Assembly: GCA_963712115.1 (NCBI GenBank) | Contig: CAVQGX010000064.1 | Location: 1 to 45,055 of the forward strand | Length of the DNA stretch: 45,055 nt | Source: an uncultured delta proteobacterium | Lineage (GTDB): Bacteria > Desulfobacterota > Syntrophobacteria > BM002 | Direction: 5' to 3' | Shown: positions 1 to 45,055 of the stretch, piece after piece | How the letters are laid out: the number at the start of each line of letters is the position of its first letter | How positions within the stretch are numbered: position 1 is the stretch's first letter | Made by a program: the position numbers and the translations under genes | The notes under the pieces: generated by a model | What the model was told of the DNA's origin: nothing | What the model saw: only the letters and a program-made list of their open reading frames with translations | Databases searched by the model: none

Positions 1-197
1 CCCTCACTGTTATGGTGGAGGTAAATGAAAGGATTTTTTCTGACGAAGTCAAGAACCTTCAGGCGATGGAACGAAGTTTAGAAAAGAATATCAAGGAACT
101 GCTGGGGGTTGCTGCCAAGGTCAGGCTGGTAGAGCCTAAATCAATTCAAAGGACTGAAGGCAAGGCTGTCCGGGTAATAGACAAGAGAAAAATCTAG
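1..197 (+). CDS. paaK: Phenylacetate-CoA ligase family protein, C-terminal fragment (gene starts before the window)
   Basis: C-terminus [23 protein letters not shown] is typical of PaaK and keeps the A10 lysine; followed by the usual ACT-domain gene. Confidence 0.85.
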
Positions 198-283
198 CCC
201 GCTCAGCCCATAGCGATGATACTACCTTAAACCCTTGCCTCGCCCTGCCAAATAGGACTTCCTGCGTCTGTCCGGCAAATTCT

Positions 284-323
284 TTCCCCTCCCCTGGCGG
301 GAGGGGACGAAGGGGAGGGGGAA
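284..323. repeat. REP-like GC-rich palindrome
   Basis: CCCCTCCC-ctggc-GGGAGGGG hairpin (286-306) plus a second complementary arm AGGGGAGGGGGAA (311-323). Confidence 0.6.
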
Positions 324-369
324 ATTCAACAGGGCAGGTGAAAAGGGGTTACGCCAGAGGAGGGATACC

Positions 370-801
370 ATGAAGGTTGAGCAAATCTCCATATTCTTGG
401 AGAACAAGGCTGGAAGACTTGCTGAGGTTACCGGAATTCTGGGGAAGGCCGAAATCAACATCCGCGCTTTATCTCTGGCTGACACCTCTGATTTCGGCAT
501 CCTGCGGCTCATTGTTAACGACCACGAGAAAGCCAAGAAAGTGCTCAAAGAACATGGCTTCACCGTGGGGAGAACCGAGGTCGTAGCCGTGGAAGTGGAG
601 GACCGGCCCGGGGGTCTGAACAACATTCTGCAAATTCTTTTCGACGGTGGGATTAACGTTGAGTACATGTATGCATTTGTTCAACAAAGCGGTCAAAATG
701 CGGTGCTTATTTTCCGCTTTGACAATGCTGACAGTGCGGTGGAGGTTTTGACACGGAATGGAGTTACGGTTATCGAGGGCGAGAAACTATACGCCATGTA
801 A
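370..801 (+). CDS. Tandem ACT-domain protein (PaaK-associated)
   Basis: [13 protein letters not shown] and [11 protein letters not shown] repeats; RBS GGAGG upstream. Confidence 0.9.
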
Positions 802-824
802 ATGAGATTTCATCAGGGTTGCAC

Positions 825-988
825 AACCACATAGGGCACAAAGGATATTTGAGATTGGAGATTTTAGATTGTAGAGTGGCTTAAGTAGGCACGAGAAGGT
901 TCTGAAATCCCCGCCCGCCATGCGAGCAAGGCGAGGCGGGCGGGTGCAATCTACAATCAATAATCTGAAATTCTAACTCTCTGTGGTT
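825..988. repeat. Nested inverted-repeat cassette (9-mer arms, 7-mer arms, GC palindrome)
   Basis: AACCACATAGGGCACAAAG...CTCTCTGTGGTT encloses (GAGATTT-like)n...(CAATCT-like)n arms, interrupted by CCCGCCCGCC...GGCGGGCGGG. Confidence 0.7.
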
Positions 989-1055
989 CAAACTCCAGTC
1001 TGATGGTTAGTTCTAAGTTCGATAATCAGTGGTGAGGGAAAAAGGAGGGTGGAGA

Positions 1056-2225
1056 ATGAAACAGGGTAAGAGGAAAAGGTTGCTGATTTTGGCAGTGATG
1101 CTGCTGGCAATATTTCTGATATCTAGCAGTTGCGCCAAAAAAGAAGAACCCAAGGCTCCTTACAAGATCGGCGGTATTTTTGCGATCACCGGGCCAGCAT
1201 CGTTTTTGGGCGAGCCGGAGCGCAACTCCATGGAACTTCTTGCTGAGCAGATAAACGCTGGCGGAGGCATCAACGGGCATCCCATCGAGCTGGTGATCTA
1301 CGATACCGAAGGGGACGCCACCAAGGCGGTGCTCAATGCCAACAAACTAATCGAGAAGGATAATGTCTTGGCCATTGTGGGTCCCTCCAGGAGTGGCACA
1401 ACCCTGGCGGTGATGCCCATTGTGGAAAAAGCGCAGGTGCCACTAATTTCTTGTGCAGCTTCAGTTAAAATCACCACTCCGGTGAAAAGCTGGGTCTTCA
1501 AAACACCGCAAACCGATGTGATGGCGGTGGCCAAAATCTATGACTATATCAAGGGCCAGGGTGTTAAGAAAATTGCCATCCTGACGGTGAGCAATGCTTT
1601 TGGCGATAGCGGTAGGCAGCAGTTGCTCGAACAATCAGCAGACTATGGCTATGAGATAGTTGCTGATGAAAGTTTCGGGCCACAAGACACAGACATGACC
1701 CCTCAGCTCACTAAGATTAGGGCTTTGAAACCGCAGGCGATCATTTGTTGGGGGACTAACCCCGGTCCCGCGGTAATTGCCAAGAACATGCGGCAGCTAG
1801 GTATCAAGATTCCCCTTTATCAGAGCCATGGTGTTGCATCCAAAAAATTCATCGAGCTCGCGGGCGAGGCAGCTGATGGCATCATTTTACCCACCGGCAA
1901 GATTCTCGTGGCCGGAGATCTGGCTGATTCCGATCCCCAAAAGCAAATTCTGCAGAAGTACATTGCCGACTACGAGGCAAAATACCAAGTGGCGGTCTCC
2001 GGTTTCGGTGGCTATGCCTGGGATGGTTTGCAGATCCTTGCTCAAGCCCTCGAAAAAGCGGGGGATGACCGGGCCAAAATTCGCGATGAAGTCGAGAAAA
2101 TCGATGGATATGTGGGGATAAGTGGCATATTTCGATTCTCCCCACAAGATCATAACGGCCTTGATAAAGATGAGGCCTTCGTGATGGTTAAAATAGCGGA
2201 AGGCGACTGGCAGATTATTCAGTAG
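1056..2225 (+). CDS. livK: Branched-chain amino acid-type ABC transporter substrate-binding lipoprotein
   Basis: Signal peptide with Cys (ISSSC); INAGGGINGHPIEL and periplasmic binding protein type-1 motifs; ATG at 1056 after GGAGG. Confidence 0.9.
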   Translation: MKQGKRKRLLILAVMLLAIFLISSSCAKKEEPKAPYKIGGIFAITGPASFLGEPERNSMELLAEQINAGGGINGHPIELVIYDTEGDATKAVLNANKLIEKDNVLAIVGPSRSGTTLAVMPIVEKAQVPLISCAASVKITTPVKSWVFKTPQTDVMAVAKIYDYIKGQGVKKIAILTVSNAFGDSGRQQLLEQSADYGYEIVADESFGPQDTDMTPQLTKIRALKPQAIICWGTNPGPAVIAKNMRQLGIKIPLYQSHGVASKKFIELAGEAADGIILPTGKILVAGDLADSDPQKQILQKYIADYEAKYQVAVSGFGGYAWDGLQILAQALEKAGDDRAKIRDEVEKIDGYVGISGIFRFSPQDHNGLDKDEAFVMVKIAEGDWQIIQ

Positions 2226-2239
2226 GGGTTATTTTAAGA

Positions 2240-2320
2240 CACCAAGGGCACGAAGGATCACGAAGATTCAAGCAATCTAAAATTGTTTGCTTCTTTGTGG
2301 TCTTCGTGCTCTTTGTGGTG
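2240..2320. repeat. Inverted 9-mer tandem repeat pair
   Basis: CACCAAGGGCACGAAGGATCACGAAG ... CTTTGTGGTCTTCGTGCTCTTTGTGGTG. Confidence 0.7.
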
Positions 2321-2364
2321 AAAGAGCCCAGTTTTACTAAATTTTAGACATTTCGCATTCGACT

Positions 2365-3249
2365 ATGGATCTAAGCGTCCAGATTCTCCAGTATATAATT
2401 TCCGGTATTACCATCGGTGCCATTTACGCGGTTATCGCTCTGGGTTTTACCATCATCTATAATTCCACTGAGGTGATCAACTTTGCCCAGGGTGAATTTG
2501 TCATGCTGGGCGGCATGGCGGTTATCGCCCTGAACAGTATTGGTCTTTTGCCCCTCGGTTTGAGTTTTATCCTGGCAGTTCTGTCTGTGACCCTGGTGGG
2601 GGTCGTATTGGAACGCTTTACCATCCGTCCAGCCAGGAGTTCTAATCCCATAACCCTAATCATTACTACCGTAGGCGCTTCAATTTTTCTTCGCGGCATG
2701 GCCATGATGCTGTGGGGGAAAGATGCGCTGGGGCTTAAACCCTTTACCGGTTCCGATCCAATCCACCTTGGTGGTGCCACCCTGGTTCCGCAAAGCCTTT
2801 GGGTATTGGGAGTGACCATGGTGGTGACGGCGTCCCTTCAGTTCTTTTATAAACGCACAATAACGGGGAAGGCTATGCGCGCTTGTGCCTTCAATCGACG
2901 GGCGGCAAGTTTAGTGGGTATAAGTGTGAACCGTATGGTTTCGGTCTCCTTCGCTTTGAGCGCCGCTATTGGGGCGGCCGCAGGAATCGTTATTGTTCCC
3001 ATCACCTTGTGCGGCTATGACGTGGGAACTATGCTCGGTCTTAAAGGTTTTTGCGCCGCTGTATTGGGTGGCCTAGGAAGCAGCCCTGGGTCCATCCTCG
3101 GCGGTTTTCTGCTAGGGGTATTGGAGGCTCTGGGTGCCGGCCTGATCAGCTCTGGATTCAAGGATGCCATAGCATTTTTCGTGCTGCTCCTGGTGCTCTT
3201 CCTTCGACCCAGCGGCCTGCTGGGGCCGAAGCAAGTCAAGAAGTTCTGA
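2365..3249 (+). CDS. livH: BCAA-type ABC transporter permease
   Basis: GAIYAVIALGFTIIY, INFAQGEF, GKAMRA, RPSGLLG motifs. Confidence 0.92.
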   Translation: MDLSVQILQYIISGITIGAIYAVIALGFTIIYNSTEVINFAQGEFVMLGGMAVIALNSIGLLPLGLSFILAVLSVTLVGVVLERFTIRPARSSNPITLIITTVGASIFLRGMAMMLWGKDALGLKPFTGSDPIHLGGATLVPQSLWVLGVTMVVTASLQFFYKRTITGKAMRACAFNRRAASLVGISVNRMVSVSFALSAAIGAAAGIVIVPITLCGYDVGTMLGLKGFCAAVLGGLGSSPGSILGGFLLGVLEALGAGLISSGFKDAIAFFVLLLVLFLRPSGLLGPKQVKKF

Positions 3250-3369
3250 TCATGAAAAGGGCACAAGGCACAGGGCATAGGGCATGGAGCATAGAGTCAA
3301 AACATTTCGAAATTCGAATTCGAAATCACTATATCTGGATTCTGACTACTGGCTCTTTGCAATATTGGA

Positions 3370-4353
3370 GTGAGAACATTGATCCGGTTACTTAAATATA
3401 AATGGTTTCAGGTGGGTACCTTCGGGCTGGTTTTGGCTCTTCTGCCTTTGGTGCTGACGAACCGCTACTACCTTAACGTGATGATCTTTATCGGCATCCA
3501 CACTCTGTTGGTTGTAGGGCTAAACCTATTGATGGGATATGCCGGTCAGATCAGTCTCGGTCACGCTGCTTTTTTTGGGCTTGGAGCTTACACTTCCGGC
3601 ATTCTAACTGCTACTTACCATGTGTCACCCTGGCCGGCCATGGTGGCGGCTGTTGCCCTCACAGCGGTAGTAGCCTTGGTGGTGGGCATTCCCGCCCTAA
3701 AGCTTACCGGGTATTACCTTGCCATGGCCACCCTCGGCTTCGGCATAATTGTTCACATTTGTTTCAAGGAATTCAACTACCTTACCGGCGGTCCTTCAGG
3801 TTTGGTTGGCATCCCTGCACTTGCCATAGGATCCATAATTCTTGATGAGCCGGCAAGCTATTACTACCTGGTGTGGTTTACTACACTTGCAGCTTTAGCT
3901 CTGAGCCTCAATATCGTAGATTCTAGAGTAGGAAGAGCCTTGCGCGCCATCCACGACAGTGAATCAGCGGCCCGTGCTTCGGGTATTTATACCTCACGAC
4001 TGAAAATCTGGGTATTTGTCATAAGCGCTGTCTACGCCTCGGTGGCAGGAAGTCTCTATGCCCATTTCATCACCTTCATCAGCCCTGGTTCCTTTGACTT
4101 CATGTTCTCAATAAAGTTGGTTACCATGGTTGTGGTGGGCGGCATGGCATCCATTTGGGGGGCGGTGTTTGGCGCTGCTACTCTTACTTTACTTCCGGAA
4201 GTGCTGGCCGTGTTTCACGACTACGACATCGTTATCTTTGGACTCATTCTCATGGTGGTTATGATCTTTTTGCCCCAGGGACTGACGCGAGGTGCTTTGG
4301 ATCTCCTGGAAAAATACCGGTTCCGCCGCGGAGTCGCTGGGGAATCTGTTTAG
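3370..4353 (+). CDS. livM: BCAA-type ABC transporter permease
   Basis: GYAGQISLGHAAFFGLGAY, YLAMATLGFG, TGGPSG motifs. Confidence 0.92.
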   Translation: MRTLIRLLKYKWFQVGTFGLVLALLPLVLTNRYYLNVMIFIGIHTLLVVGLNLLMGYAGQISLGHAAFFGLGAYTSGILTATYHVSPWPAMVAAVALTAVVALVVGIPALKLTGYYLAMATLGFGIIVHICFKEFNYLTGGPSGLVGIPALAIGSIILDEPASYYYLVWFTTLAALALSLNIVDSRVGRALRAIHDSESAARASGIYTSRLKIWVFVISAVYASVAGSLYAHFITFISPGSFDFMFSIKLVTMVVVGGMASIWGAVFGAATLTLLPEVLAVFHDYDIVIFGLILMVVMIFLPQGLTRGALDLLEKYRFRRGVAGESV

Positions 4354-4419
4354 GGCAGGTGATAGGCAAGAGGGAGTTACACCTGTGGTCTTACTCGCTG
4401 TTTTTCACTGGAAGTTTGG

Positions 4420-5226
4420 TTGTCATCGGAGAAAGCCGTGAAGGCAGAGGCGACGACGATACCTCTTCTGAAAGCAGAAAATGTTTCCAAGTCTTTTGGC
4501 GGTATTCATGCTGTCCGCCAGGTCAGTTTTGAGGTTTGCAAGGGACAGATAAAAGGCATTATAGGTCCCAACGGTGCCGGCAAAACCACCTTGTTTAACC
4601 TTATCACCGGTTTTTATCCCACTGACGACGGCGCTATATACTTCAATGGTCACAAGCTAAATGGCCTGGGACCACACCAGGTGGCTGAACTCGGCATTGC
4701 CCGGACATTTCAAAACGTGGAGCTTTTTGACCGGATGACCGTGCTGGAAAATATCATGGTGGGTCGACACCCAAGGACCAGTGCCGGCTTCATCGGCGCC
4801 GCACTGCGCTTGTCACGCCACCGGAAGGAGGAGGGGTGCATCAGGCAAGATGGTTTGGAGATGCTGAACTTTATTGGCCTGGGGGAGCGGGCCGGCAGCC
4901 CCAGTTCTGTTTTGCCCTTCGGACTTCAGAGGATACTAGAGATCGGTAGGGCCCTTGCCACCGACCCCCTTCTGTTATTGCTGGACGAGCCCGCTTCCGG
5001 GCTCAACGCGGCAGAAACCCGCGAGCTGGGACAATTGATCTGCCGGATTCGGGATCGGGGAATTACCGTAGTTTTGGTAGAACACGACATGAGCCTAACC
5101 ATGGAAGTGTGCGACGAGATCCTAGTAATGGACTATGGGCGCACCCTGGCGGAAGGCAGTCCGAGGGAGATCCAGCAGAATCAAGCAGTTATTGACGCCT
5201 ATTTAGGGGAAGAACCGGTTGCTTAA
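4420..5226 (+). CDS. livG: BCAA-type ABC transporter ATPase (start codon uncertain)
   Basis: Walker [36 protein letters not shown]. Confidence 0.92.
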
Positions 5227-5962
5227 AATTCGTAATCTACAGACCTTCTACGGCAGGATCCGGGTTCTGGACAATGTTTCTCTCTCGGTGAAACCAGGTG
5301 AGATTGTTACTCTCATCGGCGCAAATGGTGCCGGCAAGAGTACAATGCTCAACTGCATCTCCAGTTTAATCCCATCCCGGGAGGGAGAGATCCTCTTTCA
5401 GGGTCAGAGGATAAACGGCCAGCCACCGGAAGCGATAGTTCGTCTGGGCATCTGTCAGATTCCTGAGGGCAGACAGATTTTCCAACCTCTAACGGTACTG
5501 GAAAATCTGGAGTTGGGTGCCTACCTGCGGTTCGGCAGGAGGGAGAGAAGTTCCATTAAGCAAGATTTGAACATGGTTTTTTCCCTATTTCCGGTTCTTT
5601 CAGAAAGGTCGAACCAAATATCCGGCACTCTTTCCGGTGGGGAGCAGCAGATGCTGGCCATCGGTCGGGCGCTCATGTCGCGTCCCAAGCTTCTTTTATT
5701 GGATGAGCCCTCAATGGGCTTGGCTCCAAGATTGGTGGTCGACATCTTTCACACCATATCGAGATTGCGCCGCGAGGGCTTGACCATTCTTGTTGTGGAG
5801 CAAAACGCCAGGGCTGCTTTGAAGATCGCCGACAGAGGATACGTCCTCGAGACAGGTAAAATTATCCTCCAGGGAAGCGCAGCCGAACTCTTGGAGGATC
5901 ACGATGTTAAACGAGCCTATCTGGGCCGAGATTATCGTGAATTTACTGAAGGTAGGTTATAA
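5219..5962 (+). CDS. livF: BCAA-type ABC transporter ATPase
   Basis: GANGAGKST, LSGGEQQMLAIGRALM, LDEPSMGLAP, VEQN. Confidence 0.93.
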   Translation: MLKIRNLQTFYGRIRVLDNVSLSVKPGEIVTLIGANGAGKSTMLNCISSLIPSREGEILFQGQRINGQPPEAIVRLGICQIPEGRQIFQPLTVLENLELGAYLRFGRRERSSIKQDLNMVFSLFPVLSERSNQISGTLSGGEQQMLAIGRALMSRPKLLLLDEPSMGLAPRLVVDIFHTISRLRREGLTILVVEQNARAALKIADRGYVLETGKIILQGSAAELLEDHDVKRAYLGRDYREFTEGRL

Positions 5963-5985
5963 CCAGCTAACGGGGCTAACAATCA

Positions 5986-6157
5986 AACCACGGAGAGCAC
6001 GGAGGGCACAGAGATTTTAGGAGCCATAGTCATGTAATAAGCTGTAATCACTAATAGCAGTAAATGCGGTCAACCTGTGAATGAATAATTGATGCTACCA
6101 CGGTAACGTCAGCGGTTTTATTCTAATTGCTCTGCGATCTCTGCGGTCTCTGTGGTT
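5986..6157. repeat. Inverted 9-mer tandem repeat pair enclosing a ~115 bp spacer
   Basis: AACCACGGAGAGCACGGAGGGCACAGAGA (5986-6014) ... CTCTGCGATCTCTGCGGTCTCTGTGGTT (6130-6157). Confidence 0.72.
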
Positions 6158-6192
6158 AAAATTCCCGTCACTACTCACGGGAGGTTATACAA

Positions 6193-7500
6193 ATGCAGAT
6201 TTGGAATGAAGAAATGGAATGTCAGGATAGAGATGAGTTGACCCAGCTCCAGCTGGAGAGACTGCAATCTACCCTAAATAGGGCTTACAAGAATGTCCCA
6301 TTTTATCGTAACTGTCTGGGAGAAGCCTGCATGGATCCCTCTTCGGTCAGGTCCTTGGCAGATCTCAGCAGCTTGCCACTTACTAGCCGGGAGGATTTGA
6401 GCCAGAATTATCCCTATGGCCTCTTCGCCGTGCCGCTCAAAGATATTGTCCGCATCCACACCGCCACCGGTACTGGAAGCAACCCCACTGTTAGCGGTTA
6501 CACCAACACTGATCTGGGAAACTGGACAGAAATGGTGGCCCGCGCTCTCACCGCTGCCGGGGTAAGTGCCGAAGACATTATTCAGGTCTGCTTCGACCCA
6601 GGGCTTGCCAACTGGGCCAGGGAGTTCATGAGGGGGGCAGAGGCTATTCGGGCCTCGGTCATACCCATGACGCCCCTGGAAATTCCCAAGCAGTTAATGG
6701 TGATGAACGACTACAAGACCTCCGCCCTGGTGACCACACCTTCTTATGCCAGGCAGTTGGTCCGGGAGATGACTAGACTCTCCATCAATCCCCATAGTCT
6801 TTCAATTAAACGGGCACTCCTCTTGGGAGAATTCCTCAGCCAAAGTGGTCGAACCACTCTAGAGAAGGCTCTCCGCATCCAGATCCAGACCGCTTACGGT
6901 CTCAGCGAGGTGCCCGGGCCGGGCATCGCCTACGAATGCCGGGAAAGGATCGGATTGCACCTCAATGAGGATCATTTTATCGCTGAGATAATCGATCCGG
7001 CAAGGGGAGAGGTTTTATCCCCGGGCGCGACCGGGGAGGTGGTTCTCACCAGCCTCACGGCCAAGGCATTTCCTCTGATTCGTTTCAGAACCGGAGACCT
7101 GGCAAGCCTGTCAACCGACGAGTGTTCTTGCACTCGCTCTTTTGCCCGACTGGAACCTGTTCAGGGCCGGGCCGACCGTTTGGTGGTAATTCGCGGCATA
7201 AAACTGCACCCGCAGCTGATTCACGCCGTCATGTCTCGTGCCTGTCAGGGAAAGATCCCGGATTACGTCAGCTTTGTTCGTCGCCTGGAAGACCTTGATA
7301 TACTGGAGATCTTGGTGCAGGTGGACGAAGCCTGCTTTTCCGACGAGATCAAAATGCTCGAGCATCTGGTGCAACTGGCACGGGGGGAGTTGGAACAAAG
7401 CCTTGGAATTCCGGTGAAGGTACGCTTGGTCGAGCCTGGAACCATGGCTGATTACAGCGACCGTCTGGCTCAGATCATCGATGAGCGGACCAACGGCTAA
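6193..7500 (+). CDS. Phenylacetate-CoA ligase-like protein with degenerate active-site motifs
   Basis: YPYGLFAVP, YGLSE, FRTGD retained; P-loop reads TATGTGSNP; no C-terminal A10 lysine. Confidence 0.8.
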   Translation: MQIWNEEMECQDRDELTQLQLERLQSTLNRAYKNVPFYRNCLGEACMDPSSVRSLADLSSLPLTSREDLSQNYPYGLFAVPLKDIVRIHTATGTGSNPTVSGYTNTDLGNWTEMVARALTAAGVSAEDIIQVCFDPGLANWAREFMRGAEAIRASVIPMTPLEIPKQLMVMNDYKTSALVTTPSYARQLVREMTRLSINPHSLSIKRALLLGEFLSQSGRTTLEKALRIQIQTAYGLSEVPGPGIAYECRERIGLHLNEDHFIAEIIDPARGEVLSPGATGEVVLTSLTAKAFPLIRFRTGDLASLSTDECSCTRSFARLEPVQGRADRLVVIRGIKLHPQLIHAVMSRACQGKIPDYVSFVRRLEDLDILEILVQVDEACFSDEIKMLEHLVQLARGELEQSLGIPVKVRLVEPGTMADYSDRLAQIIDERTNG

Positions 7501-7546
7501 CTGATCGGACTTAAAATTAATTTTGCCCTCCCCAGTGAGTATCTTC

Positions 7547-7576
7547 TTGACACCCTCTCTTTTACTCTGATATTTT
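7547..7576 (+). promoter_or_regulatory. Putative sigma70 promoter
   Basis: TTGACA (7547-7552), 18 bp, TGaTATTTT extended -10. Confidence 0.45.
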
Positions 7577-7636
7577 GCCACCATTGACGGAATCCCTTCA
7601 AAATCATTCTAAATTACAGAAAAACTCTAAATTCAT

Positions 7637-7916
7637 TTAACTTGACAATTCCCTGCGGGTCGCCGCTGGGAGATTTACTCAAAGCTAACTTATTGGACTC
7701 TTTTCCGCCCTGTTTTAAGGGGTTCTTTTTGGAATCTAAGTTCCTTTGAATCTAAAAAGCCTGGTCCTTTCCCCGCATAGAGGGATCTTCGATGGGACAG
7801 GTCAGAGTTAAATGGCTTAGCTGGTAAAGATAGCGAGTAGACTTCCGGATGTAGGAAAGACCCTAAAAGCCCCCTCCGGGGGCAACTCATAGCCAGGTCC
7901 TGTGGTCCTGGATTCT
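7637..7916 (+). mobile_element. Non-autonomous IS200/IS605-type remnant
   Basis: Degenerate left end TTAACTTGACAATTCCCTGCGGGTCGCCGCTGGG (7637-7670) matches the left end at 7917-7950; hairpins at 7869-7883 and 7893-7911; no transposase. Confidence 0.6.
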
Positions 7917-8456
7917 TTAACTTGAAAATTCCCCGCAGCTTGCTGCGGGGTCTCTCCCTGTGCTAATCAGGGAGTATGTCAGATGATACAGTAAGCAAAG
8001 GTTACCATTGCGCTTGGCAAATTCACTATCACATCGTATTTCCGGTGAAATACCGCAAAGCATTGTTGGACTTGGAAGTGGTGGAAATCATTGTAGAGAC
8101 GGCTGAAGGTATTGCTGAGAGGTATGCCATTGAGATGGAAGCCATTGGTTGTGACAAAGAACATATACACCTGCTATGTGGTGCCCATCCAAAGATAGCA
8201 CCCGGTAGGATTGTTCAGATATTCAAAAGTATCACGGCACGCGAAATATTTCGACGTAAGCCATCAGTGAAAAAGGAGCTCTGGGGTGGCGAGTTTTGGA
8301 CAGACGGCTACTATGTTGCAACAGTTGGTGAAAGGGCCAACTGGGATACAGTAGAAAAGTACATCAAGAGCCAGGGTAGACCCAAAGCCGATCTCAAACA
8401 ACTCAAACTGTTCGAATAAGGTTTGATACCCTGCAGCTTGCTGCAGGGTCATTCAT
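7917..8456 (+). mobile_element. IS200/IS605-family insertion sequence (tnpA only)
   Basis: Subterminal hairpins CCCCGCAGC-TT-GCTGCGGGG (7931-7950) and ACCCTGCAGC-TT-GCTGCAGGGT (8428-8449) flank tnpA; exact ends inferred. Confidence 0.85.
7976..8419 (+). CDS. tnpA: IS200/IS605 Y1 (HUH) transposase
   Basis: YHIVFPVKYRK, HUH motif HIH, LWGGEFWTDGYY, catalytic YIKSQ. Confidence 0.95.
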   Translation: MSDDTVSKGYHCAWQIHYHIVFPVKYRKALLDLEVVEIIVETAEGIAERYAIEMEAIGCDKEHIHLLCGAHPKIAPGRIVQIFKSITAREIFRRKPSVKKELWGGEFWTDGYYVATVGERANWDTVEKYIKSQGRPKADLKQLKLFE

Positions 8457-8644
8457 TCAGTATTAAAAAATCTCATTTGAGGAGAAAGGGGGTGATGAGG
8501 CGAAAGGCGGACTGTGTCTGAGTCCAGCCGTGGTTATTTCTATAAGCTGGAAAGGAAGAGCTTGGGCTTCAGAGGCTGCAAGTCTGATCAGCTTCGAGCT
8601 CTAGAATGATGGGCGATTATGAAAGGGAGAAAGGAGGATCGGTG

Positions 8645-10306
8645 ATGAAATCATTTTGCTCATCCAGAGGACTGATGGGGCTGGTGGTCCTGCTGGCCGT
8701 GGCGCTCATTGCAACCCCCCTAGTATGTGCCTCTGAGGGGGAGTTCAAGATCAAGTCGGAAGATGGCAACATTTTTCGTGTCGGCGCCCAGTTACGCATG
8801 ATTCCAACATCAGAGAATAACTGGGACTTCGGCCTTGGGACTGTCACAGTGACTTCGCCAGGTGTTCCTGGCCCTGTAGCACAGAAGAATTTCAAAAGAC
8901 ATACCAACGAAGCCGGGGAAGTTTCCCAGGGCTACATCCGCACCGAAGCCCGCCTGTACTTCACCGGGGAAGACAAGGACGGGAAATGGGACCTCTACAG
9001 CGCCCTGGAGTTCGACTCGGCAGTTGATCAGACTGAAATTGACAATCGTGGCCGCGACTATGGCCTGGAGAGGGTGCACGGCAGTGTGGCCATTCCCGGC
9101 CTGGAACAGGTGCGCTTCCACGCAGGCTGGGATATCTACTACATGGACGCGGTGGACGCAGGCGCAGGATTTATTTACGGCGACGACGATCCGGGGTTCT
9201 GGTTCACCGGAGATTTCGATTCTATAAAAATCCAGGCTGGCTATCACAAGAAATTGGAGAATAACTTTGCCTCTAGGGACGAGGTGGACTACCTTGAAAA
9301 GGAAGCCGGCATAGAGGCTGACAACGACCGCGACCTTCTCGATGCAATGCTCACCTGGTTTGTTAATGACGACAATGAAATAAGGTTCATGGCTTCATTA
9401 GATTATATGAAAACCAGAGCTGAGAGCGAAATTGATAGTCCTCTCACTGGCTCACCTTTTACCGATCAAAAAGGTGCGGATGTACAGACCTACCGGCTGG
9501 GCATCCTGTACAAGGGAAAACTGGGAATTGTGGAGCCCCAGTTGGAGTTCGCCTACCAGGGCGGCGAGGCGGAAAATATCGTTACCGAATTTGGGGGCAC
9601 CTTGCCTGATCAGGATATCGAGGCATACGCTGCCTTTGCTGACGTGGCTGTCAACCTTACCGACATGGTTGGCTGGAAGCTCATCCCCCACGTTGGCTTC
9701 ATGTACACCTCGGGTGACGACGATCCCAACGACAAAAATCTGGAAGGCTACTGTGGGGTGGCCAACGCCCAGCGCTTCACCCCCGCTTTTGGCGGTGAGG
9801 ATACAATAATTGGTGATACAAATGTTGTTCTAGGAACCATCCTCTATGGTTATATTCCAGAGTTTTACGGTAACCTCGGGGGCACCCAACAAGGAGGCGT
9901 TGCCACCGGAGGCCTGACCAACGGTTCCCTTGGCGGCAGGGGTGACAACCCGGGCATGACCATGATCGGCGGCGGGATTACCATCGAGCCGGCGGAGTAC
10001 ATCAGCTACCGCACCAACTTCATGTGGTTCGAATGGAACGAAGATTTTTCAGTAGTAAATATCCGTGATCCTTTATTTCTGGCTGGAGGTTTGCTTGGAC
10101 CCAGGAACATAGAAATCAAGGCAGGCACCGCCGGCCAACAGTGGAGCAATAGTTTGAGGGTGTCGTTGTCAAAGCACGTGCATATTTTCGGTAACGCCAC
10201 CTTGTTCTGGCCCGGTGACGCTGTGAAGGACGTCACCGAAGCACTGGGCAACAGGTCGGATAAAGTTGCCCAGCGTTACGCTGTGGCGCTCATATGGAGA
10301 TTCTAA
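8645..10306 (+). CDS. Putative outer-membrane beta-barrel/porin
   Basis: Signal peptide; acidic Gly/aromatic-rich amphipathic strands; YTSGDDDPND loop reminiscent of alginate-export-type barrels; C-terminal Phe (YAVALIWRF); RBS AAGGAGG. Confidence 0.65.
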   Translation: MKSFCSSRGLMGLVVLLAVALIATPLVCASEGEFKIKSEDGNIFRVGAQLRMIPTSENNWDFGLGTVTVTSPGVPGPVAQKNFKRHTNEAGEVSQGYIRTEARLYFTGEDKDGKWDLYSALEFDSAVDQTEIDNRGRDYGLERVHGSVAIPGLEQVRFHAGWDIYYMDAVDAGAGFIYGDDDPGFWFTGDFDSIKIQAGYHKKLENNFASRDEVDYLEKEAGIEADNDRDLLDAMLTWFVNDDNEIRFMASLDYMKTRAESEIDSPLTGSPFTDQKGADVQTYRLGILYKGKLGIVEPQLEFAYQGGEAENIVTEFGGTLPDQDIEAYAAFADVAVNLTDMVGWKLIPHVGFMYTSGDDDPNDKNLEGYCGVANAQRFTPAFGGEDTIIGDTNVVLGTILYGYIPEFYGNLGGTQQGGVATGGLTNGSLGGRGDNPGMTMIGGGITIEPAEYISYRTNFMWFEWNEDFSVVNIRDPLFLAGGLLGPRNIEIKAGTAGQQWSNSLRVSLSKHVHIFGNATLFWPGDAVKDVTEALGNRSDKVAQRYAVALIWRF

Positions 10307-10383
10307 AAGTATTATAGTTGCCGGTCGAGAGGAACTGTCGTAGAATAGGGACGTTTAAAAGACCGGAACCTTGTTAATTGAAA

Positions 10384-10416
10384 AACGGGCTTGTGCCTTA
10401 TGGGCACAAGCCCGTT
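10384..10416. terminator. 14-bp perfect hairpin after the porin gene
   Basis: AACGGGCTTGTGCC-TTATG-GGCACAAGCCCGTT; U-tract is better on the - strand. Confidence 0.6.
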
Positions 10417-10429
10417 GGTGGATTTATCC

Positions 10430-11584
10430 ATGAAAAATAAAAGTTTACCTTATTTTCTCTTGAGTTTGCTTATTTTGTTTGTATCCCTGATCTTTGCTTG
10501 CGCCACCGATAAAGGTGCTGGGAAAGAAGAAGAAACCAGGCAAAAAACTGCGCAAGAGGCGAAAGCCCGCAAGGACATGGAAGCCCGGGTTCTTGAAAGT
10601 TCCTGGTATGAGAGTTCTGACTACCACCGCGGTAAAGGCGATAGCGGTGGGATTGACGTGGGCGAATGGCTAAGAACTAAGAAAGAAATTAAGGCCAAGC
10701 AGGAAGAGACCGAGAAGCGGCTGGCCAAACTGGAGAGTGAGGTCGAGGGACAGCAACCAGTTGCCAGTCAGGAGCAGACCTCCAGTGCACAGGCAAAAGC
10801 GGCCGGGACTGGGTTGGTCGGCTACGGGGCTGCAAATACCGACTCTCAGCAGGGTCTAAGGTTCAAAGTGGCCATGCTTGTCTTGCCTGAAGTGTACCTT
10901 TCAGCTCGAGATATAAAGGAAACGCTCTTTGGGGTCGCTGCTCGTCAGTTTGCCGGGAACCCGAGGTTCATTCTGGTTGATCCGGAGGAAGCCGAAGACA
11001 TTTTGCTCAAGCAAGGATTGGCAGTTATTCCAGAAAATAAGGCCGAGAATGCCAGGGCTCTGGGAATATATCCTGCTGCCCGGTTGGTTATTTTCCTGGA
11101 CAAGTTGGCACTGAGCAGCAAAGGCAGCGAAATGAATGGCCGCCTGAGTTACACTCTGGTTGATGGCTTTTCAGGCAGGAATATTGAGCAAGAAGAGGAG
11201 ATTGTCTCCCTTGGTCGAGATGGATCTGGAACCGGAAAGCTCTTGGCGAAGTTGGTGGAGGAGATGATCTCCGACCTCGAGAAGAGGGCAGACAGATATA
11301 TCTGGTCCTCCCGGGTTGCCATGGTTGAAGGGAAAAAGGTCTACCTCAGTTCCGGCAAGGCTTCCGGCTTGAAAAAAGGTGATATTTTCATGGTCCACGG
11401 ACCAGGGAGAGAAATCATTCATCCCACTGCCAAGGTTTCTATGGGATTTCAACAGGGCCCTTACAAGGGCAGGGTGGAAGTAGTGAGCCTTTTTGGCCAG
11501 GACGCAGCCGAGGCAACCGTGGTTGAAGGTTCAGGCAAAATCGATCCAAATGATCTGGTAACCCTGCCACCCGAGCAAAAGTAG
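10430..11584 (+). CDS. Lipoprotein with FlgT-like C-terminal domain
   Basis: Lipobox LIFAC, coiled-coil segment, C-terminal VYLSSGKASGLKKGDIFMV resembling FlgT_C. Confidence 0.6.
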   Translation: MKNKSLPYFLLSLLILFVSLIFACATDKGAGKEEETRQKTAQEAKARKDMEARVLESSWYESSDYHRGKGDSGGIDVGEWLRTKKEIKAKQEETEKRLAKLESEVEGQQPVASQEQTSSAQAKAAGTGLVGYGAANTDSQQGLRFKVAMLVLPEVYLSARDIKETLFGVAARQFAGNPRFILVDPEEAEDILLKQGLAVIPENKAENARALGIYPAARLVIFLDKLALSSKGSEMNGRLSYTLVDGFSGRNIEQEEEIVSLGRDGSGTGKLLAKLVEEMISDLEKRADRYIWSSRVAMVEGKKVYLSSGKASGLKKGDIFMVHGPGREIIHPTAKVSMGFQQGPYKGRVEVVSLFGQDAAEATVVEGSGKIDPNDLVTLPPEQK

Positions 11585-11826
11585 CCCAAGACCACCTGGA
11601 ATCCCCACCGACCCACACCCCCGCATTTCCCCACTGCAGAAATCATCTCTTGCTTAAAGATTTTCAAGGAACATACTCGTTTGAATATGATATTAAATTG
11701 TACAGTGATTGTATGTTTTGAAGGCTTTTAAGAGAGTGGTAATCCTCTATTCAGTTGATATATTCAGTCGCATTTGGTATTCATCAAAATTTAATATCGC
11801 AGAGAAAGTAGTTGCCCACTGACTAA

Positions 11827-12777
11827 ATGGAGCGTCTTGCTTCCATAGATGTTGGCTCAAACACCCTTCGGCTGCTCGTAGCAGAACCGGCCGCTTCCGC
11901 ACCCATCCGACCAATTCAAGTTGAACGACGTATCACCCGTTTGGGAGAGAGCTTCCTGCCGGACAAAATCCTGCAAACACCGGCTATGGACCGAAGTATC
12001 GCTGCACTGAAAGAATTCGTTGAGTTGATGGGCCTAAAGGGTGTCTCAGACTACTCGGCTGGTGCCACGGCCGTTGTGCGAGAGGCCAGCAATGGGGCAC
12101 ACTTTCTCGATCAAGTTCAGCGACAAACTGGCCTAAGTGTCCGCTTGCTTAGCGGCTCTGAAGAGGCGAGGCTGTCTCTCCTTGGTGTCGCTTCTGTGAT
12201 CTCGAAAAAAGAATCTTCCATGGTCATCTTTGACATCGGCGGGGGCAGTACCGAGTTGGTCTGGAAAGGTGAAGGGGCTAATAGCACTGTAGAAAGCAGC
12301 AGCCTTCCTCTGGGTGTGGTCCACTTGACTGAGACTTTTTTGTCGGCAGATCCTCCGGGTCATGAACCGTGCTTGCAGTTGCGGAGGCATGTCTCTAGCG
12401 TTCTGACCGAACTGTCCTTATATAAGGATTTTCATGATACTCTCTGGGTTGGTACGGCCGGAACCGTTACAACCCTGGCAAGCATGTGGTACGAATTGGT
12501 AGAATACGATCCGGAAAGAATAAATGGTACTGTTTTGGAAAGGACATGGCTTGCCGATCTCTGTGCAAGACTTGCCAGTATGAGGCTTGCTGAACGGAGA
12601 AAGCTCACCGGATTGGAGCCAGGTAGAGAGGATATTATCTTGGCTGGTGGATTAGTGACTCTGGAGATAATGGATACCTTTGGTTTTTCCCGGTTCACCG
12701 TCAGCGATGCCGGATTGCTCGAGGGACTGTTCCTTGATCTTTGTCGGACGTCATCGTACTCCCAAGGAAATGGCTAA
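11827..12777 (+). CDS. ppx: Ppx/GppA phosphatase family protein (short form)
   Basis: SIDVGSNTLRL, ATAVVREA, GSEEA, DIGGGSTE, GLLEG. Confidence 0.9.
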   Translation: MERLASIDVGSNTLRLLVAEPAASAPIRPIQVERRITRLGESFLPDKILQTPAMDRSIAALKEFVELMGLKGVSDYSAGATAVVREASNGAHFLDQVQRQTGLSVRLLSGSEEARLSLLGVASVISKKESSMVIFDIGGGSTELVWKGEGANSTVESSSLPLGVVHLTETFLSADPPGHEPCLQLRRHVSSVLTELSLYKDFHDTLWVGTAGTVTTLASMWYELVEYDPERINGTVLERTWLADLCARLASMRLAERRKLTGLEPGREDIILAGGLVTLEIMDTFGFSRFTVSDAGLLEGLFLDLCRTSSYSQGNG

Positions 12778-12852
12778 AAACCGGGGGTGGATATTTTTTT
12801 TGATGTGGGAGTTGTAGAAAGGGCTTTTTCCTGATAGCTTTAATAAATTTAG

Positions 12853-14355
<1,503 letters not shown>

Positions 14356-14365
14356 GGATCCACCT

Positions 14366-14411
14366 TTTAGATTTAAGATTTTAGATTTAAGATTGCAGAA
14401 TGAGGAATTTT
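14366..14411. repeat. 7-mer tandem repeat arm between guaB and guaA
   Basis: TTTAGATTTAAGATTTTAGATTTAAGATTGCAGAATGAGGAATTT. Confidence 0.65.
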
Positions 14412-14464
14412 AAAGCAAGACTTGTGATTCCAGTCAAAGATTTGGCTTTTGATAACGAGAGAAC

Positions 14465-16024
14465 ATGGATATTCATGACGACAAAATACTGATTCTTGAC
14501 TTCGGTTCTCAGACAACCCAACTCATAGCCAGGCGAGTACGTGAATCTCAGGTGTACTGCGAAATTCACCCGTTCAACCTGGGTCTGGATAAAATCAAGA
14601 GCTTCGGTGCTAAGGGCATAATCCTTTCAGGAGGCCCCGCCTGCGTTCTCGATGAAGGTTCACCCACTTGTGACCTAGAAGTACTGAAGCTAGGTATACC
14701 TGTTTTAGGTATCTGTTATGGGATGCAGCTCATGACCCACTTGTTGGGCGGTGAGGTTGAGCGCTCTGCCAAACGGGAGTATGGGAAAGCGCAACTCTTA
14801 ATAGATTCCGCCGAAGACCTGTTCTTTGGTTTGGACGGGTCAGGACAAAGTCAGGGCGAGCAGGTGTGGATGAGTCACGGAGACAAGATCAAGAAACCGC
14901 CGTCCGGTTTCATTGCCCTAGCCCACAGTGGAAACTCCCCTGTGGCCGCAATGCGCCACACCGATGCGGAGCTTTACGGGGTTCAGTTCCATCCGGAGGT
15001 TATCCATACTCCCAACGGCACCAAGATGCTGCAGAATTTTCTCTTTCGCTCTTGCGGCTGTAGACCTACTTGGACAATGAAGTCTTTCGTAGCCAGCACT
15101 GTGGAGAGCCTGCGGAAGACTGTTGGGTCTAAGAAAGTAATATGCGCTCTAAGCGGCGGCGTGGACAGTTCCGTGGTGGCAGTGTTGCTTCACAAAGCGG
15201 TGGGTCATCAGTCCACCTGCATCTTTGTGAATAATGGTTTGTTACGCCAAGGCGAGGCGGAAGAGGTTCAAAATATTTTTCGCCATTCCTTCGAGATCAA
15301 TTTAGATTACGTGGATGGAGCTGATGCCTTCTTGAGCCGGCTGAAAGGTGTAGTGGATCCGGAGGAGAAACGAAAAATTATCGGCAATCTTTTTATTGAG
15401 ATTTTTGAGGAGGAAGCCAACAAGATCCCGGGGGCTGAGTATCTCGCTCAAGGAACTCTCTACCCTGATGTTATAGAAAGTGTCTCCTTCAAGGGGCCCT
15501 CCGCCACTATCAAAACTCACCATAATGTGGGAGGTCTTCCTGAAGTGATGAATCTTGAACTCATCGAGCCACTAAGGGAACTATTCAAGGACGAGGTAAG
15601 AAAAGTAGGTGCAGAACTCGGGTTGCCAAGAAAGTTGATCCAAAGACACCCCTTCCCTGGACCAGGTCTGGCCATTCGCATTCTGGGTGAAGTGACGCCC
15701 GAGAAATTGGAAATTCTGCGCCAGGCTGATGCTATCATTATGGAGGAGATGGAGAACAGCGGTCTCCATGACCAGGTGTGGCAAGCATTCGGTGTGCTCT
15801 TACCGATCCGCACCGTGGGGGTCATGGGCGATGAACGCACCTACGATCAAGTGGTTGCCATTCGCATTGTGGAGAGCGTTGACGCAATGACAGCAGACTG
15901 GGCCAAAGTGGACTACCAGGTGTTGGGACAAATGTCAAACCGTATAATAAATGAAGTCAAGGGAGTTAATCGGGTGGTTTACGATATTTCCTCCAAACCG
16001 CCGAGTACAATTGAGTGGGAATAA
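14465..16024 (+). CDS. guaA: Glutamine-hydrolysing GMP synthase
   Basis: [33 protein letters not shown]. Confidence 0.98.
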
Positions 16025-16048
16025 TACCCGCCGCAATCCTTCCGACCC

Positions 16049-19000
16049 ATGCGTCAAGCAGATTTCGTTCATCTTCATCTTCATTCCGCCTACAGCCTTT
16101 TGCAGAGCACCATAAGGCTGCCTCAGCTAGTAAAAAAAGCACGTGAATACCGGCTGCCAGCCTTGGCCATAACAGACCATGGCAATCTATTTGGCTGCAT
16201 AGAATTTTATGATCTGGCTTACAGTAGTGGAATCAAACCTATTATTGGCTGCGAACTCGCGGTGGACTCCTTTGAGGGAGTCGATCCAGAGCGGCCTGGT
16301 AACTCTGAGCCGACCAATCACATAGTGCTCCTGGCGCGGAATAGAAGAGGTTACCAAAATCTTCTCCAGCTCATCACCAAAGCCCACTCTCAAGGCTGGC
16401 AGCAAGAACCACGAGTAAGTACAAATCATCTGTATGAGCATAAACGAGGGCTCACCATCCTAAGCGGGTGCCACAGGGGAGAGGTAGCCTCCCTGCTCTC
16501 TAAGGACGACCACCAGGGGGCAAAAGCACGGGCCGCCGAATATTTAGAAGTTTTTGGCAGGGAAGACTTTTTCATCGAGTTACAGCCGGTTCTCACTGAG
16601 CCAAACAGGATATTGAATGAACGACTTCTGGCTCTGGCCCGGCTGCTGGATGTTCAAGTAGTGGCCACGGCAAATAGCCATACTCTTGACCCAGGTGAAG
16701 TAGAACTAATTAATATCCTGAAGGCCATCAGGCTGGGAACCACTGTGGAGGAAATTCCCCCTTCGGTGGAGTACGGTTTTCTCTCTCCGGAAGAGATGAA
16801 AGTTGAGTTCAACCATCTGCCTGAAGCCATAGCTGCCACCCTAGTCATTGCTGAGCGCTGCAATCTCGATTTGGACTTAGGTAAGATTCACATACCGCAG
16901 TTTCCCCTGGAAAAAGGCCAGGAGGCAATGGCTGTATTGGGACAAAAGGCAAGGGAAGGGCTTCAACAGCAACTTTTGGCCAATCAACTTGAGGTCGATT
17001 CAGACTACAACCAAAGATTAGACATGGAACTAAAAAAAATTGAGCAGCTTGGTCTCGCGGATTACTTTCTCTTGGTAGCTGATTTCGTTCAGTTTGCCAG
17101 AACAAAGGGGGTTCCTGTAGGTCCAGGGAGTGGATCGGCAGGTTCTAGTCTCACTGCGCACGCTCTGGGGATCACTAAGATTGATCCGTTAAAGCATGGC
17201 CTTTTGTTTGAGCGTTTGATAAATCCACTGAGCCCAGAGTTTCCGGACATGGAGCTGGGTTTTGGCATGGAGATGCGAGAAGAAGTGCACCAATACCTCA
17301 GGTCCAAATATGGTCAGGACCGGGTAGCGCAAATCGTCTCACTGGTTACCATGCAACTGCGTACGGCCATTCGGGATCTGAGCAAGGCCTTGAATCTGGC
17401 GCAGGAAGATCTGGAGGCCACAGTTGAGTCCACAAAGTCGGCCAGAACAGGAGAAAGCGCATCCTCGAGGCAGCCATCTGAGCAAGGGATATCCGCGCGA
17501 GTCCCCAGAAGGGTAACGGAATTGGCAGCAGAGCTTGAGGGTTTGCCGCGACAGGTAAGCACCCATGCCACTGGTGTGATTATCGGCGATGGTCCATTGG
17601 TTGAAAATGTTCCACTTTACCGCGGTCCCAAGGATGAGTGGGTAAGCCAGTACAATGTGCGCGCCCTGAAGCGGGTCGGCATAGTAAAGATCGATCTGAT
17701 TGCGAGAAAAAGCCTTACAGTGATTCGTAAAGCAGTAGATCTCGTTGGCCAGGAGTATGATCTTTCCGCAGCCCTGGAACATATATCCTGGGATGATGAA
17801 GCTGCCTTCGAATTGCTATGTCTGGGGAGGGTGGGCGGCATTCCCTACTTGGAAACCCCAAGAGCACGCGATCTGCTACTCAAATGGCAACCCAGGGGGT
17901 GGCAGGATCTACTTGTACTTTTGGCCTTAATTCGACCAGCACCGTTAGAAAGTGGATTGACCGAAAGCCTCCTCAGCACTCGTCGGCAGGAAGGATCTCA
18001 GAGGACATCTCCCCCGTCTGATGAAGGAAGGCTTTTGCCTGGGACTAAATTTCTTTTTTTTGATGTGGATCTTATCGAACTGATTGCTGAAAGCACCGGT
18101 TGGTCTTTGGAAAAGGCAGATGAACTTTGTCGCCTGCTTATGAAAGCTGACGAGGAAGAACTGGAAAACATACGTTTGGAGTTCATCAAAGGAGCCGAGA
18201 ATAGAGGTTGTGCCCGTGAAGAGGCGGAGATAACCTGGTCTAAAGTGGAACGCTCGGCAGGCGTGGTTGCCAATAAGAACCAAACAGTTGCCCAGGCATT
18301 TACGGTGCTGCAAGCTGTCTTTTCCAAAGCTCGCTTTCCGCAGCACTACATAGCTGCCCTATTGAGCAGCGAACTACACCAGCATGACCTTCTGACGGCG
18401 CATATCGAGTCTTGTCGCCAAGAGGGTCTTACTTTGCTGCCTCCAGATGTAAATGAAAGTGAGGTGGAATTCCGCGTAGAAACTGAGGGTGTCCGTGTTG
18501 GACTGGCGGCAATCAGGCATGTGAGTAAGGCAACAGCTGGTTCAATTGTCCAGGCACGGCGTGAGAGAGGACCATTTAATTCTCTTTTTGAACTCTGCAA
18601 TAGCTTAGAACGGGAGGATCTGGACAAGAGAGCTTTAGGTGCAATGATTAAGGCGGGAGCTATGGACAGTTTTGGCGGTGGTAGGCAAAGTCTGTACGGG
18701 ATGCTTCCCGAATTATTGGAACAGGCTCGTCGAGGTCAGATGGCACTTTTTGACGGCCCTGACCTAGAGACTCATTCAGACCGAAGCTTTACTACTCCAT
18801 CTGACTGGGATTACTCCACCAAACTGGCTAAAGAAAAAGAGGCCTTAGGCTTTTACCTGAGCGGCCATCCGCTGGCTGAATTTCGTTCCTTCCTGGAAAA
18901 AGTCGCTCCGGGTGGGGCGGCACGGCTAGGTGATCTTCCCGGAGATTCTCAGGGGTTCCTAGGGGGTGTAATTGAGGAGATCAGAGCAATTAGGAGCCGC

Positions 19001-19471
19001 AAAGGCGAGCCCCTACACTTTTTACGAATAGAAGATTACACAGGCTCTATGGAAGTGATTGTCTTTGCAGATGTGTATGCAAGATTCGAGAGATACTTGT
19101 TCAAGGGAGCCCTGGCGCTGGTGCGCGGCAGGATAGCAAGAGAGCCCGATCAGGTAAGGCTGGTGGCTGAAGATGTTATGTTTTTGGAGGAGGCAGCCCA
19201 GAAACTAGCCACCTCTGTTAGATTGCATCTCTCCGTGGAAGGTTTCTCAAGGGAGTTGCTTAGCGATCTACGGCAGTTGTTCAAATCCCAGCCAGGGTCA
19301 TGTCCAGTTTACCTCCACTTTAATATTGGCCAGCATACAGAGGTTATTCAGAGACTACCGCCTCCATTTAATGTTTACCCTGCTAGAGATTTGATTAGGG
19401 AAATAACCAGACGATTTGGCGAGAGCTCCCTAGAGATTATTTACGGCGAGGAAGGCGAGACAAGAAGCTAA
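16049..19471 (+). CDS. dnaE: DNA polymerase III alpha homolog, predicted catalytically inactive
   Basis: Full PHP-palm-thumb-fingers-HhH-OB-CTD layout (HLHLHSAYS, AITDHGN, LLPPDVNES, LGFYLSGHPL, EDYTGS), but PDxDxD reads PDMELG. Confidence 0.9.
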   Translation: MRQADFVHLHLHSAYSLLQSTIRLPQLVKKAREYRLPALAITDHGNLFGCIEFYDLAYSSGIKPIIGCELAVDSFEGVDPERPGNSEPTNHIVLLARNRRGYQNLLQLITKAHSQGWQQEPRVSTNHLYEHKRGLTILSGCHRGEVASLLSKDDHQGAKARAAEYLEVFGREDFFIELQPVLTEPNRILNERLLALARLLDVQVVATANSHTLDPGEVELINILKAIRLGTTVEEIPPSVEYGFLSPEEMKVEFNHLPEAIAATLVIAERCNLDLDLGKIHIPQFPLEKGQEAMAVLGQKAREGLQQQLLANQLEVDSDYNQRLDMELKKIEQLGLADYFLLVADFVQFARTKGVPVGPGSGSAGSSLTAHALGITKIDPLKHGLLFERLINPLSPEFPDMELGFGMEMREEVHQYLRSKYGQDRVAQIVSLVTMQLRTAIRDLSKALNLAQEDLEATVESTKSARTGESASSRQPSEQGISARVPRRVTELAAELEGLPRQVSTHATGVIIGDGPLVENVPLYRGPKDEWVSQYNVRALKRVGIVKIDLIARKSLTVIRKAVDLVGQEYDLSAALEHISWDDEAAFELLCLGRVGGIPYLETPRARDLLLKWQPRGWQDLLVLLALIRPAPLESGLTESLLSTRRQEGSQRTSPPSDEGRLLPGTKFLFFDVDLIELIAESTGWSLEKADELCRLLMKADEEELENIRLEFIKGAENRGCAREEAEITWSKVERSAGVVANKNQTVAQAFTVLQAVFSKARFPQHYIAALLSSELHQHDLLTAHIESCRQEGLTLLPPDVNESEVEFRVETEGVRVGLAAIRHVSKATAGSIVQARRERGPFNSLFELCNSLEREDLDKRALGAMIKAGAMDSFGGGRQSLYGMLPELLEQARRGQMALFDGPDLETHSDRSFTTPSDWDYSTKLAKEKEALGFYLSGHPLAEFRSFLEKVAPGGAARLGDLPGDSQGFLGGVIEEIRAIRSRKGEPLHFLRIEDYTGSMEVIVFADVYARFERYLFKGALALVRGRIAREPDQVRLVAEDVMFLEEAAQKLATSVRLHLSVEGFSRELLSDLRQLFKSQPGSCPVYLHFNIGQHTEVIQRLPPPFNVYPARDLIREITRRFGESSLEIIYGEEGETRS

Positions 19472-19576
19472 CTCGGAGAAATGGGGATGCGAGACGTTGA
19501 GCAGGCAGTCTGCAGCTAGCAGCTTTTCGTATTAACTCTTCTGTGATGCCTCCATACAAGTGAGGAGTTGACACAT

Positions 19577-20305
19577 ATGAGCGAATACCGTGAGCGGAGA
19601 TATCGCCATCAAATCCACCACAAGCGATTGGTTCCCTTTAAGGTGGCTGTACAAGAAACAGATCTGATGATTCTGGCTGAGTCCGACCTGACTGAGCTAA
19701 CTGAGGAGATTATTTACAAGGTTCGTGGGCCTCTGGAGGGATACATTGTTAGTCACCCCGAATTTCTCAGCACTTTGACCCCCATGCCTTACGATAAACT
19801 CGCACCTCCGGTAGTAAAGGAAATGTTAGCTGCGGCACAGGTTTGCGGTACTGGTCCCATGGCTGCCGTAGCCGGAGCTGTGGCGGAGCAGGTTGGCTTG
19901 GCCCTTCTGCGGGAGAGTGGTGAGGTGGTGGTGGAGAACGGCGGTGATTGTTTCGTCAAGGTGGATTCACCCTTGCAAATATCTATCTTTGCTGGGCGGT
20001 CAAAGTTGAGCAATACGCTGGCCCTGAAGATCTATCCGGATAAGACGCCCTTGGGCGTGTGTACGTCTTCAGGCACTGTTGGCCACTCCCTGAGCTTTGG
20101 CGTTGCTGATGCGGTGACTGTAATATCAGCCTCTGCGGCGCTAGCCGATGCTGCTGCAACTATGACTTGCAACCAGGTGAAAAGCGAGAGCAATATCCGT
20201 CAGGCCATAGCCTTTGCCCAACAGATTGAGGGAGTCTTGGGAGTGGTAGTCATCGTGGGAGAGCAGATAGGTGCATGGGGTGATGTTGAGCTGGTGTCGA
20301 TTTAA
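19577..20305 (+). CDS. UPF0280 family (ApbE-like) protein
   Basis: GPMAAVAGA, VENGGD, CTSSGTVGHSLSFG, ADAAAT; ATG at 19577 after GAGGAG. Confidence 0.85.
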   Translation: MSEYRERRYRHQIHHKRLVPFKVAVQETDLMILAESDLTELTEEIIYKVRGPLEGYIVSHPEFLSTLTPMPYDKLAPPVVKEMLAAAQVCGTGPMAAVAGAVAEQVGLALLRESGEVVVENGGDCFVKVDSPLQISIFAGRSKLSNTLALKIYPDKTPLGVCTSSGTVGHSLSFGVADAVTVISASAALADAAATMTCNQVKSESNIRQAIAFAQQIEGVLGVVVIVGEQIGAWGDVELVSI

Positions 20306-20415
20306 GATTTGAGATTTAAGATTTCACTCAGCAAACGACAGCCCAGACTGCACAAGGAGAGGGTTAAGGGATTCTTAATTCTTTTCTAATTCCTCAACCT
20401 GCAATCTGCAATCTA
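20299..20415. repeat. Inverted 7-mer tandem repeat pair
   Basis: GATTTAAGATTTGAGATTTAAGATTT ... CAACCTGCAATCTGCAATCTAC. Confidence 0.6.
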
Positions 20416-20423
20416 CACAGTAC

Positions 20424-20451
20424 TTGTTTTTTTGGCAGATGTTGGTATACT
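20424..20451 (+). promoter_or_regulatory. Putative sigma70 promoter for HIT-lapA-lapB
   Basis: TTGTTT, 16 bp, TATACT preceded by TGn. Confidence 0.45.
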
Positions 20452-20522
20452 CGCAAAAAATTTTCCTCCGGCAGACAAGAGGGGCTAGTTCGCCCTTTGT
20501 TGTGAGGGAAAGGTGATAGACC

Positions 20523-21023
20523 ATGCAGAATCTATGGGCGCCGTGGCGAATGGACTACATTTTGGGCGACCGGCCGAAAGGCTGCATTTTTTGTCCAGAG
20601 GGCAACGGCAAAAGTGATGAAGAACGGCTCCTGCTGTATAGAGGAGACCGTTCCATGGTTGTAATGAACCGTTTCCCTTACAATAATGGCCATCTTCTCG
20701 TGGCTCCTTGGAAACACACATCTTCATTGGATGGCCTCAAAGACGAGGAACTGTTTGACTTAGTTCGAACGGTCCGGTGGTCGGTGGCCGTACTCCGCGA
20801 AACCATGAGTCCAGACGCGTTTAATGTGGGACTCAACCTCGGTACGGTGGCAGGAGCAGGCGTGGAAGCCCATGTCCATTTCCACATTGTGCCAAGGTGG
20901 AATGGTGACACGAGCTTCATGACGGTTTTGGCTGAGGTGCGCGTTGTTCCAGAGCATCTCCAACAGACCTATGAAAGGCTACTCCCCTATTTCGAAAAGG
21001 AGAAATTGAATGAAACCAGTTAA
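20523..21023 (+). CDS. HIT-family protein (Ap4A phosphorylase/FHIT-like)
   Basis: LWAPWRMDYI, CIFC, NRFPYNNGH, triad HVHFH. Confidence 0.9.
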   Translation: MQNLWAPWRMDYILGDRPKGCIFCPEGNGKSDEERLLLYRGDRSMVVMNRFPYNNGHLLVAPWKHTSSLDGLKDEELFDLVRTVRWSVAVLRETMSPDAFNVGLNLGTVAGAGVEAHVHFHIVPRWNGDTSFMTVLAEVRVVPEHLQQTYERLLPYFEKEKLNETS

Positions 21024-21387
21024 GTGGGTGGTTTTGTTGCTCTTGATAGTCTTACTGATTGTTTTCCTCATTCAGAACATCGACGCGATTCTTGCCCCAA
21101 CCACCTTCGAGTTCAAACTGTTTGGACTTCTGCACGTCAGCTCAAAGCCCATCCCCCTTTATGGTCTGATTCTGGGTTCTATTTTTGGGGGTGGCTTAAT
21201 GACTGCCATTTACCTTGGCTTGGGCAACTTCCGTTTACGCAGTTCCCTCCGATCCCTTCAAAAACAGAAGAACAGCCTCCAAGAAGAACTCAAATCCCTG
21301 CGCAACCTGCCGATCACTGAGGGGGAGGTGGTGGCCAGTCAGCCTGCAGAGACTCCTGGCACTAATTATGCGGAGGAAGCCGAATAG
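21010..21387 (+). CDS. lapA: LapA family membrane protein
   Basis: TM-FLIQN-TM-coiled coil; directly upstream of lapB. Confidence 0.75.
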   Translation: MKPVKWVVLLLLIVLLIVFLIQNIDAILAPTTFEFKLFGLLHVSSKPIPLYGLILGSIFGGGLMTAIYLGLGNFRLRSSLRSLQKQKNSLQEELKSLRNLPITEGEVVASQPAETPGTNYAEEAE

Positions 21388-21415
21388 GCAAAAACCGGGT
21401 AAACTGGCGTGATGG

Positions 21416-22627
21416 ATGGATGCGAACACCCTACATATTGGGGGAATCGAATTTAATATTTTCGCCCTTTTGGGTATTATAGCCAGCTTGGGCCTTGTCA
21501 TAGGCTATTTCCTCGGTAGACGCAAACAATTCACTGATTCTTCGCTAAAGCAGTCAAGCCCACCAGAAGACTACTCAGTCTTTCTTAAAGGCATCCAGTA
21601 CATTCTTGCCAATGAGACCGACCAGGCCATCGAGGCTTTTAGCAGGGCAGTACAGATAAACTCTGAGACCATTGAGACCTACGTAACCTTGGGGAATCTC
21701 TTCCGGGTAAAGGGAGAAATAGACAGAGCTATCCGCATAAGGCAATCCATTCTTTTGAGGGAAAAGGTAGATCAGGAAACGAAACTACAGGCCCTCTTCG
21801 ATATGGGAATGGATTACAAGCAAGGTGGCTTTTTGCAGCGAGCGATCTCGACTTTCGAAGAGGTGATTCGCCGCGCTCCGAAAAGGTTGGACGCTTACAA
21901 AGAACTGGAAGGTCTCTACGAGGCCACACATGATTGGCAACGGGCTTATGAACTGCAAAAAGAGATTCGCAAATTGAGCAATACGAATAATCAGCACATT
22001 ATGGCTCATTTGAAAACAGAGCAAGCCAAGGTTGAAATGGAGAAGGGTAATCTGGATAGTGCTAATGCCAATCTGAAAAAGGCATTATCTCTGGATTCCA
22101 CATGTGTGGACGCCAGCTTGCAGTTAGGGTCTCTCTACTGGTTAAAGAACAAAAAGAAGAAAGCACTGGCCATTTGGAAAAAACTAGTTAAAAACAACCC
22201 CAGGTGGGCTCACCTTATTCTCATTCGTCTAGAGGAGCAAGACGGGATGGTGGGTGATGAGGCTAAGGTGTTGGAATTTATTGAAAAAATTGCAGAAGAG
22301 AATTTGGATGCTTTAGCTCGGTTGGCTCTGGCCCGCTGCTTTATGAAACGTGACAAGAGAGAGCAGGGCCTCGCATCTCTGAGGCGAGCCTTGGAGATAA
22401 AACCTGATCTGGGAGAAGCGCGCAAGATATTGGGTGAGGTGTTGTTGGAAAAGGGCGATGAACAGGGTGCACTATCTGAGTACCGTAGTCTTCTTGGCCA
22501 CCTCGGGCCGGTTACCAAGAGCTATCGCTGCCAACAGTGCGGGCTGGAAAGTGACAACATTACCTGGAAGTGCCCCGGTTGCCATAATTGGGACACGGTT
22601 CAACCCAGGAAGATCGCCAGTGAATGA
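21416..22627 (+). CDS. lapB: LPS assembly protein B (TPR + rubredoxin-like)
   Basis: N-terminal TM, LGNLFRVKGEIDRAIRIRQ, C-terminal CQQCG...WKCPGCHNW. Confidence 0.88.
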   Translation: MDANTLHIGGIEFNIFALLGIIASLGLVIGYFLGRRKQFTDSSLKQSSPPEDYSVFLKGIQYILANETDQAIEAFSRAVQINSETIETYVTLGNLFRVKGEIDRAIRIRQSILLREKVDQETKLQALFDMGMDYKQGGFLQRAISTFEEVIRRAPKRLDAYKELEGLYEATHDWQRAYELQKEIRKLSNTNNQHIMAHLKTEQAKVEMEKGNLDSANANLKKALSLDSTCVDASLQLGSLYWLKNKKKKALAIWKKLVKNNPRWAHLILIRLEEQDGMVGDEAKVLEFIEKIAEENLDALARLALARCFMKRDKREQGLASLRRALEIKPDLGEARKILGEVLLEKGDEQGALSEYRSLLGHLGPVTKSYRCQQCGLESDNITWKCPGCHNWDTVQPRKIASE

Positions 22628-22725
22628 TATTTAGGGTTTTTAGATTGCGGATTTCGGATCGATTTGGATTTTAAGGGGCGAATTAAAGTAATAAGCCCTT
22701 TAAATATAATTTGAGGATGAGTTAG

Positions 22726-22753
22726 AGCCACGTCCTGTGGACGTGGATTTTTT
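22726..22753 (+). terminator. Hairpin plus T-tract before mutS, related to the hairpin at 7891-7917
   Basis: CCACGTCC-TGT-GGACGTGG followed by ATTTTTT. Confidence 0.45.
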
Positions 22754-22772
22754 CTATTGAGGTAGCTCCAAC

Positions 22773-25388
22773 ATGAGTAAAGTCACCCCCATGATCCAAC
22801 AATACCTGGAAATCAAAGGGAACTATAAAGACGCCATACTCTTCTACCGCATGGGGGATTTCTACGAAATGTTTTTTGAGGATGCCGTGGTTGCCTCTCG
22901 AGAACTTGAGATTACCCTTACCTCTCGGGACAAACAAGCGGAAGATCCAATCCCTATGTGTGGCGTACCTCACCATGCAGTGGACGCTTACATTGCCAAG
23001 CTTCTGGAGAGGGATTACAAAGTGGCCTTGTGTGAACAGGTTGAAGATCCTCGTCAGGCAAAGGGATTAGTCCGCCGTGAGGTGGTTCGAGTGATCACAC
23101 CGGGAACTCTTTTGGACAGTCTGGATGGCAAGAGTCCCAATTATCTCGCCGCTGTTCATCTTTCCTCTGGAGACAAATGCGGCTTGGCATTCCTGGATCT
23201 TTCGACTGCTGACTTTCGTATGACCCAAACTGAGAGCATCACATGGCTTCTCGCAGAATTGGGAAGGGTGGAACCTCGGGAGCTCCTGGTGGCTGAGGAC
23301 ACTGAGTTCGATTCAACCTGGTGGCGTGCTCAGGTTGGAGAATGTGTTGTGCAAGTATTAGAGCCGGAGTCTTTTGAATTCTCTAGAGCACATCAGAGGC
23401 TTCTTGATCAGTTTCAGGTGCACTCCCTGGAGGGTTTTGGCATCAGGAATCTCCCATTGGCCGTAAGCGCTGCCGGAGCAATTCTCGACTATGTGAAGCG
23501 AACCCAACTTCAGGCCGCCAAGCATATTCAAAGAGTTGTTCCCTACCACCGCAGCGATTATATGATCTTAGACGAGGTTACTGCCCGCCATTTGGAACTT
23601 TTCCGTTCCTGGTACGATGGCAGCCGCAGAGGCACCCTCCTGGAACTTTTGGACAGAACGGTCACCTCCATGGGAGGTCGGTTGCTGAGGGCTTGGATGC
23701 ATTATCCTCTGATCCAAGTAGAGGCCATTGAAGCGCGCCAGGATGCTATTAGCTGCTTTCGTGAGCATGAAGCTATTCGTGCCCAGGTGCGCCAAGAACT
23801 GGAGAGAGTTTACGATTTGGAGCGTCTTAACAGTAGGGTCGCTATGGGGTCAGCCACCCCGCGGGATCTTGCCGCCTTGAGGCGGTCTTTTCACTCTCTA
23901 CCTCGAATTAAGCATCTACTGAGCTATCTAGAAGATCGGACCCTGTCTGAACTGACAAATAGATTGGACCCCTTGGAAGATCTCGCCGAGTTGCTCCAGG
24001 AAGCCCTCATTGATAACCCTCCGCCGACTTTGGCAGAAGGCGGCTTAATCCGCCCGGGCTACAACGAGGAACTGGATCGGCTACTCAGTCTTAGTCGAGA
24101 CGCCAAGAAGTGGATTGCTCAACTAGAAGCAGAGGAGCGACAGAAAACATCCATTGGCACGCTAAAGGTGGGCTATAATAAGGTCTTTGGCTACTACCTG
24201 GAAGTTTCAAAGGCCAACCAGGGTTCAGTGCCGGACCGATACATACGCAAGCAAACTCTGGTCAACGCAGAGCGTTATATTACGGAAGAGCTAAAGGAGT
24301 ACGAGATCCAAGTACTAAATGCGGACGAAAAGAGAATTCGCCTTGAAGAAGAACTCTTTCTGGCACTCCGTGCTAAAGTTGCCAGCCATGGCAAGCGCAT
24401 TCAATCAACAGCCTCTGTGATAGCAGAACTAGACGTATTTGCAGCTCTGGCCGAGGTCGCCAATCAGAGAAACTACTGCCGGCCTCAAATAGAAGATGGA
24501 GCCGAAATCAATATCAAAGAGGGGCGCCATCCCATGGTGGAGGCAGCCCAACCCCAAGGCAGTTTTGTTCCAAATGATATGGCCCTGGATGATGTTAGCC
24601 AACAGATTATAATCATCACGGGACCCAATATGGCAGGGAAGTCCACCGTTCTTAGACAGGTGGCGCTTATTGTTCTCATTGCACAGATGGGAGCACCCGT
24701 GCCTGCAAGCTCTGCTAGGATAGGAGTTGTAGACCGCATTTTTACCAGGGTAGGTGCCACCGACGAATTGACCCGGGGAAGGAGCACCTTTATGGTTGAG
24801 ATGCAAGAGACTGCCCATATCCTTCATCAGGCTTCGGACAGGAGTTTGGTGATTCTAGATGAAATTGGCCGAGGAACGAGTACCTTTGATGGCTTGAGCA
24901 TCGCCTGGGCAGTGGCCGAATTTCTCCATAACTGGCAGGGAAAGGGAGTCAAAACCCTTTTCGCTACCCATTATCATGAACTAACAGATCTTGCTGCCAC
25001 TGGGCCGCGGGTCAAGAATATGAACGTGGCGGTTAAGGAGTGGGGGGAGAAGATTATTTTTCTTCGAAAGCTGGTGGAAGGCGGCACTAATCGCAGTTAT
25101 GGCATTCAAGTGGCACGGCTTGCAGGATTACCGCCGGAGGTTGTGGAAAGAGCCAAACAAGTGCTTCGACACCTGGAGGAAGAGACTACAGACGTGGAAG
25201 GTTTGCCCCGCCTCGCCCGCTCTGCCTCCGGTAACCAGGACGAACCGCTTCAGCTCTCTCTTTTCCGACAGTCTGACCAGAAGCTTCGCCGCCGTCTTCA
25301 AAAGTTGAACATAGAGCAACTAACTCCTATTGAAGCTCTCAACGAGCTTGCCAGGCTGCGGGAAATAGTAGGTGAAGAATCATCTTAG
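22773..25388 (+). CDS. mutS: DNA mismatch repair protein MutS1
   Basis: TPMIQQY, GDFYEMF, GPNMAGKST, STFMVEM, DEIGRGTST, C-terminal QLSLF. Confidence 0.98.
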   Translation: MSKVTPMIQQYLEIKGNYKDAILFYRMGDFYEMFFEDAVVASRELEITLTSRDKQAEDPIPMCGVPHHAVDAYIAKLLERDYKVALCEQVEDPRQAKGLVRREVVRVITPGTLLDSLDGKSPNYLAAVHLSSGDKCGLAFLDLSTADFRMTQTESITWLLAELGRVEPRELLVAEDTEFDSTWWRAQVGECVVQVLEPESFEFSRAHQRLLDQFQVHSLEGFGIRNLPLAVSAAGAILDYVKRTQLQAAKHIQRVVPYHRSDYMILDEVTARHLELFRSWYDGSRRGTLLELLDRTVTSMGGRLLRAWMHYPLIQVEAIEARQDAISCFREHEAIRAQVRQELERVYDLERLNSRVAMGSATPRDLAALRRSFHSLPRIKHLLSYLEDRTLSELTNRLDPLEDLAELLQEALIDNPPPTLAEGGLIRPGYNEELDRLLSLSRDAKKWIAQLEAEERQKTSIGTLKVGYNKVFGYYLEVSKANQGSVPDRYIRKQTLVNAERYITEELKEYEIQVLNADEKRIRLEEELFLALRAKVASHGKRIQSTASVIAELDVFAALAEVANQRNYCRPQIEDGAEINIKEGRHPMVEAAQPQGSFVPNDMALDDVSQQIIIITGPNMAGKSTVLRQVALIVLIAQMGAPVPASSARIGVVDRIFTRVGATDELTRGRSTFMVEMQETAHILHQASDRSLVILDEIGRGTSTFDGLSIAWAVAEFLHNWQGKGVKTLFATHYHELTDLAATGPRVKNMNVAVKEWGEKIIFLRKLVEGGTNRSYGIQVARLAGLPPEVVERAKQVLRHLEEETTDVEGLPRLARSASGNQDEPLQLSLFRQSDQKLRRRLQKLNIEQLTPIEALNELARLREIVGEESS

Positions 25389-25469
25389 ATTTCACATTGC
25401 AGATTGCAGATTGCCGACTGAATTATGGCGAGCTTTTGAATCTTAAATCTCAAATCATAAATCTTAAAT
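25386..25469. repeat. Inverted 7-mer tandem repeat pair
   Basis: TAGATTTCACATTGCAGATTGCAGATTG ... AATCTTAAATCTCAAATCATAAATCTTAAAT. Confidence 0.65.
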
Positions 25470-25497
25470 AAAACTTTGAGGTGTTCCGGCCCTGACT

Positions 25498-27195
25498 ATG
25501 CATTGTCGTAGACCAAAACCGCAGAGATTCGTCTGGATGATTATCTTCCTGTTTCTCCTAGGAGAGACGGTTCTATCCCTTGCTCCTGCCTACGGGGCGA
25601 ACAGTGATTATCTAAAGCAAGCCAAGGATTGTTCCAGGGGGCTCTACCGTTCAAAAAAGCGGATGAAATATCGGGACCAGTGGTTGCGCTGTATTCAAGC
25701 CTACGAAAAATACTACCAGAAGTATCCCAGCGGACGTCAGGCAGATGAAGCTCTCTATGCAACGGCAAAATTGTACAAAGGTCTTTATGGGTTCTCTCGA
25801 AAATCAAGTGATTTGAACGAGTCCATCAGTAGGTTTAGGAAAGTTGTAAAGAGCTTTCCTAAGAGCAGGTTCGCCGATGATGCCCAATACCAATTAGGGG
25901 AAATCCATCGCAGTTACACACAAGACCTCGACCGGGCCTACGTCGAATACTTCAAAGTGGTTATGTATTTTCCTCAGGGTGATATGAAGCCGCGGGCAGA
26001 AAAGCGGCTTGCTGAATTGGAAGCCAGAATGGGCAACCGAAAAGCCCCACCAGACCTACCGGGCTTGCCTGATTTAGAACCTTCATCCAAGGGTGGACTG
26101 GCAAGGGTTAATGAAATTCGTCACTGGTCTGCTCAAGACTACACCAGAATCGTCATTGATGTAAATGGACAGGTAGATTACGCCAGCCATTTGTTAAGGC
26201 GCGATCCTTCTCTGGGAAAACCGCCCAGGCTTTATATCGATCTTGAAAACTCGACCCTGGATTCATCTTTCTCTGGAGACATATCCATAGGGGATGGTCT
26301 GTTGCGGAAGGTACGAGCGGGCCAGTACAAGCCCAAGGTGGTGCGGGTAGTGCTGGATATTGAATCCATCGAAGACCATAAGATTTTTTCTCTGAGCGAC
26401 CCATTCCGCATAGTTATCGACGTTACAGGTGAGAGTAGAAAAAGGCTGCCGCCTCCTGAAAAGGGCAAGACTCCCAGTCTTACCTTGGCCCAGCAGCTGG
26501 GGCTGGGAGTGAAGAAAGTTGTTATCGACCCTGGCCATGGAGGCAAGGATCCGGGGGCTGTGGGCCCATCTGGTGTTATGGAGAAAGATGTCGTACTGGG
26601 GATTGCCTTGAGACTGCAAGAGAAGATCAGGGCAAGACTTAATTTGGATGCCATTCTCACCAGAAGTTCAGACAGATTCCTGCCGTTGGAGGAACGTACA
26701 GCTCTGGCCAATACCCAAAAGGCGGATCTTTTTGTTTCCATCCACACCAACGCCCATAAGAATAGACGTGTCTACGGCATCTCTACCTATATACTCAACG
26801 TTGCCACCGACGAAGAGGCGGCGCGGGTGGCGGCCTTTGAAAATGCCGTCTCAGCGAAACGTATTAGTGACTTGGAGAAGATTCTTAACGATCTGATGCT
26901 GAACTCGAAGATTAATGAATCAAGTCGCCTGGCGGATGCGGTCCAACAAGGTTTGATCAAGGGTTTGCCGAGGAACTACAGTAGAATCAAGGATCTCGGA
27001 GTAAAGCAGGCTCCTTTCTATGTCCTGATTGGTGCGCGGATGCCATCGATCATGGTGGAGACTTCGTTCATAACCAACAGTTGGGAAGAGAAGCGGCTGG
27101 GTAGTGCTGCCTACCAGGAAGCGGTAGCTGAGGGAATTCTGGCGGGCATTCAGTCATACATCAGGCAAATAGAAGCTGTTCCCGGGAGAGGGTAG
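25498..27195 (+). CDS. amiC: N-acetylmuramoyl-L-alanine amidase (TPR + AMIN + Amidase_3)
   Basis: Signal peptide, TPR-like repeats, AMIN (YTRIVID, VRVVLD), IDPGHGGKDPGA, FVSIH, APFYVL. Confidence 0.88.
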   Translation: MHCRRPKPQRFVWMIIFLFLLGETVLSLAPAYGANSDYLKQAKDCSRGLYRSKKRMKYRDQWLRCIQAYEKYYQKYPSGRQADEALYATAKLYKGLYGFSRKSSDLNESISRFRKVVKSFPKSRFADDAQYQLGEIHRSYTQDLDRAYVEYFKVVMYFPQGDMKPRAEKRLAELEARMGNRKAPPDLPGLPDLEPSSKGGLARVNEIRHWSAQDYTRIVIDVNGQVDYASHLLRRDPSLGKPPRLYIDLENSTLDSSFSGDISIGDGLLRKVRAGQYKPKVVRVVLDIESIEDHKIFSLSDPFRIVIDVTGESRKRLPPPEKGKTPSLTLAQQLGLGVKKVVIDPGHGGKDPGAVGPSGVMEKDVVLGIALRLQEKIRARLNLDAILTRSSDRFLPLEERTALANTQKADLFVSIHTNAHKNRRVYGISTYILNVATDEEAARVAAFENAVSAKRISDLEKILNDLMLNSKINESSRLADAVQQGLIKGLPRNYSRIKDLGVKQAPFYVLIGARMPSIMVETSFITNSWEEKRLGSAAYQEAVAEGILAGIQSYIRQIEAVPGRG

Positions 27196-27239
27196 GGGAA
27201 CAACTCCGATTGCGGATTTAAAAAGGCTTAAAGCACTTT

Positions 27240-27456
27240 TCAGCTTGCAGCGGGCAGCAGGCAGCTTGCAGCCGTTAAACTAGGCACTAAGCACTAGACA
27301 CTAGGCACCACAAAGAAGTATTCAGTAGCGAGTAGTTGAGAGGAACCCAATTTTGATTGCCTTTCTCCTGAATTCTGGCTCCTTACTCTATGCTCCATGC
27401 CCTATGCTCAGTTCTACTGGCAACTGGATTCTTTGATTGTAGATTGAGGATTTCGG
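27240..27456. repeat. Stack of several different 7-mer tandem repeat arms
   Basis: (GCAGCTT/GCAGCAG)n, (ACTAGGC)n, (CTATGCT/CCATGCC)n and (GATTGTA/GATTGAG)n within 220 bp. Confidence 0.6.
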
Positions 27457-29460
27457 ATGGAAATTAAACCAGGGGCTAAAATAGAGTTCTTCGAGAGCAA
27501 GAGGCTCCTGTGCGCGGTCTGTTTGGAGGTGAAAAACAGCCGCCTTCTTGTCCTAACTGAGCAGGATCGCGAGGCTAATGTCTCGATGAAGAGAATTCTA
27601 CACATTGACGATGGGCTGCTAGACATAAGCCAGAGTCGAATACAATTGGTGGCCATTCTCCAGGAGGCGGCGGCGAGGCGCCAAAATCTAATGGGCCGTA
27701 TTTCTGTAGAAGAGTTATGGGATCTGCTGCACCAGGAAGAAGAGGGGTTCAATTGTCATGACTTGGCAGAAATATGTTTTAGTGAGGAGGTTACCTCAGA
27801 TCATACTTCTGCAGTGTTTAGAGCTCTTCTAACGGACTCCATACACTTTAAACTCAAGAGTGGCCTTTTCTATGCTAACAGCCCTAAGAAACTGAAGCAG
27901 ATACTGATTCAGCATGAGCGACAGGCCCAAAAAGAGAAAGAACTGGCTGAGGGTAGTTACTGGCTCGGAGCTGTGTGGAAGGGTGAACCAGTAACAGAGC
28001 CCGAGAATGGGGAACGCTACTTGCGAATGCTCACAGATTTTTGTCTCTTTGGTACGGAGGCATCTGACTACCAGCAGATTAAGAAAATTCTTGCCATGGC
28101 ACAAGTCCCTATACCCCAGGGAATTTTCCCACTTCTGGTGAAATTGGGCGTATGGAATGAAGATGAGAATCTCTATTTACATCGCTTTGGCATACAAGAA
28201 GACTTTCCGGCGGAAGTCCTCGATTGTGCGAATAAAATTGCAGAGGATTTGGGAAGTGATGGTGGTGAGTGGAGGGGCGATACCCGAGAGGACTTGAGTT
28301 CCTTGTCCATTTTTACCATTGACGGCCCCATGACCAGGGATTACGACGACGCCATTAGCATTCGTCCGGTGGAAAGCGGTGTTGAGGTGGGCATCCATAT
28401 TGCAGACGCGGCAGCTTTCGTTTTCCCCGATACGCCAGTAGATCTAGAAGCATTGGAACGGATCAACTCCCTTTATTTGCCTGACACTAAGGTTCCAATG
28501 CTGCCAACTATGCTTTCCGAGGATGTCTGTAGTCTCAGACAAGGTAAAAAGCGTTTGGCTACAAGTCTTTTGGTGCGCTTTGATGAGAATGATCAGTTGC
28601 AAGATTATCGATTCGCCGTGAGCCGAATTAGGGTTCAACGCCAACTTACCTATTCCGAGGCCAACGAATTGGTGACAGTAGAAGAGGAATTGGGGAGACT
28701 CTATCGCCTCTGCACCAGACTCCGACGCCGGAGAATTAAGCAAGGCGCCCTTTTGCTACCCTTGCCAGAACTGCGCGTTTGGGTCAACAGCAACAACGAG
28801 ATCAAAATTGCTACCTTGGATCGAGAGACGCCTGCCCAACTGGTAGTCTCCGAACTGATGATACTTGCCAATGGTTTGGCTGCCGAGACGCTGGCTGCCA
28901 AGAGCGTGCCTGCTATCTATCGAAGTCAGAGGAAGCCTCAGGAGATAGTGGTTGGTGAAGGCACTGATGATCTCTACCTAAACTATTTGCAGCGGCGTTA
29001 CCTGAGCCGCGCTGAATTGTCCATTGATCCCAAACCTCATAGCGGACTGGGCATGGCCGCATATACAAATTGGACGTCTCCCATTCGGCGCTACATGGAC
29101 TTGGTGATCCTGCGTCAGCTCAAGAGTGTATTACGGGGCAAGCCTCCGGTCTACACACCCGAGGTCCTCGATCCTATTATTTCCAGGATAACTATTGGGC
29201 AGAGTCGAACTTTACAGATCAAAAAGGAATGGACGAGATACTGGGTCCTCAAATATCTTGAAAGGCAACAGATCAAGTTTGTGGATGCGCTGGTGTTGAA
29301 TCAGGGCCGGAGAACTTATAACTTGTTAATACCAGAGTATCTCCTGGAAGCCAGCATGCCTCTGGAAGAGGGCAGGGGACTCAATCCTGGAGATCATTTT
29401 CGCGTAGAAGTAGTGAAAGCAGATGCCAGAGAGGAAGTTCTGAAGTTGAGGATGGCCTAA
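27457..29460 (+). CDS. rnb: RNB-domain exoribonuclease (RNase II family)
   Basis: TIDGPMTRDYDDA catalytic motif, GIHIAD, ELMILAN, TSPIRRYMD. Confidence 0.9.
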   Translation: MEIKPGAKIEFFESKRLLCAVCLEVKNSRLLVLTEQDREANVSMKRILHIDDGLLDISQSRIQLVAILQEAAARRQNLMGRISVEELWDLLHQEEEGFNCHDLAEICFSEEVTSDHTSAVFRALLTDSIHFKLKSGLFYANSPKKLKQILIQHERQAQKEKELAEGSYWLGAVWKGEPVTEPENGERYLRMLTDFCLFGTEASDYQQIKKILAMAQVPIPQGIFPLLVKLGVWNEDENLYLHRFGIQEDFPAEVLDCANKIAEDLGSDGGEWRGDTREDLSSLSIFTIDGPMTRDYDDAISIRPVESGVEVGIHIADAAAFVFPDTPVDLEALERINSLYLPDTKVPMLPTMLSEDVCSLRQGKKRLATSLLVRFDENDQLQDYRFAVSRIRVQRQLTYSEANELVTVEEELGRLYRLCTRLRRRRIKQGALLLPLPELRVWVNSNNEIKIATLDRETPAQLVVSELMILANGLAAETLAAKSVPAIYRSQRKPQEIVVGEGTDDLYLNYLQRRYLSRAELSIDPKPHSGLGMAAYTNWTSPIRRYMDLVILRQLKSVLRGKPPVYTPEVLDPIISRITIGQSRTLQIKKEWTRYWVLKYLERQQIKFVDALVLNQGRRTYNLLIPEYLLEASMPLEEGRGLNPGDHFRVEVVKADAREEVLKLRMA

Positions 29461-29544
29461 GTTACAAGCTGCAATAAGGCAGCCGGCACTGGACAATTCA
29501 ACCGTGAAACCGGACTTAGTGTTCTGCTAGCTGTCAGCTGCCTG

Positions 29545-30652
29545 CTATTTTTCTGCGCCTCCCTCCTGTAAAAGATATGCCTCTATAAGTTCATCTAAAT
29601 CACCATCAAGTACTGCATCGACATTTCCTTTTTCCACATGTGTCCGGTGATCCTTTACCATGCGATAGGGGTGGAGCACATAAGAGCGGATTTGACTACC
29701 CCAGGAAATATTTTCAAGAGAGTCATGGATCTCCTGCAACTTATCTGACTGCAGCTGCTGTTCTCGCTCGTAGAGACGGGAGCGCAGGACCTTCATGGCC
29801 ATTTCTCTGTTACGGTGCTGCGATTTTTCGTTCTGACACTGAACCACTATACCCGTGGGCAGATGGGTTATGCGGACAGCAGAGTCAGTCTTGTTAACAT
29901 GCTGCCCCCCAGAACCACTGGACCTAAAAGTATCAATCTTGAGATCTGCGCTCTTGAGATCAATGACTATCTCATCTTCCACCTGCGGGTAAACGAAGAC
30001 TGCAGCGAAAGAGGTGTGGCGTCGACCGCTGGCGTCAAATGGAGATATACGCACCAATCTGTGAATACCCTTCTCGGCTTTTAGGAAGCCGTAAGCATAG
30101 CGGCCGCTGGATGTAAAGGTCGCGCTTTTTATCCCAGCCTCTTCGCCGGGCTGCAGGTCGATAATCTGGTTCTTGAAGTCCTGTTTTTCAGTCCAGCGCA
30201 AATACATGCGCAGAAGCATCTCCGCCCAGTCCTGTGCTTCAGTACCTCCGGCACCTGCGTTTATGCTCACTATCGCATCAAGAGGATCATCTGTCCCCCC
30301 AAGCATCCGTTGAAATTCTTGAGCCGAAACTTCCGCATCAATTGCCTTGAGTTTCCCGGCAATCTCGACGAGCTCCTGTTGATCGTCCTCTTCGAGGGCT
30401 AAATCAAAGAGAATCGCCGCATCTTCCAATTCACTGCTGAGCCGCTTAAATTTCTCAAGTGTTTCCGAGAGGACAGCCCGCTCCTTCAAGACTTCACGCT
30501 GTTGGTCCGGGTTGTCCCAAAAACCTTCTTTGGATATTATGGCTTCTATTTCTTTTAAACGGTGGGATTTTTCGGGTATGTCAAAGATGACCTCGCAGGT
30601 CTTCAAGGCGGCTGAGGAGTTCTTCAATTTGTAATTTTGACGGAGAACCCAT
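29545..30652 (-). CDS. prfB: Peptide chain release factor 2 with programmed +1 frameshift
   Basis: ATG at 30652 after AAGGAG; MGSPSKLQIEELLSRLEDLRGHL then CTT-TGA-C (30586-30580); SPF and GGQ motifs in the second frame. Confidence 0.97.
30580..30595 (-). promoter_or_regulatory. RF2 autoregulatory frameshift site
   Basis: CGAGGT-CAT-CTT-TGA-C: internal SD-like sequence 3 nt before the slippery CTT TGA. Confidence 0.93.
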
Positions 30653-30839
30653 GAATCTCTCTCCTTTGCTCACGGGAGTGATGTTACAACTACAGTGAAG
30701 CATAATTTGTTTAATTTGTACAGTTCATTTGTAAAGTTAAAACTTTAAAAGTTTAACCTACAGAAGGTTTCAGTATTCAGGTTTCAGCTTTTGTGTTTCT
30801 TTTCCCTGACACCTGAGATTTGCTGCTTGGAAATTGATA

Positions 30840-32405
30840 CTAGACCTGTTTTTTCTTGCTCCTCCCTATCATTGCATATCCAAATCCCAACACCGTGACA
30901 ACAAGGCAGGTCCAGGCGAACCAGTCGCCATACTGGGTGTAAAGGGTCTTTCCTTCTCCCAGCTGGATACTGCCAAGCATGGTCGCATCCTCAAACAGGC
31001 TGGTAACCTGAAGTATACGACCTCGAGAATCGATAAAACCACTGATGCCGGTATTGGCGCAACGAGCCATGGCTACACGATTTTCTACTGAGCGAAGCAC
31101 CGCCATAGAGAGGTGCTGATATGGAGCGCTGCTTCGGCCGAACCAGGCATCGTTAGTTATGTTGACCAAAAAATTGGCGCCAGCATTAACCAGATCACGA
31201 CTGAGTTCAGGGAAGATAGCCTCGTAACAAATTAGCACCCCTACTTTTGCCGGCAACATGTCGAGAACTACGGCTTTCTCGCCCGAAGCAAAGTCTCCGG
31301 CAGCTTGGACTAGTTTGTCTACGAAAAATAGTAGCCTTTTCCAGGGTACATACTCTCCGAAAGGAACCAGATGCATTTTGTCGTAATAGCCAATAAGCAT
31401 GCCAGAACCATCAAGCAGATAAGCACGATTATAGAACTTCAACAACTCACCCTTTCGACGATAAGCGGGACTGCCGAAGAGCAAAGGCACTTGCATTTCT
31501 CTGACCTGCCGAAATAGGGTCTCGGTATTTTTTCGATCAGCCAAAAAGTAGAAGGGTGTGGCCGTCTCAGGCCATATCACCAATTGGGGCTGATTTTTTG
31601 CTACCTCTTTGGTTAAGCGCCCATATTTTTCCAAGGTGGTTTGCTGGAAGGCGGGGTCCCATTTTGTATCTTGAGCGATGTTGCCCTGTACAAGGGCGAC
31701 TTTAAATGTTGGACCATGGTGGCCTTCCAGCTTGGCTAGTCTCCAACTGCCGTAACCGACTACTATGGAAAGCAAAGATACCAGGATGAGCAAAGGATAA
31801 AGCCTAGTCAAAGCTTTTCTCTGGCGGTTCGTAGGGAAGATCAGGGTAAAGAGTAGGACGTTGGAGAGAGCCAAAACAAAGGATATGCCAAACACACCGG
31901 TAATGTCAGCCATTTGAATTACTGGAAGCCAACTATACTGGCTATAGCCCAGGTTCTCCCAGGGAAATCCAGTTAGTAGGCGACTCTTACCTAGCTCCAG
32001 GGTAACCCAGAGAAAAGGGGCAGCCGAGAGCCAAGGCAGACCACGATTCCGCAGCCAGCTCAACCCGGCGCAGAAGAGACCTGGAAATATGGCCAGGTAG
32101 GCGACCAAGAGAAAACAAACCCCCAGGCTTACTGGAAGGGGGAGATTGCCGTACCGATTGACCACATAGGTTATCCAGTAGAGAAGGCTCAGACCATGAA
32201 ATAACCCGGCAAGCCAGCCAAGAGTAAAGCAAGCAGGAGGCTGGTTACGTGCCGCAAGGTATAACAAGGGAATAAGAGCTCCCCAGGCAAAAAAAGCTAG
32301 ACCAATGCGGGGGAAACACACGGTCAGGAGTAGGCCTGAACAGACTGCAACGAAATAGTCTTTCCGACTAATATGAAAGAACAAATGTATTTCTATTTTA
32401 TGCAT
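30840..32405 (-). CDS. lnt: Apolipoprotein N-acyltransferase
   Basis: GFPW, VQGNI, WPETA, YDKMHLVPFGEY, ICYEAIF, TNDAWF. Confidence 0.96.
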   Translation of the reverse strand: MHKIEIHLFFHISRKDYFVAVCSGLLLTVCFPRIGLAFFAWGALIPLLYLAARNQPPACFTLGWLAGLFHGLSLLYWITYVVNRYGNLPLPVSLGVCFLLVAYLAIFPGLFCAGLSWLRNRGLPWLSAAPFLWVTLELGKSRLLTGFPWENLGYSQYSWLPVIQMADITGVFGISFVLALSNVLLFTLIFPTNRQRKALTRLYPLLILVSLLSIVVGYGSWRLAKLEGHHGPTFKVALVQGNIAQDTKWDPAFQQTTLEKYGRLTKEVAKNQPQLVIWPETATPFYFLADRKNTETLFRQVREMQVPLLFGSPAYRRKGELLKFYNRAYLLDGSGMLIGYYDKMHLVPFGEYVPWKRLLFFVDKLVQAAGDFASGEKAVVLDMLPAKVGVLICYEAIFPELSRDLVNAGANFLVNITNDAWFGRSSAPYQHLSMAVLRSVENRVAMARCANTGISGFIDSRGRILQVTSLFEDATMLGSIQLGEGKTLYTQYGDWFAWTCLVVTVLGFGYAMIGRSKKKQV

Positions 32406-32439
32406 TAGGATTTCAGCATGTTATGTTCACATACGGGTC

Positions 32440-32643
32440 TAGCCCGGATATTTCATGAATTGCTGTCGCGAGATCGCGAAGATGGGCGTGCCAAAGGCAA
32501 CCGTCCCGCGGTACCGCGGGATTGGTTCCGAACCGTACCTGAACGGTACGTCGCAGGGGCCGACACCCGAGGACGCCAGGAAGGACGGCCATATCCGTGG
32601 TCACAGCCACGCCAAGGCGCGAATTCATGAAATATCCGGGCTA
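32440..32643. mobile_element. MITE-like element, 204 bp, with perfect 22-bp terminal inverted repeats
   Basis: TAGCCCGGATATTTCATGAATT (32440-32461) and AATTCATGAAATATCCGGGCTA (32622-32643); no credible ORF. Confidence 0.8.
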
Positions 32644-32696
32644 AAAACGGAAGGCATTCTAACATGAAAGCTCCCGCATGTGCACCAGCATTTGGC

Positions 32697-32782
32697 ACGT
32701 CGCAGGAGCCGACACCCGAGGACGCCCGGAAGGACGGCCATATCCAGGGTCGCAGCAAACGATTCATGAAAAATCCGGGTTA
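32697..32782. repeat. Partial second copy (right end) of the MITE
   Basis: 32697-32756 matches 32548-32607 at 55/60; ends in TIR variant ATTCATGAAAAATCCGGGTTA. Confidence 0.8.
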
Positions 32783-32853
32783 GGGAAGGAAGGAGGGGTG
32801 GGAGGCTGACCACAGAAATGGTTGTTTTTGACTGGGGCCAATGAACCGTCTAC

Positions 32854-33189
32854 TCACTGAGCCTTGGCTATTACCTCGCGAATGTATTGGCGGTCGTCTT
32901 CAGAAATATCCACAAACCGGACACCAATCCCTGGCAGCTCATCAGCGTCATCTGGGTTATAAATGTTTGACCTGGCCACCCTGGCAGTAGCCCTTAGGAA
33001 CTGTCGAGAGTCGGGTACCGTGATTACCATTCGAAAAGGTTCATGTGAGTCGGGTTCTTCTTGGCAATGGACAAATGCCCCCCCGAGGCTAATATTGGTG
33101 ACCTCCCCTTGAATTGGTCCCTGGGCAGTGAGCATCGTCACCGGCCAGCTCACCTCAACTCTAGGAAACTGGCGCTTTTCTCTTCCCAA
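32854..33189 (-). CDS. Stand-alone PilZ-domain protein
   Basis: RxxxR (RQFPR) and NxSxxG (NISLGG), GIGVRF. Confidence 0.88.
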   Translation of the reverse strand: MGREKRQFPRVEVSWPVTMLTAQGPIQGEVTNISLGGAFVHCQEEPDSHEPFRMVITVPDSRQFLRATARVARSNIYNPDDADELPGIGVRFVDISEDDRQYIREVIAKAQ

Positions 33190-33245
33190 AGATAACTCCT
33201 CACGAGTAGCTACCGGTGTAACCTTGGTCCTTCCATCTACAGAGG

Positions 33246-34115
33246 TTAGATGTCGGCAGGGGTGATATCAGGGTTTGCCTCTTCTTTCCGCACTCTTACT
33301 CTAACCTTGCGAATTTTTCTCGCATCTGCCGATTCGATTGTCATTTCCAAAGGGGCGTGGGTTATAGTTTCCTGAGGTTGAGGAACTCTACCCAAAAGAC
33401 TTATGATGAATCCACCCACCGACTCAAAGTTTCCCTTGGGGACTTCGAGGTTAAAATGTTCCACCAATTTTTCGATCTCAAGTCGGGCGTCTACTACAAG
33501 GTCACCTTCGTCGGTGGCAACCATTAAGATTTCGTCATTGTCGTGCTCGTCATGAATCTCACCGATAATCTCCTCAATTATGTCTTCAATGGTTACTAAT
33601 CCAGCAGTGCCGCCATATTCGTCAATGACAATTGCCATGTGCGACTTCTTGTCTCGTAGTTCTCGGAGGAGATGACTAATCTTTTTTGTTTCAGGGATAA
33701 AATAAGGGGTGCGTATGATGTCCTTAAGATCTAAATGCTCGGCACTCCAAAAAGTGAGCAAATCTTTAACATGTAAGATGCCAATAATATTGTCACTACT
33801 GCCACTATGAACAGGAAAGCGAGAATGGCCTTCTTGGATGACTAACTGGAGAAGCTTTTCAATCGGAGTATCGGCACTAATGAATACTGCATCGGTGCGG
33901 GGCACCATTATTTCTCTGGCCAGCGTGTCGCGAAAAGAGAGGATACTCTGGATCATCTCTCCTTCGTCTTCACTGAGCAGCCCTTCCTCCTCGCCGACGT
34001 CAATAAGCTGTTTAATTTCTCTTTGCAGATCGGGTTGTGAAGGTTTCTTCCGGGGCCTAAATCTAAGGAGGGAGGCAATCCTTCGCCAAATACCTGTGTC
34101 AGATCCTTCTTCCAA
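33246..34115 (-). CDS. corC: CorC/HlyC family CBS-domain protein
   Basis: REIMVPR, HSRFPV, VIDEYGGTAGLVTIEDIIEEIIGEI, CorC_HlyC tail; synteny with lnt. Confidence 0.9.
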   Translation of the reverse strand: MEEGSDTGIWRRIASLLRFRPRKKPSQPDLQREIKQLIDVGEEEGLLSEDEGEMIQSILSFRDTLAREIMVPRTDAVFISADTPIEKLLQLVIQEGHSRFPVHSGSSDNIIGILHVKDLLTFWSAEHLDLKDIIRTPYFIPETKKISHLLRELRDKKSHMAIVIDEYGGTAGLVTIEDIIEEIIGEIHDEHDNDEILMVATDEGDLVVDARLEIEKLVEHFNLEVPKGNFESVGGFIISLLGRVPQPQETITHAPLEMTIESADARKIRKVRVRVRKEEANPDITPADI

Positions 34116-34202
34116 GAGACTCAGAATCTCCTTCTGCGCAAGGGAATGTACTCTGGCCTAGAACTGAAAGGCGATTTGGCCCTTATGCGTTTGAATGTTT
34201 TA

Positions 34203-34232
34203 ATCTTAACAGCCTCTTTTTCTTTTTGTCAA
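34203..34232 (-). promoter_or_regulatory. Putative sigma70 promoter for corC
   Basis: TTGACA, 18 bp, TGtTAAGAT on the - strand. Confidence 0.5.
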
Positions 34233-34240
34233 ATACAATG

Positions 34241-35164
34241 TCAGGATGGTGACAGCTCACTTTCGAAGCGATAGGCTATCAGTTTATAGGCTAGTTTGGC
34301 AGCAAAGAAATCTGGGGCAATATTGCCAGGCTGAGGGCAAAGCTCCATAATGTCCGCTCCCACAACCTTTCTGGCTTGGCAGACTGAACGGAGTAACTTC
34401 AGCACCTCATACCAATGAAGTCCCCCGGGTTCTGGGGTGCCCACTGCTGGCATGACTCCAGGATCGAAGACATCCAAGTCAATGGTTATGTAAACGTGGG
34501 GACGCAGTTGCGCCACAACTTTCTCTTGCCAGTCCCACCGGTTGTAGATATCTGTCGCATAGAAGACTTGCAGACTTTGCTGTTCAGTCCAGCGATGTTC
34601 TTCAGCACTTAATGACCGTATACCAACTGGCACCAGCGCCCCATGGCGACTGGCAAGCCGCATGACACAAGCATTACTGTGTCCTGTACCCTGGTAGGTC
34701 TCTCGAAGGTCGGTGTGCGCGTCAAGTTGCAGTATGGAAAGGTTTTCCGTGCGGCTGGCCACAGCCTGGATCATACCTAGTGATAGCAAATGTTCTCCGC
34801 CGAGCATGAGAGGAAAAAATCCAGCGTCGAGTATTTTTTCGCCAAGTGATCTGACCTTAGCCACCATGGCTTGTGGACTGCTAACGTCCACCTCCATTTC
34901 TTCGAGAGTGGCAATGCCTACCCGAAAGACTTCTTGACCCATTTCATCATCGAAAAGTTCGAGGTGCTGGGAGGCTTGGAGGATAGCACTTGGTCCCTGA
35001 CGTGTACCGGGCGTGTAGGTGGTGGTGCCATCGTAGGGTACGGGAAGAATCAGAACTTTTGCTTTCTCGAGATCTACTGTAGCACCATCCCGTCCACCGA
35101 AAGAGGCCGACGCTGCAGCAAGGGCTGGAAAAAATTCCCCTTCATATTGCTGATCTGAGCTCAT
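34241..35164 (-). CDS. speB: Agmatinase
   Basis: GGEH, DAHTD, IDLDVFDP, GTPEPGG ureohydrolase motifs. Confidence 0.92.
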   Translation of the reverse strand: MSSDQQYEGEFFPALAAASASFGGRDGATVDLEKAKVLILPVPYDGTTTYTPGTRQGPSAILQASQHLELFDDEMGQEVFRVGIATLEEMEVDVSSPQAMVAKVRSLGEKILDAGFFPLMLGGEHLLSLGMIQAVASRTENLSILQLDAHTDLRETYQGTGHSNACVMRLASRHGALVPVGIRSLSAEEHRWTEQQSLQVFYATDIYNRWDWQEKVVAQLRPHVYITIDLDVFDPGVMPAVGTPEPGGLHWYEVLKLLRSVCQARKVVGADIMELCPQPGNIAPDFFAAKLAYKLIAYRFESELSPS

Positions 35165-35182
35165 AGATCCCTGCCGCCAGCA

Positions 35183-35698
35183 TCAATGGTCCAACCGCTG
35201 ACGCTCTGCTTGCACGATGTGGGCAGAACTTCTTACATCCTTGGGGAATTCCAAACCCCTGTCCAGGAGCTTGATTTCACTCTTCTGCGTGGCAAACAGA
35301 TTACTGACGTAAGAGATGGCTTGTTCGGAGTCGAAATTTTTGCAGGAAAATATGTCTAGACTAAAGTAGTTTTTTTCAGGGAAGGTGTGAATGCTGATAT
35401 GACTCTCGGCAATAAGCACAAAACCTGAAATGCCCCAATCCTGTGGATTCTCAGCATCATATCGGAAAACATAGGGAGGCATGATTTTGGTCATTTTAAT
35501 TTGGGCAGGATACTCACTCAAAAAATTGTAAATGAGAGAGATGTCCTCAAGGCGCTGGCGATCACATCCATATCCATCCAAGATCAGATGCATGCCAAAA
35601 CCGTATTCAGGCTTTTTCAATTTTGCCACCTCCTTGCTCAGTTGAGCTAATTGCTGCCCTGGGCCTTCCTCCCAGCTTTTTAGGTAGATCTGGCTCAT
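35183..35698 (-). CDS. speD: SpeD/SpeH-family pyruvoyl-dependent decarboxylase proenzyme
   Basis: GMHLILD, LIAESHISIHTFPE (E/S self-cleavage site), DIFSCK; ATG overlaps the upstream stop (TGATG). Confidence 0.85.
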   Translation of the reverse strand: MSQIYLKSWEEGPGQQLAQLSKEVAKLKKPEYGFGMHLILDGYGCDRQRLEDISLIYNFLSEYPAQIKMTKIMPPYVFRYDAENPQDWGISGFVLIAESHISIHTFPEKNYFSLDIFSCKNFDSEQAISYVSNLFATQKSEIKLLDRGLEFPKDVRSSAHIVQAERQRLDH

Positions 35699-36249
35699 CA
35701 GAAAACGGGAGGAGAAACGATCCACAGAAGTCTTGCTGTAGATTTGCCGGTGTTATGTAGTTGGTGCTCCCTATCCGAGGCAAAATAGAAAGAGTCTCCT
35801 TTTCGCATCCTATAGGCTTCTTTATCAACCCAAAGAGTGACCCTGCCCTGGAGGAGAAAGCCGAACTCCTCACCTTCATGGCCCAGGTGAGTTTCGGTGG
35901 ATGTCCCTGGCTCCAAACTCACTAGCACCGGATCCATCAGCCTGCTCTGGGCGCTAGGCACGAGTAGTTCCACCATCATTTGCTCGGTTGAGGTGGAACT
36001 CAAGACTCTCGCCTTTTTGTCGAATAGAATCTTTTCATGTTTAACGTCTAGGAAAAAGTCAGCTAATTCTTCGCCAAGCACGTCCAGTATACCCTTTAAA
36101 GTAATAATGGAGGGTGAAGTCAAATCCCGCTCCAGCTGGCTGATAAATCCTTTAGTCAAGTAGACGCGATTTGCCAGCTCCTCCTGGGTTAGATTGTTCG
36201 CTTTGCGAAGCCTTCTTATCTTTTCTCCTATATTCAAAACCGTTTCCAT
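35698..36249 (-). CDS. XRE-HTH + cupin transcriptional regulator (PotR/PuuR-like)
   Basis: IGEKIRRLRKANNLTQEELA...TKGFISQLERDLTSPS; cupin HEGEEFGFLLQG. Confidence 0.88.
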   Translation of the reverse strand: METVLNIGEKIRRLRKANNLTQEELANRVYLTKGFISQLERDLTSPSIITLKGILDVLGEELADFFLDVKHEKILFDKKARVLSSTSTEQMMVELLVPSAQSRLMDPVLVSLEPGTSTETHLGHEGEEFGFLLQGRVTLWVDKEAYRMRKGDSFYFASDREHQLHNTGKSTARLLWIVSPPVF

Positions 36250-36250
36250 A

Positions 36251-36319
36251 GTTTACAGACACTAAACTTAAAGTTTAATAAAGAGTACCCTTTATAATGA
36301 TTCGATATTTTTTTGTCAA
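36251..36319 (-). promoter_or_regulatory. Sigma70 promoter and candidate autoregulatory operator
   Basis: TTGACA (36319-36314), 17 bp, TATAAA (36296-36291); inverted repeat GTTTA-N7-TAAAC at 36251-36267 next to the start codon. Confidence 0.6.
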
Positions 36320-36407
36320 GAACTTTTTGCTTCATTCTAGCTCAAAAATTTAGGGACAATTTGGCCCATTGCCAGTTGAAGCAAATTTCAGCCCCAAACC
36401 TTCATTC

Positions 36408-36543
36408 AGAGCGCATAGAGCATAGCGAAAAAAAGAGTAAACGGTAAATGGTAAGCGGTGAACAGTGATGTAGCCAGCGCATGATCGGTTTACCGTTCAC
36501 CGTTCACTGTTTACCAAACGCTTTGCGCTATTAGCGCTATGCG
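36408..36543. repeat. Nested inverted 7-mer repeat cassette
   Basis: Outer (GCATAGA/GCATAGC)...(GCTATGC) arms; inner (GGTAAAC/GGTGAAC)n...(GTTTACC/GTTCACC)n arms. Confidence 0.75.
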
Positions 36544-36552
36544 TCATGCAGG

Positions 36553-37512
36553 TTAGCCTTGCTGGTAAGTAGTTTCGTCTAATGGTGGGTTTTTAGGGTC
36601 GGAATTTTCCTCTGCCGGGCGAATCTGGTCGCCCCCGTTGTTTTTGGCCACATACAGGTACTGATCTGCCGTGCGCAGCAGGTTCTCGAGGTCTTGTTCT
36701 AAAGACTTCAGTCTGCCATCCAACTGGGCCATTCCCATGCTAAGAGAGGCGGGGCCGAGATTACTCGAGTTAAACTTGCTTCTCAGCCTTCTAGCCACCA
36801 TCATTGCTTGCTCGTGTCCGGCATGGGGAATAATCACAGCGAACTCGTCGCCTCCGTATCTATAGACCGAATCGACGTTGTCCCGACTGTATAGCATCAT
36901 TAACCTGGCTAATTCCTTGAGTAGATCGTCCCCCTTTTGGTGGCCGAACTGGTCATTGTAGTCTTTGAAATTATCAACATCGACCAGAAGGAGAAAGAGG
37001 CCATAGTGCTGTCTGAAAGCTCGGATTGCTTCCCTTTTCAAATTTTCATCGAAGTAACGACGGTTAAAAAGCCCAGTGAGGCCATCACGGATAGATAGTC
37101 TTTTGAGTTCCGCCCGCAGTTCACGCTCGCGGATGATTCGGTTGATCTTTGCCTCGAGCTCATTGATGTTAAATGGCTTGGAGATGAAGTCACTAGCGCC
37201 AATTTCGATGACGTCGGTGTACTTGTATTCGTCCTGGTATCCAGTGACAACGACTACATCCACGTCCTCTAGATCTGTCTTGATTCTCTTCGTCAAGTCG
37301 ATTCCGTTCATTCTCGGCATACTGATATCGGTTATGACTATATCGAACTGATTTTCTCCGAGCTTTTCCAGAGCATCTATACCATCCACCGCGGTGACAC
37401 TGGTATGCCCCAGCTGGCTGACTACTTCGTGAAGTAAACCAATCATCTCCGTATCGTCGTCCACAGAAAGAATGGTGTATGGAGTTTTACTTTTCTTATT
37501 CACCCTGGTCAC
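36553..37512 (-). CDS. Response-regulator diguanylate cyclase (REC-GGDEF)
   Basis: REC motifs VDDD, ITDISMP, KP; DGLTGLFNRR, DVDNFKDYND, YGGDEF. Confidence 0.93.
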   Translation of the reverse strand: MTRVNKKSKTPYTILSVDDDTEMIGLLHEVVSQLGHTSVTAVDGIDALEKLGENQFDIVITDISMPRMNGIDLTKRIKTDLEDVDVVVVTGYQDEYKYTDVIEIGASDFISKPFNINELEAKINRIIRERELRAELKRLSIRDGLTGLFNRRYFDENLKREAIRAFRQHYGLFLLLVDVDNFKDYNDQFGHQKGDDLLKELARLMMLYSRDNVDSVYRYGGDEFAVIIPHAGHEQAMMVARRLRSKFNSSNLGPASLSMGMAQLDGRLKSLEQDLENLLRTADQYLYVAKNNGGDQIRPAEENSDPKNPPLDETTYQQG

Positions 37513-37860
37513 GCTGCAAAAATAAGTTTTGAAAACGGCAATCCTCAGAAAAGACGAAATCTACGTATAGTCCAGAATTAATGATTTTACAACTTTTTTT
37601 CGCACGGAATACCAGTTTCATTCCCAGCCCGGAATTGAAGCAATCGTCGTGCTGCAGCCTCGCCACGCCCTTTCTTAAAATATCCTGGTTTAGCGAGTAG
37701 CAGTTGACCGGCGCCTTACTATTTTGTTAAAGGATTAAGTACAGCTGCCATTGAATTCACAGGCACTAGATTTCAGTGGTTGCTTGCTTGATTGGCCAGA
37801 GGTAAAGACTTCTCTTCTGTTGAACTGGGGAGTAGGGGATGGAGATGGAGAAGGGAGCTA

Positions 37861-38718
37861 ATGGCGAAAGTAACAATAATATACAAAAAAGATGAGGCTT
37901 TGGCGGCACAGCTAGGGTTGGAGATAGGTCAGTGGTTCGAAAAACGAGCTACGCAGGTGTTTCTGTTGGAAAACATTGCCCCCCATGCCCAAAAGAACAG
38001 CCTTCACGATTTTGCCCGGAAAATACCATCGGACAGTCTGGCTATTGTGGTCCTCGGGGGCGACGGCACATTGCTCAGCGTTGCTAGGCTTCTTACAGAT
38101 CGAAACATACCGGTTCTAGGTGTAAACATCGGAGGAATGGGTTTTCTAACTGAAGTGAGCGTAGAGGAGTGTTACCGTTTTTTTGAAGACATTCTAGCGC
38201 AGAGGTTTGAAGTGGAAAAGCGTATGCGTCTCTACGCCAACTTCCAGAGAAAGGGTGCGAGTGTTTTGGACAGTACTGTTCTCAATGACGTGGTGATCAA
38301 CAAGGCCGCTCTTGCCAGGATCGTTGATTTAGAGGTCACCATTGATGGCCTGCCCTTGACAACCTACCGGGCTGACGGACTTATCGTCGCCACTGCCACG
38401 GGGTCGACGGCATACAATCTCTCCGCCGGAGGGCCCATAGTGTATCCCACGGCAGAAAGTATCATCTTGACACCCATCTGTGAATTCTCCTTGAATAATC
38501 GTTCCATCGTGTTGCCAGGCGACGCCCATGTTGAAATCAAAGTTGGTGCCAAGGCAAACGATGTTACCCTGACCTGTGACGGACAAGTGGGATGCGAGTT
38601 GCAGGCAGGCGATATAGTCTACGTTGAACAGGCTGATCGACCCCTCTTTTTGATAAAGTCTCGCCAGGAAGACTACTTCACCATTCTCCGAAACAAACTG
38701 CAATGGGGACAGAGGTAG
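37861..38718 (+). CDS. nadK: NAD kinase
   Basis: LGGDGT, GFL, LND, TGSTAYNLSAGGP, DGQ; ATG at 37861 after GGGAG. Confidence 0.95.
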   Translation: MAKVTIIYKKDEALAAQLGLEIGQWFEKRATQVFLLENIAPHAQKNSLHDFARKIPSDSLAIVVLGGDGTLLSVARLLTDRNIPVLGVNIGGMGFLTEVSVEECYRFFEDILAQRFEVEKRMRLYANFQRKGASVLDSTVLNDVVINKAALARIVDLEVTIDGLPLTTYRADGLIVATATGSTAYNLSAGGPIVYPTAESIILTPICEFSLNNRSIVLPGDAHVEIKVGAKANDVTLTCDGQVGCELQAGDIVYVEQADRPLFLIKSRQEDYFTILRNKLQWGQR

Positions 38719-38895
38719 ATTGGAGATTGGAGATTTCGGATTGGGGATTTCGGATTGTAGGTTGCAGATTGTTGAATCCTGTGATTTATTCCCTTCGATT
38801 TGCGTTTTTGGTAAGAAATAGATTGTTGTTTCGAAGTCCAAAATTACAGGTTGCAACTTGAGTCAATCTGAAATCTGCAGTCAAAAATCAGCAAT
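38716..38895. repeat. Inverted 7-mer tandem repeat pair
   Basis: About eight GATT(G/T)nn units at 38716-38772 ... AATCTGAAATCTGCAGTCAAAAATCAGCAAT. Confidence 0.75.
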
Positions 38896-38993
38896 GGTTT
38901 CGGCTCCAATACTCCATTACGCTATGTGTGAGGCTGTGCTCTAGGCTGTATGATTTGTTTCGGATGGCCTGTCGTCGAAGGAGAAAGTGAAAT

Positions 38994-40343
38994 ATGCCCG
39001 AAATTGCCCCGCTGAAGGGTCTCTTATACAATCAACAGTTAATTGACAATATGGACGAGGTGATTACCCCACCTTTTGATGTAATCTCTCCTCAAGAGCA
39101 GGAAATGTACCATGAGCGTCACCCTTACAACATGATTAGGTTAATATTGGGCCGGCGACAACCGAACGACAATGAGCACAACAACTGGTATAACCGGGCG
39201 GCTGAAGCGCTCAGGGCCTGGCAACAAGAGGGGGTGTTGATCCGAGATTCCAAGCCAGCCTTTTATGACTATGAGATTGACTATCAAGAGTCTCCCCATC
39301 AGTTGAGGATGAGGCAGGGGGTCATCTGTCTTGTCAGGCTGCAAGATTTTTCCCATGGGTCGGTGTTACCTCACGAACGCACTTATGAAGGAACCAAGTC
39401 TGAACGATTGCAACTAATGAGAGCCTGTAATGCCAACCTTAGCCAGGTGTTTGCTCTCTATCCCGACCCGGCCCAGGAGGTAAGCCAGTGTCTGCGCCAG
39501 GGACGTAAAGATAGACCGGTATTTGATTTCACCGATAGTAAGGGTATTCACCATCGTATGTGGCGTGTTTCCCAAACAGAGGTTATTCACGGGGTTGTAG
39601 AGTCCATGAGAGACAAGGTGACTTTCATTGCCGACGGACATCATCGGTATGAAACAGCTCTCAACTATCAGAGGCTTATGCAGCAGAAATATCCAGCTAG
39701 AGGAGGACGGGCTTCATTCAACTATGTACTAATGTATTTGGCAAATATGCACCAAGAGGGATTGTCCATTCTCCCCACCCACCGGCTGTTTGTTCACCTG
39801 CCAAAGTTTGAGATGGAGACTTTTCTGGCGCGGGCAGCTGCTTACTTTGAAGTGGTATCTTTTCCCTTTAATCCGCCTAGCCGGAGTAAAGTGCAGGGGG
39901 AATTTCTCAAATCCTTGCATACGGTTAAAGATCACCAGGTCATAGGTCTTTATGTGTCCAAGTCCGAAGAATTTGTCCTCTTGCAGTTGCGGCAAGATGT
40001 AAATCACGGAACTTGGCAAGCACAGTTGCCAGTCCCCTTGCAGAAGCTCGATGTAGTCTTACTCACCGAGTTGGTCCTGAAGCGACTTCTCAATGTTGAT
40101 GAGACCTTGCTAAACGATGAAACCAGGATCAAGTATCGACACGATGCCATGGATGCAATAGAAGAGGTAAGCAGCAACCGTTTCCAGGTGGCTTTTCTAC
40201 TGAATCACACCAAGATAGAACAACTCCAAAAAGTCGCTACCTCTGGATTGTTCATGCCCCACAAGTCTACTTATTTCTATCCAAAGGTTATTGACGGTTC
40301 AGTGCTAAACCTTTTGGACCCTCATGAAGATGTGCCAATCTGA
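38994..40343 (+). CDS. DUF1015 family protein
   Basis: PPFDVI, LPHERT, IADGHHRYETA, MPHKSTYFYPK. Confidence 0.88.
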   Translation: MPEIAPLKGLLYNQQLIDNMDEVITPPFDVISPQEQEMYHERHPYNMIRLILGRRQPNDNEHNNWYNRAAEALRAWQQEGVLIRDSKPAFYDYEIDYQESPHQLRMRQGVICLVRLQDFSHGSVLPHERTYEGTKSERLQLMRACNANLSQVFALYPDPAQEVSQCLRQGRKDRPVFDFTDSKGIHHRMWRVSQTEVIHGVVESMRDKVTFIADGHHRYETALNYQRLMQQKYPARGGRASFNYVLMYLANMHQEGLSILPTHRLFVHLPKFEMETFLARAAAYFEVVSFPFNPPSRSKVQGEFLKSLHTVKDHQVIGLYVSKSEEFVLLQLRQDVNHGTWQAQLPVPLQKLDVVLLTELVLKRLLNVDETLLNDETRIKYRHDAMDAIEEVSSNRFQVAFLLNHTKIEQLQKVATSGLFMPHKSTYFYPKVIDGSVLNLLDPHEDVPI

Positions 40344-41094
40344 CCTCAGCAAACCCCGGCGAGGGGAGACTCTGGACTCCATCTTCCAAGGACGTCTAAA
40401 GATTATCCAACCCAAGAAAGGCTACCGTTTTTCCATTGACGCGGTGTTGCTGGCCGGGCTTACCCTAGTTCGTCCCCAAGATCGGATCGTAGACCTGGGT
40501 ACTGGCTGCGGAGTAATCCCGCTGCTATTAGCTTCCCAACAATCAGTGAAGCATATCACCGGCATTGAGCTCCAAGAATCCCTGGTCTCCATGGCAAAAC
40601 GGAATGTGCTCATCAATGGATTCGACCACCTGATAAGCATTGTCCAGGCTGATCTCAGAAGGTTGGAGGTTGCCGGGGTAGGTGGGCCCATGGACCTGGT
40701 GCTGAGTAACCCCCCCTACGGGAAATTGCTCAGTGGGCGGCTGAACCCCAATTCGGGGAAAGCAATAGCTAGACACGAGCTTTTAGCCACTTTGAAAGAT
40801 GTGGTTCTGGCAGCCGCTCAGCTTTTACGTCAAAAAGGACGGTTAGCAATCATCTATCCGGCACGGCGTCTTTCCAAGCTTCTCGTAGAGGTAAGTTCAA
40901 GAGGTTTTGCTCCGAAAAGACTCACCCTCATCCATTCCACCCTGGATTCGGAGGCTAGGCTAGTGCACTTGGAGTCGGTAAAAGGAGGAGGAGAAGAACT
41001 TCGAGTAAACAAGCCCTTTGCCATATACGGGAGCGATGGCAACTACACAGACGAGATGAACGCTATGTACGGGGACGGGCCAGCTGTTTTCTGA
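40324..41094 (+). CDS. tRNA1(Val) A37 N6-methyltransferase family (TrmN6/YfiC-like)
   Basis: GYRFSIDAVLL, DLGTGCG, SNPPY, IARHE. Confidence 0.85.
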   Translation: MKMCQSDLSKPRRGETLDSIFQGRLKIIQPKKGYRFSIDAVLLAGLTLVRPQDRIVDLGTGCGVIPLLLASQQSVKHITGIELQESLVSMAKRNVLINGFDHLISIVQADLRRLEVAGVGGPMDLVLSNPPYGKLLSGRLNPNSGKAIARHELLATLKDVVLAAAQLLRQKGRLAIIYPARRLSKLLVEVSSRGFAPKRLTLIHSTLDSEARLVHLESVKGGGEELRVNKPFAIYGSDGNYTDEMNAMYGDGPAVF

Positions 41095-41548
41095 GTAGGC
41101 TCTCCAGGTTTCTTCGCAGTTCAGGGTCAGTTACTGACTGGAGAAGTCTCGATTGTTCCGGGTCTAGAGGTGTGGGCTTCTCTTGGTGGTTTCGAGGGGC
41201 CGGAATCTCTTCAGGGCTGGTTGAGGATTTCAGCGGTTTAACCTGGTCCAGAGGACCTTGCCGAAAGCGCAGCTCTTTGATCTCTAGAGCAGGCAGTTCT
41301 TTGTTGAGCTTGCGGCGCAAGTCCCTTTCTAAAAAGCGGAGATGATGTAGCCAGGCAGAGTTTGCAACCCTTACCTGGAGCACACCGTTGCTAAGGGATT
41401 CTGGCTGCGATTGTCCGGCAATTTTGTCCCCCACTATCTCTTGCCAACGAAGCAAGGGTATGGAAGCTTGCAGTTTGTCCTTCCATTCGGGGTTACGGAA
41501 GAGTTGTTCTAGGATTGACCCTATATGTTCGGGATCCTCTTTTTTCAA
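41063..41548 (-). CDS. dciA: DUF721/DciA family protein
   Basis: WQEIVGDKIA...GVLQVRVANSAWLHHL...IKELRF pattern; TTG start after GAGG. Confidence 0.75.
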   Translation of the reverse strand: MKKEDPEHIGSILEQLFRNPEWKDKLQASIPLLRWQEIVGDKIAGQSQPESLSNGVLQVRVANSAWLHHLRFLERDLRRKLNKELPALEIKELRFRQGPLDQVKPLKSSTSPEEIPAPRNHQEKPTPLDPEQSRLLQSVTDPELRRNLESLLRKQLARPRT

Positions 41549-41570
41549 TATACTTACTACCTCGTTTTCC

Positions 41571-41882
41571 TCACGAATCGTCAGCCTGGAGAATTTCCAG
41601 AAAATCCTCCTCGCTGTAATCTTCCATACGATCCCAACGTTCCCTTTCTCCTTCGTCTACTTCGTTCTGGTACTCTTCGGGATTAAAGGGACCGGTGATA
41701 TCCGCAATCCAGAAATCCCCGGCGAGATTGTTTACCTCGAGATATTCCTGGACGACTTCTTCTGCGTCATCACCATCGTCGGCTTTCATGATTAGAGGAA
41801 CTGTCATGTGCTCGCTCTCACCCACCATGTAGCCGAGTGTGATTTCAAAAATATAAAGGCCCTCTTCAAGATCAAAATCCAT
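41571..41882 (-). CDS. Small, highly acidic hypothetical protein
   Basis: 103 aa with 33 D/E versus 4 K/R; strong RBS AAAGGAG. Confidence 0.75.
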   Translation of the reverse strand: MDFDLEEGLYIFEITLGYMVGESEHMTVPLIMKADDGDDAEEVVQEYLEVNNLAGDFWIADITGPFNPEEYQNEVDEGERERWDRMEDYSEEDFLEILQADDS

Positions 41883-41940
41883 GGGGAAACTCCTTTCTTA
41901 TTTCTAACCCGGGCACATAAAGTATTCTGCTGCGACCGCG

Positions 41941-42050
41941 GATATGACGGTAACTTGGGACGTTCTCGCATGTTGGACCTACTCTTGAGCAACCCAACAC
42001 TCTGCGGTTGTCCTGCGATGCGGCCTAGCCACACCGTTTGGTCAAATATC
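41941..42050 (-). ncRNA. Candidate structured leader RNA (three-way junction), family not recognised
   Basis: Hand-folded P1, P2 and a long P3, starting just after TTGACA-18-TAAACT. Confidence 0.45.
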
Positions 42051-42502
42051 TAGTTTAAGGGTCGTTTCCCTTTGCTGTCAAAGTTTTTTCAGGGAGTCTA
42101 GCAGCTTAACACTCCATCAAACAAATTCGCAATAACAACAGTAGCCCCACAAGTCATTTAGCAGACGAAGTTAACTATAATAAAGCCGAGATCTTCGTCA
42201 AGAGAAATCCTTGCGATTCAGCACCCACATGATCCGATCTTTTCCTAATGGTCCCATTTCGCAACCTTATACAATCCAAAATCTGCAATCTCAAATCTAA
42301 AATAGCCCAAGCTCCACTACTCCAGGAGAATGTAGAAAGTAAGTCAGACTTTCCGGGCTGGCTCATGGGGACATAATTAATCTAACTTGATCTTCCTCTT
42401 GCGATTGGCAAGGAATCGTGCTAAACAAGAGGTGATTGTAGATCAGGTCGTTGATAAATCGGCAGAATATCCAAGCTTCAACTCCCCATAAAGGCTGGCC
42501 GT

Positions 42503-43102
42503 ATGGGAGGTCCCACCAAAGAAAATCTTGACCTTCTCGAACAAAAAATCAAATTCACCCTCCGCCCCCTGATCAATAGCATCAACACCTCTGGAATAAA
42601 CAGGGAGCGAAAGACCCAACTAGATGATCTGCTCCTCGAGATTTCCAATCTCCAAGAAAACATCGAGGATCATTTAGAACGAGACTGGTCCACTGAAGAC
42701 AACACTCGGTTGACCAGTTTGGTGGACCACCTTTATGCTCTCATCAAGAGCGCCAGTATCCAAGTAAAACTGCCGGAGCGACGCCAGCATCCGAGGCAGA
42801 GTGTTTTAGAGGGTGAGGAACTTGTTGCCCAAGTTTCTCAAGGAAAAAACATTCGGATACTAAATCTCAGCATGGGAGGCATGCGTTTACACTCATTGAC
42901 TAAGCTGAGAGTAGGCAGTATCTTTCATACAAAGCTGAATTCATCGCGCCAGGGGACCATTCCTCTGAAGGGAGAAGTAGTGTGGTCGAGACCAAAAGAA
43001 AACGGTGAAGGCTATATTGTTGGCGTGCATTTCTTACCAATGAAGGAGGATGTGTTGAAAGCACTCGCAAATTTTCTGGAAGAGTGCAGTACTGGACAAT
43101 AG
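42503..43102 (+). CDS. Protein with helical N-terminus and C-terminal PilZ domain
   Basis: RQHPR and NLSMGG motifs; GEVVW, VGVHF. Confidence 0.82.
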   Translation: MGGPTKENLDLLEQKIKFTLRPLINSINTSGINRERKTQLDDLLLEISNLQENIEDHLERDWSTEDNTRLTSLVDHLYALIKSASIQVKLPERRQHPRQSVLEGEELVAQVSQGKNIRILNLSMGGMRLHSLTKLRVGSIFHTKLNSSRQGTIPLKGEVVWSRPKENGEGYIVGVHFLPMKEDVLKALANFLEECSTGQ

Positions 43103-43162
43103 TCAATAAAATGGTATCTTCGCAAAAGGTATTGGCGAAGAACCGGATTGAGGTGTACAGGG

Positions 43163-43585
43163 ATGGCAAGAGACTACAGACCAAATGTAAGAGAAAGTAA
43201 TGTCATATCTCGGTTGGACTCTGCTAAAGAAGCAGCAAGAGCAGGAGCCATTAGTCAGCTGTATGAGGTAGGGGAGGATCTGGCGAATCGGATCGCCATG
43301 AAGCTGATTGAGGAAAGACTCATAGAGACAAAAAACAAGAAGGAACTCGAGCGCCAACTGTCTGGATGCATCAAGACACTGATATCAGCGGAGGATTTCG
43401 ACGTTCAGTACCGAATCGCGCCATTAAGAACGGTCGTGCGTCGTCCCAATTTCATTAGTCTCTACCTCACCGCCTTTATCATCGAAACGCTGATTAATCA
43501 CCGAACAATTGTGGACATCTACGGTACCGACGAAGAGATATATAAATGCGTTGATTCCCAGGTGAGCCGGATGATTCGCCTGTAA
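43163..43585 (+). CDS. Hypothetical protein
   Basis: Clean ORF with ATG at 43163 after GAGG; globular composition; no family recognised. Confidence 0.7.
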   Translation: MARDYRPNVRESNVISRLDSAKEAARAGAISQLYEVGEDLANRIAMKLIEERLIETKNKKELERQLSGCIKTLISAEDFDVQYRIAPLRTVVRRPNFISLYLTAFIIETLINHRTIVDIYGTDEEIYKCVDSQVSRMIRL

Positions 43586-43669
43586 CTTAGTCGGCTCCAA
43601 CACCCCATCGCTTCCGCACCACAATGGTGGTTCCAAGCAATGGCACCATTCTCTTTGGTTTAAAATTAC

Positions 43670-44368
43670 TTAATTTAAAAACGGTAGGTCAACCAAATCG
43701 GTATCATTCAAGAGGGGTACTGGATAGATCCACTCCATAATGCCCAAATGATTTACTATCTCTTTTATTTTTTGGGCCGCCTTCTCCAGTGTCTCTAGGT
43801 CGTCCTCAGGTATGTTGCTGTGTTTTTTCTTGAGAAGGTGTATCTTGCCAAGAATAACGGTAAGTGGTCCATTGATGGAGCCTTGAAATGCCTCAGTAAG
43901 GTCTTTTACAGTCTGCAGTCGCTCTTTTCTTATCAAAGTATCTTGAATTCTCTTTAGTTCATCATACATTATTTTATGCTGAAGCACCGACCTTAGACGA
44001 GATTTGAGCTCAGGCATGAAGAACGGTTTGGTTATATAATCAATTGCGCCCGCCTCAAGTCCAGCGACAATGTCCTCTTTATTCCCTGCGGCAGTGAGCA
44101 TTATTATGGGAATATGTCTAGTTTCTTCACTGCCTTTGACTATTTTGGTGGCTTCGATACCATCCATGACCGGCATCATTAAATCCATTAATATTAAATC
44201 AGGTTTAAGTTCCCGTGCTGCGATAACTGCTTCGCTGCCATTTGTGGCGGTGAGAGCAGTCAATCCCTCGAGCTCGAACTCGGCTTGTAGGATTTCTCTG
44301 AGTTCGGCATCGTCCTCTACGACCAATACGGAAAGAGATCTGTTTTTTAAAAGGGAGAATGTGGCCAT
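43670..44368 (-). CDS. Response regulator with degenerate HisKA-like C-terminus
   Basis: VEDD, LMDLMMP, MLT, KP; tail FQGSINGPLTVILG lacks the phospho-His; no HATPase; RBS AAGGAG. Confidence 0.85.
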   Translation of the reverse strand: MATFSLLKNRSLSVLVVEDDAELREILQAEFELEGLTALTATNGSEAVIAARELKPDLILMDLMMPVMDGIEATKIVKGSEETRHIPIIMLTAAGNKEDIVAGLEAGAIDYITKPFFMPELKSRLRSVLQHKIMYDELKRIQDTLIRKERLQTVKDLTEAFQGSINGPLTVILGKIHLLKKKHSNIPEDDLETLEKAAQKIKEIVNHLGIMEWIYPVPLLNDTDLVDLPFLN

Positions 44369-44830
44369 TTTTTCTCCTTGGCTTTAGGTGGTATTACCAA
44401 AGCCTGCAACTTAAAAAAACGGTTTTGATTGAAGTTGGTGATCGATTGTTTTTTGAAAACACATTTTTTTTGCCTGACGCTTTGGAAGGTGAGAAGAGAA
44501 ACCGTGCCCGTCAGTCGAAAACATGGTCACGGACCTTCAAGATTCATGCCTAATCCAAAATGCTATTTAGGCAGTTTTGCGCGGCTTGAAGAAAATATCT
44601 TGCTCGTTAGCCGTTGGAGAGAATAGGGGGTGTTTCCAGGGGTGGTGCCGGAGGTGAAGGTAGCCTGGCCCGGGTAAATAATTTGATCACGGGGTTGCTT
44701 GATCTCAAGATTCATAGCATGGAGGATAATTTTTAGGAGTAGTTTATAGTGAGATTGTGAATCTGTCTGCTGGAATGCTTGATTCCCAACATTCCACTGT
44801 TGCTTTTTCAAGCGGTGTGGAGTTACTGAC

Positions 44831-44889
44831 AAAAAAAGCCGATGGTGAGGATTTGGCAGTGTCTACCAATAATCCGCTACCACCGGCTA
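44831..44889 (-). terminator. Long hairpin plus T-tract downstream of the tRNA fragment
   Basis: GCCGGTGG...CCATCGGC stem with inner GGATT/AATCC and TGGTAG/CTGCCA, followed by TTTTTTT. Confidence 0.6.
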
Positions 44890-44904
44890 TGTTGCTAATT
44901 AAAT

Positions 44905-44949
44905 TGGTGGAGCTGATCGGGATCGAACCGACGACCTCTTGAATGCCAT
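44905..44949 (-). tRNA. 3' half of tRNA-Ala(GGC); att-site fragment, not a complete gene
   Basis: ATGGCATTCAAGAGGTCGTCGGTTCGATCCCGATCAGCTCCACCA has the anticodon loop, T arm and CCA; upstream sequence forms no D arm or acceptor 5' strand. Confidence 0.88.
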
Positions 44950-45055
44950 GCAGGGTTGTCGGTTTTTCTATGTGTACGCCATCACTATAAGTATTTGATT
45001 TTATTGAATCTGGGTGTTGAAACAATACAAACTCTGGAACCAAAAAAATCTCTAC
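44950..45055. mobile_element. Probable end of a tRNA-Ala-integrated island extending beyond the window
   Basis: Abuts the tRNA 3' fragment; IHF-consensus site AATCAAATACTTA on the - strand at 44988-45000. Confidence 0.55.

What the first reader, a model, noticed from the sequence alone, without database searches (positions are those of the whole stretch)
16049..19471. Full-length DnaE homolog with a dismantled polymerase active site: candidate pseudo-polymerase
Seen: an uninterrupted 1140-aa ORF with all Pol III alpha domains, yet the catalytic motifs are replaced. PDxDxD reads P399-DMELG (E. coli D401 and D403 equivalents are E402 and G404). GPGRGS reads GPGSGS (S361), FERFLNPER reads FERLINPLS, YQEQ reads FDVD, LRRAMGKK reads LCRLLMKA, and YGFNKSH reads VVANKNQ (steric-gate His is Q745). 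Only the third Asp (D549) survives. Retained: clamp-binding motif QMALF (897-901), HhH, OB fold and C-terminal tau-binding region. Known: DnaE1, DnaE2 and DnaE3 all need these aspartates. Inference: loss targeted at catalytic residues without stops or frameshifts over 3.4 kb suggests selection for a non-catalytic role (clamp/tau scaffold, replisome decoy or regulator, analogous to inactive ImuB). It sits 24 bp behind guaA in a housekeeping run, so an active dnaE should exist elsewhere in the genome.
Basis: partly seen in the sequence, partly recalled or inferred. Interest (0 to 1): 0.88.

Follow-up and report, generated by a model that had tools for sequence, protein, structure and literature searches.

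The report
Conserved, probably non-polymerising DnaE paralog
This is an intact, evolutionarily conserved extra copy of the bacterial replicative DNA polymerase whose nucleotide-binding pocket and proofreading site have both been altered, so it probably binds DNA and the sliding clamp without copying DNA.

Summary
The 1140-aa ORF (16049-19471, +) is real and has every Pol III alpha domain. The aspartate mapping is off by one: E. coli D401 = D400 (kept), D403 = E402, D405 = G404, and D555 = D549 (kept).

What is lost is the dNTP pocket. Equivalents of R362, R396, R709, K715, Y754, F756 and H760 are all replaced. Two PHP zinc ligands are also replaced (D to Q19, D to N209).

The gene is the third dnaE in its genome. 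A canonical DnaE1 and a lexA/Y-family/DnaE2 cassette lie on other contigs. In two closed chromosomes of relatives the paralog and DnaE1 sit together.

The paralog occurs in 20 of 21 other genomes of one family and in 0 of 19 genomes of sister families. It always lies between guaA and a conserved hypothetical gene that are adjacent in the outgroups.

dN/dS is 0.15-0.25, against 0.06-0.12 for DnaE1. The clamp motif GQxxLF is present in 54 of 54 members.

Best reading: a non-catalytic, clamp-bound DnaE1 derivative whose role is unknown. A retooled active enzyme is not excluded. I found no such group in print.

The parts
16049..19471 (+). Gene for the 1140-aa divergent DnaE paralog (P0001), stop codon included
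   Evidence: all five Pol III alpha Pfam domains; E 1.6e-163 to the solved Taq alpha and 8.2e-158 to E. coli alpha
16025..16048 (+). 24-nt pyrimidine-rich spacer between guaA and the paralog. It has no Shine-Dalgarno-like purine run, no promoter-like site and no terminator-like site
   Evidence: a similar C-rich spacer occurs in the window and in all 13 ortholog loci printed, while six neighbouring genes and dnaE1 show GAGG/AGGAG/AAGG-like runs; promoter-like and terminator-like sites in 11500-23000 are at shuffle level and none lies in this spacer
16070..16585 (+). PHP domain (residues 8-179 by Pfam). The nine metal-ligand positions read H8 H10 Q19 H44 E69 H91 C141 N209 H211, so two Asp are replaced by amides (N209 and H211 lie just beyond the Pfam envelope)
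   Evidence: Q19 occurs in 40 of the 44 family rows that have a residue there (H in 4). N209 occurs in 54 of 54. Canonical DnaE1 has D/E at both positions; these are the two positions that differ D to N between the Taq entries 2hpi and 3e0d
16937..17701 (+). Palm/thumb region (DNA_pol3_alpha, residues 297-551)
   Evidence: 52 of 83 canonical-invariant positions are kept in the family
17120..17137 (+). GS motif GPGSGS (358-363). S361 replaces E. coli R362; G362 and S363 are kept
   Evidence: S in 53 of 54 family rows, R in 56 of 56 canonical rows. R362A abolishes activity in E. coli, per bioRxiv 10.64898/2026.06.29.735100
17243..17263 (+). PDMELGF (399-405). D400 = E. coli D401 (kept), E402 = D403, G404 = D405
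17687..17695 (+). K547-I-D549, equivalent to E. coli K553 and D555; both kept
   Evidence: K in 54 of 54 and D in 54 of 54 family rows
17714..18205 (+). Fingers domain (Pfam 556-719; the analysis used 556-790). This is the most remodelled part of the protein
   Evidence: only 15 of 53 canonical-invariant positions are kept; dN/dS 0.15-0.35, the highest of the domains but still well below 1
18059..18070 (+). FDVD (671-674) in place of YQEQ. This is a new motif conserved across the family
   Evidence: F in 54 of 54, D in 54 of 54, V in 49 of 54, D in 51 of 54. The most distant member, P0124, has FDED
18125..18148 (+). LCRLLMKA (693-700) in place of LRRAMGKK. The R709 equivalent is C694 and the K715 equivalent is A700; R710 and K714 are kept
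18263..18283 (+). VVANKNQ (739-745) in place of YGFNKSH. Y754 becomes V, F756 becomes A, S759 becomes N and H760 becomes Q
   Evidence: The roles of Y754, F756 and H760 are described. H760Q fails to complement in E. coli (PMC8485763)
18425..18691 (+). Tandem helix-hairpin-helix domain (793-881)
   Evidence: 7 of 11 canonical-invariant positions kept
18737..18751 (+). Internal beta-clamp-binding motif QMALF (897-901)
   Evidence: GQ[MLI][AG]LF in 54 of 54 family members. The position matches the motif in canonical DnaE1 and E. coli QLDLF/QADMF-type motifs in the alignment
18968..19180 (+). OB fold (974-1044)
   Evidence: 4 of 4 canonical-invariant positions kept; pLDDT about 85-90 in the otherwise poor model
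19199..19468 (+). C-terminal domain (about 1051-1140), homologous to the tau-binding domain of DnaE1
   Evidence: aligned to the end of E. coli alpha (query 3-1130 to chain 3-1157); dN/dS 0.11-0.33; weak complex prediction with the genome's own DnaX C-terminus
14465..16024 (+). guaA (context): upstream flank of the insertion site
   Evidence: guaA is directly followed by the orf245 homolog in 5 of 5 outgroup genomes
19568..20305 (+). Conserved hypothetical gene (NCBIfam NF003323) (context): downstream flank of the insertion site

Best explanation
The gene encodes a DnaE1-derived pseudo-polymerase. It is a third, lineage-specific paralog of the Pol III alpha subunit. It keeps the whole alpha fold, the DNA-binding modules (palm/thumb, HhH, OB), the internal beta-clamp-binding motif and a tau-binding-type C-terminal domain. 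It has lost the residues that hold and select the incoming dNTP, and it has lost two of the nine zinc ligands of the PHP proofreading site.

It most likely binds the sliding clamp, primer-template DNA and perhaps the tau clamp-loader subunit, without synthesising or proofreading DNA. That would make it a placeholder, competitor or adaptor at clamps or primer ends, alongside the genome's normal DnaE1.

Shown here:
- the substitutions and their conservation across the family;
- co-occurrence with an intact DnaE1;
- a single insertion between guaA and a conserved hypothetical gene in the ancestor of one family;
- purifying selection on every domain.

Inferred:
- loss of polymerase and exonuclease activity, argued from mutant data in E. 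coli and M. tuberculosis;
- clamp binding, argued from the invariant motif;
- tau binding, argued from a weak prediction.

Unknown: the cellular role.
For: **1. The dNTP pocket.** Thirteen E. coli residues lie within 4 A of dGTP.
- Six are replaced in this protein: R362 to S361, R709 to C694, K715 to A700, Y754 to V739, F756 to A741, H760 to Q745. D403 is Glu here.
- Of three more distant contacts, R396 is replaced by S395.
- D405, described as absolutely conserved in DnaE1-3 (PMC3919608), is G404.
- The family has no Arg at the R362 position in 54 of 54 members, no Tyr at 754, no Phe at 756 and no His at 760. All 56 canonical DnaE1 and the genome's own DnaE2 keep these four.
- R362A gives complete loss of activity. 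H760Q does not complement.

**2. The damage is focused.** Canonical-invariant positions kept in the family are 15 of 53 in the fingers, against 30 of 34 in PHP, 52 of 83 in palm/thumb, 7 of 11 in HhH, 5 of 7 in the clamp-motif linker and 4 of 4 in OB. Several replaced pocket positions vary within the family: position 745 is Q23/K22/R4/T3, position 700 is A26/G12/Y7/D3, and position 694 is C36/Y10/R7. That pattern fits a relaxed pocket better than a new specificity.

**3. The PHP site.** The ligands read HHQHEHCNH. [quoted passage not shown] They are also the two positions that differ D to N between Taq entries 2hpi and 3e0d.

**4. It is not a pseudogene.**
- All 11 orthologs fetched as DNA are open in frame.
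- dN/dS is 0.15-0.25 for pairs with dS 0.2-0.9, against 0.06-0.12 for DnaE1 in the same genome pairs.
- Every domain is at 0.10-0.46.

**5. It is an extra copy.**
- G000 has three PF07733 genes. P0002 carries every canonical motif.
- All 5 relatives' genomes checked hold both genes, including two single-contig chromosomes.
- The paralog is in 17 of 17 same-genus genomes and 3 of 4 other genera of family f1. It is in 0 of 19 genomes of five sister families.

**6. The clamp motif** GQ[MLI][AG]LF is present in 54 of 54 members. The genome has one dnaN and one dnaX.

**7. Tau.** DnaX residues 380-553 were folded with P0001 residues 905-1140.
- The score was 0.55 and the best of 3 controls was 0.00. 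The verdict was 'weak support'.
- The mark was reached by 58 of 80 solved complexes and 2 of 110 mismatched pairs.
- At 0.60 or under, it was reached by only 7 of those 80 solved complexes and by both mismatches that passed.
- The runs agree in at least 90% of contacts, and the partner's pLDDT is at least 78.

**8. RNA libraries.** Contigs from four metatranscriptome libraries (two studies), 97-98% identical to the window, lie along the gene. Their word depth is similar to that over guaB and guaA.
Against: - The core of the Pol-beta-like nucleotidyltransferase site is conserved in the family. D400 is in 52 of 54 members; position 402 is D or E in 53 of 54; D549 and K547 are in 54 of 54; G362 is in 53 of 54; S363 is in 41 of 54; R389 is in 43 of 54; R695 is in 53 of 54; K/R699 is in 52 of 54. 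A purely structural protein need not keep metal ligands. ImuB, the known dead polymerase, is described in print as catalytically dead.
- The fingers carry a new invariant motif, F-D-V-D, which suggests a gained rather than a merely lost function.
- Inactivity is inferred from mutants of other species' enzymes. No assay exists for this protein.
- The AlphaFold model was poor (mean pLDDT 60.6, pTM 0.33), so no structural check of the pocket was possible.
- The tau prediction is weak. A like complex is solved for E. coli, so the prediction may reflect memory.
- The RNA-library contigs cannot show strand or exclude carried-over DNA.
- Some copies are damaged. One has an apparent frameshift (G026). 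One has TAA at codon 33 (G008).
Confidence: 0.6

Rival explanations
1. It is still an enzyme: a C-family nucleotidyltransferase with a rebuilt, roomier nucleotide pocket. The pocket has no Tyr roof, no His steric gate and no Arg362. The enzyme would use a different substrate or mode, such as ribonucleotides, bulky or damaged nucleotides, or untemplated addition, while riding on the clamp.
For: - The metal ligands, the primer-phosphate lysine and the GS motif are conserved in the family: D400 in 52 of 54, D/E402 in 53 of 54, D549 in 54 of 54, K547 in 54 of 54, G362 in 53 of 54.
- Some triphosphate contacts are kept: R389, R695 and K/R699.
- The new FD(V)D motif and S361 are fixed.
- Palm and fingers are under purifying selection.
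- The E. coli S759N allele raises ribonucleotide incorporation 8.4-fold (PMC8485763). This protein has N744 at that position and lacks the gate histidine.
Against: - R362A and H760Q are dead or non-complementing in E. coli.
- Five of the nine replaced pocket positions vary within the family. That is not expected for a pocket tuned to a new substrate.
- Only 15 of 53 invariant finger positions survive.
- Even the error-prone DnaE2 of the same genome keeps R362, Y754, F756, H760, R709, K715, R396 and D405 equivalents.
Confidence: 0.2
2. The polymerase part is only a scaffold. The working part is the PHP domain, acting as a clamp-tethered nuclease or phosphoesterase, as proposed for PolX proteins whose PHP site is better conserved than their polymerase site.
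For: - PHP is the domain closest to canonical DnaE1, with 30 of 34 invariant positions kept. It also has the lowest dN/dS, 0.14-0.22.
- Seven of nine metal ligands are kept, and the two replacements (Q19, N209) are themselves conserved.
- There is a precedent in PolX (PMC12926913, sections seen).
Against: - The two replaced ligands are those whose Asn mutants abolish exonuclease activity in M. tuberculosis DnaE1.
- Nine of 60 family clusters begin at codons 24-36 and so lack the HxH ligands. One genome copy has a stop at codon 33 with the rest intact.
- By the strict nine-residue criterion used in PMC12926913 the site counts as 'inactive'.
Confidence: 0.08
3. It is a decaying duplicate (pseudogene in progress) with no function.
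For: - It evolves 2-3 times faster than DnaE1 at non-synonymous sites.
- One copy is frameshifted (G026) and one carries an early stop (G008).
- There is no Shine-Dalgarno-like sequence upstream.
Against: - dN/dS is 0.15-0.25 over 3.4 kb, with no domain near 1.
- All 11 fetched orthologs are open in frame. An intact 1132-aa ORF persists even at 43% identity.
- The gene is kept at the same locus in 20 of 21 other genomes of the family.
- The clamp motif and the FDVD motif are invariant.
Confidence: 0.03
4. The second, canonical dnaE belongs to a contaminant in the bin, and this gene is the organism's only, highly divergent replicase.
For: G000 is a 70-contig assembly with 5.99% estimated contamination, and the canonical gene lies on another contig.
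Against: - Both genes lie on the same single-contig chromosome in two relatives, G001 and G002.
- Of the 20 other family genomes with the paralog, 19 also show a canonical copy. The exception is 61% complete.
- The canonical genes of the family form a clade with those of the sister families (100 SH-aLRT).
Confidence: 0.01

Closest known systems
DnaE1 (replicative Pol III alpha subunit; E. coli, Taq and M. tuberculosis structures)
   Same: It has the same six-part architecture, including the C-terminal tau-binding-type domain. It aligns end to end with E. coli alpha. The best NCBIfam hits are DnaE1 equivalogs. It has an internal clamp motif in the same place. It keeps equivalents of K553, D555, D401 and the GS glycine and serine.
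   Different: - It scores below the DnaE1 equivalog cut-off (864.7 against 1002 bits).
- It is only 37% identical to the genome's own DnaE1.
- It lacks equivalents of R362, R396, D405, R709, K715, Y754, F756 and H760, and has D403 as Glu.
- Its PHP site has 7 of 9 ligands.
- It forms a separate clade on a stem of about 1.1-1.2 substitutions per site.
- It is an additional copy, not the sole copy.
[quoted passage not shown]
   Same: Both are polymerase homologs that are kept by selection, appear unable to polymerise, carry a clamp-binding motif, and coexist with active relatives. This is a likeness of logic, not of sequence.
   Different: - The fold and family are unrelated (Y family against C family).
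- ImuB sits in a LexA-controlled damage cassette. This gene sits in a housekeeping string after guaA, and the genome's lexA/Y-family/dnaE2 cassette is elsewhere.
- Here the metal-binding carboxylates are mostly kept.
DnaE2 (ImuC, error-prone C-family polymerase)
   Same: Both are accessory, non-essential-looking extra DnaE copies in a genome with DnaE1. Both have a non-canonical PHP site.
   Different: - According to PMC3919608, no DnaE2 has the C-terminal domain. This protein has one.
- DnaE2 keeps the dNTP-pocket residues.
- The NCBIfam DnaE2 model scores 514.8 against a cut-off of 939.
- The tree places the genome's DnaE2 far away.
PolX proteins with an inactivated polymerase site but a conserved PHP exonuclease
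   Same: Both are polymerase-plus-PHP proteins in which the polymerase active site has decayed while the protein is retained (PMC12926913, passages seen).
   Different: They belong to a different polymerase family. In those PolX proteins the PHP site stays intact, whereas here PHP also carries two substitutions at ligand positions.
'DnaEX' of Timinskas et al. 2013 (strongly diverged extra DnaE copies left out of their tree)
   Same: Both are diverged additional DnaE copies beside a DnaE1, including one reported in a proteobacterium with DnaE1 + DnaE2 + DnaEX (Table 1 text seen).
   Different: That paper required an intact polymerase active-site region and reports D401, D403 and D555 as absolutely conserved. 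It describes no group with a lost dNTP pocket. Whether any DnaEX entry is a member of this family cannot be told, because the supplements are closed.

Membership tests
C-family DNA polymerase, DnaE type (superfamily level) | PHP - Pol3 (palm/thumb) - fingers - (HhH)2 - OB architecture | tested here: met
   All five Pfam domains score above their gathering cut-offs. TIGR00594 scores 783.9 bits against a cut-off of 434.35.
DnaE1 (replicative alpha subunit) | Scores above the curated NCBIfam equivalog cut-off | tested here: not met
   NF004226 scores 864.7 bits against 1002. NF005298 scores 845.2 against 1260.
DnaE1 (replicative alpha subunit) | Three catalytic aspartates (E. coli D401, D403, D555), described as absolutely conserved in the C family | tested here: inconclusive
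   The triad reads D400, E402, D549 here. In the family, position 402 is D in 34 of 54, E in 19 and A in 1.
DnaE1 (replicative alpha subunit) | Incoming-nucleotide pocket: R362, Y754, F756, H760, R709, K714/K715, R390/R396; plus D405 | tested here: not met
   S361, V739, A741, Q745, C694, A700, S395 and G404 replace these residues. R389 and K699 are kept.
DnaE1 (replicative alpha subunit) | C-terminal (tau-binding) domain present | tested here: met
   The alignment runs to the end of E. coli alpha. The region is confidently folded in the model. Binding itself has only weak prediction support.
DnaE1 (replicative alpha subunit) | Internal beta-clamp-binding motif Qxx[LM]F | tested here: met
   QMALF lies at 897-901. 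GQ[MLI][AG]LF is present in 54 of 54 family members. Binding was not tested.
DnaE1 (replicative alpha subunit) | It is the genome's replicase (the sole or essential DnaE-type copy) | tested here: not met
   A canonical DnaE1 is present in G000 and on the same chromosome in two closed relatives.
Active PHP proofreader | Nine-residue motif HHDHEH[C/H]DH, with any deviation counted as 'inactive' (criterion of PMC12926913) | tested here: not met
   The motif reads HHQHEHCNH.
DnaE2 / ImuC | No C-terminal domain; LexA-regulated cassette with imuB/imuA; scores above the NF004225 cut-off | tested here: not met
   A C-terminal domain is present. The gene lies in the guaB-guaA string. NF004225 scores 514.8 against 939. 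The genome's lexA/IMS/dnaE2 cassette is on C30.
Pseudoenzyme (dead polymerase, as ImuB is for the Y family) | Conserved catalytic or substrate-binding motifs are lost while the fold is kept under selection | tested here: met
   Pocket loss is shown, focused loss in the fingers, and dN/dS of 0.15-0.25.
Pseudoenzyme (dead polymerase, as ImuB is for the Y family) | Demonstrated absence of catalysis | not testable with these tools
   This needs primer-extension and exonuclease assays on purified protein.

The most novel reading that the evidence does not exclude
The remodelled site is not dead but re-purposed. The metal-binding carboxylates, the primer-phosphate lysine and the GS motif are conserved. 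The steric-gate His, the Tyr/Phe roof and Arg362 are gone. A new invariant acidic FD(V)D motif sits in the fingers. On this reading the protein would be a fifth functional class of C-family enzyme: a clamp-tethered nucleotidyltransferase with a non-dNTP substrate, or one that works without a template. It would be confined to one uncultured lineage of sediment bacteria whose records are labelled Syntrophobacterales or Deltaproteobacteria.
Probability: 0.15. Interest if true: 0.85.

Novelty: new variant of a known kind. Interest (0 to 1): 0.66.

Why it matters
Two large surveys of bacterial C-family polymerases recognise four groups: PolC, DnaE1, DnaE2 and DnaE3. The 2013 survey reports the polymerase active site as absolutely conserved (PMC3919608; PMC12926913). 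Dead polymerases that act as adaptors are known for the Y family (ImuB) and suspected for PolX. My searches found none for the replicative C family.

This family is a natural experiment in that gap. It is an alpha subunit altered at positions where laboratory mutants lose polymerase or proofreading activity. It has been kept under selection through the diversification of a whole bacterial family. It has an invariant clamp motif, and it sits in a housekeeping gene string beside a normal DnaE1.

If it is non-catalytic, it shows that the alpha scaffold has a selectable function of its own. Candidates are clamp occupancy, tau capping and primer-end binding. It would also offer a handle on polymerase traffic at clamps.

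There is a practical point as well. Source databases name these proteins 'DNA polymerase III subunit alpha'. Counting dnaE genes from annotation would therefore overstate the polymerase content of these genomes.

Tried and rejected
- **AlphaFold2 model.** P0001 was folded with a 40-row family alignment. The result was poor (mean pLDDT 60.6, pTM 0.33; residues 424-667 and 746-825 under 50). I therefore ran no fold search and make no claim about pocket geometry.
- **Origin of the paralog.** Two IQ-TREE 'quick' trees (38 and 42 rows) leave its position among DnaE1 lineages unresolved. An AU test of 'family plus own-class DnaE1 as one clade' did not finish in two 300-s calls. Whether it arose by in-lineage duplication or by transfer stays open. 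Its G+C (0.504) is like that of its neighbours and gives no hint.
- **Promoter and terminator scan of 11500-23000.** Counts were at shuffle level (10 against 10.2 promoter-like; 16 against 10.8 terminator-like). No operon boundary can be read from it.
- **Contamination as the source of the canonical dnaE.** Rejected by the closed chromosomes.
- **The downstream 245-aa gene as a functional partner.** Rejected as specific evidence, because it is adjacent to guaA in 5 of 5 outgroup genomes that lack the paralog.
- **Other 'dead' DnaE groups.** Among the best 150 of 47,958 hits in the 1.84-billion representative library, 148 are non-family. All 148 keep the R362, D401, D403, D555 and H760 equivalents, and 6 have FQEQ for YQEQ. 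Hits below the top 150 were not examined.
- **Literature.**
  - Five full-text searches found no description of a C-family or DnaE homolog with a lost nucleotide pocket.
  - For PMC3919608 and PMC12926913 I saw passages and one section.
  - For PMC8485763 and PMC5636811 I saw passages.
  - For bioRxiv 10.64898/2026.06.29.735100 I saw section 9 and passages.
  - Supplements are closed, so the lists of 'DnaEX' sequences and the trees of the two surveys could not be checked for members of this family.
  - The primary paper for R362A, K553A and R390A was not in the library and is cited only through the preprint.
- **RNA evidence.** The runs are kept as contigs only, so no strand, ends or level can be read. 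Bins without depth in X16-X18 are not interpreted.

Full report
**What is there.** The window carries an uninterrupted ORF at 16049-19471 on the + strand, 1140 aa. It starts 24 nt after guaA (14465-16024). It lies in the same-strand string ppx - guaB - guaA - this gene - a conserved hypothetical (NF003323) - HIT - lapA - lapB - mutS.

Pfam finds all the Pol III alpha domains: PHP 8-179, DNA_pol3_alpha 297-551, fingers 556-719, HHH_6 793-881 and OB 974-1044. The protein aligns end to end with solved alpha subunits: Taq at E 1.6e-163, E. coli at 8.2e-158, and a third alpha entry (7pu7) at 4.4e-153. It passes the superfamily model TIGR00594. It falls below every curated equivalog cut-off, for example DnaE1 NF004226 at 864.7 against 1002 bits, and the DnaE2 model at 514.8 against 939.

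The HMMER alignments confirm six readings:
- GPGSGS for GPGRGS;
- FERLINPLS for FERFLNPER;
- FDVD for YQEQ;
- LCRLLMKA for LRRAMGKK;
- VVANKNQ for YGFNKSH;
- QMALF at 897-901.

The aspartate assignment is off by one. E. coli M-P-D401-F-D403-V-D405-F pairs with F-P-D400-M-E402-L-G404-F. So D401 is kept, D403 is Glu, and the residue turned into Gly is D405. D555 is D549. Two catalytic carboxylates survive and the third is a conservative change.

**What is actually lost.** A 2026 preprint on the E. coli Pol III ternary complex lists the residues within 4 A of the incoming dGTP. They are R362, G363, S364, D401, D403, Y754, F756, N757, H760, R390, R709, K714 and K715. R396, K553 and R710 lie a little further away. 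R639, P640, G641 and G753 lie at the templating base. The preprint states that R362A and K553A abolish activity and that R390A costs 27-fold.

Mapped onto this protein and onto 54 full-length family members:

| E. coli residue | This protein | Family (54 members) |
|---|---|---|
| R362 | S361 | S 53 |
| R396 | S395 | variable |
| D405 | G404 | G 49 |
| G641 | A631 | V/A |
| R709 | C694 | C36, Y10, R7 |
| K715 | A700 | variable |
| Y754 | V739 | V32, L19 |
| F756 | A741 | A41 |
| H760 | Q745 | Q23, K22, R4, T3 |

Kept are G363, S364, R390, D401, K553, D555, R639, P640, R710, K714 and mostly N757. All 56 canonical DnaE1 sequences in the same alignment keep every one of these residues. The genome's own error-prone DnaE2 keeps nearly all of them.

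H760 is described as invariant and as the steric gate. H760Q failed to complement a dnaE(ts) strain, and S759N raised ribonucleotide incorporation 8.4-fold (PMC8485763). This protein has N744-Q745 at those positions.

The loss is focused. Of positions at least 95% conserved in canonical DnaE1, the family keeps 15 of 53 in the fingers. It keeps 30 of 34 in PHP, 52 of 83 in palm/thumb, 7 of 11 in HhH, 5 of 7 around the clamp motif and 4 of 4 in OB.

**A second site is also altered.** The nine PHP metal-ligand positions read H H Q H E H C N H. Position 19 is Q in 40 of 44 rows with a residue there. Position 209 is N in 54 of 54. By their order in the motif, these are the two aspartates whose Asn mutants (D23N, D226N) are completely devoid of exonuclease activity in M. 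tuberculosis DnaE1 (PMC5636811). In one search the same two columns are the only PHP differences between Taq entries 2hpi (D, D) and 3e0d (N, N).

**It is an extra copy, not the replicase.** The genome is 70 contigs, 94.4% complete, with 5.99% contamination. It has three PF07733 genes.
- On C22 is a 1175-aa DnaE1 with every canonical motif and a full HHDHEHCDH PHP site.
- On C30 is a 989-aa DnaE2-like gene preceded by lexA and a Y-family (IMS) gene.
- The third is the window's gene.

Contamination does not explain this. In all 5 relatives checked, both a canonical copy (about 334-338 bits) and the divergent copy (about 235-245 bits) are present. In two of them both lie on one closed chromosome. 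The genome has one dnaN, next to dnaA, and one dnaX.

**Distribution.** I searched 40 relatives.
- The paralog (44-85% identity) is in 17 of 17 genomes of the same genus.
- It is in 3 of 4 other genera of the same family. The genome without it is 72% complete.
- It is in 0 of 19 genomes of five sister families of the class. Those have only canonical copies, at most 38% identical.
- Of the 20 other family genomes with the paralog, 19 also show a canonical DnaE1. The exception is 61% complete.

In the 5.8-billion-protein collection about 60 clusters at 90% identity form the family, at 45-95% identity over residues 290-790. Identity then drops to 38% or less. A full HMMER scan of 1.84 billion representatives gave 47,958 hits. 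Among the best 150, only three (60%, 52% and 41% identical) belong to the family. The other 148 (counting the query's alignment set) are 37% identical or less and canonical at the key positions. Record titles of the genome hits read Deltaproteobacteria, Syntrophobacterales, Syntrophobacteria, Desulfobacteraceae or Desulfobacterota MAGs.

**One insertion.** In every family member with enough flank, the gene sits between guaA and the NF003323 gene. This holds even for the copies at 60% and 43% identity. In 5 of 5 outgroup genomes from three sister families, guaA is followed directly by that gene. The paralog therefore entered a conserved housekeeping string once, in the ancestor of the family. 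The downstream gene is not a specific partner.

In trees the family is monophyletic (100 SH-aLRT) on a stem of 1.1-1.2 substitutions per site. The class's own DnaE1 genes form a separate clade (100). The attachment point is unresolved, and an AU test did not finish.

**Selection.** All 11 orthologs fetched as DNA are open in frame. Nei-Gojobori dN/dS for pairs with unsaturated dS (0.2-0.9) is 0.15-0.25. DnaE1 in the same genome pairs gives 0.06-0.12. The dN ratio is 1.8-3.3. Every domain lies at 0.10-0.46, with the fingers somewhat the highest. The gene is thus constrained, though 2-3 times less than the replicase.

There are exceptions.
- The G026 copy is split by an apparent frameshift near residues 72-114.
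- The G008 copy has TAA at codon 33, followed by an intact 1103-aa ORF.
- Nine of 60 database clusters begin at codons 24-36. Only G008 was checked at DNA level.

**Retained interaction features.** GQ[MLI][AG]LF is present in 54 of 54 members, which is more uniform than in canonical DnaE1. The C-terminal domain is retained and constrained.

A complex prediction paired the genome's DnaX residues 380-553 with residues 905-1140.
- It scored 0.55 against 0.00 for the best of three controls, and was rated 'weak support'.
- The mark was reached by 58 of 80 solved complexes and 2 of 110 mismatched pairs.
- At 0.60 or under, it was reached by only 7 of those 80 solved complexes and by both mismatches that passed.
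- The runs agree in at least 90% of contacts, and the partner's pLDDT is at least 78.
- A like complex is solved for E. coli, so the result may reflect memory.

**Expression hints.** Four metatranscriptome libraries from two studies hold contigs 97-98% identical along the gene. Examples in X15 are 16070-16437, 16505-17121, 17441-17910 and 18197-18539. Their word depth is similar to that over guaB and guaA. Strand and DNA carry-over cannot be judged from contigs.

The guaA-paralog spacer is C-rich, has no Shine-Dalgarno-like run, and is similar in the window and in all 13 ortholog loci printed. Neighbouring genes show such runs. This may mean low or coupled translation, which is inference only.

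**Reading.** The best-supported explanation is a DnaE1-derived pseudo-polymerase. The scaffold, the DNA-binding modules and the clamp motif (and perhaps the tau-binding domain) are under selection. The nucleotide pocket and the proofreading site carry changes that kill the enzyme when made in the laboratory. I put about 0.6 on this.

The main rival, at about 0.2, is that the site still works with another substrate. The metal ligands, K553 and the GS motif are conserved, and the fingers have a new invariant FD(V)D motif. A PHP-based hydrolase (about 0.08), decay (about 0.03) and an artefact (about 0.01) are less likely.

**Comparison with what is known.** It works like ImuB does for the Y family, as a dead polymerase with a clamp motif. 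It is not related to ImuB and not linked to an SOS cassette. It belongs to the DnaE superfamily. It fails the DnaE1 tests of equivalog score, pocket residues, D405, the PHP motif and being the replicase. It fails the DnaE2 tests because it has the C-terminal domain, has no LexA cassette, and scores below cut-off.

The two surveys I read in part recognise four C-family groups and report the catalytic site as absolutely conserved. The 2013 survey removed fragments without an intact active site and set aside a few diverged 'DnaEX' copies. Five full-text searches found no description of such a group. Supplements were closed.

**Verdict.** This is a new variant of a known kind, with interest 0.66.

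Noticed in passing
G000 contig C30, locus L005:3040-8904: A lexA (Peptidase_S24 + LexA_DNA_bind) - Y-family polymerase (IMS) - 989-aa DnaE2-like cassette. The genome already has a conventional SOS-type mutasome module apart from the window's paralog.
   Followed up: partly
window 16025-16048 and the same spacer in 13 ortholog loci (L006-L012, L014-L016, L018, L028, L112): The short guaA-paralog spacer is C-rich (for example tccccgcc...gaccc), similar across orthologs, and has no Shine-Dalgarno-like purine run. The neighbouring genes do have such runs. This may be a way to keep the protein scarce or to couple its translation to guaA.
   Followed up: partly
L128 (G008:C53) codon 33 of the ortholog; proteins P0031, P0032, P0034, P0038, P0040, P0044, P0045, P0046, P0048: One ortholog has an in-frame TAA at codon 33 with the remaining 1103 codons intact. 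Nine database clusters of the family start at codons 24-36 and so lack the HxH ligands of the PHP site. The short forms are interleaved with full-length ones by identity, so the shortening may have happened more than once.
   Followed up: partly
L114 (G026:C202) 2175-5437: The ortholog at about 50% identity is split into 162-aa and 991-aa overlapping ORFs, an apparent frameshift near residues 72-114. I could not tell whether this is real decay or an assembly error on a 5.5-kb contig.
   Followed up: no
G016:C1:1013362-1015698 and 1533742-1535823: In one single-contig but only 62%-complete relative, the paralog appears as two overlapping partial copies 0.5 Mb apart (residues 356-1134 and 1-693). 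Its canonical DnaE1 also appears in two pieces. This looks like a scaffolding or assembly problem.
   Followed up: no
PDB entries 2hpi and 3e0d: The two Taq alpha sequences differ by Asp to Asn at exactly the two PHP ligand positions that are Gln19 and Asn209 in this family. The ternary-complex construct evidently carries engineered PHP substitutions at these sites.
   Followed up: no
proteins P0254 and other 1460-1637-aa representatives: Several canonical DnaE1 representatives carry large insertions inside the most conserved motifs. P0254 has one between NK and SH of YGFNKSH, with an intein-like ending (...VHN|SH). Other rows open a gap within GPGRG|S. These are probably inteins in the active-site motifs.
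   Followed up: no
window 19568-20305 and outgroup loci L123-L127: The 245-aa gene after the paralog (NCBIfam NF003323, 'hypothetical protein', no Pfam family at E up to 0.001) is adjacent to guaA throughout the class. ppx-guaB-guaA-this gene-HIT is a conserved string of unknown logic.
   Followed up: partly
window 10391-11584 (+): A 397-aa ORF with no Pfam family (E up to 0.001) and only chance-level NCBIfam hits.
   Followed up: no
window 22728-22746 (+): The best terminator-like hairpin of the region (8 pairs, 6 G-C, T-run) lies after lapB and before mutS. It may end a long guaB-to-lapB transcription unit.
   Followed up: no
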